Source: Firmicutes bacterium UBA4981
Lineage (GTDB): Bacteria > Bacillota > SHA-98 > UBA4971
Direction of reading: 5' to 3'
NCBI GenBank assembly: GCA_002398515.1
Contig: DGZL01000166.1
Span: 12,885 to 68,340, forward strand
Length of the DNA stretch: 55,456 bases
Shown: piece after piece, positions 1 through 55,456 of the stretch
Layout: each line of letters starts with the position of its first letter
How positions within the stretch are numbered: the first letter of the stretch is position 1
Program-made: the position numbers and the translations under genes
The notes under the pieces: generated by a model
The model's input: the letters and a program-made list of their open reading frames with translations, nothing else
Told to the model about the DNA's origin: nothing
Database searches by the model: none

Positions 1-870
1 TATGATGGCAAGATCTACGGCCTGCCGTTTGATGCCTGTCTTCTATTACTGGCCTACAGGGAAGATGTCTATGAAGAGCTGGGGCTGGAAGTGCCTGAAA
101 CATGGGAGGAATACCTGGAGAATGTTAAGATAATTGATGAGAAGTCAAATGTCCGCGGAGTGTCCTTGATGGGCAAAAGAGGACAACCGGTTTTCTATGA
201 GTTCCTACCGTATTTCTGGGGATTTGGCGGAGAGTTCTTTGATAGCAATATGAAACCGACTCTGAACACACCTGAAGGTGTTAAGGCTCTGGAATACATG
301 GTTGAACTGAGCAAGTATGCCCCTGCAGGAGTGCCGACTTTTGGTTGGGAAGAATCTGCAACTGAGTTCCTTCAGGGTCGTGCCGCCCATGCCTTTATCT
401 TCAGCGACTGGGTTCCCGCTCTGAAAGATCCTGAAAGCTGCACTGTCACTAAGACTTGGAATTTCATGAAGACTCCCAAGGGTCCAAGTGAAGGCTCACC
501 TGTGGGAACGATTAACATCGGAATTAACAAAGACATAACTGAGCAGAAGAAAGAAGCAGCCTATCTCTTGCTGAAATGGATTACCGGATATGAAGTCCAG
601 AAAGAACTGGCTGTAATAGGCGGCGCTCCCAGCCGGTTGTCAGTGTTGAATGACCCTGAGTTTGCCACTGAAGAATACAGATACTTTAAGGCCATCAAAG
701 AAACGTTCCCCATAGAAAAAGTACCCATGAAGATTCCGGAATTCTTTAAACTGAACGAAGCGTTATCCGTCCAATTGTCATCAGCGCTTTCCGGGGAGAA
801 GACCCCCAAGAAGGCGTTAGATGATGCTCAGAAGTCCTGGGAAGAGATAATGAAAGAGGCAGGTTATTAA
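1..870 (+). CDS. ABC transporter extracellular solute-binding protein (family 1 / CUT1 sugar type), 5' end outside the window
   Basis: Frame 1 is open from nt 1 (YDGKIYGLPFDACLLLLAYRE...) and runs into the 91..870 ORF. It is directly followed by MalF/MalG-type permease genes. Confidence 0.8.
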   Translation, partial: YDGKIYGLPFDACLLLLAYREDVYEELGLEVPETWEEYLENVKIIDEKSNVRGVSLMGKRGQPVFYEFLPYFWGFGGEFFDSNMKPTLNTPEGVKALEYMVELSKYAPAGVPTFGWEESATEFLQGRAAHAFIFSDWVPALKDPESCTVTKTWNFMKTPKGPSEGSPVGTINIGINKDITEQKKEAAYLLLKWITGYEVQKELAVIGGAPSRLSVLNDPEFATEEYRYFKAIKETFPIEKVPMKIPEFFKLNEALSVQLSSALSGEKTPKKALDDAQKSWEEIMKEAGY

Positions 871-900
871 TATACTGAATTTCGGATGTAAATAGGCCAT

Positions 901-937
901 ATTCCTCCTATGTGTGGATTCCACACATAGGAGGAAT
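901..937 (+). repeat. Perfect 17-bp stem / 3-nt loop inverted repeat between the SBP and permease genes
   Basis: ATTCCTCCTATGTGTGG-att-CCACACATAGGAGGAAT read directly. No T-run follows it. Confidence 0.9.
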
Positions 938-966
938 CCTACTTCGTCTACAGGGAGCGATAGGAA

Positions 967-1842
967 TTGAAGCAGAATAATAAGTTCTTTGCCTTAATAT
1001 CATTGCCCGGCATCATATACCTGCTATCCATTGTCTTATTTCCGATTATATTCACAGTTTATCTGAGTTTTCATAAGTACAACTTTATCGAAACCCCGCT
1101 GAGTAACATTCGTTGGATTGGCCTGGGAAATTACATTACGATTTTCAAGGACAGTACTTTTTGGAATTCAACGCTGAATACCGGAATTTATCTGGTGGTC
1201 GGAGTTGTGGTTGAGTTGGTCATCGGTTTAGGTATAGCTCTCCTCATATTCCGACTGTTTAAGAATCAGAATATCGTTACCTCATTAATACTGTTGCCTT
1301 CAATGATGGCGCCGATTGTAATAGGACTTGTCTTCAGATTCATGTTCAATCCCCAATTCGGTGTTTTCGATTTTATATTATCAAAGATGGGTCTTGTAGT
1401 TGCGAACTCCGTCTTGGGAAACAGGTCCACAGCTCTCTTGGGAATAATTTTCGCTGATATTTGGCAATGGACTCCCTTCATAGCCATTATTATTCTTTCC
1501 GGGCTGATTGCCTTACCGCATGAACCTTTTGAGGCAGCCAGGATTGACGGGGCAAACGGTCTTGAAATTTTAACCAACATAACCTTGCCCTTATTAAGAC
1601 CGGTACTGACGGTTGCCATCTTAATAAGAATAGCAGACATAGTTAGAGAATTCGACAAGATATTTGTCATGACATATGGAGGACCGGGCGCAGCATCTGA
1701 GGTACTGAATTTCACGGCTTACAGAATAAACTACATAAACTTCGATATGGGTGTAGGCTCTGCTTATGTAGTTGTCATTTTTGCTATTGTAATACTACTT
1801 AGCGTAGCAGTATTCAAAACCTTCTATGTAAATGAATTCTGA
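967..1842 (+). CDS. ABC sugar transporter permease (MalF/UgpA-like)
   Basis: 291 aa with multiple hydrophobic spans. Conserved EAA-type loop EAARIDGANGLEILTNITLPLLRP. TTG start. Confidence 0.85.
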   Translation: MKQNNKFFALISLPGIIYLLSIVLFPIIFTVYLSFHKYNFIETPLSNIRWIGLGNYITIFKDSTFWNSTLNTGIYLVVGVVVELVIGLGIALLIFRLFKNQNIVTSLILLPSMMAPIVIGLVFRFMFNPQFGVFDFILSKMGLVVANSVLGNRSTALLGIIFADIWQWTPFIAIIILSGLIALPHEPFEAARIDGANGLEILTNITLPLLRPVLTVAILIRIADIVREFDKIFVMTYGGPGAASEVLNFTAYRINYINFDMGVGSAYVVVIFAIVILLSVAVFKTFYVNEF

Positions 1843-1862
1843 GAAATCGGGAGGAGTTTTCT

Positions 1863-2696
1863 ATGGACCATAGACGCAGAAAAGCAATACAGAAATGTCT
1901 TCAGGTGTCTGTTATAGCCATAGTCTTGCTATTGTTTCTGTTCCCTATAATCTGGACCTTTATCACATCGATTAAAGATAACGTTACAGCGTGGAGTATG
2001 CCTCCGAGAATATTCTTTAGCCCCTCAGCAAGCAATTATGTTGAGATCTTTAAGGAGAGAGGTTTGCATCACAACATAAAGAACAGTATTATTGTGGCTT
2101 TGGGCGCTACTGCGATTTCTTTGGTTTTAGGCACTCCGCTGGCATATATGTTTGCCAGGACCAGGTATCGATTCAACAACTTCCTGTTCATCTTCGTGTT
2201 TGCCTCGTATATCCTACCGCCGATTGTTTTAAGTATCCCCTTGTATGTAGCTGCGGCAAGGGTCGGGCTGTTAAACACCTATCTTGTGGTTATCTTGGCC
2301 CATTCTTCGTTCTGTATGGCCTTTACCGTATGGATGCTGAGAGGGTTCTTTGAAGAGATTCCTGTGGAGATTGAAGAATGCGCCAAGGTCGACGGGTGCA
2401 GTAATCTCATGACTTTGTTCAAGGTTACCCTTCCTATAGCCAGACCCGGGCTGGTCGCGACGGTGATATTCTGCATAATCCTGTCATGGAATGATTTCAT
2501 GTATGCTCTGGTTTTGACCGGTATGGATACTAGGACTCTTCCTGTGGCTGTAGGCCAATTCCTTACACCCCACGGAATGTTTTGGGGGCAAATGTGCGCT
2601 GCAGGCATTGTAGCCACAGCGCCGGTCTTGGTATTTTCTTTATTCTTCCAAAGGTATTTGATCAGGGGTATGACAGCCGGGGCCGTCAAGGGTTGA
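1863..2696 (+). CDS. ABC sugar transporter permease (MalG/UgpE-like)
   Basis: 277 aa, hydrophobic. EAA loop ECAKVDGCSNLMTLFKVTLPIARPG. Confidence 0.85.
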   Translation: MDHRRRKAIQKCLQVSVIAIVLLLFLFPIIWTFITSIKDNVTAWSMPPRIFFSPSASNYVEIFKERGLHHNIKNSIIVALGATAISLVLGTPLAYMFARTRYRFNNFLFIFVFASYILPPIVLSIPLYVAAARVGLLNTYLVVILAHSSFCMAFTVWMLRGFFEEIPVEIEECAKVDGCSNLMTLFKVTLPIARPGLVATVIFCIILSWNDFMYALVLTGMDTRTLPVAVGQFLTPHGMFWGQMCAAGIVATAPVLVFSLFFQRYLIRGMTAGAVKG

Positions 2697-2713
2697 CCTA
2701 AGGAGGGACGAAA

Positions 2714-4240
2714 TTGGGAAAAGGGAAAATACTGATCTACGATTTTGGAACTACCGCAGTCAAGACTGTCCTATTTGATGAGAACATCCAAATACTTGAT
2801 GTAATTACGACAGAGTTAAGTTACGATTACCCTGAAGACAGGTATGTGGAATTTGACGCTGAGACTTATTGGGAGATAGCTGTTAATACAGCTAAAGAGA
2901 TCATCACCCAAAATCAATGTCAGGATTCACTGGAAATCATATCCATAGCCAGTCAGGCTGAGACTGTAATCCCTGTTGACAGCAAAGGGAATTGCTTGAG
3001 AAAAGCCATGGTCTGGTTGGATACCAGGGCTGTTAAGGAAAATGACGATCTGAAAAACAGTATCGACGTCCATTCATTTTATCATATAACCGGATTAAAT
3101 GATATGGACCCGATTTGGCCGATAAACAAGATAAAGTGGCTTAAAAACAATGAGCCGCAACTCTATTCTGATACCGCCAAGTTCTTACTCTTAAAAGACT
3201 ATGTTCTTTTCAAACTCACCGGCGAATTTGTGACCGATCCTTCTATCTGTTCTTTTTCAGGCTACTTTGATATCGGTAAGAAGGAGTGGTCACAGAGATT
3301 ACTTGACATTGCAGAACTGGACGCAAATAAACTGCCTCGACTTGAAGAGTCAGAGGAGATTATCGGAACACTGAGACCGGAAGTCCAAAAGATGTTCGGT
3401 CTCGAACGGCCGATTCAAGTAATGAATGGAATGCTGGATCAAAGTGGTTCTGCAATCGGCGCCGGAAATATCGAAGAAGGTTACCTGACCGAGACGACAG
3501 GTACGGTTCTGGCTTTGGCCAGCACAATTCGGAATCTGGATTCATTGGATTTACATGACAGAGTTCCCATAGTGTGTCATGGAGTAGCCGATAAGTATTT
3601 GGCTCTGACTTTTTGTCAGACTGCCGGTATACTCCTGAAATGGTTTAGAGATAACTTCTGCGAAATAGAAATCCAGGAAGCAGCCAGAAGCAATAAAGAT
3701 GTCTATGACATCTTGACTGAGAAAGCAAGACCGGATTCGATAAACAAAAGACTGATAATCCTGCCTCACTTTGGCGGCGCCACAAGCCCGGTTGTTAATC
3801 CGGACGCTTCAGGGGTTATCTTCGGATTGAATCTGGACACCAATAAAGGCGACATAGTCAAGGGTATTATGGAAAGTGTGGCTTTCTTGCTTAAGGAAAA
3901 CTATACTTTTCTGCTGAACAATGGATTTCACATTGATAAGGTGAGATCCCTCGGCGGGGGCGCCAAGAGTCCTTTTTGGCTGCAAATAAAGAGCGATGTT
4001 TTGAACAGGGAGTTTGAGACAATAGAGAGTGAAGAATCGACTTCCCGGGGCTGCGCATTTTTGGCAGGAAAACAGTTGGGGCTTTATGACGACCTTGGTG
4101 AGATCTGTCGAAAGATCAAGACCAAAGATTGTTACAGACCTGATCCTCGGAAAGTTGAGACATATGAACAGAAGTATCGTTTATATCTGGATCTATATAG
4201 TTCCCTGGGTGAGGTATTTGAGAAATCCAGTCGCTATTAG
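2714..4240 (+). CDS. FGGY-family carbohydrate kinase (xylulokinase/ketose kinase-like)
   Basis: 508 aa. N-terminal YDFGTTAVKTVLFD phosphate-1 motif. C-terminal GGGAKSPFWLQIKSDVLNREF ... SRGCAFLAG, typical of FGGY kinases. Confidence 0.85.
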   Translation: MGKGKILIYDFGTTAVKTVLFDENIQILDVITTELSYDYPEDRYVEFDAETYWEIAVNTAKEIITQNQCQDSLEIISIASQAETVIPVDSKGNCLRKAMVWLDTRAVKENDDLKNSIDVHSFYHITGLNDMDPIWPINKIKWLKNNEPQLYSDTAKFLLLKDYVLFKLTGEFVTDPSICSFSGYFDIGKKEWSQRLLDIAELDANKLPRLEESEEIIGTLRPEVQKMFGLERPIQVMNGMLDQSGSAIGAGNIEEGYLTETTGTVLALASTIRNLDSLDLHDRVPIVCHGVADKYLALTFCQTAGILLKWFRDNFCEIEIQEAARSNKDVYDILTEKARPDSINKRLIILPHFGGATSPVVNPDASGVIFGLNLDTNKGDIVKGIMESVAFLLKENYTFLLNNGFHIDKVRSLGGGAKSPFWLQIKSDVLNREFETIESEESTSRGCAFLAGKQLGLYDDLGEICRKIKTKDCYRPDPRKVETYEQKYRLYLDLYSSLGEVFEKSSRY

Positions 4241-4271
4241 GATATACATTTAGAGGAAGAGGTGTAGACGA

Positions 4272-5291
4272 ATGAAGGCAGTTGTTTTCGAGGCACCAAA
4301 TGCGCTCAAAATAAAAGAGGTGAAAACACCCAGAGCCGGAGATAATGAGGTTGTTGTCAAGGTAGAAGCAAGCGGTGTTTGTGCTTCAGATATTCATATC
4401 CTAAAAGGAGACTTCATAGGCAGTGATCCGTACCCTTTGATTCCAGGCCATGAGTTCACCGGGACAATTGTTGAAAAGGGCAAGAACGTCAAGAATTTCG
4501 ATGTGAATGACCCGGTTGCCATAGACCCGGTAATACCGTGTGGTAAGTGTTACTACTGCAAGAGGAATGAGCAAAACCACTGTATCAACTTTAATGGGCT
4601 GGGGGATACCATTGCAGGCGGATTCGCCGAGTATGTGCTTGTCCCGGAAGCGAATCTATTCCACTTTGAGAACGTGTCTTTTGAGGAAGCTTCTCTGGCT
4701 GAGCCATTGGCTTGCGTGCTTTATGGTCATAAGCGGGCGCCTGTCCATTTAGGTGATGATGTCCTGATATTTGGGGCAGGGTCTCTTGGACTGTTACACT
4801 TGCAGGTAGCCAGACACAGCGGAGCTGCGAATATTACTGTCTGTGATCTGAAGAAGGACAAATTGGCACTGGCCGGAGAGCTTGGAGCAGACTATGTCAT
4901 AAATCCCCGTGAAGAGGAAGAAGACTCCGCACTAAAATATTCGCCTCAGGGATATGATGTGGTTATTGATGCAACCGGATCGCCGAGAGTTGTTGAGAAT
5001 GCAGTTAAGTTCGTCAAGAACAAGGGCACGTTGATGGTTTTCGGTGTTTGTCCTCAAGATGCTACGATTACCATATCTCCTTATGAGATCTATCGTAGGG
5101 ACATAAACATCGTAGGTGTCTTTGCTCTGAACCGCACCTTCGGAGAGTCAATTAAGTTGATTGATAAGGGAGTAATCAATACTAAGAGGGTAATATCAGA
5201 TATCTTCCCTCTTGAGAAACTGCCTTTAGCTCTTGAGATGATTGAAAACGGAGAGGCCGGAGGAAAGATCGTAATAAAACCCCATCTATAG
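4272..5291 (+). CDS. Zn-dependent medium-chain dehydrogenase (sorbitol / polyol / threonine dehydrogenase-like)
   Basis: 339 aa. Catalytic GHEFTGTIVEKG, structural-zinc cysteine cluster CGKCYYCKRNEQNHC, Rossmann motif GAGSLG. Confidence 0.85.
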   Translation: MKAVVFEAPNALKIKEVKTPRAGDNEVVVKVEASGVCASDIHILKGDFIGSDPYPLIPGHEFTGTIVEKGKNVKNFDVNDPVAIDPVIPCGKCYYCKRNEQNHCINFNGLGDTIAGGFAEYVLVPEANLFHFENVSFEEASLAEPLACVLYGHKRAPVHLGDDVLIFGAGSLGLLHLQVARHSGAANITVCDLKKDKLALAGELGADYVINPREEEEDSALKYSPQGYDVVIDATGSPRVVENAVKFVKNKGTLMVFGVCPQDATITISPYEIYRRDINIVGVFALNRTFGESIKLIDKGVINTKRVISDIFPLEKLPLALEMIENGEAGGKIVIKPHL

Positions 5292-5301
5292 ACAAGATAG
5301 T

Positions 5302-6021
5302 TTGACGAGGAGGATTCTTGCCTTGTACAAAGGTTTTGAAGTCAAACCGCCGTTTTTTGAAATTGGGCCGAAGGCTTATCTGTACGGTGAGGAATTGCTG
5401 AAGCTGGCAAAGGTTGCGGATAGAGCTGCCCAAGAGTATGACGTAAGAATAATCATGACTCCCCAATACACTGACATAAGTATGTTGGCAAGAGAAACCG
5501 AGAATCTGCTTGTCTTTGCCCAGCATATGGACGCTCTTCCAATAGGCAAAGGCCTTGGGTCCGTTCTTCCTGAGGCGGTTAAGGCTGCCGGTGCAGTAGG
5601 GGTAATGCTCAATCATGCGGAAAAGCCGATGACTGTTTCAGAACTTTATAAAGCAATCAGGCGGGCTGATGAGGTAGGACTGGTTTCAATTGTTTGTGCT
5701 GATTCCATTGCCGAAGCTGCGGCCATTGCTCATTTTGCACCGAATATCATAGTAGCTGAGCCTACGGAACTCATCGGTACAGGGCAAACAAGTGATGAGG
5801 AATATGTGCTCATGACTACGGCTGCGATAAAGGCTGTAAATCCGGAAGTACAGGTGTTGCAAGGGGCAGGAATCAGCTCCGGTGAAGATGTTTACAGGGT
5901 GATTAAAGCAGGCGCTGAAGGAACAGGATCTACAAGCGGTATCATTAAAGCCGACGATCCTGAGGCAATGATTTGCGAGATGATAAGTGCTGTACGCGCT
6001 GCATGGGATGAATGCCATTGA
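5302..6021 (+). CDS. Short triosephosphate-isomerase-family protein (TIM paralogue, probably a sugar-phosphate isomerase)
   Basis: MLNHAEKP (NHSE-type motif) and AEPTELIGTG (catalytic Glu plus IGTG) match TIM signatures. The size is that of the short archaeal-type TIMs. The real start may be TTG 5323, 9 nt after AGGAGG. Confidence 0.7.
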   Translation: MTRRILALYKGFEVKPPFFEIGPKAYLYGEELLKLAKVADRAAQEYDVRIIMTPQYTDISMLARETENLLVFAQHMDALPIGKGLGSVLPEAVKAAGAVGVMLNHAEKPMTVSELYKAIRRADEVGLVSIVCADSIAEAAAIAHFAPNIIVAEPTELIGTGQTSDEEYVLMTTAAIKAVNPEVQVLQGAGISSGEDVYRVIKAGAEGTGSTSGIIKADDPEAMICEMISAVRAAWDECH

Positions 6022-6084
6022 CAGTTCCACAGGTTTCTATACTCTAAAGAACTCTATTTTGACTGGGACAAGGAGGAAAACAAC

Positions 6085-6585
6085 GTGGCAGTTTATCGAG
6101 ACATAATTAACCTACAGTCAGAAATCTTGAATCCGACTTTTCATGATGTTACAGATGAGGTAAAGAAAATCGTCAAAGAGTCCGGTATAAAGAATGGTAT
6201 TTGCGTTGTCTATTCGCATCACACTACGTGTAGTGTGATGACTCAAGAGAATTCACACGATACCAATCATTGGGGGCTGGAATTCCTCCAACAAGATCTA
6301 TGCAATATTATGGAGAAACTCATTCCGACATGTAGAACGGAAGGTCAATATATGCATCCCGGGCCAAAGCATATTGAATTTGCTGAGAAAACCGTTTGCG
6401 AGGATGGTAAGTATAGCCTCAATACTGACGCTCATCTTCGCTCAGTGTTTTTTGGCCGTTCAGAGACTATTATCATTGCTGACGGCGAGCTACAGCTTGG
6501 CCAATTTGGGTATATATACTTTGTTGACTGGGATCAAGTTCGTGCCCGCAAGAGGGTCTGCCAGGTTCAAATCATAGGTGAGTAA
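6085..6585 (+). CDS. YjbQ / UPF0047 family protein (secondary thiamine-phosphate synthase family)
   Basis: 166 aa. SHHTTCSV and NTDAHLRSVFFGRSETIIIADGELQLGQFGYIYFVDWD match the UPF0047 signature. GTG start after an AGGAGG-like site. Confidence 0.75.
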   Translation: MAVYRDIINLQSEILNPTFHDVTDEVKKIVKESGIKNGICVVYSHHTTCSVMTQENSHDTNHWGLEFLQQDLCNIMEKLIPTCRTEGQYMHPGPKHIEFAEKTVCEDGKYSLNTDAHLRSVFFGRSETIIIADGELQLGQFGYIYFVDWDQVRARKRVCQVQIIGE

Positions 6586-6644
6586 CCCTCGAGTCATTTC
6601 ATAGCATGTAGGTTTGCCATTCGATAATGTGGGAGGACTTGATA

Positions 6645-7244
6645 ATGACAGAGCAGGCGTTGGAGTTGGCGATAGCTTCCATAGAGATCGAAAGCAAGGC
6701 CGTATCCGATATCCTGGGATATCTGGATAAAGAGCAATTCATGAGAGCAGTGGAAGCAATAAGCAAGTGTTCTAAGGTCATAACTTGTGGTAGCGGGTCT
6801 TCAGGCATTGCTGCAAAGAAGTTTGCTCACTCTCTCTGCTGTGTTGAAAAGAGCGCCCATTTTCTTTCCCCGGCTGAAGCGGTGCATGGAGGACTTGGTT
6901 GTGTAAAGAAAGATGATGTAGTTATATTCGTATCACGCGGAGGCAGAACTGTTGAATTACTGCCCATAATTGACGTATGTGAAAGAAAAGGCGCCACTAT
7001 TATCGCAATCACAGAGAACCTGGATTCGCCGCTGGCAAGAACCGCTGATATTATCGTTCAACTTAAGATTGAAAAGGAGAGCGACAAGTTCAACGTAATG
7101 GCTACCTCAAGTTTCATTGCAACAATTGCAATGTTTGATGCCATCTTGGTAGCGATTATGGAGGTAACAGATTATCAGTTGGATCAATTTGCACCAATTC
7201 ACCCGGGGGGCGCCGTCGGAGCAAGGCTTAATCCTATTAAGTGA
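6645..7244 (+). CDS. SIS-domain sugar-phosphate isomerase/binding protein (KpsF/GutQ/PHI-like)
   Basis: CGSGSSGIAAKKFAHSL and VVIFVSRGGRT..IIAIT are SIS motifs. ATG 6645 lies 7 nt after GGGAGGA. The ORF-track start 6627 overlaps that RBS. Confidence 0.75.
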   Translation: MTEQALELAIASIEIESKAVSDILGYLDKEQFMRAVEAISKCSKVITCGSGSSGIAAKKFAHSLCCVEKSAHFLSPAEAVHGGLGCVKKDDVVIFVSRGGRTVELLPIIDVCERKGATIIAITENLDSPLARTADIIVQLKIEKESDKFNVMATSSFIATIAMFDAILVAIMEVTDYQLDQFAPIHPGGAVGARLNPIK

Positions 7245-7394
7245 AAAACGTTTAACCTCTTTACTGTTTTCTGTTGGCATAATAGAGGAAACTTGTGATA
7301 CCATGTTGAACATATATATGGTATGCTAAAACCTGCTCCTAACTGCCGAAACAAGAGTTGGAGTGGGTATGTTGTTGTAGGGGAGTCAGAAATC

Positions 7395-8813
7395 ATGCGA
7401 GGATTTCAAGCTATTGTTCTCGCTGCCGGCCTTGGAACAAGAATGCGGTCAAGACTACCGAAAGTTGTCCACGAAATCTGTGGGAAGCCCATGATTACGT
7501 TGGTCCTCGACGCTTTGGAGGCTGCCGGGGCGGAACGCACTCTTGTTGTGGTAGGGCACTTGGCGGAGCTTGTTGAGGAAATTGTGGGCGCGAGGGCGGT
7601 TTGTGTTCTTCAGGCTGAGCAAAAGGGAACCGGCCATGCTGTCATGCAGGCTAAAGACGCGCTTTCCGCATATGAAGGCCGGGTGGTGGTGGCTGCGGGA
7701 GACGCCGCCTACCTGACTGAATCCGACCTGTCATCCCTTGTCAATCACCATCAAAGAACAAAGGCTTCAGCAACTCTGTTATCATCAATTCTGGAAGACC
7801 CATTCGGTTATGGGCGGGTGGTGCGTGAGGCTTCAGGACGGATACGGCGGATTGTCGAAGAGAAAGACTGCTCACCTGAGGAAGCCTTGATATGCGAAGT
7901 CAACAGCTCTGTCTACTGCTTCGAAAAACGCGACTTATTTGACGCCCTTTCCCGTATTACTCCCGATAACGTTCAGGGAGAATACTATCTGACAGATGTG
8001 ATCGAAGTAATGATAAAGGAAGGCCTTCGTGTTGAAGCTATAGTCTCTGAAGACCCCCTGGCCGCACACGGCATCAATACTAGAGTCCAACTGGCAGAGG
8101 CTGAGAGGATCTTCAGGGATAGAATACGAGAGCGCCTTATGCTCTCCGGTGTCACTATGGTGGATCCGGCAACTACGTTTGTGGACTTTGATGTCTCCAT
8201 AGGACAAGATACGAAAATCTTACCGTTTTCAGTAATTCAGGGGAAGACAGTTATCGGTGAAAACTGCACAATCGGGCCTTTTGTACGCATTTTTGACTCA
8301 AAGGTATCTGACGGGGCTTCTATAAGTAATGCTGTTGTCATTGAAGCTGAGGTGGGCAAAGACGTATCTGTAGGCCCTTACGCGTATCTTCGTACAGGGA
8401 CTGTCCTTGCTGAGCGCTCTAAGGTCGGGACTTTTGTTGAGGTGAAAAAGTCAACTGTAGGAAAAGGCAGCAAAGTTCCTCACCAGACATATCTTGGTGA
8501 CGCAACAGTGGGCGAAGGGGTTAACATAGGAGCAGGAACCATAACCTGTAACTATGACGGACATAACAAGTACCCCACGATTATTTCAGACGGAGCATTT
8601 GTGGGCAGTAACACTAACTTTGTGGCACCTGTAGAAATTGGCAGGGGAGCTTATATCGCTGCAGGTTCCACTATCACAGAAGATGTGCCTGAAGGAGCCC
8701 TTGGAATAGCCCGTGGAAAGCAGAAGAACATCCAGGGCTGGGCAGACAAAAGGCATGGGAAGAGCAGAAAATCGGGTTCTGTAGAAGATTCCGGCGGAAC
8801 CTGCGATATATAG
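7395..8813 (+). CDS. glmU: Bifunctional UDP-N-acetylglucosamine pyrophosphorylase / glucosamine-1-phosphate N-acetyltransferase
   Basis: N-terminal AIVLAAGLGTRMRS...PKVVH nucleotidyltransferase motif. C-terminal left-handed beta-helix hexapeptide repeats (VGEGVNIGAGTITCNYDG). Sits in the glmU-prs-ctc-pth order. ATG 7395 is preceded by GGGGAG. Confidence 0.9.
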   Translation: MRGFQAIVLAAGLGTRMRSRLPKVVHEICGKPMITLVLDALEAAGAERTLVVVGHLAELVEEIVGARAVCVLQAEQKGTGHAVMQAKDALSAYEGRVVVAAGDAAYLTESDLSSLVNHHQRTKASATLLSSILEDPFGYGRVVREASGRIRRIVEEKDCSPEEALICEVNSSVYCFEKRDLFDALSRITPDNVQGEYYLTDVIEVMIKEGLRVEAIVSEDPLAAHGINTRVQLAEAERIFRDRIRERLMLSGVTMVDPATTFVDFDVSIGQDTKILPFSVIQGKTVIGENCTIGPFVRIFDSKVSDGASISNAVVIEAEVGKDVSVGPYAYLRTGTVLAERSKVGTFVEVKKSTVGKGSKVPHQTYLGDATVGEGVNIGAGTITCNYDGHNKYPTIISDGAFVGSNTNFVAPVEIGRGAYIAAGSTITEDVPEGALGIARGKQKNIQGWADKRHGKSRKSGSVEDSGGTCDI

Positions 8814-8826
8814 GAGGGCTTGCGCA

Positions 8827-9801
8827 ATGAATGATAGCGGCGGGGTGCACCTAATATTACCGTCCTACAAGAGGCTGAAGTTGTTTACGGGGCTGGCTCA
8901 TCCTGAGCTTGCCTTCGAAATTGCTGCACACCTTGGCATAGGAGTCTCTGCTATGAGGGTGGACAGGTTCAAGGACGGCGAGATACGAGTAGGTATAGAC
9001 GAGACAGTCAGGGGTGTGGATTGCTTCTTAGTACAGCCTACTTGCCCACCGGTGAATGAGAATCTAATGGAGCTACTGATCATTGTCGATGCCATGCGTC
9101 GAGCATCTGCAAAAACGGTAACTGCAGTGATCCCGTACTACGGCTATGCAAGACAGGACAGGAAGGCTAAAGCCAGAGACCCGATTACCGCCAAATTAGT
9201 CGCTAACCTCCTTGTTACGGCAGGATGTGACAGGATACTGACAATAGACCTCCATGCCGGACAGGTCCAAGGTTTCTTCGATATTCCTGTCGACCCTTTG
9301 CTTGGCATGCCTATTCTGGTAAAATACGTTAGGGATTCCGGCCTTTCCAATTGTGTTATCGCATCTCCCGACATAGGGGGAACGGTACGAGCGCGGGCAA
9401 TGGCAGAGAAACTAGGCGTTGGCTTGGTAGTCATTGACAAAAGGCGTCCTGCGCCCAATATTTCAGAAGTGATGAACATTATTGGAGATGCAAAAGGTAA
9501 GACTGTTATACTAGTTGATGATATAATTGATACCGGTGGCACAATTGTCCAAGCAGCTGAGGCTCTGCATAATGCAGGAGCAAAACAGGTATTTGCAGCG
9601 TGTACCCACGCCCTCCTATCCGGGCAGGCAAGGGACAATTTGTCAGCATCGGTTCTTGAGAAGATAATTGTTACGAATACTATACCGCTGAGTGAATCCA
9701 AACGTCCTGAGAGAACTGAAGTCCTGTCAGTAGCACCTCTTTTGGGAGAGGCGATCAAGCGCATTTACCAGGACCTCCCGGTCTCTACGTTATTCGAGTA
9801 G
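8827..9801 (+). CDS. prs: Ribose-phosphate pyrophosphokinase
   Basis: YYGYARQDRK, DLHAGQVQGFFDIPVD and the PRPP-binding loop ILVDDIIDTGGT. Confidence 0.92.
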   Translation: MNDSGGVHLILPSYKRLKLFTGLAHPELAFEIAAHLGIGVSAMRVDRFKDGEIRVGIDETVRGVDCFLVQPTCPPVNENLMELLIIVDAMRRASAKTVTAVIPYYGYARQDRKAKARDPITAKLVANLLVTAGCDRILTIDLHAGQVQGFFDIPVDPLLGMPILVKYVRDSGLSNCVIASPDIGGTVRARAMAEKLGVGLVVIDKRRPAPNISEVMNIIGDAKGKTVILVDDIIDTGGTIVQAAEALHNAGAKQVFAACTHALLSGQARDNLSASVLEKIIVTNTIPLSESKRPERTEVLSVAPLLGEAIKRIYQDLPVSTLFE

Positions 9802-9830
9802 GCGGCACGGTTAGAAGGAGTTGACACGAA

Positions 9831-10508
9831 GTGAGACAGGTGATAATAAGGGGAGAATTGCGGCACCAGACAGGCAAAGGCGCTGCGAGAAGAATGCGGG
9901 CAAGCCGCAGAGTGCCTGCTGTGGTCTATGGGAGAGGCGAAGAGACGACTATTATCTCCCTGGATGAGCGCGAATTCGAGAAAGCAATACAAGCCGGGCT
10001 TGGCGGAGGAACTCTAATCAAACTGGTTCTGTCTAAGGATACGGATACGAAAGACCCGAGCAAGATTGAGAAGACTGCAATTCTCAAGGAAGTACAGTCA
10101 GATGTCGTTCGTGGTAATGTGATCCACGTGGATTTTCAGGCTATATCTTTGGATGAAGCCATTACCACAAAAGTGCCGATAGTGCTCTTAGGTGAAGAGA
10201 ACAGGCCAAGCGACGGAGGCATTATGCAGCACATGATATGGGAGCTGGAAGTGCATGCCCTTCCTATGGATATCCCTGAACGCGTAGAGGTAGACGTTTC
10301 CAAGCTGGAGATCGGCGATTCTATTAAGGTAGGCGACCTTGGGCTCCCAGAGGATGTCCAGGTAAACACTGGGGAAGAAGAAGTAATCATCCTAGTCGCT
10401 GCTCCTGAGTTAGCGGTTGAAGAGGAAGCTGAGGCCGAGGATAGCGAATTGGCGGTTGAAGGGGCAGCTGAGGATCATGTCGCTACCGGAGGACATGCAA
10501 CAGAGTAG
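9831..10508 (+). CDS. ctc: 50S ribosomal protein L25 / general stress protein Ctc
   Basis: N-terminal L25 fold motifs (RHQTGKGAARRMRASRRVPAVVYG), an acidic C-terminal extension, and the conserved position between prs and pth. Confidence 0.85.
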   Translation: MRQVIIRGELRHQTGKGAARRMRASRRVPAVVYGRGEETTIISLDEREFEKAIQAGLGGGTLIKLVLSKDTDTKDPSKIEKTAILKEVQSDVVRGNVIHVDFQAISLDEAITTKVPIVLLGEENRPSDGGIMQHMIWELEVHALPMDIPERVEVDVSKLEIGDSIKVGDLGLPEDVQVNTGEEEVIILVAAPELAVEEEAEAEDSELAVEGAAEDHVATGGHATE

Positions 10509-10527
10509 AAGGGAATCCAATAGAGGC

Positions 10528-11085
10528 GTGAAGCTTGTAGTCGGGTTGGGGAATCCAGGCAGTCAATATGAGGGTTCTCGCCATAATGCCGGGTTTAGAG
10601 TAATGGATATATTATCCGCTCGGCATGGAATCCGTTTTGGAGAGTACAAGTTTTCATCTCTTGTAGGATATGGGAAGATAGCAGGGAACGATGTTGTTCT
10701 TGCCAAGCCTCTGACGTATATGAACCGTAGTGGTCTTGCAGTCAACGCCATGGTGACTTGGTACAACTTACACCCTGGCAACATGCTGGTTATCTTAGAT
10801 GATGTTGCGTTGGAACAAGGCAGACTAAGAATTCGCGCCAAAGGAAGCGACGGCGGACATAACGGGCTGAAATCCATTATCGACGTTGTAAAAACGGAAG
10901 AAATTCCCAGGCTTCGCATAGGTGTTGGAATGCCTAATCCTACTGTAGACATGAGTTGTCATGTGCTTGACTGGTTTGACAAGGAAGAGGTTCCCACTAT
11001 TTCAGAGGCCTTGCTGAGGGCAGCGGATGCTGTATCTGTTTGGTTAGAACACGGTATTGATCGAGTTATGAATGAATTTAACTAG
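10528..11085 (+). CDS. pth: Peptidyl-tRNA hydrolase
   Basis: VKLVVGLGNPGSQYEGSRHNAGF and GSDGGHNGLKSI motifs. An in-frame GTG at 10528 gives the usual length of about 185 aa. The ORF-track start 10417 overlaps ctc. Confidence 0.9.
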   Translation: MKLVVGLGNPGSQYEGSRHNAGFRVMDILSARHGIRFGEYKFSSLVGYGKIAGNDVVLAKPLTYMNRSGLAVNAMVTWYNLHPGNMLVILDDVALEQGRLRIRAKGSDGGHNGLKSIIDVVKTEEIPRLRIGVGMPNPTVDMSCHVLDWFDKEEVPTISEALLRAADAVSVWLEHGIDRVMNEFN

Positions 11086-11207
11086 TCAACGACAAGCTCA
11101 ATAATGTGGCCAAGCTCGGTAATCCATGAATTGGCTCAAGGTAAATTTGTCTCACATTTTTGATAGATGCTTATATGTGGTATTGCCATATGTAATGGTC
11201 AATATTT

Positions 11208-11227
11208 GAAGGGGCCGAAGCCCCTTC
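11208..11227. terminator. GC-rich hairpin between the convergent pth and SASP genes (intrinsic terminator)
   Basis: GAAGGGGC-cgaa-GCCCCTTC followed by TTTGATTTG on the + strand. Confidence 0.6.
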
Positions 11228-11264
11228 TTTGATTTGTCAGCTTACCGGATTCCACGTGCCGATC

Positions 11265-11462
11265 CTACTTCCTGAGCTGGCCTGACATGAGTTGCTCGGC
11301 TTTTTGAATTAGCCCACGGACTATTAGACCGGCTTCTCGAGTGGTGATGTTGCCGTAGTCGTACGATCCATTTTCAACACCGATTTTGTCAGCGAATCCT
11401 AGTTCTTTTGCGATTTCATACTTTACTTCATCCGAAACGATGCTGCGATTTCTCCGACTCAT
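11265..11462 (-). CDS. Alpha/beta-type small acid-soluble spore protein
   Basis: 65 aa. VKYEIAKELGF ... GNITTREAGLIVRGLIQKAEQ fits the alpha/beta SASP signature. Strong RBS GGGGTGGAG. Confidence 0.85.
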   Translation of the reverse strand: MSRRNRSIVSDEVKYEIAKELGFADKIGVENGSYDYGNITTREAGLIVRGLIQKAEQLMSGQLRK

Positions 11463-11479
11463 AGCTCCACCCCTATGAA

Positions 11480-11508
11480 TAGTATCTCGCAGGAGTCAGG
11501 TTGCATGA
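11480..11508 (-). promoter_or_regulatory. Possible forespore (sigma-G-like) promoter of the SASP gene
   Basis: The minus strand reads TCATG-17 nt-GATACTA, against the consensus GHATR-17/18-CATxxTA. One mismatch in each box. Confidence 0.3.
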
Positions 11509-11867
11509 AAGAGTTTTTTAGATTGAATGGTAACAGAATAAGGTTTGACCTGATATTTCCATGAAAGACTCCATGAATCTGCTAAGAGAGCCTTGATCAT
11601 GCCGGAATATGTTGGATTTGGTGAAAGAAGTGCCTCTTACATGGGAAAAATCTTCTCACTCCATTAATCTTCAATTTTCCGCCTATTTCCTCTTCCCAAT
11701 CAATACTGCTGCTAGATACAGTATCTTGCCACATTTGAATCTGAATATCAGTTGGCATTGGATTTGCATTGAATAGAGGTGACTTTATGTCTTTGGGTTG
11801 ATTTGCGTTTATTTGCAAGCTTAAGGAAACCTCAGGAGAAAGCTTCAGTCATGCGGAGGAAGTGGAT

Positions 11868-12227
11868 ATGAGAATTTCTTCAAGGGACGAGATGTTTGCC
11901 ATACTCTCTAAGGCCATGGATGGGCTGTCCCTTAGACAACAGGTAATCGCTAATAACATTGCCAACGTGGATACACCGGGCTTCAAAGCACAGGATGTGC
12001 GTTTCGAAGACGAGCTCGCGTCCGCGATAGGCCGTGGCAGACCGGGATCGGCTAAATCGGTAATCTGCAATTCCACGGGCAAGACCAGACTGGATGGAAA
12101 CAGCGTGGATATTGATATGGAAACTGCCAAAATGGCTGAAACCACAGTCCTTTATGCTGCTATGTCCAGATTGATTTCTGAGAGGTTCTCCCTGCTTAGA
12201 ACGGTAATAACTGAAGGGAGGCGTTAG
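11868..12227 (+). CDS. flgB: Flagellar basal-body rod protein FlgB
   Basis: LSLRQQVIANNIANVDTPGFK rod-protein N-terminal motif. ATG 11868 lies 8 nt after GGAGG. The ORF-track GTG 11862 is too close to the RBS. Confidence 0.9.
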   Translation: MRISSRDEMFAILSKAMDGLSLRQQVIANNIANVDTPGFKAQDVRFEDELASAIGRGRPGSAKSVICNSTGKTRLDGNSVDIDMETAKMAETTVLYAAMSRLISERFSLLRTVITEGRR

Positions 12228-12671
12228 TTGATGGGCGTCTTTTCAGCCCTCAAAACGAGTGCTACCGGACTTACTGCACAGCGCCTGAGAATGAGTGTTA
12301 TCGCAAATAACATTGCAAACATCACTACTACGCGAACCCCTGACAGTAGGCCATATTGCAGGCAATTTGCAGTATTTGCGCCTATCTTAGCTAAGAATAC
12401 GCTTAAAAATACAACGGAAATGAGCGCTTTGGCGCCTGGCCGCGGCGTAGCTGTAGTCGGAATAGTAGAGGATACATTACCTCCACGTCTTGTTTACGAA
12501 CCCGGCCATCCTGACGCAAATGAAGAAGGCTATGTAGCTTTTCCAAATATTGATCCCGTGACGGAAATGGTTGACATGATCTCTGCTACGAGGGCATACG
12601 AGGCTAATGTAACTGCCATCAACGCTGCAAAAACCATGGCTATGCGGGCACTGGAAATAGGCCGCGGCTAA
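12228..12671 (+). CDS. flgC: Flagellar basal-body rod protein FlgC
   Basis: GLTAQRLRMSVIANNIANITTTRT and C-terminal ATRAYEANVTAINAAKTM. The start is probably ATG 12231. Confidence 0.92.
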   Translation: MMGVFSALKTSATGLTAQRLRMSVIANNIANITTTRTPDSRPYCRQFAVFAPILAKNTLKNTTEMSALAPGRGVAVVGIVEDTLPPRLVYEPGHPDANEEGYVAFPNIDPVTEMVDMISATRAYEANVTAINAAKTMAMRALEIGRG

Positions 12672-12746
12672 TTAGTGGTAATAGAGTGACTAAACCCCAA
12701 GAACAGGTTTCAAAAATGGCAATGAAGGAGTTGTAGGAATAACACC

Positions 12747-13070
12747 ATGGATATGCGACTTACCCGTGGTATTCCCACTATGAGCACGGAAATAAAGAGA
12801 GTAGGTTCACCGCAGGCAATAGCGCCTGAAGCAGGGGCCGGAAAGACGGTGGAGCAGTTCAAAGAAATGCTCTATGACGCTATTGACAATGTAAGCGACT
12901 TGCAAAGAAACGCAGATGAGCTAATGACGAAATTGGCTACAGGCGAAGCAGAAGACCTGCACCAGGTTATGATCGCTGTCGAGAAAGTGAATTTAGCCCT
13001 TCAGCTGACTCTTCAAATCAGAAATAAGATGCTTGAAGCATATCAGGAGATCATGAGGATGCAGGTGTAA
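12747..13070 (+). CDS. fliE: Flagellar hook-basal body complex protein FliE
   Basis: 107 aa. C-terminal LHQVMIAVEKVNLALQLTLQIRNKMLEAYQEIMRMQV is the FliE signature. Confidence 0.88.
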   Translation: MDMRLTRGIPTMSTEIKRVGSPQAIAPEAGAGKTVEQFKEMLYDAIDNVSDLQRNADELMTKLATGEAEDLHQVMIAVEKVNLALQLTLQIRNKMLEAYQEIMRMQV

Positions 13071-13073
13071 GTC

Positions 13074-14693
13074 ATGGCCACTGTCGCAGAAGATGTCACT
13101 AGGCAAGCGCGGTCCCTTTGGGACCGATTAGACCGCCGGCAGATAATAACACTAATTGCAGTAGTAATAGTGGGTGTTTCCATCATACTCTTTTTCTTGG
13201 TCAGGCCACGGAGAGGAGACATGGTCCTTCTCTATACAGATTTGTCTGTGACGGATGCTGCAGAGATTACAGAAACCCTTAAGGAAATGCAAATTCCTTA
13301 TGAGCTTTCCCAAGGTGCAACGGCAATTCTGGTTCCATCACACAACTTATATGAAGCAAGAATGAACTTGGCTCGAGAGGGTCTGCCCAGGGACAGCACT
13401 GTCGGGTTTGAAATCTTCGACAAGACAACTTTCGGGGCCACGGATTTCACCCAAAAAATGAACTACAGGCGAGCTCTTCAAGGAGAATTAACCCGCACCA
13501 TACTACAGCTGAAAGAAATTGAAGCTACAAGAGTGCACATAGCCATTCCTGAGCCTGAGCTATATACGGACAGAGAGAAACCATCAAGCGCATCCGTGCT
13601 TGTGAAGCTAAGAGCCGGCTCTTGCCTGACAAGAGGGCAAGTTGAGGGGATTGTCAGGCTTGTTGCTTCAAGCGTTGAAGGGCTTAGCGCGAATAATATC
13701 ACAATAGTGGACGTTGAGGGCAATACCCTCTTCTCAAAAGATGATGGTTCCGAGATGGGTTCATCCGGGCTACTTACCTTGACTCAGCTGGAAGCAAAGA
13801 GACTCTATGAAAAAGACATGGAGAGAAGTATTGAAGGCATGCTGACTCAGGTTCTCGGCCCGCGGAAAGTTGTGGTAAGGGTTAACGCAGATATTGATTT
13901 TGACCTCACGGAACAGAACACTGAGACATTTCAACCACTGCCTTCAGGCTACGGAGTCATCAGAGAAGAGGCGCGCATCCGTGATGCAAAGACCGGAACA
14001 TCTTCCGCGTCGCCCGGGGGCATACCCGGAACAGCGTCAAATGTTGACATTGGGACTTTGCCGGCTGTGGATGAAGATTTGACAACCTTAGGATATCGCC
14101 TGGCTGACAGCAACGAAGCTGCAATATCCTCAGAAGAGAGAATTGAAGAAACGACGAAATATGAGATCTCTCGAGTTGTGGAGCACACAGTCAAGGCACC
14201 CGGTGTTGTAACAGGACTGTCTGTTGCTGCTATTGTAGCAGCTCCCGTTGCTGAAGACCAGCTGGACGCAATCAGACGCTCTATTGGAGCAGCGGTAGGG
14301 GTGAACCTTGACCGAGGAGATACAGTTATTGTTGAAGCAATGGGGTTTGCAGTCGGGGAAGAAGAAGAGGGGCTGATTTCTGCAGTAGATGAATCGCAGG
14401 AGCTGAAGAACTCCGGCGAGACGCTAATGAGAAGTCTCAAATATGTGATACCTGCATTAATTGCTTTATCTATCGTAGTGGTTGCTCTAATCGTCTTGGC
14501 TTCGAGGCGGGCCCGACGCAAAAATGAGAAAGCTGAAGATGCATTGAAGCAAGCCATGGCGACTCTGGCAGCTGTTGAGGAAAGCGAAGACGGGGGGAGG
14601 TCTGCTCAAGATGAAACGCCGAACCGTCCTTCCATTAATCCTGAGGTGGCGGCCAGGATAATCAACGCCTGGCTCAGTGAAAACAGAGGATGA
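13074..14693 (+). CDS. fliF: Flagellar M-ring protein FliF
   Basis: 539 aa. N- and C-terminal TM segments. YscJ/FliF-type region (MNYRRALQGELTRTI, ATRVHIAIPE). Confidence 0.92.
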   Translation: MATVAEDVTRQARSLWDRLDRRQIITLIAVVIVGVSIILFFLVRPRRGDMVLLYTDLSVTDAAEITETLKEMQIPYELSQGATAILVPSHNLYEARMNLAREGLPRDSTVGFEIFDKTTFGATDFTQKMNYRRALQGELTRTILQLKEIEATRVHIAIPEPELYTDREKPSSASVLVKLRAGSCLTRGQVEGIVRLVASSVEGLSANNITIVDVEGNTLFSKDDGSEMGSSGLLTLTQLEAKRLYEKDMERSIEGMLTQVLGPRKVVVRVNADIDFDLTEQNTETFQPLPSGYGVIREEARIRDAKTGTSSASPGGIPGTASNVDIGTLPAVDEDLTTLGYRLADSNEAAISSEERIEETTKYEISRVVEHTVKAPGVVTGLSVAAIVAAPVAEDQLDAIRRSIGAAVGVNLDRGDTVIVEAMGFAVGEEEEGLISAVDESQELKNSGETLMRSLKYVIPALIALSIVVVALIVLASRRARRKNEKAEDALKQAMATLAAVEESEDGGRSAQDETPNRPSINPEVAARIINAWLSENRG

Positions 14694-14699
14694 TTTCAA

Positions 14700-15707
14700 A
14701 TGGCTACTTATTCACAACTGAACGGACGACAAAGAGCTGCCATAACAGTTGTTGCTTTAGGCGCTCGAAGAGCATCTGAGATTTTTCAATATCTCGACGA
14801 GCGAAGAATAGAGCAGCTTACTATGGAGATTGCCGGTCTCGGCACAATACCTCCGGATCTCAAGGAACAAGCCCTTGATGAGTTTTACAATGAATACGAA
14901 TCTGAGGGTTATCTGTCAGGCGACCTAGATTATGTTCGGCAAGTGTTGGATCGTGCGCTCGGCCGTCCCCGCGCAACGCAGATAGTTGAAAAAATCGCTG
15001 CTTTCCTTCAAGAAAGACCCTTTAGTTTTGCAGGAGAAATCGACGCAGCTCAACTTACCAGTTTCATTGAAAATGAGCATCCGCAAACCATAGCTCTTGT
15101 ACTTGCCCACTTACATATAGACCAGGCAGCATCCGTATTATCTCTCTTGCCTAAGGAAGTTCAAATTGAGGTGGCCAGGAGGCTTGCGGAAATGGATAGG
15201 ACTTCCCCCGAGGTCGTGCAGGAAGTCGAAAAGGTTCTTAGGAACAGACTTCTTTCTATTGGGAGACAAGATTACACAGCAGCCGGCGGCATTCCGGCTC
15301 TCGTAGATATCTTAAATCGGGTAGACCGAGCAACTGAAAAGGCTCTCTTAGAAGATTTGGAAAAGCAAGATCCTGCGCTTGCAGAAGAAGTGAAAAAACT
15401 CATGTTCGTATTTGAAGACATTATGTTCCTAGATGATAGGTCAATCCAGACTGTCCTTAAGGAAGTTGATATGAAGGATCTTGCGTTGGCTCTAAAAGCT
15501 GCAAGTGAAGCAGTAACGAAGCGAATTGTAAGTAATATGTCAGAACGCGCTGCAGAGATGCTGAGAGAGGATATAGAATTCATGGGGCCTGTGAGACTGC
15601 GGATAGTAGAAGATGCTCAGCAACGGATTGTCAATATCATACGCGGACTGGACGATTCCGGGGAGATTGCAATTTCCCGAGGGAAGGAGGACGAGATCCT
15701 TGTCTAG
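14700..15707 (+). CDS. fliG: Flagellar motor switch protein FliG
   Basis: 335 aa. GRQRAAITVVALG, EHPQTIALVLAHL, MFVFEDI and the C-terminal torque-helix region. Confidence 0.93.
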   Translation: MATYSQLNGRQRAAITVVALGARRASEIFQYLDERRIEQLTMEIAGLGTIPPDLKEQALDEFYNEYESEGYLSGDLDYVRQVLDRALGRPRATQIVEKIAAFLQERPFSFAGEIDAAQLTSFIENEHPQTIALVLAHLHIDQAASVLSLLPKEVQIEVARRLAEMDRTSPEVVQEVEKVLRNRLLSIGRQDYTAAGGIPALVDILNRVDRATEKALLEDLEKQDPALAEEVKKLMFVFEDIMFLDDRSIQTVLKEVDMKDLALALKAASEAVTKRIVSNMSERAAEMLREDIEFMGPVRLRIVEDAQQRIVNIIRGLDDSGEIAISRGKEDEILV

Positions 15708-16467
15708 GATTATCAAGGCAGATCAAGTAGAGAAAAACCCCCATCTTGTTTCAAATGTAATCCTCGATACAGTCCTCGTTAGTCTGCCTGATCCGGATTG
15801 CCACAGGTCTACAGTGACAGACCGGGAGTCAACTTACCTATATGAACACGGATATTCTTCAATAGAAGAGTTCGAGCGGTCTATTTCCCAACGGCAGGCC
15901 AAGATAGAGGAAGATATGTTGCTGGCTGAGGCCATGTTGTCTGAGGCGGAAGAGAAAGGTCAAAAGATCTATGAAGAAGCATACACGAAGGGATTTCAGC
16001 ATGGGCAGTCTGACGCCGAGGCTAAAGTGCTGGAAGAGACGGAGACGTTACTTGACTACCTTAGAGACTTAGGACAAGCCATCTCTTTATCTCAAGAGAA
16101 AGTCATCATGTCTGCTGAAGAAAGTATAGGGAAGCTTGCCTTAGCGGTTGCAGGTAAGCTTATCAGGCGCGAGATTCATGCAGACGAATCGGTAGTCGAA
16201 GACATAGTTCGCGAATCTCTTGAGGCTGTCAAAAGCGGCAATTCAATCAAGCTGAAAGTAAATGCACGAGATATAGACAGGATACGAGACTGCAAGGACA
16301 TACTTCTCCAGGCCGCAGATAACATCCCCGATTTCGAAATTGTGGAAGATCCCAGGATAGAGCAGGGAGGATGCATTATCGAGACTGACTTCGGTATTGT
16401 AGATGCAAGGATAGATTCACAATTGCAGGAGATAGGGAGGGCTTTCTTTGGTAATACGCACACCTGA
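15700..16467 (+). CDS. fliH: Flagellar assembly protein FliH
   Basis: TTG 15700 lies 9 nt after GGGAAGGAGG and overlaps the fliG stop. Charged coiled-coil centre, and C-terminal GGCIIETDFGIVDARIDSQL typical of FliH. Sits between fliG and fliI. Confidence 0.8.
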   Translation: MSRIIKADQVEKNPHLVSNVILDTVLVSLPDPDCHRSTVTDRESTYLYEHGYSSIEEFERSISQRQAKIEEDMLLAEAMLSEAEEKGQKIYEEAYTKGFQHGQSDAEAKVLEETETLLDYLRDLGQAISLSQEKVIMSAEESIGKLALAVAGKLIRREIHADESVVEDIVRESLEAVKSGNSIKLKVNARDIDRIRDCKDILLQAADNIPDFEIVEDPRIEQGGCIIETDFGIVDARIDSQLQEIGRAFFGNTHT

Positions 16468-17857
16468 TGAAACAGAGAGAGCTCTATACTCAAATATCGA
16501 AGGGGCTGAATCAACCGGTATTTCCAAGTTCTTCGATGCCCTCAGGACATGCCGGCCGTTTCGTATCAGAGGCCGTGTTGTCAAGGTCGTAGGCCTTGTA
16601 ATTGAAGCCATTGGGCCGCCTGCTCATATTGGTGAATTGTGTTACATACATACATGGAACCGCATGTCCCCGATTGAGGCGGAGGTTGTAGGTTTTCACG
16701 AAGGCAAGACGCTGCTCATGGCGCTTGACGATATGAGTGGTATAGAACCGGGAAGTGAAGTAGTAAGCAGCGGTAGGGTGCCCACAGCGTCTGTGGGAGA
16801 GGCGCTTTTAGGCAGAGTAATCGATGGTCTGGGAAGGCCTATGGATAGCGGTGAACCAATCCTCGGAGGAGAATGCTATCCGCTTTTTAACGCTCCGCCC
16901 AGCCCGTTGGAGCGTATGAGGATTGCTGAGCCTTTGGCGCTCGGTGTGAGGGCGGTGGATTCCACAACAACATGTGGCAAAGGGCAAAGGCTGGGGATTT
17001 TCTCAGGGAGCGGGGTCGGCAAGAGCACGCTCCTAGGTATGTTTGCCAGAAACACCAATGCAGATGTCAATGTTATTGCGCTAATCGGTGAACGCGGTCG
17101 TGAGGTCAGAGAGTTTGTGGAAAAAGATTTGGGGCCTGATGGCCTAAAGAGATCGGTAGTTGTAGTAGCTACCTCGGATCAAGCAGCCATTGTCCGTCTC
17201 AGAGGTGCTTATTTGGCAACGACTATTGCAGAATATTTTAGGGACGCCGGGTGTGATGTCTTGCTGATGATGGATTCACTTACACGTTTTGCCATGGCTC
17301 AGCGGGAAATCGGACTTGCAATCGGAGAGCCCCCTACCACTCGCGGGTATACACCGTCAGTGTTTTCTGCCATGCCTAAACTCCTTGAACGTGCCGGGAA
17401 TTCCGGTTCAGGCAGTATTACCGGACTTTATACGGTTTTAGTGGAAGCTGACGACATGAACGAACCTATAAGCGACGCTGCTCGAAGTATCTTAGATGGC
17501 CACATTGTGCTATCTCGGGAACTCGCTATGGCAAATCATTATCCTGCTATCGATGTTCTAGCGAGCATAAGCAGGGTAATGATAGATGTCGTGGATGAGG
17601 GGCATCTGGATGCTGCTTCAAAGCTCAGAGAGGCTTTGGGTACTTATAAGGAGGCTTCTGATCTGATAAACATCGGGGCGTATGTCCCTGGCAGCAATCT
17701 AAAGATAGATTGGGCACGGTCAATGATGGACGGCATTAACCGGTTTCTGAGGCAAGACATTAACGAAACAGCTGATTACTCCTGTACCGTTGAGAGCCTT
17801 AAGGGCTTATTCCAAGGCTCGTTACAGCAGCATGGGGAAGCTGCGGATGATCTATGA
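16448..17857 (+). CDS. fliI: Flagellum-specific ATP synthase FliI
   Basis: Walker A GSGVGKSTLLG, Walker B VLLMMDSLTRFA, F1/T3SS ATPase core. TTG start 5-6 nt after GGGAGGG. Confidence 0.93.
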   Translation: MVIRTPDETERALYSNIEGAESTGISKFFDALRTCRPFRIRGRVVKVVGLVIEAIGPPAHIGELCYIHTWNRMSPIEAEVVGFHEGKTLLMALDDMSGIEPGSEVVSSGRVPTASVGEALLGRVIDGLGRPMDSGEPILGGECYPLFNAPPSPLERMRIAEPLALGVRAVDSTTTCGKGQRLGIFSGSGVGKSTLLGMFARNTNADVNVIALIGERGREVREFVEKDLGPDGLKRSVVVVATSDQAAIVRLRGAYLATTIAEYFRDAGCDVLLMMDSLTRFAMAQREIGLAIGEPPTTRGYTPSVFSAMPKLLERAGNSGSGSITGLYTVLVEADDMNEPISDAARSILDGHIVLSRELAMANHYPAIDVLASISRVMIDVVDEGHLDAASKLREALGTYKEASDLINIGAYVPGSNLKIDWARSMMDGINRFLRQDINETADYSCTVESLKGLFQGSLQQHGEAADDL

Positions 17858-18333
17858 AGAAGTTTGAATTTCGCCTGGAGAAGTTAATGGAAGTCAGAAG
17901 ACAGGCAGAGAAGGTAAGAAGGCAAAGGTTAGCTGATATCCAACGTGATATTGCGAGAGAACTGGCAATGCTTGAAAGACTGAACGGACTCAAGGACGAT
18001 GCGTTGGATGAACTCAGGATGCGCGGCCTTCAAGAAGCTCTGGATATCCCAGGCGTTGTTGACGGCATCTGCCATTTACAGGTGATTTCTAAGCAAATTG
18101 GAGCGCAGAAGACTGTCATTGATACTCTTAGGCGTGAGGAAGCCCATAGAAGGCAAGAGGTAATTACTGCGAGGCGAGACCGAAAAGTAGCGGAGAATCT
18201 AAGAAACCAGGCCTATGCCGAGTATTTGCAGGAAAGAGCCCGTCTTGAGCAGAGATTCCTTGATGAGATAGGCCTGGTGCAGTACATCAAGGGAGGAGGT
18301 GATGAGATAAGTGAAAGGAGCGTCTCTGGTTAA
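17854..18333 (+). CDS. fliJ: Flagellar export chaperone/stalk protein FliJ
   Basis: 159 aa, highly charged coiled coil starting MKKFEFRLEKLMEVRR. ATGA overlap with fliI. Confidence 0.8.
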   Translation: MKKFEFRLEKLMEVRRQAEKVRRQRLADIQRDIARELAMLERLNGLKDDALDELRMRGLQEALDIPGVVDGICHLQVISKQIGAQKTVIDTLRREEAHRRQEVITARRDRKVAENLRNQAYAEYLQERARLEQRFLDEIGLVQYIKGGGDEISERSVSG

Positions 18334-20077
18334 GTTAAACATACCGGTTACGATGACTCAATCCAGATGTGAAACACCGAGTGTTCCAAAGAATGTATCC
18401 ACATGTGAAAGTGAATTCAGTATTGAACTCGGTTCCAAACTGGTTTCTACTTCGACTTCTGTATTCACTGCTGATAAAAGGGACACCGCTTGTATTGGCA
18501 ATCCCTGTTCCCATGAGAGACAGATGAACGGCTGTTATGAAGTGCCCCTCGAGAATGAGAATGAGGAGAACGACCCGGAACATGAGGGACAGGCACGTGA
18601 CGCAGGAGCCGGAAAAGGCTTAGGAGACATCTCTGTCCTGCTCTTATATGCTGCTCCAGGGATATGCGGAACCCAAGACATCACACGTTTCCTATTGGCA
18701 AGAGCTGTGGGAATAGAGTCTGCAAGCAGTATAGGCGCACATGGTTCCATTGATGAGGTTCCGGAACCCACGGAGGAAGCCGGGTTCTACGGGATAGCTT
18801 CAGAGAAGGACCGGAGAGTTTCTGTGCTACGGGTAGATACACCAAACATAGACGCAGTCCCACAAGATGCTGTGGAGAGGGAAGATCGAGCCTTTAGCGG
18901 AGGACATGTAGCCTTTGAGCCGTCTGTCGAACCCTCTACTAAAGGATCTGTCTTATCTGTGGAATCACATGCCAGATCCGTTGCTGATTCCCATGACGGA
19001 ACTCCTGTTAAGCTTTTTGCAACGACTTTCGAGGCTGTGAGTAAGCACGAAAAAATCAGAAGGGCAGACAGTGAAGGAGATCCTCTCCGGCATGGCGGAG
19101 ACCGAGTTGCTACACATGATGCCCTTGATACGCAAAGCCGTCTCAGTCACGGAGGTCGATATCACGGAGTAACTGACAAGACAGAACAAGTGCAGCACGA
19201 AGAGGCACAGGACTTTGGCAAGCCGGGCAAGCTCAACAATGACAGTCTCAGTAAGCCAAATGAAGAAAGAACAGTCGATTATGTGGACAACGACGGTAGG
19301 CTGCTATTTTCGCACGATATGTCGGTAACTGCGAAAACTTGCGAATATGCAGTGGAAGGTCAGGTAGATTCTGACGAGGCTTTTGAAATTCCATATGTAG
19401 AGAAAAAGATGCAGGATATGTCAAGAGGGGTTGCAAGCGTCTCAAGTGACAGGCATAAGCGAAGAGGAGATGAAAAAGCACGTTCCATAAGCCCTATCAA
19501 GGGTATTGATAAGCCTCGCCTTGCGCGGCCGGCAGGGGTGTCTCATGGGGTTTACGACGGAGCTTTGTCAAAAAACGAAGTCCGAAATCCGGACAGAACG
19601 TATCTCCAGCCTAATCAGAAAGCGTTAAGGAGCAGCATGGTCCGGCAGATAGTTGATAGGGCGGAACTCCGGCTTGGAAGGGAACAAGCCCAAATGATTA
19701 TTGATCTGAAACCGGACATCTTAGGAAAAGTCCATCTGAAAATCTCTCAGGAAGCAGGCAAGGTCGTAGCGGAAATCAGAGCGGAAAACGCAAGCACAAA
19801 GGCGCTTATTGAGTCAGGCTTGTCTGACCTGAAAACAGCTCTTTCCGAAAAAGGGTTCTCATTTGATGCTGTCACTGTTTCATGGGATTCCAGTGGAGGT
19901 TCGGGAGGCGCGCAATCCGGGGGTAACAGTCTCCCATGGTTTTCTAAGCCCGGGGAATGGGTCCCTGATGGCAGGATTGCTCAGGCTCTGACGTCGGCAA
20001 ATACAGTGGATTCAGATGATGTTGCATCTGCAATTGGGGCCTTTGGCATGATGAAGTACTTGGATTATATTGCATGA
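18311..20077 (+). CDS. fliK: Flagellar hook-length control protein FliK (long, divergent N-terminal region)
   Basis: The C-terminal part (AELRLGREQAQMIIDLKPDILGKVHLKISQEAGKVVAEIRAENASTKALIESGLSDLKTALSEKGF) matches the Flg_hook/FliK C-domain. Sits between fliJ and flgD. Confidence 0.75.
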   Translation: MKGASLVKLNIPVTMTQSRCETPSVPKNVSTCESEFSIELGSKLVSTSTSVFTADKRDTACIGNPCSHERQMNGCYEVPLENENEENDPEHEGQARDAGAGKGLGDISVLLLYAAPGICGTQDITRFLLARAVGIESASSIGAHGSIDEVPEPTEEAGFYGIASEKDRRVSVLRVDTPNIDAVPQDAVEREDRAFSGGHVAFEPSVEPSTKGSVLSVESHARSVADSHDGTPVKLFATTFEAVSKHEKIRRADSEGDPLRHGGDRVATHDALDTQSRLSHGGRYHGVTDKTEQVQHEEAQDFGKPGKLNNDSLSKPNEERTVDYVDNDGRLLFSHDMSVTAKTCEYAVEGQVDSDEAFEIPYVEKKMQDMSRGVASVSSDRHKRRGDEKARSISPIKGIDKPRLARPAGVSHGVYDGALSKNEVRNPDRTYLQPNQKALRSSMVRQIVDRAELRLGREQAQMIIDLKPDILGKVHLKISQEAGKVVAEIRAENASTKALIESGLSDLKTALSEKGFSFDAVTVSWDSSGGSGGAQSGGNSLPWFSKPGEWVPDGRIAQALTSANTVDSDDVASAIGAFGMMKYLDYIA

Positions 20078-20120
20078 ACGAGCTGTAATTAGTTTGAGCG
20101 GATAAGGCGAGAGGGGAGGT

Positions 20121-20534
20121 ATGAGAATGAATGTATCTCTGACTGCAGCTTCGACAGGGACAGGTAATCAAGAAGTAGACTTTAAGCAAGACAGAATGAA
20201 TTTGGGAAAAGATGACTTCCTGAGGCTACTGATTACTGAATTGCGTTATCAGGATGCTTTGAACCCTGTAGATGACAGGGAAATGATAGCTCAACTGGCG
20301 CAGTTCTCCAGTCTTGAGCAGATGCAGAATCTAGGCAACAAAGTTGAAGAGCTGGCCAGGGCACAAAAGGCCACCCAAGCTGCATCATTAATAGGGAGAA
20401 CAGTAACCGCCGTAAACAGTGACGGTGAAGAAGTAGCCGGGAAAGTCACAGGTGTGGAGTTTTACGGCGAGTATATGTATTTGACAGTTGCTGACCGGAA
20501 GATTCTGTTCACAAACGTATTAAAGATATCGTAG
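20121..20534 (+). CDS. flgD: Flagellar hook capping/assembly protein FlgD
   Basis: LGKDDFLRLLITELRYQDALNPVDDREMIAQLAQFSSLEQ is the FlgD N-terminal signature. Confidence 0.9.
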   Translation: MRMNVSLTAASTGTGNQEVDFKQDRMNLGKDDFLRLLITELRYQDALNPVDDREMIAQLAQFSSLEQMQNLGNKVEELARAQKATQAASLIGRTVTAVNSDGEEVAGKVTGVEFYGEYMYLTVADRKILFTNVLKIS

Positions 20535-20545
20535 AGGCAAAGGGG

Positions 20546-20950
20546 TTGGTCGTTGTGGTTGACGGGACAGTTTTCCAAAGGCTGCCGGTGGGCCCGGTAA
20601 AACCGGACAGCCCTGTCCGGGGGAAGTCCGCTCCGACACCAAGCACAATTGAAGGCCGAGGTTTTGGTGAAGTCCTGCGCCAGGAGATTGACAGGGAAGA
20701 AATAAAATTCTCCGGCCATGCCACAATGCGTATGAGGACACAAAACATATCCCTCTCTCAGAGTGAAATAATGAGACTTGGCGAAGCGGTGAATCGCGCT
20801 GAAGCAAAAGGCGCCAGGGAATCATTGATTCTCATGGACAAGCTTGCTCTCATCGTGAGTATCAGAAACAGGACTGTCATAACTGCTGTTGATGAAGAGA
20901 GAATGAAAGAGAATGTGTTCACTAATATTGACAGCGCGGTGATTGTGTAA
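20546..20950 (+). CDS. Flagellar operon protein (small conserved protein found between flgD and flgE in Firmicutes)
   Basis: FSGHATMRMRTQNISLSQSEIMRLGEAVNRAEAKGARESLILMDKLALIVSIRNRTVITAV resembles that family. Position-specific. Confidence 0.65.
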   Translation: MVVVVDGTVFQRLPVGPVKPDSPVRGKSAPTPSTIEGRGFGEVLRQEIDREEIKFSGHATMRMRTQNISLSQSEIMRLGEAVNRAEAKGARESLILMDKLALIVSIRNRTVITAVDEERMKENVFTNIDSAVIV

Positions 20951-21045
20951 AGACAAGAAATGAATAAGGGCTGGACCTCGCAATGAGGGGGCCCTGCGTC
21001 GTAAGAGACACTGACGACGCGCAGTAAAGGGGGCTATGAGCGAAA

Positions 21046-22269
21046 ATGATGCGTTCAATGTTTGCCGGAGTATCTGCCTCCAGGGCGCACCAAGCCTGGA
21101 TGGACGTTATAGGCAATAACATAGCTAATGTTAATACGACAGCTTTTAAGGCGGGAAGAGTGACGTTTGAAGAAGTGCTCGTGCAGACCCTAAGGGGCGG
21201 GAGCGCTCCTGTGCAAGGGGGAAGAGGCGGCATAAACCCGATGCAGGTCGGACTTGGGATCTCAGTGAACAGTGTAGACACTGACCATACACAAGGCAAT
21301 ACCCAGCCTACTGAAGTGCCCAGCGACCTTGCCATTGACGGTGTGGGGTTCTTCATCCTTGATGACGGGGAGAGAACCTGTTTTACACGTAACGGAAGCT
21401 TCAGAAGTTCTGCGGACGGAACTTTAGTATCAACCACAGGGTACAGGGTTCAGGGTAGACAAGCCAATCCTGACACAGGTGCTATTGATAGAACCCAACC
21501 TATAGGAGATATCAAGATTCTCCTCGGCCAGGTAATGGAGGTCTCCCCTACACGAAACGTCAGCCTCAGGGGAAATACTGATTCTATGAGCAGTGCGGGA
21601 TATTCAGTGTCAGCGCCGTTCCATATATATGATTCCCTGGGACAAATACACTTGATGACTGTAGAATTCGTAAAGATTGACGACAACCAATGGACGTGGA
21701 CTCTCAGTGAAGATAGCAATCCGACTGTCCCTGTTGCAAACGGGCAAATAGATTTTACTCAAAGCGGTAAATGTGATACCGCGCCACAGCCAATTACGTA
21801 TGATCCGGGTGGAGGCGCTGAAGTGCAAACCTTCACGCTGGACTTTTCGTGGATTACCCAGTTTTCTGAAACATCCATGGTCTCCCTGAGCTTTCAGGAC
21901 GGGTTTCAAGCCGGGACGCTGGAGACTTTCAATATTGACGCAAGCGGAATTATTACAGGAATCTACTCTAACGGGCAGCAAAAGGTTCTCGGGCAAGTCG
22001 AACTCGCCACATTCGGGAACCCTGCAGGACTCATGAGGCTTGGTGGCGGACTGTATCAGATATCCCCTAACTCAGGGTCTATGAATGCCGGCGAGCCTGG
22101 GAGACATGGCAGGGGGAAGATTATCAGCGGGGCTCTGGAGATGTCCAATGTAGACTTGGCTAAGCAGTTCACGGATATGATCATATCCCAGCGTGGTTTC
22201 CAGGCCAACTCGCGAGTAATCACCACCGCGGATGAGATGCTTCAGGACCTGCTAACGCTGAAGCGTTAG
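21046..22269 (+). CDS. flgE: Flagellar hook protein FlgE
   Basis: MMRSMFAGVSASRAHQAWMDVIGNNIANVNTTAFK N-terminus. C-terminal GALEMSNVDLAKQFTDMIISQRGFQANSRVITTADEMLQDLL. Confidence 0.93.
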   Translation: MMRSMFAGVSASRAHQAWMDVIGNNIANVNTTAFKAGRVTFEEVLVQTLRGGSAPVQGGRGGINPMQVGLGISVNSVDTDHTQGNTQPTEVPSDLAIDGVGFFILDDGERTCFTRNGSFRSSADGTLVSTTGYRVQGRQANPDTGAIDRTQPIGDIKILLGQVMEVSPTRNVSLRGNTDSMSSAGYSVSAPFHIYDSLGQIHLMTVEFVKIDDNQWTWTLSEDSNPTVPVANGQIDFTQSGKCDTAPQPITYDPGGGAEVQTFTLDFSWITQFSETSMVSLSFQDGFQAGTLETFNIDASGIITGIYSNGQQKVLGQVELATFGNPAGLMRLGGGLYQISPNSGSMNAGEPGRHGRGKIISGALEMSNVDLAKQFTDMIISQRGFQANSRVITTADEMLQDLLTLKR

Positions 22270-22279
22270 GGCAAGAAGG

Positions 22280-22477
22280 GTGGAGTCTGACATAATCAAG
22301 GTTTACAGATTCGATGGCTCAGAACTGGTGGTAAACGCAGATCTGATAGAGACTGTAGAAGCTACACCGGATACTGTCATTACCCTTACTACCGGTAAGA
22401 AGATTGTTGTGACTGACAGTGTAGAAGTGATTATCAAAAGAGTTGTGGATTATAAACAAGCAATATTCCGTAGATAA
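22280..22477 (+). CDS. flbD: Flagellar protein FlbD
   Basis: 65 aa. IKVYRFDGSELVVNADLIETVEATPDTVITLTTGKKIVV matches FlbD. Confidence 0.85.
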   Translation: MESDIIKVYRFDGSELVVNADLIETVEATPDTVITLTTGKKIVVTDSVEVIIKRVVDYKQAIFRR

Positions 22478-22491
22478 AGTCTGCCGGTTTT

Positions 22492-22526
22492 ACAGGGGGC
22501 AGATAGGCGCAATTCCTGCCCCCTGT
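22492..22526 (+). repeat. 11-bp stem / 13-nt loop hairpin in the flbD-motA spacer
   Basis: ACAGGGGGCAG-ataggcgcaattc-CTGCCCCCTGT. No T-run. Confidence 0.85.
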
Positions 22527-22555
22527 GGGAACGTAATCAAATGCGGAGGCGTGAT

Positions 22556-23365
22556 ATGGATTTAACCACAGTCTTAGGGCTTATATCAGGGGTTCTTCTA
22601 ATTAGCATCGGAATACAAAGGGGCGGGGCTGCAAGAAGTTTCTTTGACTTGTCAGCTGTTTTCATCACAGTCGGGGGATCCCTTGCCGCAACTGTGGTGA
22701 GTCTTCGCAAAGAAGATATAAGAAATGCCTTTAAGGTGGCATCTATCACCTTCAAACAGAAGACCACAGACTACACTGCAACTATTGAACAGCTAATCAT
22801 CCTTGCGGATCTTGCCAGAAGAGAAGGATTGCTTGCCCTCGACAATGCCCTTGACGAAGTAGATGATGAGTTTCTCAAAAGAGGCATGCAACTTGTCGTT
22901 GATGGGATTGATCCTGAAATTACGCAGGAAATCCTTGAGACCGGTATTACGGAAATCGGGGAACGACACAAGATGGGTAGAAGGCTATTTGATCAGATGG
23001 CAACATTTGCGCCTGCTTTTGGTATGATAGGGACTCTCATCGGGCTGATTCAAATGCTCAGGACCTTACATGATCCCAGTAAGATCGGGCCCGGGATGGC
23101 AGTAGCCCTAGTCACTACTTTTTACGGCGCTGTTTTGGCGTATACGGTTTTCATGCCTTTATCTGCAAAGCTAGCTGTGAAATCTCAAGAAGAGATGCTT
23201 CACAAGGCAATCATACTTGAAGGCATACTCGCTATACAGTCCGGAGATAATCCCCGAATTGTCGCAGAAAGGCTTAAGTCTTACCTTCCGTCATCTGAGA
23301 GGGATGAGGTGGCATACGTCAGAAGACCGGCCCCGACCAGGGAGGAGGTGGAATCGCCTCTATGA
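22556..23365 (+). CDS. motA: Flagellar motor stator protein MotA
   Basis: MDLTTVLGLISGVLLI N-terminus, PAFGMIGTLIGLIQML and PGMAVALVTTFYG (MotA/TolQ/ExbB channel motifs). ATG 22556 follows GCGGAGGCG. Confidence 0.9.
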   Translation: MDLTTVLGLISGVLLISIGIQRGGAARSFFDLSAVFITVGGSLAATVVSLRKEDIRNAFKVASITFKQKTTDYTATIEQLIILADLARREGLLALDNALDEVDDEFLKRGMQLVVDGIDPEITQEILETGITEIGERHKMGRRLFDQMATFAPAFGMIGTLIGLIQMLRTLHDPSKIGPGMAVALVTTFYGAVLAYTVFMPLSAKLAVKSQEEMLHKAIILEGILAIQSGDNPRIVAERLKSYLPSSERDEVAYVRRPAPTREEVESPL

Positions 23366-24111
23366 GACGTAGATTCCGGGAAGAAGAAAAGCAAAACGGC
23401 GCCCCTGGGTGGATGGTTTCTTATGCGGACATGACTCAACTTTTGCTTACGTTTTTCATACTCTTGTTTGCACTTTCATCTATAGACGCTCTTAAATTCC
23501 GTCAAGCTGCATTATCCCTGCAAGGGGCTCTCGGTGTCCTTCCTGCAGGAACAGGCATACTCGATGTTGGATATGTAGCTCCTATGTCTCCGTCCCTCAG
23601 ACCGGATGAGTACGGCAATGCAGAGCTTGTTGCCATGGAAATGGTGCAAAGCGCGTTCAAGGAATATATTCACGGACAATCCCTGACAGATAGCGTCCGT
23701 TTAGAACTCACCGAGCGCGGGCTTGTCGTCAGCTTCATGGATAAGGTGTTGTTTGACGTAGGCGATGCAGAGCTTAGGACTGAGGCCCGTCAGGTCCTTC
23801 GAGAGGTGGCCGTTATTCTACATAAGATACCGAACGATATGAGGATCGAGGGACACACCTGCGACTTGCCGATACGGACATCCAAGTTTCCGTCGAATTG
23901 GGAGTTGTCAACGAGTAGAGCATGTTCTGTGCTCAGGTGTTTTATTGAAGAAACCCGCCTTCAGCCCGAGAGGTTTAGCGCTATGGGCTACGGTGAGTAT
24001 CGGCCCAAAGTACCTAATACGGATGAAACCTCGAGAAGCCTTAACCGTAGAGTTGATGTAGTTATCTTAAAAGACAGAGAAAAACTCGTGGCGCCCGGGA
24101 GCGCTGATTGA
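23362..24111 (+). CDS. motB: Flagellar motor stator protein MotB
   Basis: WMVSYADMTQLLLTFFILLF TM segment with the conserved Asp. C-terminal OmpA-like domain (NWELSTSRA..., NRRVDVVIL). ATGA overlap with motA. Confidence 0.9.
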   Translation: MRRRFREEEKQNGAPGWMVSYADMTQLLLTFFILLFALSSIDALKFRQAALSLQGALGVLPAGTGILDVGYVAPMSPSLRPDEYGNAELVAMEMVQSAFKEYIHGQSLTDSVRLELTERGLVVSFMDKVLFDVGDAELRTEARQVLREVAVILHKIPNDMRIEGHTCDLPIRTSKFPSNWELSTSRACSVLRCFIEETRLQPERFSAMGYGEYRPKVPNTDETSRSLNRRVDVVILKDREKLVAPGSAD

Positions 24112-24133
24112 TAAACGGAGGATAACCTGGATA

Positions 24134-24664
24134 ATGAAGGACTCTAGAATACAGAGCGCAGTTGAAATCACAGAAAACACTAAACAAGTACAAGCTAAAC
24201 CAGGATCTCGTTTTAGGAAAGGACGCATATGGATGATATCCATAATAGCGCTATTGTCCCTTTCAATTGTTTCGGGAGTGCTTCTCTACAATGGACAATT
24301 TTCTTCTCTGGCTACGGAAGATGGCGAGAATCCAAAATTATACAGCCCTGGGCCGATTTATTCGTTTGGGCCGCTCATTGTCAATATTGCGGGAACCAAT
24401 GCAACGCGATATCTAAGGATAGGCGTTAGCGTGGAGTGCGGTTCCCAAGAAGCTCATGGAAAGCTCGTTGAAAATGAGGTAAGAATTCGCGATAGGATTT
24501 TGGATCTCTTGTGCGTCCAATCTATTGAGGAATTGCTGGATGTATCGACAAGAGAGCATCTCCGCGCTAAGATGGCTGTTAAGATACGGGAAGCTCTTGG
24601 TAACGGAAAGGACAGTTCAGAGTGGATTAGGTCTGTGTATTTTTCAGAGTTCACTATTCAGTGA
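24134..24664 (+). CDS. fliL: Flagellar basal-body-associated protein FliL
   Basis: Single N-terminal TM. FGPLIVNIAGTNATRYLRIGVSVE and C-terminal VYFSEFTIQ are typical of FliL. Confidence 0.85.
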   Translation: MKDSRIQSAVEITENTKQVQAKPGSRFRKGRIWMISIIALLSLSIVSGVLLYNGQFSSLATEDGENPKLYSPGPIYSFGPLIVNIAGTNATRYLRIGVSVECGSQEAHGKLVENEVRIRDRILDLLCVQSIEELLDVSTREHLRAKMAVKIREALGNGKDSSEWIRSVYFSEFTIQ

Positions 24665-24679
24665 CGTGGGGGCGGTAGC

Positions 24680-25681
24680 GTGGATAACATTTTGTCCCAA
24701 GAAGAGATCAACGCTTTATTATCTACTTTTTCCCAGCAAAAAGAGGCTGAATCGGGGCAATCCAGAGGCAGGTCGGAGATGCGGCAGGTTAGGCCTTATG
24801 ACTTTAGACGTCCTGACAAGTTTTCAAAAGACCAACTTCGTGTGCTTGAGATGATTCATGAAACGTTTGCCAGGTCTCTGACGCCGTGGATGTCTTCGTA
24901 CTTTAGGATTCCGGCGAAAGCATCCCTTGATTCAGTCTCTCAACTATCCTTTGATGAATTCTCTTCTTCCCTGGAGCTTCCCAGTGTCACAGTGGTTTTC
25001 TATATGGAACCCCCGGGCGACAGAGGTATTGCTTGGATGAGTCCGGATCTGGCTTCAGCAGTGCTGGACAGATGTCTGGGTGGCCCAGGCTTGGCCGGCG
25101 GAAAAGTCAGAGAACTGACTGGTATTGAAGAAGGCGTCTTACGCGGTGTCATGATCCGTATTCTTGACATGTTAGCTATGGCATGGGAGCACATGGCAGA
25201 GATTACTTTCAGTCTCGGCAATCTTGCTTCAGATCCACAGTTTGCACAGATAACCTCAGGGACTGAGACTGTGGGTAGGATTGATCTTGGGATAACACTC
25301 GGAGAGTCCAGTGGGGATCTTAGGCTATGCTTCCCTTACCCCCTGATCCAACCTTTAATTCCGAGATTGGCTATTGAAAAATGGTTCAGAAGGGGAAGCG
25401 ATGTAGAAAAAGGCGCCGAAAGCGGTGAAGCCCTCAGGGGACGTCTTGCCTTAGTAGAGGTTCCTGTAGTGCTTGAAGTCGGACGAGCCGCCATATCGGT
25501 CAGCGAGTTCCTAGATTTGAAAGTGGGCGATGTTATTAAATTGGACAGCCGGTATGGAAAGGATCTTGTTGTGCGTGTAGGCGGAGGGAAGAAATTCTTG
25601 GCAAGGCCCGGGGTGTTAGGGAGACGCCTTGCATTTCAAGTAAATCGTGTGGTGCGTGACGGAGGAGGGGCTCTACAATGA
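24680..25681 (+). CDS. fliM: Flagellar motor switch protein FliM
   Basis: N-terminal [10 protein letters not shown] (CheY-P binding-type motif), [18 protein letters not shown]-terminal SpoA-like domain. GTG start. Confidence 0.93.
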
Positions 25682-26064
25682 CTGATAAAGCAATTGCCGG
25701 AAACGACCATGATGACATGACTTTGGAGCATAATGAGGAGGATACGGTTAAGCGGGCAAAATTTGAGGCGTTCGGAGAACCGATAAGAGAAACGCCGGAA
25801 GGCCATGGCAACATAAACCTTCTTCTTGATGTTCCTCTGCCTGTATCAGTAGAACTTGGAAGAACCACTATGACTATCCGAGACATCCTGGACCTCGGGA
25901 CCGGTTCTGTAGTGGAAGTAAACAGAGTGGCCGGAGAACCGGTGGACATTCTTGTCAACGGCAGGCTTGTGGCAAGAGGAGAGGTTGTTGTGATAGACGA
26001 GAATTTCGGCGTAAGAATACTTGACATGGTTTCGCCGGAAGAAAGGCTTATGGACGGGGACTAG
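25678..26064 (+). CDS. fliN: Flagellar motor switch protein FliN (short form, no CheC-like domain)
   Basis: 128 aa. [58 protein letters not shown] is the SpoA/FliN domain. Confidence 0.9.
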
Positions 26065-26086
26065 AGCTTTCACTCAATAAGCGCTG

Positions 26087-26539
26087 ATGAGAGAGGAGAC
26101 TCGCAAGAGGATGGAACCGGTTGTGCCCAATCCTATTACAACAAGTATCAAAGTCCTTCTGGGACTGGCCCTGATTATAGGTCTCATTTACCTTGTTTGC
26201 CTTATCCTCAAGAGGATTCAAGAAAGCAGAGCTGCCGTATTCGGCAAGCCGGTTTTGGAGCTTGTAAGCACAATCAATCTCGGACTTGGGCCGGGCAGAT
26301 CTCTACATGTTGTGAGAGTTGCTGACAGGTTTTTCGTTATTGCGGCAACAAGCGCGAAGATTACACTTCTCGCCGAGCTTGACAAAAGCATAGAAGAGAT
26401 GAAAGTCGAAAATGAACCGCAGGAAACTGACGTAGCTAAGGGGCAGGGATTCCATGAGCTTCTCGCAGCATATACACAAAAGTTTGTCCGTAGCAGTCAG
26501 ATACCCGGGGGGTTAGAAGGCCATAAAGATGAAAGGTAA
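26087..26539 (+). CDS. fliO: Flagellar biosynthesis protein FliO/FliZ
   Basis: Single TM (VLLGLALIIGLIYLVCLIL), then LHVVRVADRFFVIAATSAKITLL. Sits immediately upstream of fliP. Confidence 0.7.
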   Translation: MREETRKRMEPVVPNPITTSIKVLLGLALIIGLIYLVCLILKRIQESRAAVFGKPVLELVSTINLGLGPGRSLHVVRVADRFFVIAATSAKITLLAELDKSIEEMKVENEPQETDVAKGQGFHELLAAYTQKFVRSSQIPGGLEGHKDER

Positions 26540-27380
26540 GAGAACAGGAGATAAAAGGGAATTTATTGGGCGACTGCATATCTGTGCACGGTTGTCGCTG
26601 CTTGTAGCTGTTCTCGTCATGGTTGTTGCGCAAGCTTCTGTCGTACACGCTCAGCCTGCTTCCAGGCAGGAACCGGGAAGCGGTTTCGGGGGTATCTTCT
26701 CCGTTCCCCTTCCGAAAATAGAGATTGGTGTCACAGAGTCGAGAAATCCTGAGGATATCCCTTTAGCTCTCGAGATTCTTGCCTTGCTTACCATCTTGGC
26801 TTTGGCTCCTGCCATACTCATAATGCTCACCTCGTTTACAAGGCTTGTGATAGTGCTTTCCTTCGCAAGGAGCGCCCTTGGCTTACAGAACGTTCCACCT
26901 AACCAAGTGGTTATCGGTTTGGCTCTATTCTTAACCTTTTTCATAATGTCGCCTGCTCTTGGTTCCATCAATGAGCAGGCTCTCAAACCTTATCTTGCAG
27001 GTCAGATAACAGAAGTGGAGGCGGGAGCATTAGCGTGGGCGCCTATACGGGATTTCATGTTGCGACAGACCAGGGAGAAGGATTTGGCGCTCTTCATTTC
27101 TCTTTCAGGGAGTGAGCGCCCCAAGGCTCCCGAGGATGTTCAGGCTGTAGCCCTTATGCCGGCATTTGCCATCAGCGAATTAAAGACTGCTTTTCAGATA
27201 GGTTTCCTAATATTCGTGCCTTTTCTTGTGATAGACATGGTTGTGGCAAGTACTCTCATGTCTATGGGAATGATGATGCTGCCGCCGGTTATGATATCTC
27301 TTCCGTTTAAGATATTGCTCTTTATCATGGTTGACGGTTGGAATCTGGTAATAGGCTCACTCATGCGAAGCTTTAGATGA
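26529..27380 (+). CDS. fliP: Flagellar export apparatus protein FliP
   Basis: TSFTRLVIVLSFARSALGLQNVPPNQV, FAISELKTAFQIGFLIFVPFLVIDMVVAS. Confidence 0.93.
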   Translation: MKGKRTGDKREFIGRLHICARLSLLVAVLVMVVAQASVVHAQPASRQEPGSGFGGIFSVPLPKIEIGVTESRNPEDIPLALEILALLTILALAPAILIMLTSFTRLVIVLSFARSALGLQNVPPNQVVIGLALFLTFFIMSPALGSINEQALKPYLAGQITEVEAGALAWAPIRDFMLRQTREKDLALFISLSGSERPKAPEDVQAVALMPAFAISELKTAFQIGFLIFVPFLVIDMVVASTLMSMGMMMLPPVMISLPFKILLFIMVDGWNLVIGSLMRSFR

Positions 27381-27400
27381 ATGCCGAGGAGGTAAGCAAA

Positions 27401-27670
27401 GTGACCCAGGAATTCGTGATAGGCATTGCCCAGAGGGCGATCTTAGTTACACTCAAACTTTCGGCTCCGATTCTAAGCTTTGCGTTGCTTACAGGGGTGC
27501 TGGTGAGCCTATTTCAAGCCATGACCCAAATCCAAGAACTGACTCTTGCGCTGGTCCCTAAGATTCTTGCCGTCATACTTGCGCTTGTGTTATTTGGTCC
27601 GTGGATGTTAAGGGTTATTGTGGAGTTTACATCTGAGTTGTTTACTAATCTACCACACTACGTGATATGA
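27401..27670 (+). CDS. fliQ: Flagellar export apparatus protein FliQ
   Basis: GTG 27401 lies 7 nt after GAGGAGG and gives 89 aa. Two TM segments, LFQAMTQIQELTLALVPKI. Confidence 0.88.
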   Translation: MTQEFVIGIAQRAILVTLKLSAPILSFALLTGVLVSLFQAMTQIQELTLALVPKILAVILALVLFGPWMLRVIVEFTSELFTNLPHYVI

Positions 27671-27699
27671 CCTGAGTATGCAGAATAGAGGTACGACCC

Positions 27700-28479
27700 A
27701 TGAGTTTTGCAGGGCAAGCCCTATTAGAAATTCAAACATATCTTATGGTTCTTGCAAGAATAGGGGGTCTGTTTGGGTTTGCGCCTGTCTTCGGGAGCCA
27801 AAATATTCCGAGGCAGGCAAAAATAGCATTATCCCTGGTCTTGGCATTGGTGATATTCCCAGGCGTATCTTTGCCTGCAACCGGATATCCCGAGAACCTT
27901 ATTGGCTATACCTTGTGCATAGGCAGGGAGATTATTGTGGGGATTGTCATAGGATATGTTGCAGCTCTCATTACAGTATCAGTGCAACTCGCAGGACAAT
28001 TAATAGATATGCAAATCGGGTTTGGATTGGTTAACGTACTGGACCCTGTTTCAGGCAGGCAAGTTACTGTGATCGGGCAGCTTCAATACATTGTAGCCAT
28101 ACTTCTTTTCCTGGGAACCAACAGTCACCATATACTCTTGACAGCTATTTTGGAAAGTTACCGTTTAGTGCCGGTTGCAGAGTTTACCCTGAGTGCAGCA
28201 TTTCACACAGGCATTGTGGCATTATTCCGAAATATGTTTTCGCTGGCATTCAAGATTGCTGCACCGGTCACCTGCGCGCTGCTTCTCACTGATGTAGTCA
28301 TGGCTATTCTGGCACGAGCCGTCCCTCAAATGAACATATTCATTGTGGGATTTCCTCTGAAGATTCTTGCCGGTCTCCTTGTTCTGGCAATGGCAATCCC
28401 GGCATTTGCAGGCCTCTTGAGAGGATCCTTCTGCGGACTGGAACGGGACATAGTCCTTGTGCTAAGAGGTGCAAGGTAA
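27700..28479 (+). CDS. fliR: Flagellar export apparatus protein FliR
   Basis: 259 aa polytopic protein. LVLARIGGLFGFAPVFG, QLAGQLIDMQIGFGL. Confidence 0.9.
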   Translation: MSFAGQALLEIQTYLMVLARIGGLFGFAPVFGSQNIPRQAKIALSLVLALVIFPGVSLPATGYPENLIGYTLCIGREIIVGIVIGYVAALITVSVQLAGQLIDMQIGFGLVNVLDPVSGRQVTVIGQLQYIVAILLFLGTNSHHILLTAILESYRLVPVAEFTLSAAFHTGIVALFRNMFSLAFKIAAPVTCALLLTDVVMAILARAVPQMNIFIVGFPLKILAGLLVLAMAIPAFAGLLRGSFCGLERDIVLVLRGAR

Positions 28480-28482
28480 CGC

Positions 28483-29577
28483 ATGGCAAAGGAAAACCGT
28501 ACTGAAGCCCCTACGCCGAGAAGACTGGAAGACGCAAGGAAACGTGGGCAAGTTGCGAAAAGCGTTGAAGTCAATAGTGCAGCGATACTTCTTGCTACGT
28601 TTGGTGTCCTAAGTGTTGTCGGTGGGCAACTAATTACCCAGCTTGGGGCCTTTATGAGGGATTTTTTAAGCCTGTCTCTTGTGCAGGGAGATTTTTCACC
28701 TGAAATGGTATGGAGGGGTGCACTTGATATTCTCGTTGCGACTGGGAATATGGTCTGGCCGGTTATGGCAGCAAGTGTCTTGACAGGGATTACAGTCAAC
28801 CTGGCTCAAGTAGGGTTTCTGTTTTCTTCTGAACCGGTCATACCCCGCCTTTCAAGGATCAATCCTATTGCCGGTCTCGGCAGGATCTTTTCCGGGCGGG
28901 CATTGATGGAGTTGCTGAAGTCTTGTGTCAAAACAGCAGTCATAGGGTTCTATGGATACTTGACATTACGCGATGTATACCCTGCTTTGCTTGCTACGTC
29001 TTACATAGAACCTCATCATATCGCATTCCAAATAGGAGGACTCATGATCCGGTTAGGTCTGCGCATTGCCGGTCTTTTGGGAATCATCGCAGTAATTGAC
29101 TATGTCTATCAGCGCAAGGAATTCTTGGACAACCTGAAGATGACCAGGGAGGAAGTGCGGGAAGAGCTCAGGCAAACAGAGGGGGACCCGATGTTACGGG
29201 CCAGAATCCGAGCAAGGCAAAGGCAGATAGCGATTTACAGGATGATGCACGAGGTTCCTAATGCTGACGTTGTTGTGACTAACCCTGTTCATCTGGCAGT
29301 AGCGCTCAAGTACGATGTTGAAACAACTATGGGAGCGCCCAGAGTTGTGGCTAAGGGAGCAAGGTTGATGGCGGATAGGATTCGAGAAACGGCGGTGGAA
29401 CACAGTGTGCCCGTTGTGGAGAACAAACCACTGGCGCAGGCGCTTTACAAGGCAGTGGAAATAGGCGAGGAAATTCCTTCGCATCTTTATAAGGCTGTAG
29501 CTGAGCTCCTCGCATATGTTTATCACCTGAATAGAACCGGGGGAGCAACAACGGCGAGAGACTGGGGGCGGACATAA
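28483..29577 (+). CDS. flhB: Flagellar export switch protein FlhB
   Basis: RTEAPTPRRLEDARKRGQVAKS N-terminus. KMTREEVREELRQTEGDP. The autocleavage site reads NPVH (29281-29292). Confidence 0.93.
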   Translation: MAKENRTEAPTPRRLEDARKRGQVAKSVEVNSAAILLATFGVLSVVGGQLITQLGAFMRDFLSLSLVQGDFSPEMVWRGALDILVATGNMVWPVMAASVLTGITVNLAQVGFLFSSEPVIPRLSRINPIAGLGRIFSGRALMELLKSCVKTAVIGFYGYLTLRDVYPALLATSYIEPHHIAFQIGGLMIRLGLRIAGLLGIIAVIDYVYQRKEFLDNLKMTREEVREELRQTEGDPMLRARIRARQRQIAIYRMMHEVPNADVVVTNPVHLAVALKYDVETTMGAPRVVAKGARLMADRIRETAVEHSVPVVENKPLAQALYKAVEIGEEIPSHLYKAVAELLAYVYHLNRTGGATTARDWGRT

Positions 29578-29583
29578 CCCAAA

Positions 29584-31665
29584 ATGGCAGTAAGTAGGAC
29601 GGAAACCCGAAGTCTGGGTAGACTGACAAAATACAGCGATATACTTGTTGCAGGATTGGTTGTTCTCATATTGGTAATGATGGTTGTGCCTCTTCCTGCG
29701 TTCCTTTTGGATGCCCTTTTGGTCCTTAACATAACCTGTGCGCTGGTCATACTCTTGCTCACCATGTACACGAAGGACGCTTTGGAATTCTCGTCATTCC
29801 CGTCGATGTTGCTGATAGCTACCTTGTTCCGACTTGCGCTCAATGTCTCTTCCACGAGACTCATTCTGCTTCACGGGTATGCAGGACGCGTCATTGAGGC
29901 CTTCGGCAACTTTGTGGTGGGCGGAAACTACGTTGTGGGTATGGTTGTATTCATAATCCTTGTTATCATACAGTTTGTCGTTATCACAAACGGAGCGGGA
30001 AGGGTTGCCGAGGTCGCAGCTAGATTCACTCTCGACGCTATGCCGGGTAAACAGATGGCTATTGACGCTGACCTCAACGCAGGCCTCATAGATGAGGAAG
30101 AAGCAAGAATCAGGCGCCGCACCGTAGAACTGGAAGCAGACTTTTACGGTGCAATGGATGGGGCCAGCAAGTTTGTGAGAGGAGACGCCATTGCCGGAGT
30201 GGTAATCACTGTGGTTAATATCATAGGCGGTATTATCATCGGTATGGTGCAATTTGGCCTTCCTGCTGTAGAGGCACTTCAAAGATACGCCCTGCTTACT
30301 GTCGGAGACGGACTGGTATCCCAGATACCGGCGCTCTTGATTTCTACCGCAACCGGCATTATTGTGACTCGTGCTGCTGCACAGTCCAGTTTTGGGCAGG
30401 AAGTTACAGGACAGCTTCTTGCGCAACCCAGAGTCTTGGCAATTGCTACAGGGTTGCTTGTTATGTTCGGGCTGGTGCCCGGCCTTCCTAAAGTGCCGTT
30501 TTTCGCGCTTGCAGCCATAAGCGGAGTTCTTACCTATGTTGTAAGTGCGCACGAAGAGGCGGAAACAAAGGCCGACGAGGAATTGAAGGAGCGGGCTCTT
30601 CAAGCAAGACAACCGGAAAGTGTTATGCCGTTACTCGCAGTGGATCCGCTTGAGCTTGAGATTGGGTACGGGTTACTTTCGTTTGCTGATGAGACATCGG
30701 AGGACGGAGGGCTTCTTAGAAGGGTTACGATGGTGAGGCGTCAAATTGCCCTGGAACTTGGCCTTGTTCTTCCGCATGTCCGTATCCGTGATAATATACA
30801 ACTTTCGCCTACCGACTATGTCATAAAAATCCGTGGCATAGAGGTAGCTCAGGGAGAAATCATGGTAGGGCATTATCTTGCTATGGATTCCGGTATTGTT
30901 ACGCAGCCTGTGCCCGGGATTGAGACTGCTGAGCCTGCTTTTGGGCTTCCGGCTTTATGGATAACTGAGTCAGAAAGAGAAAGGGCGGAAATTGCCGGAT
31001 ATACAGTGGTTGATCCGGTATCAGTCATCGTGACTCATCTTACGGAAGTAATCCGGAGACATGCAGCTGAACTCCTCGGGCGACAAAACACTTCTGATCT
31101 TATTGAAAATATCAGAAAGATAGAACCCGCGGTCGTAGACGAGTTGATTCCGAATTTGATGACCATAGGGGAAGTGCAGAAGGTGTTGCAAAATCTTCTA
31201 CGTGAAGGAGTGCCGATCCGAAATACATCTGTAATCCTGGAAGCGTTGGGAGATCAAGCAGGTGTGACACGTGATCCGAATATGCTGACTGAATACGCCA
31301 GATCCGCTCTTGCCCGGGTGATATCAAGACAGTACAGGGGTTCCGGCGGGGAGATAGTCGTAGCGACTGTGGATCCTGAGATAGAAGAGGGGATTGCAAG
31401 GTTGATGGAGGCGTCACCTGACACGGGAATGCTCGGGCCGGATCGCAACTTCTCTCAGACAGTCGTAAGTCAGGTTGCCCAAATGGCAGAGAAGATGGCT
31501 GCAGGTGGACATCAACCGATAGTACTGACTCGTCCGGGAGTCAGAGTCTATCTCAAAAGAATAATTGAACGGGTTTTGCCCAACGTGGTAGTGCTTTCCT
31601 ACAGTGAGATATCTGACGACGAGAAGGTTCGGTCAGTTGGGATGGTGAGTCTAGGTGAGGATTAA
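29584..31665 (+). CDS. flhA: Flagellar export gate protein FlhA
   Basis: 693 aa. RVAEVAARFTLDAMPGKQMAIDADLNAGLI, GAMDGASKFVRGDAIAG. Confidence 0.95.
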   Translation: MAVSRTETRSLGRLTKYSDILVAGLVVLILVMMVVPLPAFLLDALLVLNITCALVILLLTMYTKDALEFSSFPSMLLIATLFRLALNVSSTRLILLHGYAGRVIEAFGNFVVGGNYVVGMVVFIILVIIQFVVITNGAGRVAEVAARFTLDAMPGKQMAIDADLNAGLIDEEEARIRRRTVELEADFYGAMDGASKFVRGDAIAGVVITVVNIIGGIIIGMVQFGLPAVEALQRYALLTVGDGLVSQIPALLISTATGIIVTRAAAQSSFGQEVTGQLLAQPRVLAIATGLLVMFGLVPGLPKVPFFALAAISGVLTYVVSAHEEAETKADEELKERALQARQPESVMPLLAVDPLELEIGYGLLSFADETSEDGGLLRRVTMVRRQIALELGLVLPHVRIRDNIQLSPTDYVIKIRGIEVAQGEIMVGHYLAMDSGIVTQPVPGIETAEPAFGLPALWITESERERAEIAGYTVVDPVSVIVTHLTEVIRRHAAELLGRQNTSDLIENIRKIEPAVVDELIPNLMTIGEVQKVLQNLLREGVPIRNTSVILEALGDQAGVTRDPNMLTEYARSALARVISRQYRGSGGEIVVATVDPEIEEGIARLMEASPDTGMLGPDRNFSQTVVSQVAQMAEKMAAGGHQPIVLTRPGVRVYLKRIIERVLPNVVVLSYSEISDDEKVRSVGMVSLGED

Positions 31666-32830
31666 GAGGTACACTGCCAGGACAATACATGAGGCTTTGG
31701 ATGCGGTGAGACGAGATTTGGGATCTGACGCAGTAATAATGCATACTCGAAAGCTACCTCCGACATGGCTCGGGAAGCTATTGCGCTTGGAGAAATTTGA
31801 AGTCATTGCCGCTGTTGACGCAAATATCCGGAAACAAGCTGCCGGTAGTATGCAGGCGTTTACACCTCAGGCGCATCGAGTGGGCACAGTGGGCATCGAT
31901 CTGATGGAAGAGCCGTTGTGCCATGACAAAAGCCTCCCTAATGAGTCGGAAACGGAGAGTGTGGTACGGGGATACCGGAGTCGTTCCAAAGGGCGGAAGG
32001 TGCCGGGCCAGGCTGTTCCCGGCGCCGACTTCATCAGGATACATGAGCATCTTCTTGACTCTGATATGGATCCGGAACTGGCTGAGATACTTATCAGAAA
32101 TTCAAGAATGAAATGGCGAGAAGCCCAACTTGCAGGCAAGACAGTTCATGAACTTATACTGGAACAGATGACAGCTATGCTGCCTACTGCCAATGGCATT
32201 ACATTGACATCCGGTGTGAGAAAAGTCGTTGCGCTTGTAGGACCGACAGGAGTAGGGAAGACTACGACTCTTGCAAAAATCGGGGCGCTGTTTGCCATAT
32301 TCGGGCAAAAGAAGGTGGCCTTCGTCACTGCAGACACATATCGGGTTGCGGCCATGGAGCAACTGCGCACTTATGCCCAGATAATCGATGTGCCTTTGGA
32401 AGTCGTCTATACGCCTCAAGGTATGCATGATGCCCTCAGAAAACACACAGATGCTGACCTGGTTTTAATAGATACTGCAGGCAGAAATCCAAGAAGTGAT
32501 ATGTCCATGGCTGAGCTCAAAGCAATTCTCGATGCATCTCAGGCTGACGAAATTCATCTGGTTGTAAGCATGAACACGAGGGCTTGCGATCTCTTTGAGA
32601 TAGTAGACAGGTTCACTGCATGCGGGATAAACAGGCTCATTTTTTCCAAACTCGATGAGACGACCAGGCTTGGGCCGATGCTGACGATAGTGAATTTATA
32701 TGATATTGCTATTTCCTATGTGACATACGGCCAGAATGTTCCTCAGGACATACGAGCAGCTGACCCGGCTTATCTTGCCAAGTGTTTGCTGGATACAGAG
32801 AGTGTATACCCAACTATGACCCATGAGTAG
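31655..32830 (+). CDS. flhF: Flagellar biosynthesis SRP-type GTPase FlhF
   Basis: MRIKRYTARTIHEALDAVRRDLGSDAVI N-terminus. GPTGVGKTTTLAKI, DTAGR, SKLDET GTPase motifs. Confidence 0.92.
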   Translation: MRIKRYTARTIHEALDAVRRDLGSDAVIMHTRKLPPTWLGKLLRLEKFEVIAAVDANIRKQAAGSMQAFTPQAHRVGTVGIDLMEEPLCHDKSLPNESETESVVRGYRSRSKGRKVPGQAVPGADFIRIHEHLLDSDMDPELAEILIRNSRMKWREAQLAGKTVHELILEQMTAMLPTANGITLTSGVRKVVALVGPTGVGKTTTLAKIGALFAIFGQKKVAFVTADTYRVAAMEQLRTYAQIIDVPLEVVYTPQGMHDALRKHTDADLVLIDTAGRNPRSDMSMAELKAILDASQADEIHLVVSMNTRACDLFEIVDRFTACGINRLIFSKLDETTRLGPMLTIVNLYDIAISYVTYGQNVPQDIRAADPAYLAKCLLDTESVYPTMTHE

Positions 32831-32842
32831 GTGGATAGAAGC

Positions 32843-33784
32843 ATGAGTGAGCAAGCGAAATATCTCCGGAAAGTAGTTGAAGACTACGGGGAACGGTGTT
32901 TGCGCGGAACGCACAAATCGCCTGCCGGTCCTCAACGAATTATTGCCGTAACCAGTGGTAAGGGAGGAGTAGGCAAGTCAAACCTTGTCATCAATATGTC
33001 AATAGCCTTAGCTTCAGGCGGTATGCGAGTTCTGGTAATCGATGCTGACCTCGGCCTGGCCAACATTGACCTATTGCTGGGTATCCATACTCGACATACT
33101 CTTGAGCATGTAGCTACCGGAAAAGCGAGCCTGGAGGAGATACAAGTCACCGGGCCGGGCGGTATCAGAATAATCCCCGGCGGGTCCGGAGCTCAATGCT
33201 TGCTTCGCGCATCAGAGGAAGAGAGAAATGCTCTCATGGAGAGTTTGGAAACGCTTGAAGATCAGGCTGACTTCATCATCATCGATACAGGCGCAGGGCT
33301 TTCACCAAATGTTCTTGCATTTCTTGCATTTGTGGAAGAGATAATTGTTGTTACAACTCCTGAGCCTACTGCAGTAGCGGACGCTTATGCTACAGTGAAG
33401 ACCATCGCTTACGAAAATCCCGGCGCATCCATTATGCTCGTGGTCAACATGGCAAAAGACAGAAAGAACGCCAAAGAGATTGCAGACAACATATCCATTG
33501 TGGCTAAGAGGTTCCTTGCCGTAGATACAAGTTTCTTAGGATTTGTGCCGAGAGATCCTATGGTAGTGAAAGCCGTGGCTTCACAGCAACCGTTTCTCTT
33601 GAGCTACCCTTCAAGTAATGCGTCGCAAGCAATCATTAGACTGACCGAGAAGCTCACGGGTGTAAGTCGGGTAGCAAGCGACGACATGCGGGGCCTGGCA
33701 GGGTTGTTCGCTAGGATTTTCCATCGTGTTGAGAGAGGTCATATTGAAGACGGATTGCAACAAGGAAGAAATCCAATAGGATAG
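32843..33784 (+). CDS. flhG: MinD/ParA-type ATPase FlhG (YlxH)
   Basis: Deviant Walker A VTSGKGGVGKSN. IIIDTGAG. ATG 32843 lies 8 nt after AGGTGGA. Confidence 0.88.
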   Translation: MSEQAKYLRKVVEDYGERCLRGTHKSPAGPQRIIAVTSGKGGVGKSNLVINMSIALASGGMRVLVIDADLGLANIDLLLGIHTRHTLEHVATGKASLEEIQVTGPGGIRIIPGGSGAQCLLRASEEERNALMESLETLEDQADFIIIDTGAGLSPNVLAFLAFVEEIIVVTTPEPTAVADAYATVKTIAYENPGASIMLVVNMAKDRKNAKEIADNISIVAKRFLAVDTSFLGFVPRDPMVVKAVASQQPFLLSYPSSNASQAIIRLTEKLTGVSRVASDDMRGLAGLFARIFHRVERGHIEDGLQQGRNPIG

Positions 33785-34491
33785 TGGTATTTGTGAATGT
33801 GACGTATGTCGAGCGTATCCTAGATGTGAATAGGAAGGTAACCATTGTCATCTTGGAAGGGCATTACCGAGGTAGATATCCCAGTCGAATCGAAGATATG
33901 GGACAAGTATTGCTTTTGGCTGCGCCGACGCGTAAAGGCGCTGTGGTAAGGCTTAATGTGGGAGAGCCCATACGTGTAGAGATCTTAGCGAAGGGCGGAG
34001 TATATGCTTTTGATGCGTATGTAGATTCCATAACTTTAGAACCTATTCCTATCATCGGAGTAGGCGCACCTGAGAACTTCTCGCGGATCCAGAGAAGGGA
34101 ATTTGTAAGAGTTGCTGTCAACCTCCCTGTAAAATACCGGCCTTTGAAACCTGCCTCGGAAGACCCCTCAGGATATAAGAGTGCGCATATTGTTAATCTT
34201 TCAGGAGGAGGGGCAAGAATCGCAATTTGGCATGTGCCGAAGGACGGGGACTTGGATGAGAATAAGAACCTGGATGTCGGCTCCAGGCTGCAATTGGAGT
34301 TTGAGTTGCCATGTGGGAGCAAGATCAAGGCGGAGGCAGTCATAATCCGCATAGCAGGCAAAAGAACGGAAAAAGGAATGTGCCACAATATCGCAGTAGA
34401 ATTCACTGAGATAGATCAGAAAGAACAAGACGACATTGCCAGACATGTCCTTGAATGTCAGTATGAAATGCGTCGTAAGGGGTTGTTGTGA
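33784..34491 (+). CDS. PilZ-domain (YcgR/MotI-like) c-di-GMP receptor
   Basis: QRREFVRV (RxxxR) and NLSGGGARI (D/NxSxxG) PilZ motifs, preceded by an N-terminal domain of about 100 aa. GTG start overlapping the flhG stop. Confidence 0.8.
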   Translation: MVFVNVTYVERILDVNRKVTIVILEGHYRGRYPSRIEDMGQVLLLAAPTRKGAVVRLNVGEPIRVEILAKGGVYAFDAYVDSITLEPIPIIGVGAPENFSRIQRREFVRVAVNLPVKYRPLKPASEDPSGYKSAHIVNLSGGGARIAIWHVPKDGDLDENKNLDVGSRLQLEFELPCGSKIKAEAVIIRIAGKRTEKGMCHNIAVEFTEIDQKEQDDIARHVLECQYEMRRKGLL

Positions 34492-34494
34492 GGC

Positions 34495-35250
34495 ATGCTT
34501 CATCCAAGGATCTGGCAGGATTATAAGCTTGCGCGAAAACCGGGCACGAGGCAAGAGCTAATCAAGGGGTACCTTCCGCTTGTCACCACTATTGCAGGTA
34601 GGGTCAGCATGAAATGCCCATCTCTGGTTGATTACGGGGATCTTGTCGGATGGGGGGTCATAGGACTTATTGAATCCATAGACAGATTCGATCCGGTCAA
34701 AGGCGTTAAGTTCGAGACTTTTGCAAAGTCGAGAATAAGAGGCGCCATGATAGACGGCCTCCGAGAAATGGATTGGGTGACTCGGTCGACACGGAAGAAG
34801 GCAAAACAGGTGGAGCGTGCGTACAGCGATCTCGAAAGAACGCTGGGCAGGGCAGCCACAGACAGAGAAGTCGCCTGTCGGCTTGGTGTAAGCCTTGGCG
34901 AGTTTCATCGGGTCTTATCAGACATATCCCAGGGTGCGGTGCTTTCTCTTGATGAGATGATTCAGGTCCGCCAAAAAGGGGGGACTATCACTCTTTTGGA
35001 TGCTGTTGCGGATACGGAGAGTCCTGATCCGTACCTGGAATATGAGGCGGAGGAAATGAGAACGCTGCTTGCGAAAGCCATAGATGAACTCCCTCAGCGA
35101 GAGAAATTGGTTATCACCCTTCACTATTACCATGGCCTTATGATAAAGGAGATCGCAGATCTCTTGAACATAACAAATGGCAGGGTATCGCAGCTTCATA
35201 CCCAGGCAACTCTACGGCTCAGGGCACGTCTTTCAAGCGCCAAAGATTGA
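34495..35250 (+). CDS. fliA: Flagellar RNA polymerase sigma factor (FliA/SigD/WhiG family)
   Basis: Region 2 (DLVGWGVIGLIESIDRFDPVKGVKFETFAKSRIRGAMID) and region 4 HTH (MIKEIADLLNITNGRVSQLHTQA). Sits at the end of the fla operon. Confidence 0.92.
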   Translation: MLHPRIWQDYKLARKPGTRQELIKGYLPLVTTIAGRVSMKCPSLVDYGDLVGWGVIGLIESIDRFDPVKGVKFETFAKSRIRGAMIDGLREMDWVTRSTRKKAKQVERAYSDLERTLGRAATDREVACRLGVSLGEFHRVLSDISQGAVLSLDEMIQVRQKGGTITLLDAVADTESPDPYLEYEAEEMRTLLAKAIDELPQREKLVITLHYYHGLMIKEIADLLNITNGRVSQLHTQATLRLRARLSSAKD

Positions 35251-35308
35251 GTAGGTGTCGCGCATCCCGCGCGGGTGTATGGATTGAAACAGAAAGGGAG
35301 GCGAGGGA

Positions 35309-35671
35309 GTGTCCATGAGATCAATCGATGTCCGGAATGTCATTGCAAAAAGCAAGGAAATCGAAGAAATCCAGAGGGCTCACAATAGAGTGACCACCAC
35401 CGGACAGCAAGCGTTTGAGGCTGAGCTTTCGAAGCGAGCGGAAGAAAAGTCCAGCAAGGTTCAGTCGCCTCCGGAAACACAGCATGAGAAAATCCGCAGT
35501 GAGGATAAAGGACGGGGAGACGGGGCGGAGAAAGGCGAACAGGATGAGAGAATGAGTTCTAAGGGTGCTGTGGGCGGGGGAGACGTTGAGGGTAGAGGAG
35601 ATGCCGGTGACCCTGACGGGGATTTCAACATACTTCCCCTTCCCGGCCAAATAATTGATGTGGAGGTCTAG
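35309..35671 (+). CDS. Hypothetical protein, helical N-terminus and Gly/Asp/Glu-rich low-complexity tail
   Basis: RBS AAGGGAGGCGAGGGAG before GTG 35309 / ATG 35315. No family recognised. The competing antisense ORF 35321..35989 has no RBS. Confidence 0.5.
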   Translation: MSMRSIDVRNVIAKSKEIEEIQRAHNRVTTTGQQAFEAELSKRAEEKSSKVQSPPETQHEKIRSEDKGRGDGAEKGEQDERMSSKGAVGGGDVEGRGDAGDPDGDFNILPLPGQIIDVEV

Positions 35672-35675
35672 TCCT

Positions 35676-36281
35676 GTGAAAGTCTGGATGATAGTACGAA
35701 GTATTCTTTTTGGAATAGCTAAACTGGCAGGAGCTCTTGTATTACTGGGTTTTTCTCTTGGCGTAACCGGGGGTGGCAAGCTGAAAGCAGATTCTTCGGC
35801 TTCTAGGGAGGACGAGGAATTGAAGACACAGGATACGGTGGAAGACATGACGAAGGCTATAGAGAACGCCGCAAAGCAGGTCATCAAGGATCTTGAGGAG
35901 CGTACTATGGTAGCAGTCAGGTTACTGGATGAAGCTGAGGAGAAAATTGCCCGCCTCAAAGGCATGCTGGATGTCCAAATCAAAGGCATGCCGGATGCCT
36001 GTGGGGAGCACGTGTTAGGCGAGGCGATTTTCCCGGAGATGACATCAGAGGAGCAAGCGCAAGAGGGGCAATCGTCAGTCTGCGAAGAAACAGGGCAGGA
36101 ATTATCTGTGCCTCAGGCCTCCGAGACAGTAGTGCCGGTTGAGAAATCCCCTAACAAGAAGCATGCTCTTGTTTGTCAGCTGGCAGGTGAAGGACTGAGC
36201 CTTCAAGAAATCGCTGAGAAGGCCGGGATAGGATGCGGTGAAGTTGAGTTAATCTTGAACCTGAGGGGTATCGGCGATTAG
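35676..36281 (+). CDS. Hypothetical single-pass membrane protein with a C-terminal HTH-like motif (swrB-like position)
   Basis: GTG 35676 lies 9 nt after GGAGG. N-terminal TM (ILFGIAKLAGALVLLGFSLGV), acidic coiled coil, C-terminal LSLQEIAEKAGIGCGEVELILNL. Confidence 0.55.
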   Translation: MKVWMIVRSILFGIAKLAGALVLLGFSLGVTGGGKLKADSSASREDEELKTQDTVEDMTKAIENAAKQVIKDLEERTMVAVRLLDEAEEKIARLKGMLDVQIKGMPDACGEHVLGEAIFPEMTSEEQAQEGQSSVCEETGQELSVPQASETVVPVEKSPNKKHALVCQLAGEGLSLQEIAEKAGIGCGEVELILNLRGIGD

Positions 36282-37495
36282 AGGAGGTCTCTCTTAAGTT
36301 CAGTTATAAGCGCAGGTATAATCTCCAGAGCATCTCCTATTATGCCGTAGGTGGCTATGGAAAATATCGGCGCGTTGGGATCTTTGTTAATGGCGACTAT
36401 TACGTTGGATGAGGACATTCCCGCTAAATGCTGGACAGCGCCGGATATGCCGCAAGCGACATAGAGCTTTGGTCTCACAGTCTTACCGGTTTGTCCTACT
36501 TGGTGCGCATATGGTATCCAACCTGCGTCTACTGCGGCTCGCGAGGCGCCTACTGCGCCTCCCAGCAGTTGGGCAAGCTCCTCCAGGAGCGCAAAATTCT
36601 CAGGTTTCCCAAGGCCTCTACCGCCTGATACTACTATATCCGCTTCTTGGATATTTGATTGCTGCCCGGACGTCTGGTGTGTTTCCAGAAGCCTCGCGCG
36701 TGGAGGCATTATTTCCCGGGAAAGCTTGACTATTTTACCGGTCCGGGCCTCATCACGCGTTGAGGTTTTCATGACTTTCGGACGTACTGTTGCCATTTGA
36801 GGACGCTTTTCCGGACAGACAATAGTAGCCATGATATTTCCGCCGAACGCAGGCCTGGTTTGAAGGAGCAGCTTGGTTTCTTTGTCAATGGCAAGTCCGG
36901 TGCAGTCTGCAGTAAGCCCGGTCTTCAGCTTGACCGCTATCCTTGGGGCAAGAGATCTCCCGACAGTGGTGGCTCCGAAAAGAAAAACAGAAGGCCGGTA
37001 TTCCATTACAAGCTCGGCAATTACCTGGGCATAAGGCTCATCTTGGAAGTTGTCAAGGGCAGGATCGTCAACCAGGTATACTTTGCTTGCGCCGTACTTC
37101 ATCATCTCCTCCGCCACGTGTTCAACGTCATATCCCAAGAGGACAGCGCACAGTTCTTCGCCTAAGTCCGATGCCAACTTCTCCCCTTCACCCAGCAGTT
37201 CGTACGCGACTCCTGCAGGCTTACCGTTGCGTTGCTCTACGAATATCCACACTCCGCCTCCTTGCCGGTCATGCGATTCGGACTCTTCCTCTTCAGCTTC
37301 AGAGCCCTTGGACGACCGGACTGGGTCGGTCACAACAATGGCTTCCGAAGGGCATTCTCCAACGCAGGCCCCACAGAGAACACAATTGTCCAGAAGATAA
37401 GCGATGCCATCTCTGATTTCTATAGCATTGTACGGGCAGGCAAGGACGCATGCCTTACAGCCTGTGCAATTACTTGAAATAATCTCAACTGACAT
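36278..37495 (-). CDS. etfA: Electron transfer flavoprotein alpha subunit with an N-terminal 2x[4Fe-4S] ferredoxin domain
   Basis: CTGCKACVLACP and CVLCGACVGECP motifs. The ETF-alpha core follows, with LYVACGISGAVQHLAGM. ATG 37495 is preceded by a G-rich RBS. The ORF-track TTG is 37528. Confidence 0.88.
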   Translation of the reverse strand: MSVEIISSNCTGCKACVLACPYNAIEIRDGIAYLLDNCVLCGACVGECPSEAIVVTDPVRSSKGSEAEEEESESHDRQGGGVWIFVEQRNGKPAGVAYELLGEGEKLASDLGEELCAVLLGYDVEHVAEEMMKYGASKVYLVDDPALDNFQDEPYAQVIAELVMEYRPSVFLFGATTVGRSLAPRIAVKLKTGLTADCTGLAIDKETKLLLQTRPAFGGNIMATIVCPEKRPQMATVRPKVMKTSTRDEARTGKIVKLSREIMPPRARLLETHQTSGQQSNIQEADIVVSGGRGLGKPENFALLEELAQLLGGAVGASRAAVDAGWIPYAHQVGQTGKTVRPKLYVACGISGAVQHLAGMSSSNVIVAINKDPNAPIFSIATYGIIGDALEIIPALITELKRDLL

Positions 37496-37591
37496 TGGTT
37501 GATGCCCCCCGTTTTCCAAGTTGCGCAAAGGGTATGTAACTTGTCTTCTTAGAGTATACTGTCTGGCTTCTTACGGTATATAGCTAAGGTC

Positions 37592-38380
37592 TCAGAGTGT
37601 ATGGCTTGCTTTCAGTTGAGTGATTAAGTTCCTGGCTTTCTCACATGCGGAATTTCCCTCTATGATTTCGCCTCCCGGCCTGATTTCCGGTGAGAAAATC
37701 CGCGCAACTTGTGTAGGTGAACCTGATAATCCCAGCATCAGTTCATCTGCTTCAAGATCCCTGGCAGTCCATGTGATAACTTGGGCTTTTCTTGCTCTTA
37801 GCGTGCCTTTAATAGACGGCATCCTCGGTTCGCCGATTTCCTTTACTACGGTTATGAGAGCAGGAAGAGATGACAAGATGACGTCATAGCCCTCTTCAAT
37901 CATGCGGCGGACACGTATATGCCGGTTTGAGATTTCTTCAACTTTGCTTACATAGGTAACATGGGGAATATCCAGATGTTCTGCGACCCCTGGGCCGACC
38001 TGGGCCGTATCCCCGTCTATCGCTTGTTTCCCGCAGATCACCAGGTCAAACTCGCCGAGTTTCAGAATAGCTTTTGCCAACGTATATGAAGTAGCAAGCG
38101 TGTCTGCGCCTGCGAAGGCCTTGTCAGATAGAAGGATGGCCTCATCCGCGCCAAGAGCCAGGGTTTCACGGAGCGCAGCCTCTGCTTGCGGAGGGCCCAT
38201 AGAGATGCACGTGACTCGTCCGCCGTGTTCATCTCGTATTCGTAGGGCTTGCTCCACGGCGTACATGTCGAAGGGGTTTACGATAGACGACACCCCTTCC
38301 CGAATCAATGTGTTGGTTTTGCGGTCTATCCTGACATCCGTGGTTTCGGGAACCTGTTTCACGAGGACTGCCAAATTCAT
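37592..38380 (-). CDS. etfB: Electron transfer flavoprotein beta subunit
   Basis: MNLAVLVKQVPE..., VNPFDMYAVEQAL, GKQAIDGDTAQVGPGVAEHL. ATGA overlap with the upstream dehydrogenase gene. Confidence 0.9.
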   Translation of the reverse strand: MNLAVLVKQVPETTDVRIDRKTNTLIREGVSSIVNPFDMYAVEQALRIRDEHGGRVTCISMGPPQAEAALRETLALGADEAILLSDKAFAGADTLATSYTLAKAILKLGEFDLVICGKQAIDGDTAQVGPGVAEHLDIPHVTYVSKVEEISNRHIRVRRMIEEGYDVILSSLPALITVVKEIGEPRMPSIKGTLRARKAQVITWTARDLEADELMLGLSGSPTQVARIFSPEIRPGGEIIEGNSACEKARNLITQLKASHTL

Positions 38381-39534
38381 TTACGTCTCAAGGCCTCCTT
38401 GATGACAGCGCCGCCTATGATGGACCGCTGAATTTGGTTTGTTCCTTCGTATATCTGCGTGATTTTCGCATCACGCATCATTTTCTCAACAGGATAGTCA
38501 CGCATGTAACCGTAACCGCCGAATATCTGCACAGCGTCACAAGTGACTTTCATGGCTATATCTGAAGCGAACAACTTTGCCATAGCTGAAGCCTTAGTAA
38601 TATGGCGTTCACCGGAATCTATCATCCAGGCCACATTGTAGACTAGGGAGCGAGCTGCCTCGATTTGGGTGGCCATATCAGCTAGCATATGTTCGATAGC
38701 TTGGAATTCTCCGATTCTCTTTCCGAATTGAACGCGCGTTGAAGCATACTCGGCTGCCTTATCCAGTGCACCCTGAGCAATCCCAACAGCCTGAGCAGCT
38801 ACCCCCGGACGTGTTTTGTCAAGAGTGCGCATTGCAACTAAGAAGCCCTTGCCTTCTTTGTCCAGAAGGTTTTCAACCGGGACTTTACAGTCTTTGAATA
38901 TCAGCTCAGTTGTGGAGGAGGACCTGATGCCCATCTTCTTTTCCTTTTTTCCGAAGTCAAACCCTGGAGTTCCCTTTTCAACAATGAAAGCCGTCATTCC
39001 CCTGTGGCCTTTTTCAGGATCCATCGTTGCGATAACGACATATACGTCCGCTTCGCCGCCGTTGGTTATCCACTGTTTGGTACCATTTAGTACATAGTGT
39101 TCTCCGTCGCGGGTGGCTGTGGTCCGTATATTGCCTGCATCAGACCCGGCATCGGGTTCTGTAAGAGCGAACGCTGCCAGTTTCGAACCGGACGCTATTT
39201 CAGGCATGAACCTTTGCTTTTGCTCTTCTGTCCCGAACATGAGAATAGGAAATCCTCCAAGTGCGCTGGCTGCGTACGATACTGCCACTCCTGCGCAAGC
39301 CCGGGACAACTCTTCCACTACAAGGCATTGCTCGAACACACCGCCGCCAAGGCCTCCGTATTCTTCCGGGACCCATACTGCGAATAAGTCTGAATCTGCT
39401 AGGATACGAATGAGATTCCACGGGAACTCTTCACTTTCATCAAACTCGGCTGCCCGCGGCGCGATTTTTTCGTCTGCGATCTTTGCCGAAAGCTCCTTGA
39501 TGATCTCCTGCTCCTCAGTGAGAAAGTAGTTCAC
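38377..39534 (-). CDS. Acyl-CoA dehydrogenase (butyryl-CoA dehydrogenase-like)
   Basis: LTEEQEIIKEL N-terminus, FALTEPDAGSD, C-terminal QIFGGYGYMRDYPVEKMMRDAKITQIYEGTNQIQR. GTG 39534 lies 6 nt after GAGGGGGAA. Confidence 0.9.
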   Translation of the reverse strand: MNYFLTEEQEIIKELSAKIADEKIAPRAAEFDESEEFPWNLIRILADSDLFAVWVPEEYGGLGGGVFEQCLVVEELSRACAGVAVSYAASALGGFPILMFGTEEQKQRFMPEIASGSKLAAFALTEPDAGSDAGNIRTTATRDGEHYVLNGTKQWITNGGEADVYVVIATMDPEKGHRGMTAFIVEKGTPGFDFGKKEKKMGIRSSSTTELIFKDCKVPVENLLDKEGKGFLVAMRTLDKTRPGVAAQAVGIAQGALDKAAEYASTRVQFGKRIGEFQAIEHMLADMATQIEAARSLVYNVAWMIDSGERHITKASAMAKLFASDIAMKVTCDAVQIFGGYGYMRDYPVEKMMRDAKITQIYEGTNQIQRSIIGGAVIKEALRRK

Positions 39535-39597
39535 TTCGCGTTCCCCCTCTCTGCAGGAACCAATTAGCACCTGCTCATAATATGAGCTACTAATCGC

Positions 39598-39626
39598 AGT
39601 TTAACATTGGGCTTAGGGGCTGTCAA
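39598..39626 (-). promoter_or_regulatory. Candidate sigma-A promoter of the acd-etfBA operon
   Basis: The minus strand reads TTGACA-17 nt-TAAACT, about 65 nt upstream of the GTG start. Confidence 0.5.
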
Positions 39627-39643
39627 GGAGACGAATTGCCTCC

Positions 39644-39665
39644 TCAAACAAGTACTCGCAATTGA
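39644..39665. repeat. Left copy of a 22-bp imperfect direct repeat bracketing the AT-rich island
   Basis: TCAAACAAGTACTCGCAATTGA compared with TCAAAAAGGTACTCGAAATTGA at 46119-46140. 19 of 22 positions are identical, including a 13/14 core. Confidence 0.7.
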
Positions 39666-39777
39666 TTTGTTGCCTCATATCAAGAATGTACCTGAAGGAA
39701 GTGAGTGGAAAATACCCAAGACCCAGTATTTGTGATCAACTCTATATCACCCATCTGACACATCTAGTCTAAAGAAA

Positions 39778-39805
39778 CGCCCTTTTGCTTTGAGCGAAAA
39801 GGGCG
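39778..39805 (-). terminator. Intrinsic terminator downstream of the LacI-family gene
   Basis: CGCCCTTTT / AAAAGGGCG stem. On the minus strand it is followed by TTTCTTT. Confidence 0.65.
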
Positions 39806-39824
39806 AACAAGATAGTCTATCTTT

Positions 39825-40802
39825 TCATGTGGTTTCTCTTTCTTGTAGAGTGACAGGGAGAATATTCTCTACAGTGACCTTCTCTTTATTCATCTGCTTA
39901 ATCAATATCTCCATTGCTAACTTACTCATCATTTCAATCGGTTGTCTTATTGTAGTAATTTGAGGAGTAACTAACGATGCAATACTAATATCATCATAAC
40001 CAACAATTCGCACCTCATCCGGTATAGCCTTTTTTAGTTGATAGCAGATTTTGATGGCACTAGCTGCGATTAGATCACTACTAGCAAAAATACCATCTAG
40101 ATTAGGATGTTCACTAAATAAGTCCAATATTAGACGTTCATACTGTTTGGTCTCAAAGACATTAATGTCTGTTTGCACAGTATGAAACTTGATACCCCGC
40201 TCTTGTGCAGTAGCTACAAAGGCTTCGCTACGTTTATTAGCCAAGAGATCTAAGCTAAGATTACCACAGATATGGGCTATTTGCTTACATCCCTTGTCAA
40301 TCAATAGGTTAGTCGCCAGTTTACCTCCTTGGTAGTTATTGGAAGATACATAGGGAATCTTCTCTTTGATCCTCCGATCAAAGGTAACAATAGGTAAATT
40401 GACTTTAGAATACTCATCTACGTCTATGGTGTGACTAGCCATAATAATCCCATCAACCTGGTGCCTCTTAAGCATCTCAATGTATTCTATTTCCTTTTCC
40501 CGCTCAAGTTGAGAATTGCAAAGCAATATTTTATAGCCTTCACTATGAGCGTCCTCTTCAATATAAGCAGATAACTCTCCAAAAAAAGGATGTGAGACAG
40601 TAGGGATAATTAACCCAATCAGATTAGACTTCCCGCGAAATAAGGATCGGGCAAGCTCATTAGGCTGATAATCTAATTCTTTCATGACTCTATATACTTT
40701 TTTTCTAGTAGCTTCACTAATGTATCCACGATTATTAAGAACTCGGGAGACAGTAGTAACTGTGACTCCTGCTTTTTCTGCTACATCTTTGATTGTCGGC
40801 AT
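39825..40802 (-). CDS. LacI-family transcriptional regulator (sucrose/fructan operon repressor-like)
   Basis: N-terminal HTH IKDVAEKAGVTVTTVSRVLNNRGYIS..., plus a periplasmic-binding-protein-like sugar domain. Confidence 0.88.
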   Translation of the reverse strand: MPTIKDVAEKAGVTVTTVSRVLNNRGYISEATRKKVYRVMKELDYQPNELARSLFRGKSNLIGLIIPTVSHPFFGELSAYIEEDAHSEGYKILLCNSQLEREKEIEYIEMLKRHQVDGIIMASHTIDVDEYSKVNLPIVTFDRRIKEKIPYVSSNNYQGGKLATNLLIDKGCKQIAHICGNLSLDLLANKRSEAFVATAQERGIKFHTVQTDINVFETKQYERLILDLFSEHPNLDGIFASSDLIAASAIKICYQLKKAIPDEVRIVGYDDISIASLVTPQITTIRQPIEMMSKLAMEILIKQMNKEKVTVENILPVTLQERETT

Positions 40803-40859
40803 TTATCTCCTCCTGCTGTGCAAAACTCTCCAATCTCATTGACAATATCAGCACATCCA

Positions 40860-42326
40860 TCAATCAGTCACTTGTAGATCCCACTTTTCTAGGCTCTCTA
40901 CAATGCATTCTCCCTTAGCGAATAGTTTTATTCCTATCGCATCTTGCCTGGGGTAAATCCGACCAGTCATTACTTTTTCACCTTCGTTAATGAAGATCTC
41001 AACAGAACTTCTATCCACAAAAATCCTTAGTTTCAACTTACCACTAATTAATGAGATTCCAGTTCTTCTTTCTCCTTGTGGTTCAAGGCCTGACTGATCG
41101 CGATTAAATCTTAATACTTGTTCCGCTGAGTCATACGAAATTACTGTCTCTTCCTTGGTACTGACCCGTACTTTTAAGCCAAATTCCTCCGCTTCCCGTG
41201 CGACAAAAGAAACTTGTAATTCATAACAATCACCTTTGGTCTCTAATACCTTTTCTCCGCAAAACGTAAAGTCACGCAAGGTAAATCGCTCTTGCCTATA
41301 TGTTTCGATTTCTCTCACCGGTTTGAAGTATAACCTTCCTTCTTTTGAAATAATTTCTCTAGGAAGTGTCATCGCCCCTGCCCAGTTATGCCCCAAAGTT
41401 TGCGTGGTTTCTGCTGTACCCCACATATTCATCCATGCAATCAAGATTCTTCTCCCTTGTTTATCCAAGAGTGTTTGAGGAGCATAGAAATCAAAACCAT
41501 GATCTAATGGATAAGATTCAGTAGCATTAAATGTTCCGTTTCCAAAATTCATCTGACCTACAAAGTATAGAGACGAATGAAGATTTTGAAAGTCGTTTCC
41601 CCGCGCCTGCATAAGCTGAGGACAAACCAAGAGATAATCATGGTTTTCCAAGTGGAAAAAATCAGGGCATTCCCAGGTATTGCCCATATTACCATCACTT
41701 CTTGCCGCAACACTCACGAATTGCCAATTTAATAAATCCTTTGTTTTATACAGCAACACTTGCCCATTTCCTAACCTGTCTTCTGACCCGATAAAAGCGT
41801 AGTAATATTCGTCAAGCTGTATTAGTCTGGGGTCGCGAAAATCTCGTTTATTGGCTTCATCTGGTATTAGATCGACCCCAATGACTGGATTGCTCTTAAT
41901 CTTCTTAAAAACCCTGCCATCCTCAGAATAAGCCAGACATTGAGTTTGGCGATAATCGTTTTTTTTGTTAGGACCAGTAAGAGCAAAACCTGTATACATA
42001 AGATATAATTTGTTTCTTATCTCCAAAGCACTACCAGAAAAACACCCGTCCTGATCATACGGACAGTCTGGCGCCAAGGCAATTGGCAAATAGCGCCACT
42101 TAACCAAATCTTTACTCACAGCATGCCCCCAATGCATCCTTCCCCATACTGGTTCATAGGGGTTATGCTGATGAAACAGATGATACTCCCCACCAAACTG
42201 AGTAAATCCATTGGGGTCATTAATCCAACCGTACTCGCCCATAAAATGATAGTTTAATCGATATTCAGGATTAACCTTTTCTTTGTTTTCCAGAACGAAC
42301 CTATTCGCTTTATCGATTTGCTCCAT
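40860..42326 (-). CDS. Glycoside hydrolase family 32 (sucrose-6-phosphate hydrolase / beta-fructofuranosidase)
   Basis: GWINDPNGF, FRDPRL and WECPDFF catalytic motifs. No signal peptide. Confidence 0.9.
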   Translation of the reverse strand: MEQIDKANRFVLENKEKVNPEYRLNYHFMGEYGWINDPNGFTQFGGEYHLFHQHNPYEPVWGRMHWGHAVSKDLVKWRYLPIALAPDCPYDQDGCFSGSALEIRNKLYLMYTGFALTGPNKKNDYRQTQCLAYSEDGRVFKKIKSNPVIGVDLIPDEANKRDFRDPRLIQLDEYYYAFIGSEDRLGNGQVLLYKTKDLLNWQFVSVAARSDGNMGNTWECPDFFHLENHDYLLVCPQLMQARGNDFQNLHSSLYFVGQMNFGNGTFNATESYPLDHGFDFYAPQTLLDKQGRRILIAWMNMWGTAETTQTLGHNWAGAMTLPREIISKEGRLYFKPVREIETYRQERFTLRDFTFCGEKVLETKGDCYELQVSFVAREAEEFGLKVRVSTKEETVISYDSAEQVLRFNRDQSGLEPQGERRTGISLISGKLKLRIFVDRSSVEIFINEGEKVMTGRIYPRQDAIGIKLFAKGECIVESLEKWDLQVTD

Positions 42327-42798
42327 TATTTAAGACACCCACATTCGTGTTGCAATAAACAAATCACTGTTTGTTGCAAATACTCATTCATCGTTTTCGC
42401 AGAATCCTTTTGCAGCATCCCGCAGGGAATTTGCGTATGAGTTTTCATGAGTAAATTCTTGATCCCATAACTCGGGCCGTCGAAGAGCAGAAGGTAGCTG
42501 TGATGGACCAGATGGTCAATCATGGCGGCAGTCATCTACTCATCGTGGAAAATGTTTACCCATTTGCTGAACTCCAATTCATGCTCTCTTGCTCGTAATT
42601 ACCGTAAAGTCTCAAATGCCGTCTGATCTCGCGACAGTTTTCATCGAGGACGGTGACCTCATGCGCTGTCAATCTCGCAAACAGTTGACTATTGGTGCAA
42701 CGAGGCGTTGCTTTGAGTAATGAGGCCTTAACATGTCCTGATCGCACTGCTCCAAGAGATGCAAGTTTGCGATTTCCGGTAATCCCCCAATTCTGCAA
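42326..42798 (-). mobile_element. Degenerate IS21-family remnant (IstB C-terminal fragment with an in-frame TAG, plus an upstream fragment possibly IstA-derived)
   Basis: The minus strand reads ELEFSKWVNIFHDE*MTAAMIDHLVHHSYLLLFDGPSYGIKN, which matches the conserved C-terminus of IstB helper ATPases. The preceding frame (RLTAHEVTVLDENCREIRRHLRLYG) resembles an IstA C-terminal stretch. No Walker motifs or DDE region remain. Confidence 0.6.
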
Positions 42799-42841
42799 TC
42801 CCCGGCAGTTTTACATTACGACAAACACAAATCACTTGAAA

Positions 42842-43693
42842 TCACTTGATAGCTCCCTGCATTATTCCGCTTATTATATGCTTTTGCATCAAAATGAAGA
42901 AAACAATCACAGGGATAATAGTTAATAACAAACCAGCCATTAATAAGCCATAATCTGCAGTGTAAGTGCCATGAAAATAAAAAGTTGATAAAGGCAAGGT
43001 TCTATTTGCCTTAGAAATCAGGACCAAAGAAGGGAGAAGAAAATCATTCCAGATCCAAAGTACATTTAGGATTATAAGAGTTAATGTAGTCGGCCTTAAG
43101 AGAGGAAATACTATATTGAAGAAGGTCTGTACCCTTGTGCACCCATCTATCATGGCGGCTTCTTCTAATTCCATTGGAATACTCTTAATAAATCCATGAT
43201 AGACAAAGACGGAAAGGGAAGAACCAAAACCCATATACATATAAATCAAAATCCATTTATTGTCTAGCAACTTCAAATTTGCCCCATAAATTCGTACTAA
43301 CGGAATCATGATTGACTGAAACGGAATGAGCATAGAGGTTACCATCATGAAAAACAAGAACCTATTAATTTTCCATTTAAACCTGACAAAAAAGTAAGCT
43401 GTCATCGAAGAAAATAAGGCAATGATTAATACGCTAATAGAGGTAATAATTAACGAATTAATGAAGGCATCCAAATAATTCATTTGTCTAAATGCATTAA
43501 CAAAGTTGGACACATTCGTTTTACTAATAAATCCTAGAGGATTGGAGATGATTTCTGTTCTGTTTTTGAATGAGTTTATGATCACCAGATAGAAAGGGCA
43601 TAAGTATATAAGTAACAATATGCATAAAAAGCCGTACTTAAAATAGCCAAGAATACTCTTGTCTCTTGCTTTTGCTTTTCCGTATTTCATCAC
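42842..43693 (-). CDS. ABC sugar transporter permease (MalG-like)
   Basis: 283 aa. EAA loop EAAMIDGCTRVQTFFNIVFPLLRP. Confidence 0.88.
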   Translation of the reverse strand: MMKYGKAKARDKSILGYFKYGFLCILLLIYLCPFYLVIINSFKNRTEIISNPLGFISKTNVSNFVNAFRQMNYLDAFINSLIITSISVLIIALFSSMTAYFFVRFKWKINRFLFFMMVTSMLIPFQSIMIPLVRIYGANLKLLDNKWILIYMYMGFGSSLSVFVYHGFIKSIPMELEEAAMIDGCTRVQTFFNIVFPLLRPTTLTLIILNVLWIWNDFLLPSLVLISKANRTLPLSTFYFHGTYTADYGLLMAGLLLTIIPVIVFFILMQKHIISGIMQGAIK

Positions 43694-44574
43694 ATCTCCA
43701 CCTCCAACTTCTTACTAAAGTAAACCTGCGTAAGAGTTATCGCAGCTACCATTACAAAGAGGATAAATGCTTGAGATTGTCCTATTCCATATTCTTGAGC
43801 CAAGAATGCTTTTTTATAGACATGCATGGATATTAGCTCAGTACTTCTAAAGGGGCCTCCATTAGTAAGAGCCAAGTTAACATCATAAACCATGAAACCT
43901 CTCTGCAACGTCAAAAACATAGATACAACAAACGATGGTGCCATGAGTGGAAGAATAATTCTTATTATCCTTTGTCCGTCATTGGCACCATCTATGAGGG
44001 CAGCCTCTATTACTTCTTTGGGCATATTTACCAAACCTGCAATATGTATTAGCATCATATACCCTGAATACTGCCAAACGCTGACAATAACTAATGTCCA
44101 TAATGCTTTTTGTGGATTTGCTAGCCATGAATAAGAAAACAGTTCCAAGTTCAAACTCTTACCTAGAAAAACCAGAGCGCGCGAAAAAACAAAATGCCAG
44201 ATGAGCCCTAAGATTATCCCACCAATAAGATTAGGAACAAAAAAACCTGCTCGCAGAACTTTTTCCCCTTTAATACCACTAGTCAGTAAATAGGCTAGGG
44301 CAAAAGCAACAAGATTAACAAAAACGACGGTATACAAGACATATCTGACTGTAAGCAAAAATGAATTCCAAAAGAACTGATCTTGAAAGACCGTTAAGTA
44401 GTTGCTAAAACCAATAAAACGGTAGGCTGATGCTATTCCATCCCAGTTGGTCAAGGATAAATAAATACCAAAGATAAAAGGAAAAATAACAACAGATAAG
44501 AAGACAAAAGTAGTCGGTCCAGCAAAGATTAAGAATGTTCTTAATTTCTTAAGAAAGCTCTTTGCCGTATCCAT
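43690..44574 (-). CDS. ABC sugar transporter permease (MalF-like)
   Basis: 294 aa. EAALIDGANDGQRIIRIILPLMAP. ATGA-type overlap with the next permease gene. Confidence 0.88.
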   Translation of the reverse strand: MDTAKSFLKKLRTFLIFAGPTTFVFLSVVIFPFIFGIYLSLTNWDGIASAYRFIGFSNYLTVFQDQFFWNSFLLTVRYVLYTVVFVNLVAFALAYLLTSGIKGEKVLRAGFFVPNLIGGIILGLIWHFVFSRALVFLGKSLNLELFSYSWLANPQKALWTLVIVSVWQYSGYMMLIHIAGLVNMPKEVIEAALIDGANDGQRIIRIILPLMAPSFVVSMFLTLQRGFMVYDVNLALTNGGPFRSTELISMHVYKKAFLAQEYGIGQSQAFILFVMVAAITLTQVYFSKKLEVEM

Positions 44575-44651
44575 CTCTCTTAACTCCTCATATCATACTT
44601 CCGGCAGACGCTCGTTATCATAAGATTCTATTTGGAATCCAATAATTTATC

Positions 44652-44692
44652 AGGCATTAAATAACGGGCATGATGCCCGTTATTTAATGCCT
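44652..44692. repeat. 41-nt perfect palindrome (20-nt arms, 1 central nt) between the SBP and permease genes
   Basis: AGGCATTAAATAACGGGCAT-g-ATGCCCGTTATTTAATGCCT. Confidence 0.9.
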
Positions 44693-44705
44693 TTAGTCTA
44701 AAGTT

Positions 44706-45992
44706 TTACTGCAAATTACTCCAATATGCTTCAATTTCATCAGCTAGTCCATTTCTGTCAATAGCGCCAGCTAAATATTTCTGCATCGAAGCTCCTACTA
44801 CAGACCAGTGATCTGCTGGTAATTGAGTCATGAACTCTAGAGTTTTACCATTCATAACATATTCCAATATTGATTTAGCCAGGGGATCTTTAGGTTCTAC
44901 TGTAACGTTTTTGAAGGCTGGAATGACATTGGCTTGATTTACAACATATTCTTGACCTTTCTCATCATATACCAACCAGTTCAAGAAGTTCCTTGCCTCT
45001 TTCTGCTGTGCTTCAGTGCTCTGTTCTGCATCAACAATGAAATACTTGGTTACTCCTACCGGAATCTGAGAGTTGCCATAATCATCGGGGTTATTGCTGA
45101 TCGGAACCGGCAAGAAACCATATTGGCCATTAGCAGTATCAAACTCATTTATGTTTGGCCATGCCCAGTTACCCATAAACCAAATACCAACTTTACCTTC
45201 ACCTAATAGTTCTGGTCCCCTGTCATATGTTCCAGATAATGGATCGTTTTTGTCAACATTATATTTCTTCATTGTATCAAAGGTGTCCATTAAACCAATG
45301 AATTGTCTGTTTGCTGCTAGATTAGCTTTGCCGTCTCTAAGTTTTGAGAAAAACTCATCAATACCAGAAGAATTGGCGGACTGGGTTGTATAAGACACAG
45401 CCAAGAAATGTGCACCTAAAGACCAATCCATAGGTGAAATAACTAAAGCTCCTGTACCTGAGGATTCGATTTTTCTGAACAATGCTTCCAAGTCAGCGGT
45501 GGTCTTAATTGACATAGGATCAAACTTGCCACCCACCGCTTTGTCCACTACTTGTTTGTTGTAGATAAAACCATATGCTTCGACCGTAAAGGGAAACCCG
45601 ATTACTCTGCCATTAGGTAAGGTTGACCTGTCCAAACTTCTCTCAATTGCATCTCTTACCCATTGTTCTGCAGTAAGGTCTAAAGCTTTATCTTGGAATC
45701 TCACTACATCTGCAGGATCCAGCATAGCGATGGTAGGCGCATTACCTGCAGAATACATAGCCATAGTCCTCTCAAAAGGCGATTGCCCAACCGGACAAGG
45801 TACGATCTCTACTTTTACTCCAGAAGTTGCCCTGTTATAGTGCTCTGCAATCTCCTCCAATTGAGTTTGAATCTCACCTTTAGAATTAAGTACGGTTACA
45901 TGGACAGTTGTTTGAGCAAACCCCAGAGCGGATGAAAGAGAAAACATAAGCATTAAACAGAGTGCTAACGTTAGGAGTCTCGCTTTCTTCAT
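44706..45992 (-). CDS. ABC transporter sugar-binding protein (family 1), secreted
   Basis: 428 aa. Signal peptide MKKARLLTLALCLMLMFSLSSALGFA. RBS GAGGAGGAAGAAGC before the ATG. Confidence 0.85.
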   Translation of the reverse strand: MKKARLLTLALCLMLMFSLSSALGFAQTTVHVTVLNSKGEIQTQLEEIAEHYNRATSGVKVEIVPCPVGQSPFERTMAMYSAGNAPTIAMLDPADVVRFQDKALDLTAEQWVRDAIERSLDRSTLPNGRVIGFPFTVEAYGFIYNKQVVDKAVGGKFDPMSIKTTADLEALFRKIESSGTGALVISPMDWSLGAHFLAVSYTTQSANSSGIDEFFSKLRDGKANLAANRQFIGLMDTFDTMKKYNVDKNDPLSGTYDRGPELLGEGKVGIWFMGNWAWPNINEFDTANGQYGFLPVPISNNPDDYGNSQIPVGVTKYFIVDAEQSTEAQQKEARNFLNWLVYDEKGQEYVVNQANVIPAFKNVTVEPKDPLAKSILEYVMNGKTLEFMTQLPADHWSVVGASMQKYLAGAIDRNGLADEIEAYWSNLQ

Positions 45993-46047
45993 GCTTCTTC
46001 CTCCTCAACTCGTTTTTTTTTGGGGCGGCCGCTTCCCTTGGCCGTTG

Positions 46048-46095
46048 TTGAAACGGTTTATTACCATTATATAACTGCTTTGTAACATATGTCAA
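46048..46095 (-). promoter_or_regulatory. Consensus sigma-A promoter plus LacI-type half-palindromic operator for the island operon
   Basis: The minus strand reads TTGACA (46095-46090)-18 nt-TATAAT (46071-46066). ATAAAC-C-GTTTCAA (46061-46048) overlaps the predicted start site. Confidence 0.7.
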
Positions 46096-46118
46096 CGGCT
46101 TGACATATTATTGTCTCA

Positions 46119-46140
46119 TCAAAAAGGTACTCGAAATTGA
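46119..46140. repeat. Right copy of the 22-bp imperfect direct repeat bracketing the AT-rich island
   Basis: TCAAAAAGGTACTCGAAATTGA. See 39644-39665. Confidence 0.7.
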
Positions 46141-46272
46141 CTCGAGTTGGGTAACTGCTGCCTGTGATTTAGTATCATTAGCTGACATATTTGGAAGAGT
46201 TAATATTTGGATGTGGAGCACGTATAGTGAAGGCAAAGAAAGCAGAGCATCTAAGAAAAGGAAGATATCCTT

Positions 46273-46629
46273 ATGGATATGGCCAGAGTATCATCCAAGG
46301 GTCAGGTCACGATTCCGGTGGCGATTCGTAGGAAACTCGGGCTGAAGGAAGGCAATAAGGTTCTCTTGAGAGAGAAAGGCCAGGATGTAGTCTTAATGAA
46401 CTTGAACCGTATTGCTTTTTCTGAGTTCTAAAAGGAAATGGCAGGTGAAGCCGAAAGGGTTGGCATCACTGGCGAACATGTAATCAAACCCGGTAGTGCA
46501 AGGTCGCAATCTCTTCCTACGAGTCATGCGTTCTCCGGTGGTATAGCACTCTGTCCTATTATTCTCGTCCACCTAAGCCTCTTCAAGAGGCTGATTCCCT
46601 GCCACATGTTCATGATTACAGTTCATTAG
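46273..46629 (+). pseudogene. AbrB/MazE/SpoVT-type DNA-binding protein gene interrupted by an in-frame TAA
   Basis: MDMARVSSKGQVTIPVAIRRKLGLKEGNKVLLREKGQDVVLMNLNRIAFSEF-TAA(46429-31)-KEMAGEAERVGITGE... continues in the same frame as ORF 46438..46629. The N-terminal half is a clear SpoVT-AbrB swapped-hairpin motif. It is absent from the ORF track because it is under 60 aa. Confidence 0.6.
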
Positions 46630-46647
46630 AGGCGTCCGTAGCCCCTA

Positions 46648-46692
46648 TTGACAAAAGTTTCTTGACGAGGTATATTATACCCCGTAGGGTAT
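46648..46692 (+). promoter_or_regulatory. Sigma-A promoter with an overlapping CsoR-type operator
   Basis: TTGACA (46648-53)-17 nt-TATATT (46671-76), followed immediately by the palindrome ATACCC-cgta-GGGTAT (46677-92). Confidence 0.75.
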
Positions 46693-46833
46693 ATTAAGCA
46701 GCGAAGCATGACTCGTGACAATATCTGGAGACCCGCGAACTGTCTTTTGGGTTGCCTATTATGTTTTACCGTGCTGCATAGTGCATAATCCAGCAAAGCA
46801 GGGACATCGCCGCGAGGAGGTGTGTGAGCGAGA

Positions 46834-47190
46834 GTGAAGCAAAGCAAATTATCGACGAAACAGGGAGTCATTGAGCCTGATGCGCCGACATTGACTGACG
46901 ATGCCCAGGATACGCTAATACTAAGTGAAAGCGCAAAAAATGATATTGTGACAAGACTAAGGCGCATAGAAGGTCAGGCCAGGGGAGTCCAAAGAATGGT
47001 TGAAGAGGGACGGCCTTGCGAAGATATTATCATCCAGGTTGCTGCGCTAAAGGCAGCTGTTACTCAAGCAGGTGTCGCCATAGCAGGATCGCACCTAGTT
47101 GAGTGTGTTGCTCATAGTGTCGCCTCCGGGGAAGGGAATTGTCGCGATAAACTAGCAGGTTTCGCAAGACTTTTCAGCAAGCTTGCGTAA
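46834..47190 (+). CDS. csoR: CsoR/RcnR/FrmR-family metal- or thiol-sensing transcriptional repressor
   Basis: [29 protein letters not shown]...SHLVEC. The Cys, His(+25), Cys(+29) spacing equals the x-C-H-C Cu(I) ligand set of CsoR. GTG start 13 nt after GAGGAGG. Confidence 0.8.
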
Positions 47191-47260
47191 TTACATCTCA
47201 AAGATATATGAAAAGCTCAAATATGACAAACTCGTAAAGGGAAGAAAGGAAGGATTAGAT

Positions 47261-47587
47261 ATGGCAGGCGAAGTAATTGAGGTCAAGGACGCAACATTTA
47301 AGGACGAGGTTCTAAGCGCTACTGAACCTGTGCTTGTAGATTTCTGGGCCGAGTGGTGCGGACCGTGCCGGATGATGGCTCCGGTAGTAGAGCAGATGGC
47401 ACAGGCGTACTCAGGCAAAATGAAGGTAGCGAAGTTGAATGTGGATGAGAATCCTGAATCAGCTGCTGCGTATGGAGTAATGAGTATACCTACACTTATT
47501 CTCTTCAAAGGCGGAGAAGCTGTGGAGCGATTCGTAGGGTTCAGGCCTAAGCAAGAACTGGCAAGGCTTGTCGACGCCAAGTTATGA
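47261..47587 (+). CDS. trxA: Thioredoxin
   Basis: 108 aa counted from ATG 47261 (RBS AAGGAAGGA). Active site [24 protein letters not shown]. Confidence 0.92.
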
Positions 47588-47819
47588 GAGGGTAATTGCG
47601 CGGGAATCCAGTTGTCAACCAGCATATGCCGTGCCCCCTGGGAGCGGGTGCACGTAGAGATTGTGGTTCCCAAGGATCGATATTCCTTGGGGTGCTTGCA
47701 AAGGTGGTTCTTAGAGATCGACATTTCTTCCTCCTCGATAGTGAACTGAGCTGCTTGTAGCGACTTATCTCGGGATTGGTTGACTCAACGGGTTAGTTGA
47801 CACATAAGATAAGTTCAAG

Positions 47820-47864
47820 GCGCCGCATCCAGCGTGTTTACAAGCTGAGTACCGGCGCTTTTTT
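47820..47864 (+). terminator. Candidate intrinsic terminator (branched GC stem plus T6), about 230 nt downstream of trxA
   Basis: GCGCCG...CAGC-gtgtttacaa-GCTG...CGGCGC followed by TTTTTT. Confidence 0.45.
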
Positions 47865-48014
47865 GATGGCCATATGCCTTTGAATTCTGCTCTGAAGCCG
47901 TTATATGGGGTGATTGCGTTATTGATGTCCGACCGGAGAGAATGAAGACGCGAGTCGGGGAGGAAAGATGATTCCCCTGGCGAAATAAGGCGTAGACACC
48001 ATGTAGGAGGTAAG

Positions 48015-48926
48015 ATGGATCCTATGAAAACCAGAATTGTGGAGTGTGTTCCTAATTTCAGCGAAGGACGAAGACCTGAGGTGGTACAGGAGATTGTCGA
48101 TGCAGTAAGGAGTGTTCCCGGAGTAAGACTTCTGGACCGATCTTCTGACGTAGACCATAATCGGTCCGTCCTGACCTTTGTGGGTGAACCAATGGCGGTA
48201 AAGGATGCAGCATTTAGGGCCATAGCTCGTGCTGCTGAACTTATCGATATGGAGAAGCACCAGGGAGAGCACCCACGTATCGGCTCTACAGATGTAGTTC
48301 CTTTTGTGCCTGTAAGGGGAGTCACAATAGGTGATTGTGTAGATCTGGCACGGGCGTTAGGCAAAGAAGTCGCAGAAAGACTCCACATTCCTGTATACCT
48401 TTATGAAGAAGCGGCTACCTCGGAAGACCGCCGAAATCTCGCTAATATCCGGAGAGGAGAATACGAAGGCCTCAAGAAAGAGATTAGTCTTCCGGAACGA
48501 CATCCTGACTTCGGCGAGCCTGTTATGCATCCTACTGCAGGCGCTATAGTCATAGGAGCCCGCAATTACCTGGTTGCTTACAACATCAATCTCAATACGC
48601 CAGATGTGGCTATTGCAAAGAAGATAGCTCGGCGAGTCAGAGCAAGCAGCGGCGGCTTGATGTATGTGAAAGCTCTCGGCATTATGCTGGAGGACAGGAA
48701 TTTGGCTCAGGTCTCCATGAACCTTACGAATTTCCGGAAGACTCCTATACATGTGGTTTTTAACTTAGTAAAGACAGAGGCTGAGCGTTACGGGGTATCT
48801 ATCGTCGGTAGTGAGGTGATAGGTCTTATACCTATGGATGCTCTCTTGGACGCTGCCCAACATTACCTTCGTCTCGAGGATTTCTCCGGAGAACGGGTGT
48901 TAGAGGCCAAAATATGGGGTGAATAG
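48015..48926 (+). CDS. Glutamate formimidoyltransferase (stand-alone FtcD N-terminal-type enzyme)
   Basis: IVECVPNFSEGRRPEVVQEIVDAV and HPRIGSTDVVPFVP motifs. RBS GTAGGAGGTAAG. Confidence 0.88.
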   Translation: MDPMKTRIVECVPNFSEGRRPEVVQEIVDAVRSVPGVRLLDRSSDVDHNRSVLTFVGEPMAVKDAAFRAIARAAELIDMEKHQGEHPRIGSTDVVPFVPVRGVTIGDCVDLARALGKEVAERLHIPVYLYEEAATSEDRRNLANIRRGEYEGLKKEISLPERHPDFGEPVMHPTAGAIVIGARNYLVAYNINLNTPDVAIAKKIARRVRASSGGLMYVKALGIMLEDRNLAQVSMNLTNFRKTPIHVVFNLVKTEAERYGVSIVGSEVIGLIPMDALLDAAQHYLRLEDFSGERVLEAKIWGE

Positions 48927-48980
48927 AGCCCAATTGAAATATGATGATTGCTCTCCCGGCAATGGAGGTTGATGATATTG

Positions 48981-50297
48981 ATGAACAGAGAGGGTTCGGG
49001 CATTCGTGCCGATCTGCTGGTCGAAAACGCGTCCGAACTTGTTACTCTTGCGGCTGACATACCCGCGAACAATGTCGCCGGGCCGCGCGTCGGCTCTTCC
49101 ATGAGGGACTTAGCGATAATCTCGGGCGGGAGCGTAGCTGCTTTCAACGGATACATCGTAGCTATGGGAAAAACCCATGAGGTCAGGGAAAGAGTTCAGC
49201 TAACGCCAAACGCAGAAGTAATAGACGCTACAGGCATGGTGGTCTTACCGGGATTCGTGGATTCTCACACCCATCTGGTTTTTGCGGGATCCAGAGAACA
49301 AGAGTTCATTCAAAGGGCTGAAGGCAAGACCTATCTTGAGATATTAGGAGGCGGCGGTGGAATCCTCTCTACAGTCAGAGCCACACGCGAGGCCTCTGAA
49401 TCCCATCTTCTGGCCTTGGGCCTTAAGAATCTGGACATTATGATGTGTCACGGAACGACTACTGTGGAGATTAAAAGCGGTTATGGGCTGTCTGTTGACG
49501 ACGAACTCAAAATTCTTCGCGTGATAAGAGATCTGGACAAGGTTCACCCGGTTGATGTGGTCAGCACGTTCATGGGCGCGCATGCCGTACCGACCGAATA
49601 TGCGGGAGATACGGAAGGATATGTAGAGCATGTAATAGATTCCATGCTTCCCGCAGTCAAAGAGGAGAGCCTGGCAGAGTTTTGCGATGTATTTTGCGAA
49701 AAAGGAGTTTTTTCGGTCGGGCAATCAAGACGGATATTAGAGGCAGGACTTGCTTTGGGCCTTCTCCCGAGAATTCACGCAGATGAAATGGCATCCTTGG
49801 GCGGAGCTGAATTGGCAGCGGAAATCGGAGCTGTCTCTGCAGAGCATTTGCTGTACGCTTCAGAAGAAGGCATGCGCAAAATGGCTGAAGCCGGGGTAAT
49901 AGCGACGCTTCTTCCGGCGACTTCGTTCACTCTCGGGCTGAGGCGGTACGCTGATGCCAGGGCTTTTATTTTGGCTGGGTGTCCTGTAGCTCTGGCTACC
50001 GATTTTAACCCGGGTACCAGTCCTACGTTATCTATGCAGTTTGTCATGAATGCAGCTGCCCTCGGTATGAAGCTCCACCCGGCAGAGATTATATGCGCGA
50101 GCACTATCAATGCTGCGTATGGATTGATGCGCGGAAATCTTGTAGGTAGTCTCGAGGTAGGGAAACTTGCGGATATGGTTGTTGTGGACACTGACACATA
50201 CCTAAAAATTCCGTATCAACTAGGCGTTAATATTGTGGACAAAGTAATCAAAAGAGGAAGGCTTGTTGTGAGCGAAGGGAGGCGAATCTCATCGTGA
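48981..50297 (+). CDS. hutI: Imidazolonepropionase
   Basis: PGFVDSHTHLVFAGSR, EIKSGYGL, RIHADE and ATDFNPGTSP amidohydrolase/HutI motifs. Start ATG 48972-48981 after GGAGG. The ORF-track TTG 48948 is upstream of the RBS. Confidence 0.9.
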   Translation: MNREGSGIRADLLVENASELVTLAADIPANNVAGPRVGSSMRDLAIISGGSVAAFNGYIVAMGKTHEVRERVQLTPNAEVIDATGMVVLPGFVDSHTHLVFAGSREQEFIQRAEGKTYLEILGGGGGILSTVRATREASESHLLALGLKNLDIMMCHGTTTVEIKSGYGLSVDDELKILRVIRDLDKVHPVDVVSTFMGAHAVPTEYAGDTEGYVEHVIDSMLPAVKEESLAEFCDVFCEKGVFSVGQSRRILEAGLALGLLPRIHADEMASLGGAELAAEIGAVSAEHLLYASEEGMRKMAEAGVIATLLPATSFTLGLRRYADARAFILAGCPVALATDFNPGTSPTLSMQFVMNAAALGMKLHPAEIICASTINAAYGLMRGNLVGSLEVGKLADMVVVDTDTYLKIPYQLGVNIVDKVIKRGRLVVSEGRRISS

Positions 50298-50971
50298 CCT
50301 TTAAAGAACGGACTGTCTCTGAGTTTATCCAAGCTGTTGCCGAAGGGTCCCCCACCCCCGGCGGAGGAACTGTCTCCGCTTTGATAGCAGGCCTTTCATC
50401 TGCTTTGGTGGGTATGGTAGGCTCTTTATCTGCTGCTCGATTACAGGCTAAGACGGCAGGAAAACGCGATGGAAAGAACAGTGACACTCAGTGCGAAAAT
50501 CGAGATCCCAAACACCTTATGCTCGATATGGTAAGCACTGCTAATCATCTCCAGATGCGTTTTTTGGCTCTTGCTGACGAGGATTCTACAGCTTATAACA
50601 GGGTAATTACTGCCTATAGATTACCTAAGAGCACTGAAGAGGAGAAGCAAGCCAGGTCTCTTGCTATCCAGGATGCGCTCAAGGAGGCGTGTCTTGTTCC
50701 GGCTCAAGTCGTCAAGTTTTCACTGGAAGTATTGCGTCTCACAGAGATCATGGTTGAACACGGGATGAAGAGCGCTATGTCAGACGTTGCAGTTGCCTGT
50801 CTTGCTGCCTGGGCCGGGATGAGAGGCGCGCATTTCAATGTAAGGATTAACTTGCCTTCCATTAAGGATGAGTCGTTCGTCAATCAGGTAGAGGGCGATA
50901 TGGCAATTTGCATGTCATCAGGCAGTGACATTTTTGAAGGGGTTATGGCGCAAATCGAACAGGCGCTGTAG
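50294..50971 (+). CDS. Formiminotetrahydrofolate cyclodeaminase (FTCD C-terminal-type)
   Basis: FIQAVAEGSPTPGGGTVSALIAGLSSALVGMV and AYNRVITAYRLPKSTEEEK. GTGA overlap with hutI. Confidence 0.85.
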   Translation: MTFKERTVSEFIQAVAEGSPTPGGGTVSALIAGLSSALVGMVGSLSAARLQAKTAGKRDGKNSDTQCENRDPKHLMLDMVSTANHLQMRFLALADEDSTAYNRVITAYRLPKSTEEEKQARSLAIQDALKEACLVPAQVVKFSLEVLRLTEIMVEHGMKSAMSDVAVACLAAWAGMRGAHFNVRINLPSIKDESFVNQVEGDMAICMSSGSDIFEGVMAQIEQAL

Positions 50972-51144
50972 GTTCGCGCGCGTTACATAACGTGTGTTAT
51001 GCTGTAATAAGCCGAGTAGGCGCGTGAGACTTGTAGGCGTAGAACGTATTATACTGCAAGCGGCATAGTCGTTCGAGATTCGTGGGTGTAACATGCGTTA
51101 TGCTGCATGTGGAATGTATCGCGCCAGGGGAGGAGTGATATGAC

Positions 51145-51666
51145 ATGTCGAAAAAAGCGCTTATGGTAATAGATATGCTACGAGATTTTATTGAGCCTGA
51201 CGGTAGACTTTATATCGGCACTACCGCAAAGAATGTAGTTGAAGCTGTCGGGCGGGAAATTGAGAAGGCCAGGTCTTGTCAATGGCCGATAATCTACGTA
51301 TGTGATACGCATAGCGAGGACGATTCGGAGTTTAGGATGTTCCCTTCTCATTGTGTTATGGGGACTCCCGGCGCGGACGTAGTTGATGAGCTGAAGCCTC
51401 ATCCGGGAGACAAGATTATTCCCAAACGCAGATACAGTGCCTTCTTCCAGACAGACTTGGATCTCACCTTGAGAGAACTTGATATAGATGAAATCGTGCT
51501 GGTAGGTGTTTGCACCAATATCTGTAACTTGTACACAGCAGCAGACGCCAGGATGCTGAATTACAAGGTTACAGCGCTTAGAGATTGCATGTCATCATTC
51601 GACGAAGCAGCACACGAGTTCGCTCTCAAAGAAATGGAGCAGACTCTGGGTGTAACCGTCGTATAA
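51145..51666 (+). CDS. Isochorismatase-family cysteine hydrolase (nicotinamidase-like)
   Basis: ALMVIDMLRDF (catalytic Asp), KRRYSAFFQTDLD (Lys), VGVCTNICNLYTAADA (nucleophile Cys). Confidence 0.85.
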   Translation: MSKKALMVIDMLRDFIEPDGRLYIGTTAKNVVEAVGREIEKARSCQWPIIYVCDTHSEDDSEFRMFPSHCVMGTPGADVVDELKPHPGDKIIPKRRYSAFFQTDLDLTLRELDIDEIVLVGVCTNICNLYTAADARMLNYKVTALRDCMSSFDEAAHEFALKEMEQTLGVTVV

Positions 51667-51878
51667 TACCTTTGGCGTGCCTAACGTAAGCCCGTGGCAT
51701 GAAAACAAACGCAACTATATAGAGCCATATTCATGGGCTGCAGTCTGTTTGTTGACGGTCTGACCCCGCGCGGGCCTGCGTACCAAGAGCAAATCAGCAG
51801 ACAGACGGGGAAACAATCAGACCCATGTAATTGACTAAGGCTACATTTAACTAATGCTATCAACGAAGTTGCCAAGGA

Positions 51879-53141
51879 GTGATAACCCTGAAAGAAAGCA
51901 GTGGATTGCAGCAGAATAGACATCATAATGCCCGCGCTCTGATAATTGAATCTAAACGCGACATAGCTTCTGAAATGGAGAGAATCGGTGTCTCCCCTGA
52001 AGGCATAAGGATCATGGCGAAAAAGGGTGTCTTTCGGGTAGTATTGCTTGAGCAAGTATCCTTGAAACAGGCAACAATCATTAAGCAGGAAATGTTGTCA
52101 AAAGGGGGAGACGCTGCTGTAAACGCCAGAGTAGCTTCTCTTACCGGGGATTTCACAGATATCCTGCTCATGGGCACAATCAGTCAGCTTCGCAGGGCCT
52201 CAGAGGGACTCATGCGCCAACCTTTTGGCTTGCGTCAAATCGCAGAAGAGATCCTGGAGGCGATCAATGCCCAGGAACCCTCCACAGGCAGGATCCTTCA
52301 ACTCGGAAGGCATGCTTTGACATTAGGCAACAAGACCTATATCATGGGCATTCTCAATACGACTCCTGACTCGTTCTCTGACGGAGGCACACACATGACT
52401 GTAGACGCAGCAGTAGAACATGCGTGGCGTCTTGTGGAAGAGGGAGCGGACATTATTGATATCGGCGGCGAGTCCACAAGGCCGGGTTCCGCTCCTACGC
52501 CTTTAGCAGAAGAAATCCGTAGGGTGGTCCCTGTTATCGAGGAGCTCGGGAAGGATTTTCCGGCGCCTATTTCAGTGGATACGTATAAGAGTGAAGTAGC
52601 TGAAGCAGCTCTCGCCGCAGGCGCCCACATGATTAACGATATTTCAGGTCTGGCTACAGACCCTCGTCTTGGGGAGGTTGTGGCTGAGGCCAAAGTCCCA
52701 ATCGTGCTCATGCACATGAAAGGCCGGCCAAAAGATATGCAGGAGAATCCTGAATATGAATCAGTCGTATCTGAGGTGGCGGGATTTCTCCGCGCTTCTG
52801 TTGCCCGGGCTAAGGAATATGGAATACTCTCTGAGAATGTGCTCATTGATCCGGGAATCGGGTTCGGCAAGACTTGCGCCCATAACCTTGAACTGCTGAG
52901 GCGCCTGAAGGAACTGAGGAGTCTTGGTTATCCAATACTCATAGGCACATCCCGTAAGTCGTTCATAGGAAGGACGCTGGGACTTCCGGTGGAAGACAGA
53001 GTCGAAGGCACGTCTGCCACTGTTGCCCTTGCGATAGCGTCCGGTGTCGATATTGTCCGTGTTCACGATGTTAAGTACATGGCCAGAGTGGCTCGGATGT
53101 CTGATGCTATCGTGAGGGGAGGGAATGTCTGTGAAGGGTGA
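51879..53141 (+). CDS. folP: Dihydropteroate synthase with an N-terminal extension of about 130 aa
   Basis: The core starts at YIMGILNTTPDSFSDGG. DIIDIGGESTRPG, SVDTYK, INDISG, IDPGIGFGKT. The start is uncertain: GTG 51879 overlaps its own AAGGAG. Confidence 0.88.
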   Translation: MITLKESSGLQQNRHHNARALIIESKRDIASEMERIGVSPEGIRIMAKKGVFRVVLLEQVSLKQATIIKQEMLSKGGDAAVNARVASLTGDFTDILLMGTISQLRRASEGLMRQPFGLRQIAEEILEAINAQEPSTGRILQLGRHALTLGNKTYIMGILNTTPDSFSDGGTHMTVDAAVEHAWRLVEEGADIIDIGGESTRPGSAPTPLAEEIRRVVPVIEELGKDFPAPISVDTYKSEVAEAALAAGAHMINDISGLATDPRLGEVVAEAKVPIVLMHMKGRPKDMQENPEYESVVSEVAGFLRASVARAKEYGILSENVLIDPGIGFGKTCAHNLELLRRLKELRSLGYPILIGTSRKSFIGRTLGLPVEDRVEGTSATVALAIASGVDIVRVHDVKYMARVARMSDAIVRGGNVCEG

Positions 53142-53499
53142 TAGGATAACCCTAAGTAACATGGTGTTCTATGGGTATCATGGGGTGTTCGAAGGCGAAA
53201 AGGAGCTTGGGCAGAGATTCGAAGTGGATGTCGAATTGCACATGAGCTTCTCGGGTCCGGGACAAACCGACGATTTGGAGCAGAGCGTCAATTACGTTGA
53301 CGTGTACACAATTGTGCAGGATATTGTCCAGGAGAGGACTTACAACTTGATTGAAGCTGTAGCTGAAAACATTGCAGGGGAGATCTTGTCAGCATACTCA
53401 GTGGATTATGTGGTTGTAAGAGTGAGAAAGCCCAGTGTCCCAATGGGTGGCGTGATAGACCATGTTGAGGTGGAAATCACCAGGCACAGCCGGGGGTGA
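53125..53499 (+). CDS. folB: Dihydroneopterin aldolase
   Basis: FYGYHGVFEGEKELGQRFEVDVEL and NYVDVY...LIEAVAENIA. Confidence 0.9.
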   Translation: MSVKGDRITLSNMVFYGYHGVFEGEKELGQRFEVDVELHMSFSGPGQTDDLEQSVNYVDVYTIVQDIVQERTYNLIEAVAENIAGEILSAYSVDYVVVRVRKPSVPMGGVIDHVEVEITRHSRG

Positions 53500-54836
53500 C
53501 AGCAACGCGCGCACACGCATATTTAGGATTTGGCTCCAACTTAGGAGAAAGGCGAGAGAACATCGCTAAGGGTCTGGCCGTGTTACATGAGTCCGGGAGG
53601 GTAGAGGTTGCTAAGGTATCTTCTCTCTATGAGACAGAACCTGTGGGCTACACTGAACAGGGGCTATTCTTGAACGCTGTTGCCCGGGTTGAGACCGATC
53701 TTTCGCCTCAAGACTTGTTGTCCCTCTGCAAAGACGTAGAAGTTCAACTTGGCCGAAAGGCAACGGTAAGATGGGGGCCGAGGATTCTTGATATCGACAT
53801 TCTCATGTACTTTGTGAAATCAGGCGATCCTCCTCCGGACGATAGTGAAAACAGCACTCAGATAAAGATAGATACTCCGACCCTGACCCTTCCTCACCCT
53901 CGGATGTGGGAGAGGGGGTTTGTCATTATTCCATTAGCTGAGGTAAATCCCAATCTCTTGATGCCTGACGGACGTCAAATCAAATCCCTTATCCGAGACC
54001 TCAGTATCTGGACAGGCCTTCACTTATTTGAGACCGGACATTGGCGGCAGGGAGGCGGCCTAAACCGTAAGGGCCGGCGAGTAGTGCGGTTTACCGAGGT
54101 AGAATCAACAAATACCGTAGCTGCTAATCTTGCTTCTAGTGGTGCCGCTGAAGGCACTTGCGTCATAGCAAAAACCCAAAGCGCAGGTAGGGGAAGGCGA
54201 GGACGACTATGGCATTCGCCCCCCGGTGGACTATGGCTTTCCCTGGTGCTGAGGCCTAAGGTTCAATCACAAGACGTGGCCTGGCTGTCTCTTATCGCCG
54301 GTGTTGCTGTGTCTTCTGCCATTCGGGATACGTTTAGGCTTCCTGCAGTAGTCAAGTGGCCCAATGATGTGCTGGTCTCCGGGAAGAAGGTATGCGGGAT
54401 ATTGCCTGAGACTAGGTTTATCGGAGATAAGATGGACTTTGCCGTTGTTGGAATAGGAGTTAATGTCGCAATTGACATAGATTTGCTTCCACTTGAGGTT
54501 CGGGAGACTTGCGCAACTTTGGTAAGTCCCGATCATCCTCATGCCTCCGAAGCCCGGGAGGCATTGATAGTGTCCATATTGGACAACTTTTCTCTATTGT
54601 ACAAACAGTTTTTGTCCGAGGGTTTTTTGGAGATACTGCAAAAGGTAAGAGAGTACTGTGACATGCTTGGACGGGAAGTTACCGTCTCGCGACTTGGAAC
54701 GCCTATTCAGGGGATTGCAGTAGACATAGACTCTGATGCCGGGCTGATTATTCGCACTAAGTCAGGGGAAGATGTTCATGTAGTCTCCGGGGAGGTAAGC
54801 GTTGGGGTTCCAGGCGCAGGTTACGCCTGTGAATGA
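53496..54836 (+). CDS. folK: Fusion protein: N-terminal HPPK (FolK) and C-terminal class-I biotin-protein ligase (BirA catalytic plus C-terminal domains)
   Basis: Residues 1 to about 165: AYLGFGSNLGERREN, SLYETEPVG, GPRILDIDIL, LPHPRMWERGFV. From about residue 195: EVESTN, QSAGRGRRGRLWHSPPGG, VKWPNDVLVSGKKVCGIL, GIGVNV. One uninterrupted frame. Confidence 0.8.
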   Translation: MTATRAHAYLGFGSNLGERRENIAKGLAVLHESGRVEVAKVSSLYETEPVGYTEQGLFLNAVARVETDLSPQDLLSLCKDVEVQLGRKATVRWGPRILDIDILMYFVKSGDPPPDDSENSTQIKIDTPTLTLPHPRMWERGFVIIPLAEVNPNLLMPDGRQIKSLIRDLSIWTGLHLFETGHWRQGGGLNRKGRRVVRFTEVESTNTVAANLASSGAAEGTCVIAKTQSAGRGRRGRLWHSPPGGLWLSLVLRPKVQSQDVAWLSLIAGVAVSSAIRDTFRLPAVVKWPNDVLVSGKKVCGILPETRFIGDKMDFAVVGIGVNVAIDIDLLPLEVRETCATLVSPDHPHASEAREALIVSILDNFSLLYKQFLSEGFLEILQKVREYCDMLGREVTVSRLGTPIQGIAVDIDSDAGLIIRTKSGEDVHVVSGEVSVGVPGAGYACE

Positions 54837-54839
54837 GGG

Positions 54840-55295
54840 GTGGCATGTGGAATGTCTCCAAGAATCCTTGCTCTTGTCATCGCTTTGGTGGCCGGTGTAT
54901 CCATGGCGATACAGGGATCAATTAATACCAAACTCGGACAAGTTATTGGTAATTGGGAGGCCATTTTCGTCGTGCAAGTAGTGGGCCTTGCCACTATTTT
55001 GATCCTCTTATTCGTGTTTGGTATAGGGAAAGGGAACCTTGGCCGCATGGCCCAGGGGCCCTGGTACTCTCCGCTTGGCGGTCTGATAGGTGTCCTCATT
55101 GTCTGGGGTGTTGTCTTTAGCATACCTAAACTGGGTGTGGCGGTAGCGACTACCTCCATTATTGTGGGACAAACCCTTACAGCTCTCATCATAGATCATT
55201 TCGGGCTTTTCGGTCTAAGTCCGGTGCCTTTCACATGGCTTAAAGCGCTGGGCTTGGTTCTTCTCGCTGCAGGTGCAGGGCTGCTTTTAGGCTGA
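54840..55295 (+). CDS. DMT-superfamily membrane protein, DUF606/YdcZ family
   Basis: 151 aa, 5 hydrophobic spans. GVSMAIQGSINTKLG and IIVGQTLTALIIDHFGLFG. Confidence 0.75.
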   Translation: MACGMSPRILALVIALVAGVSMAIQGSINTKLGQVIGNWEAIFVVQVVGLATILILLFVFGIGKGNLGRMAQGPWYSPLGGLIGVLIVWGVVFSIPKLGVAVATTSIIVGQTLTALIIDHFGLFGLSPVPFTWLKALGLVLLAAGAGLLLG

Positions 55296-55456
55296 GTATG
55301 GGCCGGTAGTTTGCGTCGCTGTTCCTGACTACATTTTTTGAAGCCTCATAGGAACCCGTTGAGATTTGTGCTACATTTGAGAAATACCATAAAATGAGGA
55401 GAACCGTTAAAAATTAGCAGGAAATACCACAAACTCATCGAAGATTGAAGTGCTGT

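Follow-up and report, generated by a model that had tools for sequence, protein, structure and literature searches.

The window analyzed here, a stretch of 55,456 nt from a contig of Firmicutes bacterium UBA4981, opens with the distal half of a polyol-utilization locus of at least 11 genes, a genuine sugar-alcohol breakdown cluster and putative operon. It ends with a widely conserved, never-studied trio of predicted sugar-phosphate isomerases, YjbQ among them. The explanation that we favor, and to which we give about an even chance, has a polyol pass through a dehydrogenase and next a kinase into an isomerization relay similar to that of EryH and EryI, in which YjbQ and/or the SIS protein would replace RpiB.

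Organization and Extent of the Locus

The eight genes of the preliminary description were found among the open reading frames of the window where that description had placed them, all co-directional on the plus strand and tightly spaced, with intergenic gaps of 10–96 nt (Table 1). The family assignments, made by Pfam and NCBIfam profile searches, agreed with its account of a cluster combining polyol-type uptake with a dehydrogenase and a kinase. Meanwhile, the extent that it gave to the cluster did not stand. The start of the window falls within the gene of the solute-binding protein (SBP) and cuts the cluster, and the upstream half had been missed. The order on the contig upstream of the SBP gene is a SorC regulator, E2, E3, a fused E1 alpha-beta, a glyoxalase-fold (VOC) gene and a short-chain dehydrogenase (SDR) gene, of which the last two continue the cluster. 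The members of the locus are thus VOC, SDR, SBP, two permeases, the FGGY kinase, the Zn-dehydrogenase, the TIM-like protein, YjbQ and SIS, with the SorC regulator and the E2–E3–E1 dehydrogenase complex as conserved neighbors. A second species carries the same cluster, VOC and SDR included, at 69–81% identity per gene; SorC and E2 are still adjacent there, but on the opposite side.

Table 1. Features of the polyol locus within the window.
Feature	Position (nt)	Strand	Supporting match or remark
CUT1 solute-binding protein, 3' 289 codons	1–870	+	Pfam SBP_bac_1/SBP_bac_8; 5' end beyond the window
Perfect hairpin of 16–17 bp between the SBP and permease genes, without U-tract	901–937	+	RNA fold
ABC permease 1 (MalF/UgpA-like)	967–1842	+	Pfam BPD_transp_1; 72% identical in L341
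ABC permease 2 (MalG/GlcU-like)	1863–2696	+	Pfam BPD_transp_1; 76% identical in L341
FGGY-family sugar kinase	2714–4240	+	Pfam FGGY_N/FGGY_C
Zn-dependent medium-chain (Zn-MDR) polyol dehydrogenase	4272–5291	+	Pfam ADH_N/ADH_zinc_N
Archaeal-type TIM-family isomerase paralogue, 239 aa	5302–6021	+	PRK04302, 206 bits
YjbQ/UPF0047 paralogue, 166 aa	6085–6585	+	Pfam UPF0047, 105 bits
Single-domain SIS phosphosugar isomerase, KpsF/GutQ-like	6645–7244	+	Pfam SIS

Neither an ABC ATPase gene nor an RpiB gene is present inside the cluster. Two TOBE-type ABC ATPases are encoded elsewhere in the genome, and its RpiB lies on contig C32.

The complete SBP gene, which codes for about 440 aa, starts approximately 640 nt upstream of the window; in the sister contig L085, where the gene is complete, it encodes 440 aa. 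The best solved relatives of the SBP are 5IAI (190 bits) and 4RYA, the latter named for sorbitol; 5IAI holds ribitol, a C5 polyol (PMC8468352). Downstream of the SBP gene, the RNA fold of positions 871–966 has an energy of -38.3 kcal/mol (z = -5.66 versus shuffles), and the hairpin that it contains is probably an mRNA-stabilizing or partial-termination element.

The Kinase and the Dehydrogenases

The best model for the FGGY kinase was XylB, with 310 bits against a cut-off of 380, and the protein stayed below every equivalog cut-off; by these scores, it is classed as a divergent, xylulokinase-like enzyme. In a collection of species-representative genomes, no homologue with more than 35% identity was found outside the sister MAG, and a copy with 71% identity is present on the metagenome contig L341. 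The kinase is 21% identical to EryA of R. leguminosarum.

The Zn-dehydrogenase retains both the catalytic and the structural Zn ligands. Its best PDB matches were 4EJ6 (188 bits), threonine dehydrogenase and sorbitol dehydrogenase, and its homologues at 44–48% identity carry the JGI name D-arabinitol dehydrogenase. The upstream SDR scored 210 bits with the GolD/DthD model, under the cut-off of 286, and a DthD-type role is possible for it.

The TIM-like, YjbQ and SIS Proteins

The protein of 239 aa had been described as a TIM paralogue, a view that would have suffered had it been the only TpiA of the genome. A canonical tpiA (343 bits) was found on contig C162, which means that the TIM-like protein is a non-glycolytic paralogue and not the housekeeping enzyme; with TIGR00419 it scored only 103 bits, below the cut-off of 130.6. 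The alignment to the P. woesei TIM (1HG3) showed that the catalytic residues Lys24, His105 and Glu153 are kept, while the catalytic Asn of TIM is replaced by Gly22, the loop-3 His-Thr by Gly84-Leu85 and the loop-8 Leu by Gly209. These substitutions are conserved at 93–100% among 68 members of the subfamily. Judging from this anatomy of the active site and from EryH and LerI, the Lys/His/Glu enediol machinery and the phosphate loops would be intact and the pocket widened. The erythritol isomerase EryH of R. leguminosarum, whose gene is followed by rpiB, has Ser at the position of the TIM Asn. EryH belongs to the bacterial type of TIM and shares 42% identity with TpiA of the present genome, whereas the TIM-like protein is of the archaeal type and its alignment with EryH is no more than local (27% identity across 129 aa, E 7e-4).

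The YjbQ gene has a GTG start behind a GGAGG ribosome-binding site. Compared with the housekeeping YjbQ encoded separately on contig C8, the paralogue has an insertion of about 30 aa; it retains the family motifs HTT.S, Y.H and D.HL, and identity within its subfamily is 68–81% across phyla. According to a 2026 preprint, YjbQ "has no clear function". In E. coli, overexpressed yjbQ bypasses a pdxB deletion and serC is required for this, which points to production of the C4 compound 2-oxo-3-hydroxy-4-phosphobutanoate (PMC3010111).

The SIS gene has an alternative start at 6627, and the start at 6645 follows GGGAGGA and agrees with the gene call in L085. No CBS domains were found in the protein with Pfam and NCBIfam. 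It scored 140 bits with GutQ and 137 bits with KpsF, both below the cut-offs, and 63 bits with HxlB, which is lower than with the arabinose-5-phosphate isomerases. The best PDB matches were 3FXA of Listeria (182 bits), c3406 of E. coli CFT073 (5UQI) and the SIS domain of KdsD (2XHZ), all of which likewise have a single SIS domain without CBS. Glucose-6-phosphate isomerase activity has been reported for 3FXA, and arabinose-5-phosphate isomerase activity for 5UQI and KdsD.

Recurrence of the Isomerase Module

Neighborhood analysis had been proposed as the way to see whether YjbQ, SIS and the TIM-like protein recur together, and they do. With TIM as the seed, 74 loci were found, and in 72 of them YjbQ comes after the TIM-like gene; in the reverse search, the TIM-like gene precedes YjbQ in 68 of the 73 YjbQ-seeded loci. 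The two form a fixed gene pair that spans at least eight phyla, and SIS is present in 54 of 77 YjbQ-seeded loci (~70%). The lack of RpiB, already pointed out for the present cluster, extends to nearly all related loci, as RpiB was seen in only 2 of about 160.

The other copies of the module consist of the same three protein subfamilies (55–80% identity), with the gene order kept or SIS moved. Their front end consists of an AraA-like isomerase, an MFS transporter and a ceramidase-fold hydrolase, or of NagA/NagB-like genes, whereas the present copy has a polyol front end (the CUT1 polyol-type SBP, Zn-MDR, SDR and a divergent FGGY kinase of its own) and keeps the VOC protein and the recurrent E1/E2/E3 complex as neighbors. 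AraA/SftI-like aldose isomerases accompany about half of all copies, and many of the remaining ones have NagA-like and NagB-like genes and a ceramidase-fold hydrolase as neighbors. As free tetroses are rare, such feeders suggest C5/C6 sugars.

Among the partners of the module are transaldolase/FSA genes (25 loci), class I DhnA-type aldolases (11 loci), class II ketose-bisphosphate aldolases (4 loci), and SorC- and DeoR-type regulators. On plasmids of Enterococcus and Lacticaseibacillus, a Gat-type PTS, a class II aldolase, the TIM-like protein and YjbQ make up a complete small operon; the genes that accompany the pair in Shinella code for an SDR, an EryC-like barrel, an FGGY kinase and a DAK-type kinase. 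In the closest relatives of the present cluster, YjbQ is followed by a true Rpe-type epimerase (256 bits, above the cut-off).

Comparison with Known Tetritol Pathways

The ery locus of Brucella and Rhizobium (EryA, EryB, EryC, EryH = TpiA2/TpiB, EryI = RpiB) resembles the present cluster in having an FGGY kinase and a TIM paralogue directly followed by a second phosphosugar isomerase gene, and its regulators EryD (SorC type) and EryR (DeoR type) are of the types that also occur with the module. The TIM Asn is lost in both. The partner isomerase is RpiB in the ery locus and YjbQ (plus SIS) here. Phosphorylation by the kinase comes first in the ery route, with EryB oxidizing the phosphate ester, whereas the Zn-MDR and SDR of the present cluster would oxidize the free polyol before phosphorylation. 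In Brucella, erythritol-derived erythrose 4-phosphate enters metabolism through Tal and Fba (PMC11508834), and genes for such a transaldolase or aldolase are often linked to module copies elsewhere.

Compared by their described roles, the tetritol routes of M. smegmatis (EltD, DthD, LerK, DerK, LerI, DerI; PMC10733421) share the order of steps with the present cluster, namely polyol dehydrogenase, kinase, TIM-family isomerase and aldose-ketose isomerase, preceded in both by uptake through an ABC transporter that has a polyol-binding SBP. They include the RpiB-type DerI, which the present cluster does not have, while VOC, YjbQ, SIS and E1/E2/E3 of the present locus are without counterpart in them. 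The SDR lies beside the Zn-dehydrogenase as DthD does beside EltD, which we take to belong to these same two families. The parallel with EltD, LerK and LerI drawn in the preliminary description, joined here by that with EryA, EryH and EryI, is strengthened by the upstream SDR and by the fact that EryH has convergently lost the TIM Asn. It stands as the closest known logic, but a tetritol substrate is less likely than not in view of the ribitol in 5IAI, the Rpe neighbors and the C5/C6-type feeders.

Proposed Route and Alternative Explanations

From the families involved, the sugar alcohol would be taken up by the CUT1 ABC system with an ATPase supplied in trans, oxidized to a ketose by the Zn-dehydrogenase and/or the SDR, and phosphorylated by the FGGY kinase. 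The TIM-like protein would then act on a ketose phosphate with a longer chain than a triose, shifting its carbonyl from the position adjoining CH2-O-P to the next carbon, as EryH and LerI do on tetrulose phosphate. YjbQ and SIS may perform the following isomerisation(s), jointly taking over the job of the RpiB-type EryI/DerI, and the end product would be an intermediate of the pentose phosphate pathway. The genome encodes transketolase, class II aldolase, Rpe and RpiB; transaldolase was not found in it (91.7% complete), which counts against the favored explanation, as does the low identity of the kinase to EryA.

A strictly tetritol pathway, a special case of the favored explanation, is possible but less likely than not. 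Erythritol or threitol would become erythrulose and, by the FGGY kinase, L-erythrulose 1-phosphate; the TIM-like protein, acting as LerI/EryH, would give D-erythrulose 4-phosphate, and YjbQ (or SIS), acting as DerI/EryI, erythrose 4-phosphate, which the transketolase and class II aldolase of the genome could absorb. The enzyme families match the EltD, LerK, LerI and DerI routes (PMC10733421) and the ery locus, EryH shares the loss of the Asn with the TIM-like subfamily, and a C4 phospho-acid is linked to E. coli YjbQ (PMC3010111). The transaldolase/FSA and aldolase partners, the plasmid operon of the lactic acid bacteria, for which this scheme accounts fully, and the Shinella context fit a route from tetrulose phosphate to erythrose 4-phosphate, in line with the need of Brucella for Tal/Fba on erythritol (PMC11508834). 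In spite of this, several observations count against the tetritol scheme and the favored explanation alike: the closest solved SBP holds ribitol; the Rpe-type epimerase after YjbQ is no less suited to pentulose or hexulose phosphates than to tetrulose phosphate; a tetrulose is hard to supply to module copies behind AraA/SftI-like or NagA/NagB-like genes; SIS and YjbQ are redundant in the tetritol scheme; and the E1/E2/E3 complex and VOC have no role in it. Against the tetritol scheme also stands the statement of a preprint (10.1101/2022.10.03.510612) that pathways for erythritol catabolism are missing from gut microbes.

Some of these difficulties would disappear if the module were a funnel for C5/C6 ketoses, an idea that we consider rather improbable. 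After formation of the ketose 1-phosphate by the kinase, the carbonyl would advance by one carbon with each enzyme, from position 2 to 3 with the TIM-like protein, from 3 to 4 with YjbQ and from 4 to 5 with SIS; the final shift would be similar to the reaction that 3-hexulose-6-phosphate isomerase, an SIS-family enzyme, performs. The original stereochemistry would be erased to give a normal pentulose 5-phosphate or fructose 6-phosphate, with Rpe finishing where needed. This would give a reason for two or three differently folded isomerases to stay together and for one module to serve behind polyol dehydrogenases, AraA-like isomerases, NagA/NagB-like genes and a PTS; it would also account for the Rpe gene adjoining YjbQ, and a ribitol-type SBP fits it. 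A 3-ketose/2-ketose isomerase is indeed known within the SIS family, and the present SIS protein has its 63 bits with HxlB, but it scores higher with arabinose-5-phosphate isomerases. Moreover, such a relay is without precedent beyond its single steps, leaves the aldolase of the small plasmid operon unused, and does not explain E1/E2/E3 either.

An ordinary pentitol or hexitol operon is very improbable. There, the dehydrogenase and kinase would already reach a central ketose phosphate. SIS would isomerize arabinose 5-phosphate or glucose 6-phosphate, the TIM-like protein would serve as an extra triose-phosphate isomerase, and YjbQ would be a passenger unrelated to the pathway. The XylB-like kinase, the SBP of the ribitol/sorbitol type and the similarity of SIS to 3FXA and the arabinose-5-phosphate isomerases are consistent with it. 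Meanwhile, the Asn on which normal TIM catalysis depends is systematically missing from the TIM-like subfamily, and the genome has a normal tpiA as well as a separate housekeeping YjbQ. The linkage of the TIM-like and YjbQ genes in ~95% of about 150 loci from many phyla indicates that YjbQ is not a mere passenger.

Gene Content of the Cluster

The calling of open reading frames together with the Pfam and NCBIfam searches showed eight co-directional ORFs in positions 1-7244 of the window, separated by spacers of 10-96 nt. Neither an ATPase gene nor an RpiB gene is present in this cluster; RpiB is encoded on contig C32 of the same genome, and two TOBE-type ABC ATPases are found elsewhere in it. 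The gene set, direction, spacing and the absence of both genes from the cluster had been reported in the preliminary description, which was therefore correct.

Features of the cluster, of the window and of related loci
Feature	Sequence	Position	Remark	Basis
CUT1 solute-binding protein (SBP)	window	1-870	5' end cut by window	Pfam/NCBIfam
Two permeases, MalF/MalG-type	window	967-1842, 1863-2696		Pfam/NCBIfam
FGGY kinase	window	2714-4240	best model XylB, 310 bits	
Zn-dependent medium-chain dehydrogenase	window	4272-5291		Pfam/NCBIfam
TIM-family protein (TIM-like)	window	5302-6021	239 aa	Pfam/NCBIfam
YjbQ/UPF0047 protein	window	6085-6585		Pfam/NCBIfam
Single-domain SIS protein	window	6627 or 6645 to 7244		Pfam/NCBIfam
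Hairpin	window	901-937	perfect, 16-17 bp	
First strong + strand terminator	window	11208-11227	after pth	terminator scan
Extra segment, flagellar	window	11509-36297	~24.8 kb	
Extra segment, sugar island	window	39627-46759	~7.1 kb	
Second FGGY kinase	L004 (contig of the window)	255-2000	about 580 aa; 3' part N-masked	
E2-E3-fused E1 alpha-beta complex	L004	5209-10573		
Compact mobile operon	L092 (Enterococcus faecium)	4042-10199	plasmid-borne, IS-flanked	
Compact mobile operon	L093 (Lacticaseibacillus paracasei)	3910-10205	plasmid-borne, IS-flanked	
Locus with PhnS2-like transporter	L216 (Sphaerochaetaceae MAG)	644-12254		

The terminator scan revealed no terminator between the SIS gene and glmU, which is followed by prs, ctc and pth. 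The SBP and permease genes are separated by a hairpin that folds with -38.3 kcal/mol (z = -5.7) and has no U-tract. It is probably a stabiliser raising the expression of SBP relative to the permeases.

The TIM-like Protein

The TIM-like protein scored 103.4 bits against the TIM equivalog TIGR00419, below the cut-off of 130.6, and passed only the archaeal-type subfamily model PRK04302 (206 bits, cut-off 132). Its best structural matches were archaeal TIMs (1HG3, 178 bits). The residues Lys24, His105 and Glu153 are retained. Bona fide TpiA further has the catalytic Asn, a Thr in loop 3 and a Leu clamp in loop 8, all of which are missing here: the Asn is replaced by Gly22, the loop-3 His-Thr by Gly84-Leu85 and the loop-8 Leu, which in TIM clamps the catalytic Glu, by Gly209. 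Across 68 aligned homologues, conservation reached 99-100% at Lys24, His105 and Glu153 as well as in the phosphate loops, and the three replacements were conserved in 93-100% of the subfamily. As the lost side chains surround the non-phosphate end of the substrate, we infer that the substrate of the TIM-like protein is larger than a triose.

A canonical tpiA (343 bits) is located on contig C162 of the same genome, and the TIM-like protein is thus neither the sole nor the housekeeping copy. The preliminary description had named a sole tpiA as a case that would speak against its proposal; this was checked and is not so. On account of the canonical tpiA and of the three replacements, the reading of the TIM-like protein as a bona fide TIM was rejected.

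YjbQ, SIS, Kinase and Transporter Families

The YjbQ protein passed both PF01894 (105.5 bits, cut-off 27) and TIGR00149 (92.6 bits, cut-off 67.75). Its subfamily is 68-81% identical across phyla and carries an insertion of ~30 residues compared with the housekeeping YjbQ encoded on contig C8 of the same genome. YjbQ/UPF0047 is a classic conserved family without an assigned function that occurs in every domain of life. Nine structures, from bacteria and archaea, have been solved, and only one weak side activity is on record; a 2026 preprint still describes yjbQ as without clear function. When overexpressed, yjbQ of E. coli suppresses the deletion of pdxB, but only in the presence of intact serC and later pdx genes, which was read by the authors as the formation of 2-oxo-3-hydroxy-4-phosphobutanoate, a C4 phospho-ketoacid (PMC3010111).

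The SIS protein (199-205 aa) consists of the SIS domain alone and is missing the tandem CBS domains of KpsF/GutQ. It reached neither the cut-off for KpsF (137 bits against 203.7) nor that for GutQ (140 bits against 481). Likewise, the FGGY kinase stayed below the cut-off of 380.25 bits of the xylulokinase XylB model TIGR01312. A genome scan seeded with this kinase in search of a substrate clue gave, the sister MAG aside, no match above 35% identity and hence no such clue.

According to Pfam and the nearest structures, the SBP_bac_1 protein and the two permeases fit the CUT1 polyol ABC type. Ribitol is held by 5IAI (190 bits), the structure closest to SBP, and the name of a second one, 4RYA, refers to sorbitol. 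These relatives would point to a polyol ligand, not to a particular one.

Recurrence of the TIM-like/YjbQ Pair

The preliminary description had proposed a neighbourhood test for the recurrence of TIM-like, YjbQ and SIS in other genomes. In the loci collected with TIM-like as a seed, YjbQ was located downstream on the same strand in 72 of the 74 evaluable cases, being directly adjacent in 37 and separated by one intervening gene (SIS) in 35. With YjbQ as a seed, TIM-like was found upstream in 68/73 loci. Thus, the order of TIM-like followed by YjbQ is seen in the window cluster and in about 95% of the related loci. In about 70% of loci the pair stands together with SIS, and in 40-75% with FGGY kinase; RpiB occurs in 2 of ~160. 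In view of the frequencies of the pair and SIS, the outcome of the test is positive, and TIM-like/YjbQ is a fixed gene unit.

The pair is carried by Bacillota, Bacteroidota, Chloroflexota, Spirochaetota, Actinomycetota, Planctomycetota, Lentisphaerota/Kiritimatiellia and Alphaproteobacteria as well as by plasmids of Enterococcus and Lacticaseibacillus. The near-obligate pairing of YjbQ with a remodelled TIM in the sugar operons of many phyla provides a concrete hypothesis that is testable by a standard assay. Two YjbQ paralogues stand around or after TIM-like in six loci (L190, L203, L206, L214, L220 and L235), arranged either as TIM-YjbQ-YjbQ-SIS or as YjbQ-TIM-YjbQ. Such doubling may indicate that YjbQ forms a hetero-oligomer or catalyses two steps in succession.

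The module copies differ in both their front and their back ends; the genes that feed the module and its downstream partners are listed below.

Feeders and partners of the module copies
Role	Context or gene	Content or occurrence
Feeder	window cluster	polyol-type transporter, two dehydrogenases, kinase
Feeder	gut/rumen Clostridia	AraA/SftI-like aldose isomerase, kinase, MFS transporter, ceramidase-fold protein
Feeder	Bacteroidales, Lentisphaerae, Schaalia	NagA-like (219 bits) and NagB-like genes, ceramidase-fold protein
Feeder	LAB plasmids	Gat-family PTS only
Feeder	Sphaerochaetaceae MAG	PhnS2-like ABC system, kinase absent
Partner	FSA/transaldolase-type genes	25 loci
Partner	DhnA-type class I aldolase	11 loci
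Partner	class II ketose-bisphosphate aldolase	4 loci
Partner	EryC-like barrel	7 loci, every one without SIS
Partner	Rpe-type epimerase	12 loci, plus closest relatives of the window TIM-like

The smallest complete context of the pair, found in cultivable bacteria, is the operon of L092 and L093, which consists of a PRD regulator, Gat-family PTS IIA/IIC/IIB, class II ketose-bisphosphate aldolase, TIM-like and YjbQ. In a Shinella locus, the pair is accompanied by SDR, FGGY kinase and an EryC-like barrel, with a DAK-type kinase nearby. Locus L216 contains SIS, TIM-like, YjbQ, VOC and E1/E3/E2 beside its transporter; the start of VOC and the stop of YjbQ overlap by 4 nt. Both kinase and dehydrogenase are absent. 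This suggests that L216 imports a small substrate that is already phosphorylated or phosphonate-like.

Upstream Part of the Locus

The contig reaches 12.9 kb upstream of the window, part of it being N-masked. Toward the window, the gene order is a SorC-family regulator (Pfam Sugar-bind), E2, E3, fused E1 alpha-beta, a gap of 191 nt, VOC, SDR and SBP. The E2, E3 and fused E1 alpha-beta genes encode a 2-oxoacid/acetoin-type dehydrogenase complex, and VOC is a glyoxalase-fold protein. At the start of the contig lies a second FGGY kinase, which shares about 26% identity with the orthologue of the cluster kinase in L341.

L341, a metagenome contig from a second species, shows the order VOC, SDR, SBP, two permeases, FGGY, Zn-dehydrogenase, TIM-like, YjbQ, Rpe-like (possibly frameshifted) and SIS, and each gene in common with the window cluster is 69-81% identical. 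Since VOC and SDR are retained there, they are part of the unit. In L341, SIS is followed by a SorC fragment and an E2 gene, which thus stand on the opposite side from that in the window genome; the SorC regulator and the dehydrogenase complex persist as neighbours despite this switch of side.

E1/E2/E3 adjoins TIM-like/YjbQ in the window genome, L341, L019, L021 (same contig as L183), L216 and L182. Meanwhile, neither TIM-like nor YjbQ was found beside any of the 80 closest homologues of the locus E1, and the complex as an obligatory part of the module is therefore unsupported. These homologues, carried by anaerobic Clostridia, Spirochaetes and Bacteroidales, usually adjoin genes for lipoate ligase and lipoyl synthase, a 421-aa Zn-dehydrogenase, SDR, a PHP-domain protein and a DeoR regulator, to which an FGGY kinase is sometimes added. 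This conserved context is apparently undescribed and seems to fit the conversion of a sugar or polyol better than that of acetoin alone.

Proposed Function of the Cluster

Judging from the family assignments, a sugar alcohol would be taken up, oxidised to a ketose and phosphorylated. The TIM-like protein would then shift the carbonyl of a ketose phosphate larger than a triose, and YjbQ and SIS would carry out the subsequent isomerisation into the pentose-phosphate pathway. We give this general mechanism about an even chance. The locus would fall under polyol or tetritol-type catabolism with non-homologous isomerases.

By analogy, the closest known logic for the three isomerases would be that of EryH-EryI in Brucella and Rhizobium and LerI-DerI in Mycobacterium smegmatis. 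The erythritol locus of R. leguminosarum has the order eryA, eryB, eryC, eryD, eryR, eryH, rpiB, and its EryH, a TIM of the bacterial type, shares 42% identity with the TpiA of the window genome. EryH and the TIM-like protein are not orthologous (27% identity over 129 aa, E 7e-4), but both are without the TIM Asn, EryH having TSWK where TIM has GNWK. The two lineages have no kinship beyond the family level but share this change, a convergent loss, and an EryH-like function of the TIM-like protein would be an analogous recruitment. In the EryH/LerI type, the next isomerase gene follows directly inside a kinase-containing catabolic cluster (rpiB after eryH), and so does YjbQ after TIM-like. The comparison is made because of this convergent loss, because a TIM paralogue is succeeded by a second isomerase and RpiB is nearly absent, and because regulators of the SorC and DeoR types occur. 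Further arguments are the Shinella locus, the E. coli yjbQ-pdxB rescue, the small operon of LAB plasmids and the frequent transaldolase/aldolase partners, which match the entry of erythritol carbon via Tal/Fba in Brucella (PMC11508834). PTS, class II aldolase, TIM-like and YjbQ of the LAB operon would suffice if a tetrulose phosphate were converted to E4P and condensed with DHAP. In the window genome, E4P could be absorbed via the split transketolase and class II aldolase, both of which are present; transaldolase was not found in this genome, which is 91.7% complete.

In spite of these parallels, a strict tetritol version of the general mechanism appears rather doubtful. SBP is of the ribitol type, an Rpe gene adjoins YjbQ in the nearest relatives, SIS and YjbQ would be redundant, the VOC and E1/E2/E3 genes would be unaccounted for, and most other copies of the module have C5/C6-looking feeders. 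Because of these points, the general mechanism is preferred. A walk of the carbonyl in several steps along C5/C6 ketose 1-phosphates, also within the general mechanism, seems unlikely. We hold out similarly little expectation for a wider proposal, namely that YjbQ/UPF0047 is a phosphosugar isomerase in a carbonyl-walking relay with the remodelled archaeal-type TIM and SIS, which would erase stereochemistry and give many uncommon sugars and polyols access to the pentose-phosphate pathway, coupled in some lineages to a lipoamide-dependent E1/E2/E3 cleaving a sugar-derived ketol to acyl-CoA. Two other pathways were rejected. The processing of AI-2 (Lsr) had been prompted by SorC as the regulator, by the match of the FGGY kinase to LsrK (203 bits) and by DhnA-type aldolases in other loci; all scores are far below the cut-offs, and LsrG is absent. 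Sulfoquinovose routes had been prompted by AraA/SftI-like isomerases and alternative aldolase/transaldolase back ends; the SftI score was only 41-59 bits, with the cut-off at 700, and sulfo-specific genes are absent.

No published characterisation of the TIM-like/YjbQ/SIS module was found in the literature on YjbQ, UPF0047, tetrulose isomerases and erythritol pathways. New here are the polyol front end, which makes the substrate experimentally reachable, the second species with the same cluster, the EryH Asn-loss parallel, the link to E. coli pdxB suppression, and the recurrent E1/E2/E3 and VOC neighbours. As the front end (polyol SBP, two dehydrogenases and kinase) is readable, ligand screening of SBP could name the substrate and supply intermediates for the assays of TIM-like, YjbQ and SIS. 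If the tetrulose reading is true, these proteins would be non-homologous replacements for EryH and EryI, interesting for the synthetic erythrulose-monophosphate assimilation of formaldehyde, whose authors want better isomerases (PMC10733421).

Comparison with the Sister MAG

The window and the sister MAG contig share about 94% nucleotide identity across positions 1-11084 and are otherwise collinear, except for two segments that are extra in the window. The longer one contains the entire flagellar operon, and the other matches the AT-rich sugar island of the preliminary description. In the sister MAG contig, pth and SASP are directly joined to the ETF/acyl-CoA dehydrogenase genes.

Follow-up and report, generated by a model that had tools for sequence, protein, structure and literature searches.

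A low-GC sugar-utilisation island bounded by decayed insertion-sequence ends in the acd-csoR promoter spacer of a Bacillota genome

Within the window analysed here (55,456 nucleotides of contig DGZL01000166.1, Firmicutes bacterium UBA4981), we identified a low-GC sugar module on the minus strand (39743-46108). It was delimited by blastn and junction alignments with locus DIPO01000030.1 of ‘Firmicutes bacterium UBA5486’, a distant low-GC genome in which the module is found at 86–89% nucleotide identity in surroundings of 30–41% GC. All of its genes are encoded on the minus strand: a substrate-binding protein (SBP) of a sugar ABC transporter (44706-45992; weak MalE-like NCBIfam match, orthologues in UBA5486 and G002), two ABC permeases (43690-44574 and 42842-43693; Pfam BPD_transp_1), a fragment of the IstB C-terminus left from an IS21-type element (42326-42841; weak IstB matches, E ~1e-3), a GH32 protein of the beta-fructofuranosidase/sucrose-6-phosphate hydrolase family (40860-42326; Pfam Glyco_hydro_32N/C; 430 bits to TIGR01322 scrB_fam, above the cutoff) and a LacI-family repressor (39825-40802; Pfam LacI and Peripla_BP_1/3, NCBIfam). 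These domain searches returned the gene content proposed in an earlier note on this DNA. At the position of the IS21 relic, UBA5486 has only 63 nt.

The module has its own promoter/operator region (46048-46108, minus strand), read from the sequence as a -35 box TTGACA (46095-46090), an 18-nt spacer and a -10 box TATAAT (46071-46066). A palindrome, ATATGTCAAC-GG-CTTGACATAT, occupies 46087-46108 within this region and, being kept in UBA5486, which carries no insertion sequence (IS) there, belongs to the module; together with a half-site at 46048-46061 it represents a candidate operator. Sugar clusters of this kind are familiar from the msm and fructo-oligosaccharide (FOS) operons of lactobacilli and streptococci (MsmR-MsmEFGK-BfrA), which likewise combine, in a single regulated cluster, a LacI-type regulator, an ABC SBP, a pair of permeases and an intracellular GH32 hydrolase. 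Unlike those operons, the island encodes neither an ATPase (msmK) nor a sucrose phosphorylase within the cluster, its gene order differs, and the IS21 relic separates its permease genes from the GH32 gene.

To the left of the module is the native acd-etf promoter (39598-39626, minus strand), read from the sequence as TTGACA (39626-39621), a 17-nt spacer and TAAACT (39603-39598). It is followed by five native bases, GGAGA (39627-39631), at the expected position of a target-site duplication, and by a relic of the left end of an IS (39632-39727, plus strand), recognised by alignment with intact copies. To the right, a second left-end relic (46110-46144, plus strand) retains only the outer terminal repeat (46111-46135). 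Outside the low-GC module there follow a 400-nt segment absent from G002 (46191-46589, plus strand), which contains a 52-codon AbrB/MazE-like gene (46273-46431) with a host-like GC3 of 0.57, and the rest of the insert (46590-46627), which is common to G002 and has no match to the IS. Empty-site alignment places a remnant of the native spacer, AGAGGCGTCCGTAGCC (compare GGGGTCCTATGGTCGC in G007), and then the csoR promoter at 46628-46694 on the plus strand, with a -35 box at 46648-46653, TATATT and the operator ATACCCCGTAGGGTAT.

The earlier note had described an AT-rich block and proposed profiles of GC and codon usage; both sliding GC and GC3 percentiles set the block apart. In 1-kb windows, GC content is 35–42% across 39.5–46 kb versus 47–53% over most of the remaining window. 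The 7016-nt insert, at 39.7% GC, is the lowest among 1459 7-kb windows of the 2.46-Mb assembly (mean 49.6%, s.d. 1.7%). Among 904 long ORFs, the five island genes have GC3 values of 0.33–0.39, in the lowest 0.3–1.7 percentile; the acd and etf genes lie at the 51st–55th percentile. The limits of the block, previously given as 39644-46140, are corrected by comparison with empty sites to approximately 39632-46627.

Such empty sites are present in four congeners (G007, G003, G006 and G001), all of which have the acd-etf promoter and in which the -35 boxes of acd and csoR are only 17–36 nt apart. The earlier note had also expected a single copy of the repeat discussed below in an empty site of this kind; the sites exist, but the repeat was found in none of the four. 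G002 carries the island at 94–97% identity, with flanks at 79–88% and the step coinciding with the junctions. The phylogeny of the island genes is discordant with host markers. By FolP (95%) and acd (96%) the closest relative is G007, yet it has no island and, in place of an SBP orthologue, only a weak match of 27% identity, and SBP is nearest in G002 (96% amino-acid identity) and UBA5486 (88%). FolP identity is 86% to G002 and 49% to UBA5486. Taken together, empty sites, composition and discordant phylogeny support the earlier proposal of a horizontally acquired sucrose/fructo-oligosaccharide module. As judged from these comparisons, the island is foreign and occupies the short stretch that separates the divergent acd-etf and csoR promoters in a host of 50% GC; the source of the module is a low-GC, UBA5486-like Bacillota lineage.

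Two 22-mers near the ends of the block, TCAAACAAGTACTCGCAATTGA (39644-39665) and TCAAAAAGGTACTCGAAATTGA (46119-46140), both read on the plus strand and both intergenic, had been singled out as an imperfect direct repeat. Their positions, orientation and setting were confirmed, as was their identity of 19/22; the longest stretch without a mismatch is 7 nt. In agreement with the earlier estimate, the match is not due to chance, since 2000 dinucleotide-preserving shuffles of both intergenic segments (254 and 280 nt) never gave 19/22 and reached 18 in 0.25% of cases. Other pairs matching at 19/22 are present in the same 9-kb region (family D7).

The origin of the repeats becomes apparent from elements in other genera. 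Positions 39632-39722 (91 nt) share 87% identity with the left end of an intact IS in G013 (E=3e-26). This relic includes the terminus CGAATTGCC, an outer terminal repeat (39636-39660), an inner repeat (39670-39696) and a ribosome-binding site, GGAAGTGAG, followed by a dead start codon ATA (39713) and a few codons; the left 22-mer corresponds to IS positions 13–34, within the outer terminal repeat. The right relic has the same orientation and lacks the terminal CGA; it is 83–88% identical over 34–35 nt to the IS left ends of G013 and G020 (E=3e-6), the 88% being against G013 (46111-46144). Seven copies of the IS can be aligned from the repeats past the ribosome-binding site as far as the ATG. 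These alignments identify both 22-mers as the outer terminal repeat of decayed IS left ends, presumably the transposase-binding site.

The intact element, with copies in G013 and G020, is about 1.5 kb long and has a single ORF for a 426-aa rve transposase (PF00665). A collapsed contig of 1512 nt (L071) sets its termini as (CG)ACTTGCCTCA...TGAGGCAACGGG, there are two repeats per end, and insertion generated 5-bp target duplications (CACAT in G013, GATTT in G020). The family is very large and multi-copy, and further relics of the same ends occur on contigs C24 and C164 of the host genome and in congeners. No intact transposase of the family was matched in the assembly or in seven congeners, fragmented MAGs of 79–96% completeness that often miss IS copies. 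Against NCBIfam, the transposase gave only a sub-threshold IS481 match (51 bits, cutoff 224). The databases name the protein only ‘transposase family protein’. In its length (about 1.5 kb), its single rve-type DDE transposase (410–430 aa), its 5-bp target duplication and its two repeats per end, the element resembles the ISLbi1 group of ISNCY (Leptospira biflexa ISLbi1), to which it probably belongs.

Insertion of this IS follows promoters. Across 54 distinct left flanks the logo is N5-TTGACa-N17-TAnnnT, and both hexamers match at 4/6 positions or better in 37% of the flanks versus 0.07% in the background. At the island, the left junction reads TGTCAA-GGAGA-CGAATTGCC, with exactly 5 bp separating the IS terminus from the -35 box of acd, and G004 and G005, without the IS, read GCTGTCAAGGAGAG at the GGAGA spot. 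By this pattern the left junction has the canonical landing site and orientation of a promoter-seeking IS family. The right stub is separated from TGTCAA, the module's -35 box, by 15 nt up to TTGTCTCA, instead of the canonical 9; this off-canonical distance and the missing terminal CGA suggest that the junction may have arisen by deletion. Near the right edge of the insert (46627) no IS right end could be recognised, and the expected GGAGA is represented by AGA only. Homology with the UBA5486 locus breaks off next to an IS stub at either end (39743 and 46108).

TnGBS ICEs, ISLre2 and ISKra4 likewise insert in a fixed orientation a short way upstream of a -35 box, at promoters used by the housekeeping sigma factor, and leave the promoter intact; their Mutator-like DDE transposases direct them 15–17 bp upstream of sigma-A promoters (PMC3942029). 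In contrast to these, the IS of the island has an rve transposase of an unrelated superfamily, lands at 5 bp, and adjoins the promoter with its left and not its right end.

The earlier note had interpreted the repeats as an att-like duplication of a chromosomal target, left by a site-specific integrase since lost. Repeats that are direct, non-random and close to both ends of a low-GC block do invite this reading, but we consider it highly improbable. The 22-mer is missing from all four empty sites (0/4), the left copy starts 12 nt inside the insert and the right one ends some 490–500 nt before its right edge, the locus has no tRNA or other usual att target, and both copies match an IS terminal repeat, which on the left continues into the translation start of a transposase gene, with its ribosome-binding site and start codon. 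Neither a tyrosine nor a serine recombinase, nor a relic of one, was detected by Pfam/NCBIfam domains in any ORF between 39.6 and 46.7 kb. Recurrence of the 22-mer at many unrelated promoters had been named as the mark of a transcription-factor site; it does in effect recur so, but as the end of a promoter-seeking IS. Were the 22-mer an operator, bound by a transcription factor of the host or the island that controls the acd and sugar promoters, this would explain why each copy is found upstream of a promoter firing leftwards, the left one 17 nt from a -35 box. Such a role is just as hard to credit: the whole assembly has only these two copies and one 20/22 match, the latter part of a different abundant repeat, GTGGTCGAAAA; the intact acd promoters of relatives and the sugar promoter of UBA5486 lack the 22-mer; it has no dyad symmetry; and the palindrome and half-site described above are better operator candidates.

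A stronger competitor accepts the IS but separates it from delivery of the island, which would have come by another route (e.g., recombination of incoming DNA), with two IS copies landing independently upstream of the acd and module promoters. Because both promoters fire leftwards and the IS has a fixed orientation, two such landings would automatically leave direct repeats around the operon, and the repeats would then say nothing on how the island moved. The promoter-seeking rule, the lack of IS ends in the UBA5486 module and the scatter of relics through the genus all fit this scenario, and we regard it as a real if lesser possibility. Against it, two deletions would be needed, each ending exactly where donor-like homology meets an IS stub; the right stub, not at the canonical 5 bp from a -35 box, is no clean promoter-seeking insertion; and a second variable module, on contig C24 and absent from G002, is likewise bounded by same-orientation relics of this IS.

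We therefore favour, with a probability of roughly 80%, a horizontally acquired sugar module whose 22-mers are stubs of IS left ends, that is, an IS-associated island rather than an integrase scar. On this reading, two IS copies in direct orientation once flanked the module, and both have decayed to stubs. The pair could have brought the module in as a composite transposon using its outer ends; alternatively, a circle with one IS copy could have integrated by recombination with an IS already present upstream of the acd promoter. Later deletions would have removed the IS bodies, and the island, by then decayed, would afterwards have moved between the lineages of G000 and G002 through homologous recombination in the conserved promoter regions. 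Delivery by an IS pair, deletion of the IS bodies and the later passage between these two lineages we hold to be about as probable as not.

As in catabolic islands flanked by ISs, of which classical composite transposons with direct IS copies are an example, and as after IS-homology (Campbell-type) integration of circles, the cargo operon lies between two direct copies of one IS, the outer left IS terminus adjoins host DNA, and the cargo is foreign in composition and patchy among congeners. Unlike in these systems, both IS copies are stubs of 35–96 nt, and the island has no right terminus, complete target duplication or intact transposase in the genome; that it was mobile as a unit is what we infer. 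More speculatively, and in our view rather unlikely, a promoter-seeking IS of the ISLbi1 type could itself have served as cargo vehicle, two copies capturing the 6.4-kb sugar operon and the composite landing 5 bp upstream of the acd -35 box.

For annotation, the locus illustrates that a short direct repeat at the edges of a low-GC island is not necessarily an att site but may consist of IS-end stubs, and that what looks like a regulatory site close to a promoter may be the end of a promoter-seeking IS. The set of 54 flanks is independent support for the promoter-seeking habit of the IS family. If such elements do act as cargo vehicles, accessory operons could dock safely in spacers between divergent promoters, which would become hot spots for them, and the module on contig C24 would be another product of the same process. 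For the organism, the findings document that a module for sucrose/fructan uptake recently crossed lineages and entered an acyl-CoA-oxidising, syntroph-like genus of Bacillota found in fermenters, a genus in which the acd-csoR promoter spacer is a variable hot spot.

Two 22-mers flank the low-GC sucrose/fructo-oligosaccharide module, which lies on the - strand between the acd-etf and csoR promoters. As described in the earlier note, both copies (39644-39665 and 46119-46140) are intergenic and match at 19/22 positions; both lie on the + strand. None of 2000 dinucleotide shuffles of the two intergenic segments reached 19/22, and the pair is therefore not due to chance, with pairs of that quality also present elsewhere in the 9-kb region (family D7). 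The chance figure was taken from the shuffles, the alternative based on a pattern built from both copies being circular. A third match (20/22; contig C154 of the same assembly, 34627-34648) was rejected as a copy, as it belongs to a different repeat family. This very abundant repeat, built on GTGGTCGAAAA, occupies 91 sites in the genome (e.g., at the ends of contigs C38, C43, C116, C121 and C154), is often arrayed at contig ends with a spacing of ~30 nt, and may represent the multi-site end of another, related mobile element, or of MITEs.

The identity of the 22-mers emerged when 40 related genomes were searched with a 10.4-kb query spanning the locus and the junctions were then read. Positions 39632-39722 of the window match short stretches in five other genera, some of them at contig ends. 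The aligned block contains, in order, CGAA-TTGCCTCATCAAAAANGTRCTYGAAAT, another repeat resembling it, a ribosome-binding site and the ATG of a 426-aa ORF that encodes an rve integrase-core domain; at the opposite end of this insertion sequence (IS) the same repeat occurs twice, inverted. The IS termini are fixed by a 1512-nt collapsed contig from a Desulfovirgula MAG, which starts with ACTTGCCTCA and ends with TGAGGCAACGGG. Target duplications of 5 bp accompany the intact copies in other genera (CACAT in G013, GATTT in G020). Its transposases form a very large family, usually present in multiple copies; the element probably belongs to the ISLbi1 group of ISNCY, with which its features agree.

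The left 22-mer corresponds to IS positions 13-34, within the outer terminal repeat. Beyond it the relic also includes the inner repeat, the ribosome-binding site and, as ATA (39713), the mutated start codon; 91 nt of it align with the G013 element at 87% identity (E=3e-26). The right 22-mer falls within 35 nt that match this outer repeat, likewise oriented (83-88% identity, E=3e-6); homology to the donor-like locus of ‘Firmicutes bacterium UBA5486’, a low-GC genome, ends just before this right stub. Right-end relics of the same IS were found on contigs C24 and C164 of the same assembly, and relics occur in congeners too; no intact transposase of the family was found in this assembly or in seven congeners. 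Neither the IS right end nor other IS pieces were detected within 46145-46640 (blastn, word size 7). A tRNA or structured RNA as att target was rejected, as ARAGORN and Rfam found nothing between 39.0 and 47.5 kb.

Another observation concerns the sites at which this IS lands. We aligned 54 distinct left flanks from many phyla at the terminus and, read outward, they follow the pattern N5-TTGACa-N17-TAnnnT; in 37% of them each hexamer agrees at 4/6 positions or more at this fixed register, compared with 0.07% of background positions. Identical copies in one genome have unrelated flanks, with only the -35 and -10 hexamers in common, and the acd promoter is native, being present in empty sites; TGTCAA was on these grounds rejected as part of the IS terminus. 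The family therefore always inserts in one orientation, 5 bp from the -35 box on its upstream side at sigma-70-type promoters, and the left junction, TGTCAA-GGAGA-CGAATTGCC, is canonical for it. Published work describes insertion upstream of promoters for TnGBS, ISLre2 and ISKra4, which are unrelated elements, at a distance of 15-17 bp as compared with 5 bp here (PMC3942029). We found no report in the literature of such targeting for this rve-type family. The IS terminus contains TTGMCT 4 nt from the tip, which mirrors the target TTGACA, and recognition of a pseudo-end by the transposase is therefore a possible targeting mechanism, besides guidance by RNA polymerase. Beside the right stub, a palindrome (ATATGTCAAC..TTGACATAT) is kept in UBA5486, which lacks the IS; this region is predicted to be the module's own promoter and operator. 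The TGTCAA next to the right stub was for the same reason rejected as an IS-supplied outward -35 box.

In four congeners (G007, G003, G006 and G001) the acd and csoR promoters lie on one contig, separated by 17-36 variable bases between their -35 boxes. The earlier note had read the repeats as an att-like scar of site-specific insertion and expected an empty site with a single 22-mer. Empty sites thus exist, but the 22-mer is in none of them (0/4); as it is missing there and the repeats are IS ends, the att-scar reading is not supported. Judged against these sites, the inserted DNA extends from 39632 to ~46627. A fifth congener, G002, carries the island with the same junctions but lacks ~39670-39752 and 46191-46589. 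The latter segment (400 nt) harbours a 52-codon AbrB/MazE-like gene with host-like GC3 (0.57), which lies outside the low-GC module; the segment has no paralogous source in its own genome, and no toxin partner was noted beside the gene, the sole adjacent ORF (46438-46629) having no Pfam hit. In two further congeners, G004 and G005, the spacer has different content or is interrupted by contig breaks, with breaks on the acd side in both, and it is therefore a variable hot spot for rearrangement in the genus. A tandem array, (GTTGTAGCCTTCA)n, occupies the part upstream of the csoR promoter at the end of a G004 contig (C6, L019), and unrelated DNA lies there in G005 (C64, L018). In the acd 5' leader, a 44-nt stretch (39563-39606) with the dyad GCTCATA-A-TATGAGC, inside TTAGCACC...CTACTAA, is 86-91% conserved beside acd homologues in several genera, is also present at a few other loci, and is a candidate operator or RNA hairpin of the acd-etf operon.

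The composition of the island deserves attention. The claim of low GC was strongly borne out: 1-kb windows drop to 35-42% GC between 39.5 and 46 kb, and none of the 1459 windows of 7 kb in the 2.46-Mb assembly (mean 49.6%, sd 1.7%) has a lower GC content than the insert (39.7%). Codon composition agrees, as GC3 is 0.33-0.39 in the five island genes (bottom 0.3-1.7% of long ORFs) and at the median in the neighbouring acd and etf. The gene content is as previously proposed: LacI, GH32 (scrB family, clearing the NCBIfam cutoff), a pair of permeases, a binding protein resembling MalE and a weak relic of the IstB C terminus.

The island of the window's own genome (G000) and that of G002 share 94-97% identity from end to end, compared with 79-88% in the flanks, and the step lies no more than ~100 nt from the junctions. 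Of the two congeners, G007 is the nearer to G000 (acd 96%, vs 92% for G002; FolP 95% vs 86%) and nevertheless has an empty site. The sole other close copy in the species-representative genome collection is that of UBA5486, 86-89% identical at the nucleotide level (SBP 88% at the amino acid level) and surrounded by DNA of 30-41% GC. UBA5486 has no acd homologue, its FolP is 49% identical vs 60% for the same-class relative G020, and it is more distant than such a relative. Its locus (L043, ~9469-10691) has ~1.2 kb extra between lacI and GH32 compared with the window, and 63 nt where the window holds a 485-nt IS21 relic. Other contigs with the island's exact SBP showed the same structure only, from the same species in other samples. 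The identity step, the empty site of G007 and the UBA5486 copy show that the module came from a UBA5486-like low-GC lineage and was recently shared between two species of the host genus. As the stubs are truncated alike in G000 and G002, and the csoR promoter spacer is identical in these two but different in G007, an already decayed island would have passed between them via homologous recombination in the conserved promoter regions. Overall, the observation of the earlier note is confirmed and horizontal acquisition is supported by composition, empty sites and the G002 and UBA5486 identities, but the att scar is not supported.

How the module arrived is a separate question. Two IS left-end stubs in direct orientation bound donor-homologous DNA on both sides, and we put IS-mediated delivery at about even odds. 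The module could have moved as a composite transposon, with the left end supplied by one IS copy and the right end by its partner, or a circle with one IS copy could have integrated into an IS already present upstream of the acd promoter; deletions would have followed either route. Against delivery by the IS stand the right edge of the insert, where neither an IS right end nor a full duplication survives, and the right stub, which lies 6 nt farther from the module's -35 box than the landing rule predicts and lacks the terminal CGA. Direct repeats would also result had two IS copies landed separately, each upstream of one of two co-directional promoters, the chief alternative, which we consider somewhat unlikely.

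A second module with IS relics is located on contig C24 (L068), where two clusters of IS right-end repeats in the same orientation (5846-5925 and 10869-11060) bracket - strand genes for a LacI regulator, a GFO/IDH/MocA oxidoreductase, a Zn-dependent alcohol dehydrogenase and a creatininase-family protein. In G002, ~5845-11517 of this contig is missing, the gap starting on its left side at the first relic, and most other congeners hold the module at flank-like identity.

The locus is an accessory operon of an ordinary kind, associated with an IS; the instructive part of the case is the identity of its repeats as IS ends.

Follow-up and report, generated by a model that had tools for sequence, protein, structure and literature searches.

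Near the end of a folate operon, one reading frame appears to join an HPPK (FolK) to a biotin protein ligase (BPL). Is this fusion genuine, why would two such enzymes share a gene, and what might the protein do? We addressed these questions for the locus within its window, i.e., the whole 55,456-nucleotide stretch of DNA that was analysed. The original prediction had described one uninterrupted 446-codon frame whose folK start overlaps folB as GTGA, and ORF analysis bears this out: the 446-aa ORF begins at a GTG that overlaps the folB TGA stop codon, and the same frame occurs in L001 and L002. This overlap suggests that folB is translationally coupled to the fusion gene. The operon core and the gene that follows it are:

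51879..53141, + strand, folP (dihydropteroate synthase), with Pfam Pterin_bind at residues 156-396 and TIGR01496 at 342 bits
53125..53499, + strand, folB (dihydroneopterin aldolase), Pfam FolB, E 2.4e-37
53496..54836, + strand, HPPK-BPL fusion gene, a single 446-codon ORF with a GTG start
54840..55295, + strand, gene for a ydcZ-type half-size DMT membrane protein, Pfam DMT_YdcZ, E 5.8e-36

The first of these genes, folP, encodes a protein with an uncharacterised N-terminal extension of ~150 aa, while the ydcZ-type gene begins 4-16 nt past the fusion-gene stop and is linked by synteny to the ligase throughout the clade. We also considered control of the operon by a riboswitch or another RNA element, and rejected it: across the whole window no Rfam family reached its gathering score, and within 47500-52200 none matched at E ≤ 1.

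The motifs previously quoted as HPPK and BPL hallmarks are all present in the translation, and scans with the HPPK, BPL_LplA_LipB and BPL_C profiles supported both domains above their cut-offs. The first half contains two features:

53496..54044, + strand, HPPK (FolK) module, residues 1-183, from Pfam, TIGR01498 and a confident AF2 fold
53811..53882, + strand, acidic/Pro-rich insertion, residues about 106-129, a surface hairpin between DIDIL and LPHP

Pfam HPPK (PF01288) matched residues 9-152 across its entire profile (positions 1-116 of 116; E 5e-38; 130.5 bits for a cut-off of 25.7), as did TIGR01498 folK (positions 1-128 of 128; 126.5 bits for a cut-off of 54.1), and this half aligns end to end with residues 6-147 of the HPPK 8sk1. 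The pterin, ATP and Mg residues are N60, E82, R87, R96, D99, D101, H134, R140 and F142, which correspond by alignment, and in the same order, to N55, E77, R82, R92, D95, D97, H115, R121 and F123 of E. coli HPPK; all nine are invariant in 27 fused proteins down to 33% identity. The extra acidic/Pro-rich segment reported just before LPHP is likewise real, and is seen as a gap when HPPKs 8sk1, S. aureus 3qbc and E. coli 5etk are aligned to the window protein, which carries 14-15 residues more than these enzymes. The insertion is clade-specific, being missing from distant fusions and varying from ~15 to ~150 aa within the clade. It is predicted to be disordered (AF2 pLDDT below 50 at residues 112-117), with a dN/dS of 0.42 at 50% identity.

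The second half has the two modules of a biotin protein ligase:

54072..54485, + strand, BPL catalytic domain, residues about 193-330
54666..54806, + strand, BPL C-terminal SH3-like cap, residues 391-437, Pfam BPL_C

Here, Pfam BPL_LplA_LipB (PF03099) matched residues 202-323 (E 1.4e-23; 83.7 bits, cut-off 21) and BPL_C (PF02237) residues 391-437 (E 2.4e-9; 37.4 bits, cut-off 21), where AF2 places beta strands at 394-436, while TIGR00121 birA_ligase scored 184.6 bits (cut-off 83.1). The BPL motifs comprise STN (204-206), the biotin-binding loop GRGRRGRLW (231-239), KWPND (287-291) and GIGVN (319-323). This half aligns end to end with residues 10-232 of Pyrococcus horikoshii BPL (PhBPL), on which Foldseek gave a TMt of 0.88 and an rmsd of 2.2; R234, R237 and D291 correspond in the alignment to PhBPL R48, R51 and D104, and the catalytic lysine K298 to PhBPL K111 (E. 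coli K183). The biotin-binding loop, the KWPND motif and K298 are invariant in the 27 aligned fused proteins. No HTH family in Pfam matched the window protein at E ≤ 0.01, whereas class II relatives searched with the same library match HTH_11.

Two further features lie at or near the junction, across which base composition is uniform:

54045..54071, + strand, Gly/Arg-rich linker, residues 184-192, free of stop codons and frame shifts
54084..54086, + strand, in-frame GTG at codon 197, a possible but non-conserved ligase-only start preceded 10 nt earlier by a weak AAGGG

Both domains stood where they had been proposed, with boundaries that have to be revised from about residues 165 and 195: the HPPK fold now extends to ~W183, with the ligase core beginning at ~G193, which aligns with PhBPL residue 10. 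The linker, put at ~30 aa in the original prediction, comes down to ~10 residues (184-192), of which 185-192 have a pLDDT below 50 in the AF2 model. We did find, as had been stated, that the linker has no stop and that no in-frame start codon other than the GTG at 54084 lies near the junction; the ligase thus seems to depend on the folK start.

The fused architecture is not confined to this genome. We retrieved 51 fused proteins down to 33% identity, including five from GTDB species representatives, and the full-length architecture in these 51 answers the question of whether matches in relatives cover both halves. At least 23 proteins are fused among the top 150 representatives at 50% identity, and the carriers of all 51 retrieved fused proteins are uncultured, Bacillota-type metagenome bins. 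The 'Betaproteobacteria' label of L007 / P0026 is probably a binning or classification error: P0026 shares 70% identity with P0022, a protein of a Bacillota bin, and the folP of L007 carries an N-terminal extension of the Clostridia type. We placed 255 ligase domains in a neighbour-joining tree, which contains about 9-14 all-fused clades interleaved with class I and class II enzymes, a count of fusion events that is not robust given the deep divergence and a tree without bootstrap; we therefore limit our claim to fusions that appear to fall in several lineages and two architectures. The HPPK tree was uninformative, with just five unfused HPPKs in the set.

Why these two enzymes in particular? 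The original prediction saw no metabolic logic in the combination, and there is indeed no pathway logic to it, yet Clostridia offer a simple answer, as their folK and birA genes are conserved neighbours. At all fusion loci examined the context is constant, with folP and folB preceding the fusion, which ends the operon, and the two unfused Clostridia analysed in detail have the order folP-folB-folK-(ORF of about 205 aa)-birA, with a birA that includes an HTH domain. In one verified case among unfused Clostridia (L014), coaX follows birA. Four more loci carry an HPPK on the ligase strand, ~1.0-1.4 kb upstream. Gene order thus points to folK and birA as old neighbours in the Bacillota ftsH-fol-birA-coaX region, and the fusion most likely arose because of this old neighbourhood, not because of shared chemistry. 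HPPK-HTH-BPL fusions also exist, with coaX next downstream, and could be intermediates along such a route. One distant fusion has bioY directly 3' of it.

Some relatives have departed from the fused state. In L090, the linker contains an in-frame TAG followed two codons later by a new ATG, and the HPPK-only clusters P0034, P0037 and P0038 end at the point homologous to this stop. A stop/start pair in orthologous loci had been named as a sign of two ordinary adjacent genes; such a pair is found in the L090 sub-lineage only (P0034, P0037, P0038), where it represents a lineage-specific derived state and no error in the window, whose frame stands. The fusion is therefore not obligatory. At the L088 locus, folP, folB and folK are absent and a 257-aa stand-alone ligase is kept. 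Since the split form of L090 and the ligase-only form of L088 belong to the window's own syntenic clade, the halves are separable.

Could the frame nevertheless be a sequencing or assembly artefact, in which an indel removed the stop/start pair between adjacent genes? The existence of such a pair in one orthologous sub-lineage would favour this, but the window gene differs from its counterparts in ERZ724044 and ERZ922860 by three substitutions and no indel, and three assemblies from different samples have the uninterrupted frame in common. Homopolymers in the junction reach 3 nt at most, and the fused architecture is kept in dozens of clusters on many contigs. With assemblies that agree, no indel-prone run and an architecture this widely conserved, we rejected the artefact, whose probability we consider negligible. 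It is also very improbable that one of the halves is a decayed or redundant pseudo-enzyme, e.g., one drifting while another birA or folK copy does the work elsewhere. As this would allow, the fol genes have been lost from the locus in one related lineage; against it, the mapped catalytic residues are all invariant, the ligase is kept in every variant of the locus, and tblastn with both halves detected no second HPPK or BPL copy in the 55-kb window (nothing at E below 0.02). In comparison with L003, dN/dS was 0.09-0.36 for the HPPK half and 0.13-0.35 for the BPL half, well below 1 in both, and ~1.2 for the linker: both domains are under purifying selection, and the linker is not.

We read this architecture, which recurs in relatives in a constant gene order, with active-site residues intact and both domains under purifying selection, as an autonomous bifunctional enzyme born from the fusion of neighbouring genes, its ligase being expressed from the folate operon, and estimate the probability of this reading at roughly 75%. 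We infer both activities, a single translation product and a route of origin, as follows. Translation would initiate on the GTG, coupled as it is to the folB stop codon, and the cell's ligase would hence be made from the final cistron of the folate operon. The HPPK module would pyrophosphorylate the 6-hydroxymethyl-7,8-dihydropterin made by FolB, feeding FolP, and the BPL module would make biotinyl-5'-AMP and transfer biotin to carboxylase carrier domains. As the window ligase has no DNA-binding domain, it could not act as a BirA-type repressor. On the proposed route, folK and birA would have been joined through loss of the intervening DNA and, in the lineage of the window, of the BirA HTH domain as well.

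One ORF might instead yield two products, if the GTG at codon 197 (54084) served as the start of a stand-alone class I ligase made beside or in place of the fusion, which would then be largely a gene-overlap phenomenon. This GTG does have an AAGGG 10 nt upstream, codon 197 is ATG in L003, seven of ten close cluster representatives have Met there, and the natural stand-alone ligase P0018 begins a few residues upstream of this position. In more distant fusions, however, the counterpart is CTT, CAG, TTC or TTA (L083, L004, L085 and L093, respectively), and a hydrophobic residue would be expected at 197 anyway because it aligns with Ile14 in the first beta strand of PhBPL. A start there would also drop the residues that align with PhBPL 10-13, and the junction contains no promoter-like or terminator-like signal above shuffle background, so that we regard a second product as quite unlikely. 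The HPPK module might also be a functional N-terminal accessory domain of an integrated two-domain enzyme, in which it shapes ligase activity or couples the ligase to pterin/ATP binding, whether or not it is itself a kinase. AF2 predicts one compact body as opposed to beads on a string, with a whole-chain pTM of 0.84 for the window protein and 0.89 for a 38%-identical fusion, in which the linker is confident, and such packing would fit functional coupling of the domains. The high pTM in two distant fusions, with the low inter-domain error that our own estimate implies, the very short linker of most lineages (~0-20 aa) and a precedent from yeast class III BPL, whose GATase-like domain is devoid of GATase activity (PMC12582158), all lean this way. 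However, AF2 packing of short-linked domains is no evidence of function. Across relatives the linker varies from ~0 to ~70 low-complexity residues, a stop codon breaks it in L090, the L088 ligase survives without HPPK, and the HPPK catalytic residues are invariant, as for a working kinase. Overall, we consider an integrated enzyme unlikely. By the same model, it is a speculative and rather improbable idea that the HPPK is not a mere passenger and that, within a compact body, pterin/ATP occupancy at one site modulates biotinylation, or the reverse; if true, this would amount to a fourth structural class of biotin protein ligase and to cross-talk between folate and biotin cofactor supply.

An autonomous bifunctional enzyme from neighbouring genes has consequences for annotation and regulation alike. 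NCBI names such fusion proteins only 'biotin--[acetyl-CoA-carboxylase] ligase' and JGI only 'BirA family ... ligase', and the HPPK step is therefore invisible; name-based metabolic reconstructions could wrongly score folate synthesis as incomplete in fusion-bearing genomes. An essential ligase would be wired into a folate operon with its BirA repressor function lost, and biotin regulation must then differ in these organisms. The fusion also adds a domain architecture beyond the three structural classes recognised for biotin protein ligases. Its fused, HTH-retaining, stop-split and ligase-only forms, from one syntenic clade, provide natural controls with which the roles of N-terminal domains in the ligase can be tested, and together make a clean, datable case of fusion and re-fission between neighbouring cofactor genes.

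Known systems resemble the window protein in parts, and a Foldseek search of the PDB returned no solved structure that spans both halves (best TMq 0.50). Stand-alone HPPK/FolK enzymes (E. coli 1HKA/1DY3, S. aureus 3QBC, 8SK1) likewise have the full-length fold with all substrate and Mg residues, identity of the HPPK half reaching ~58% with 8sk1 (counted from the alignment), and the place of stand-alone FolK after folB in the operon matches that of the fusion gene. Unlike these enzymes, the window protein has a ~15-aa disordered hairpin insertion and an entire second enzyme at its C-terminus. HPPK is a frequent fusion partner (PMC1971073, PMC4224340), and is likewise fused in FolB-FolK (S. pneumoniae SulD, 2CG8), FolK-FolP (Francisella 3MCM, plants, Plasmodium) and Fol1 (yeast 2BMB). 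These fusions unite consecutive steps of one pathway, whereas the partner here comes from a different cofactor system, and folB and folP are separate ORFs in the window, which sets the protein apart from all three types. The same two comparative surveys of folate synthesis make no mention of biotin or BirA, and the literature searched on HPPK/BirA, folate gene fusions and BPL classification yielded no description of this architecture, in line with the original prediction, which did not recognise it as a described one.

The closest parallel in concept is BirA-CoaX ('Baf', PRK13325), which also combines a biotin ligase with a neighbour-encoded, unrelated kinase of a cofactor pathway. There, the kinase is a type III pantothenate kinase at the C-terminus, and here an HPPK at the N-terminus; PRK13325 scored 63.9 bits on the window protein (cut-off 761), through the ligase part only, and no Pan_kinase match was found. 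In relatives, coaX adjoins birA.

Among biotin protein ligases, class I enzymes (P. horikoshii 1WNL/2EJF; M. tuberculosis) have the same catalytic domain, the same cap at the C-terminus and no DNA-binding domain, and the window ligase is 36-38% identical to them, with a TMt of 0.84-0.88 and conserved R48, R51, D104 and K111. Class I is by definition a minimal two-module enzyme (PMC12582158); the window protein shares its lack of an HTH, but differs in the complete, unrelated HPPK of ~183 residues at its N-terminus (183 residues ahead of the ligase core). Class II BirA (E. coli, S. aureus), both ligase and repressor, has the same ligase core preceded by an extra N-terminal domain and a short linker. 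This domain is a winged helix in BirA and a kinase fold in the window protein, which has no HTH and therefore no predicted repressor function; PRK11886 equivalogs gave 80-128 bits on it, far below cut-offs of 293-489 bits. For several fusion lineages, the closest relatives without a fusion are nonetheless class II enzymes, and some fusions retain the HTH. Class III eukaryotic BPLs (yeast Bpl1, human HCS) also bear a large domain of enzyme-fold origin at the N-terminus, in their case GATase-like (PMC12582158). That domain is catalytically dead and needed for the ligase, whereas the HPPK of the window protein keeps its catalytic residues and its ligase occurs elsewhere without HPPK. Judged by its domain composition, the window architecture lies outside BPL classes I-III as defined in PMC12582158.

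The predicted gene combining an HPPK (FolK) half with a biotin protein ligase (BPL) half is one uninterrupted frame of 446 codons (window 53496-54836, + strand), as confirmed by translation, in which all of the HPPK and ligase motifs quoted in the original prediction were found. Its GTG start overlaps the folB TGA as GTGA, an overlap typical of translationally coupled genes. Both the NCBIfam folK and birA_ligase models scored far over their curated cut-offs, and Pfam profile searches supported both halves of the protein:

Residues 9-152, HPPK, E 5e-38, entire profile covered
Residues 202-323, BPL_LplA_LipB, E 1.4e-23
Residues 391-437, BPL_C, E 2.4e-9

The HPPK half aligns end to end with residues 6-147 of a solved HPPK (8sk1), and the ligase half with residues 10-232 (of 235) of the Pyrococcus horikoshii ligase (PhBPL). 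The HPPK fold reaches ~W183 and the ligase core starts at ~G193, leaving a linker of ~10 residues rather than the ~30 first claimed. Base composition is even across the junction, where no promoter or terminator was detected over background; no riboswitch was found with Rfam, no Rfam family reached gathering score anywhere in the window, and the window holds no second HPPK or BPL copy.

The fusion is genuine and recurrent. An assembly artefact was ruled out, as two assemblies from other samples (ERZ724044 and ERZ922860) carry the same frame with 3 substitutions and 0 indels, the longest homopolymer at the junction is 3 nt, and the surrounding 90%-identity clusters include many more 446-aa members on separate contigs. 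Fused HPPK-BPL proteins were found down to 33% identity in a search of 5.8 billion proteins, and when 1.84 billion 50%-identity representatives were scanned without filters, at least 23 of the top 150 matches were fused. Both domains were present in 51 retrieved proteins, and the full-length fusion in 5 GTDB species representatives. Every named carrier is a metagenome bin bearing the label Bacillota, Firmicutes, Clostridiales or Aneurinibacillus, with the one exception of "Betaproteobacteria bacterium MAG126" (locus L007, JBLNCL010000011.1). This last label is doubtful: the fusion is 70% identical to that of a Bacillota bin (P0022), the L007 FolP bears a Clostridia-type N-terminal extension, and the contig is probably misclassified or mis-binned.

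Both halves look functional from their sequences. In printed alignments, E. coli HPPK residues N55, E77, R82, R92, D95, D97, H115, R121 and F123 correspond to N60, E82, R87, R96, D99, D101, H134, R140 and F142 of the window protein, and PhBPL R48, R51, D104 and K111, for which mutant structures have been deposited, to R234, R237, D291 and K298; none of these positions varies across an alignment of 27 fused proteins. Relative to the 80%-identical orthologue in locus L003, dN/dS was 0.36 in the HPPK core and 0.09 in the C-terminal part of that half; the ligase segments gave 0.14, 0.13 and 0.35, the linker ~1.2 and the insertion 0.42. Selection is thus directed at the two enzymes rather than at their joint. 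The insertion, predicted just before the LPHP motif, amounts to 14-15 extra residues when compared to three solved HPPKs. It is limited to the window's clade, ranges from ~15 residues (window) to ~150 low-complexity residues (L090), and is predicted by AlphaFold2 to be disordered; we interpret it as a surface loop that evolves fast and is tolerated. The unusually large expansions, to ~100-150 Gly/Ala/Asp-rich residues, were observed in L090 (4635-5594, P0038), P0034, P0037, P0012 and P0013, with the rest of HPPK intact around the expanded hairpin insertion.

One further reading is a functional integration between kinase domain and ligase. AlphaFold2, run with fused-protein alignments, gave the window protein a mean pLDDT of 85.5 and a pTM of 0.84, with low confidence only at the insertion (112-117), linker (185-192) and tail, and gave P0022 (38% identical) a pLDDT of 91.3 and a pTM of 0.89 with a confident junction. 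By our own estimate, two domains without a defined mutual orientation would be expected to yield a pTM of only ~0.55, so that a compact body is predicted in either case. Foldseek placed the ligase half on PhBPL (TMt 0.88, rmsd 2.2 Å) and returned no solved chain covering both halves (best TMq 0.50). While the compact packing predicted for both proteins would be compatible with integration, the linker varies in length, and split and ligase-only relatives exist within the window's clade, i.e., loci with common flanking genes (the FTCD, isochorismatase, ydcZ, and GAF-histidine kinase genes among them), which makes integration improbable. The fused state was found in the window, L003, L004, and L083. 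In L090, the HPPK ORF stops at a TAG within the linker, and an ATG two codons further, in the same frame, opens a 279-aa ligase. Since the HPPK-only clusters P0034, P0037, and P0038 end at the homologous point, this split is inherited and not an error. Hence the stop/start pair that had been named as a possible refutation does occur in an orthologue, but as an inherited lineage state, while the window frame is intact; the common frame and alignable linker argue for a secondary fission in L090. Finally, L088 is devoid of folP, folB, and folK; there, a stand-alone ligase of 257 aa comes directly after the isochorismatase gene and precedes ydcZ. Judging from these split and ligase-only loci, the ligase does not need the kinase to function, nor the two halves their covalent link.

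What the analysis shows is a single ORF whose two catalytic modules are complete and conserved, its place in the operon, its recurrence, and the separability of its halves; from these we propose that a ~49 kDa polypeptide would be translated from the folB-coupled GTG. Its N-terminal half would convert the FolB product into the diphosphate used by FolP, and its C-terminal half would biotinylate carrier domains of carboxylases. Because it has no HTH, the fusion ligase would not repress biotin genes, and its level would track the folate operon. Internal initiation at codon 197 is possible; however, this GTG at 54084 is preceded by a weak AAGGG 10 nt upstream and is unconserved, with GTG or ATG found solely in the closest relatives.

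As predicted, the fusion gene lies at the end of a folate operon, and it is the final member after folP-folB in every fusion lineage examined, with differing upstream flanks (e.g., ftsH or an isochorismatase-family gene). Its surroundings in the window include:

~48015-50971, + strand, FTCD_N/FTCD formiminotransferase, amidohydrolase, and FTCD_C cyclodeaminase genes, just upstream of the folate operon
51145-51666, + strand, isochorismatase-family cysteine hydrolase gene, directly upstream of folP
51879-52340, + strand, FolP N-terminal extension, ~150 aa
54840-55295, + strand, ydcZ-type half-size DMT membrane protein gene, 4-16 nt past the ligase stop

The FTCD genes, for tetrahydrofolate-dependent formimino-group catabolism, are syntenic across the clade. 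The isochorismatase-family gene lies directly upstream of folP throughout the window clade and also, at 61% identity, in an unrelated Aneurinibacillus-bin fusion lineage (L005/L085, 5822-6343); its product falls under all NCBIfam equivalog cut-offs and is possibly a hydrolase connected with folate or pABA. The FolP extension has no match in Pfam, NCBIfam or PDB sequences, and is kept at 27-60% identity in many Clostridia-type loci (L037, L011, L076, L009, L014, L019, L093, L007). Two distant fusion lineages encode folP and folB as one ORF of 380-390 aa (Pterin_bind + FolB; L087 6869-8011, L092 5208-6380), placing four activities on two polypeptides. The ydcZ-type gene, whose product has no NCBIfam match, adjoins the ligase in every clade locus variant (window, L003, L004, L083, L090, and L088 despite its deleted fol genes), and in the distant fusion lineage L093 this slot is occupied by bioY, overlapping the fusion-gene end. 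This constant linkage and the shared slot raise the idea that the YdcZ homologue is a candidate biotin or vitamin transporter. Elsewhere (window 1-43000), gene content is ordinary: glmU-prs-ctc-pth, a gene for a small acid-soluble spore protein, a flagellar/motility operon that is complete and closes with a fliA-type sigma factor and PilZ, genes for an acyl-CoA dehydrogenase and ETF, and genes for sugar utilisation. Given the spore protein gene, the flagellar operon, and a Prs that shares only ~60-64% identity with its counterparts in the closest named genera (Carboxydothermus, Desulfotomaculum, Thermincola), the window comes from a deep, uncultured, spore-forming Bacillota lineage.

Unfused GTDB loci retrieved through the ligase half suggest how the fusion may have arisen. 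In 6 unfused Clostridia, birA is preceded on its own strand, at a distance of ~1.0-1.4 kb, by HPPK. In the two of these that were inspected closely, Herbivorax L014 and L009, folP-folB-folK is followed by a ~205-aa ORF, a class II birA, and then coaX (L014) or an amidohydrolase gene (L009). This conserved ORF (L014 9171-9782, L009 9066-9698, + strand; N-terminus MxEVYxYVPVxExENxVECGLKLSKW) has no Pfam or NCBIfam match, and would need to be lost if the fusion came from such an arrangement. An HPPK-HTH-BPL architecture was found in 5 cluster representatives as well as P0031 and P0035, with coaX directly after one such locus. L087 has a PolyA_pol-family gene upstream, with three genes between, and panC and panB downstream on the opposite strand, a layout that we take to resemble B. 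subtilis cca-birA-panBCD and E. coli pcnB-folK-panBC. The simplest history, from these gene orders, would be a fusion of adjoining cofactor genes, with the intervening ORF and BirA HTH presumably lost in the window lineage. A neighbour-joining tree of ligase domains, in which class I and class II enzymes are interspersed with ~9-14 groups of fused ligases, suggests several fusion events, although this group count is unreliable as the tree is unbootstrapped. Overall, this fusion of two well-understood enzymes is best explained by gene neighbourhood.

In line with the original prediction, no published description of this architecture was found in the literature on HPPK/folK with BirA/biotin ligase or on BPL classification, and neither biotin nor BirA is mentioned in the folate comparative surveys PMC1971073 and PMC4224340. 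Source databases label the fused proteins as biotin ligases only, so that the result has practical value for annotation, and the family provides naturally occurring material in which to study the role of N-terminal domains in biotin ligases. The ligase core is of the class I type, yet the whole protein is not a minimal, two-module ligase, and unlike class II BirA it has no HTH. HPPK is well known in fused form, but its known partners, FolB and FolP, catalyse consecutive steps of the same pathway, whereas the partner here is a ligase. The nearest conceptual precedent is BirA-CoaX (NCBIfam PRK13325), although the window protein scores nowhere near the cut-off of that model.
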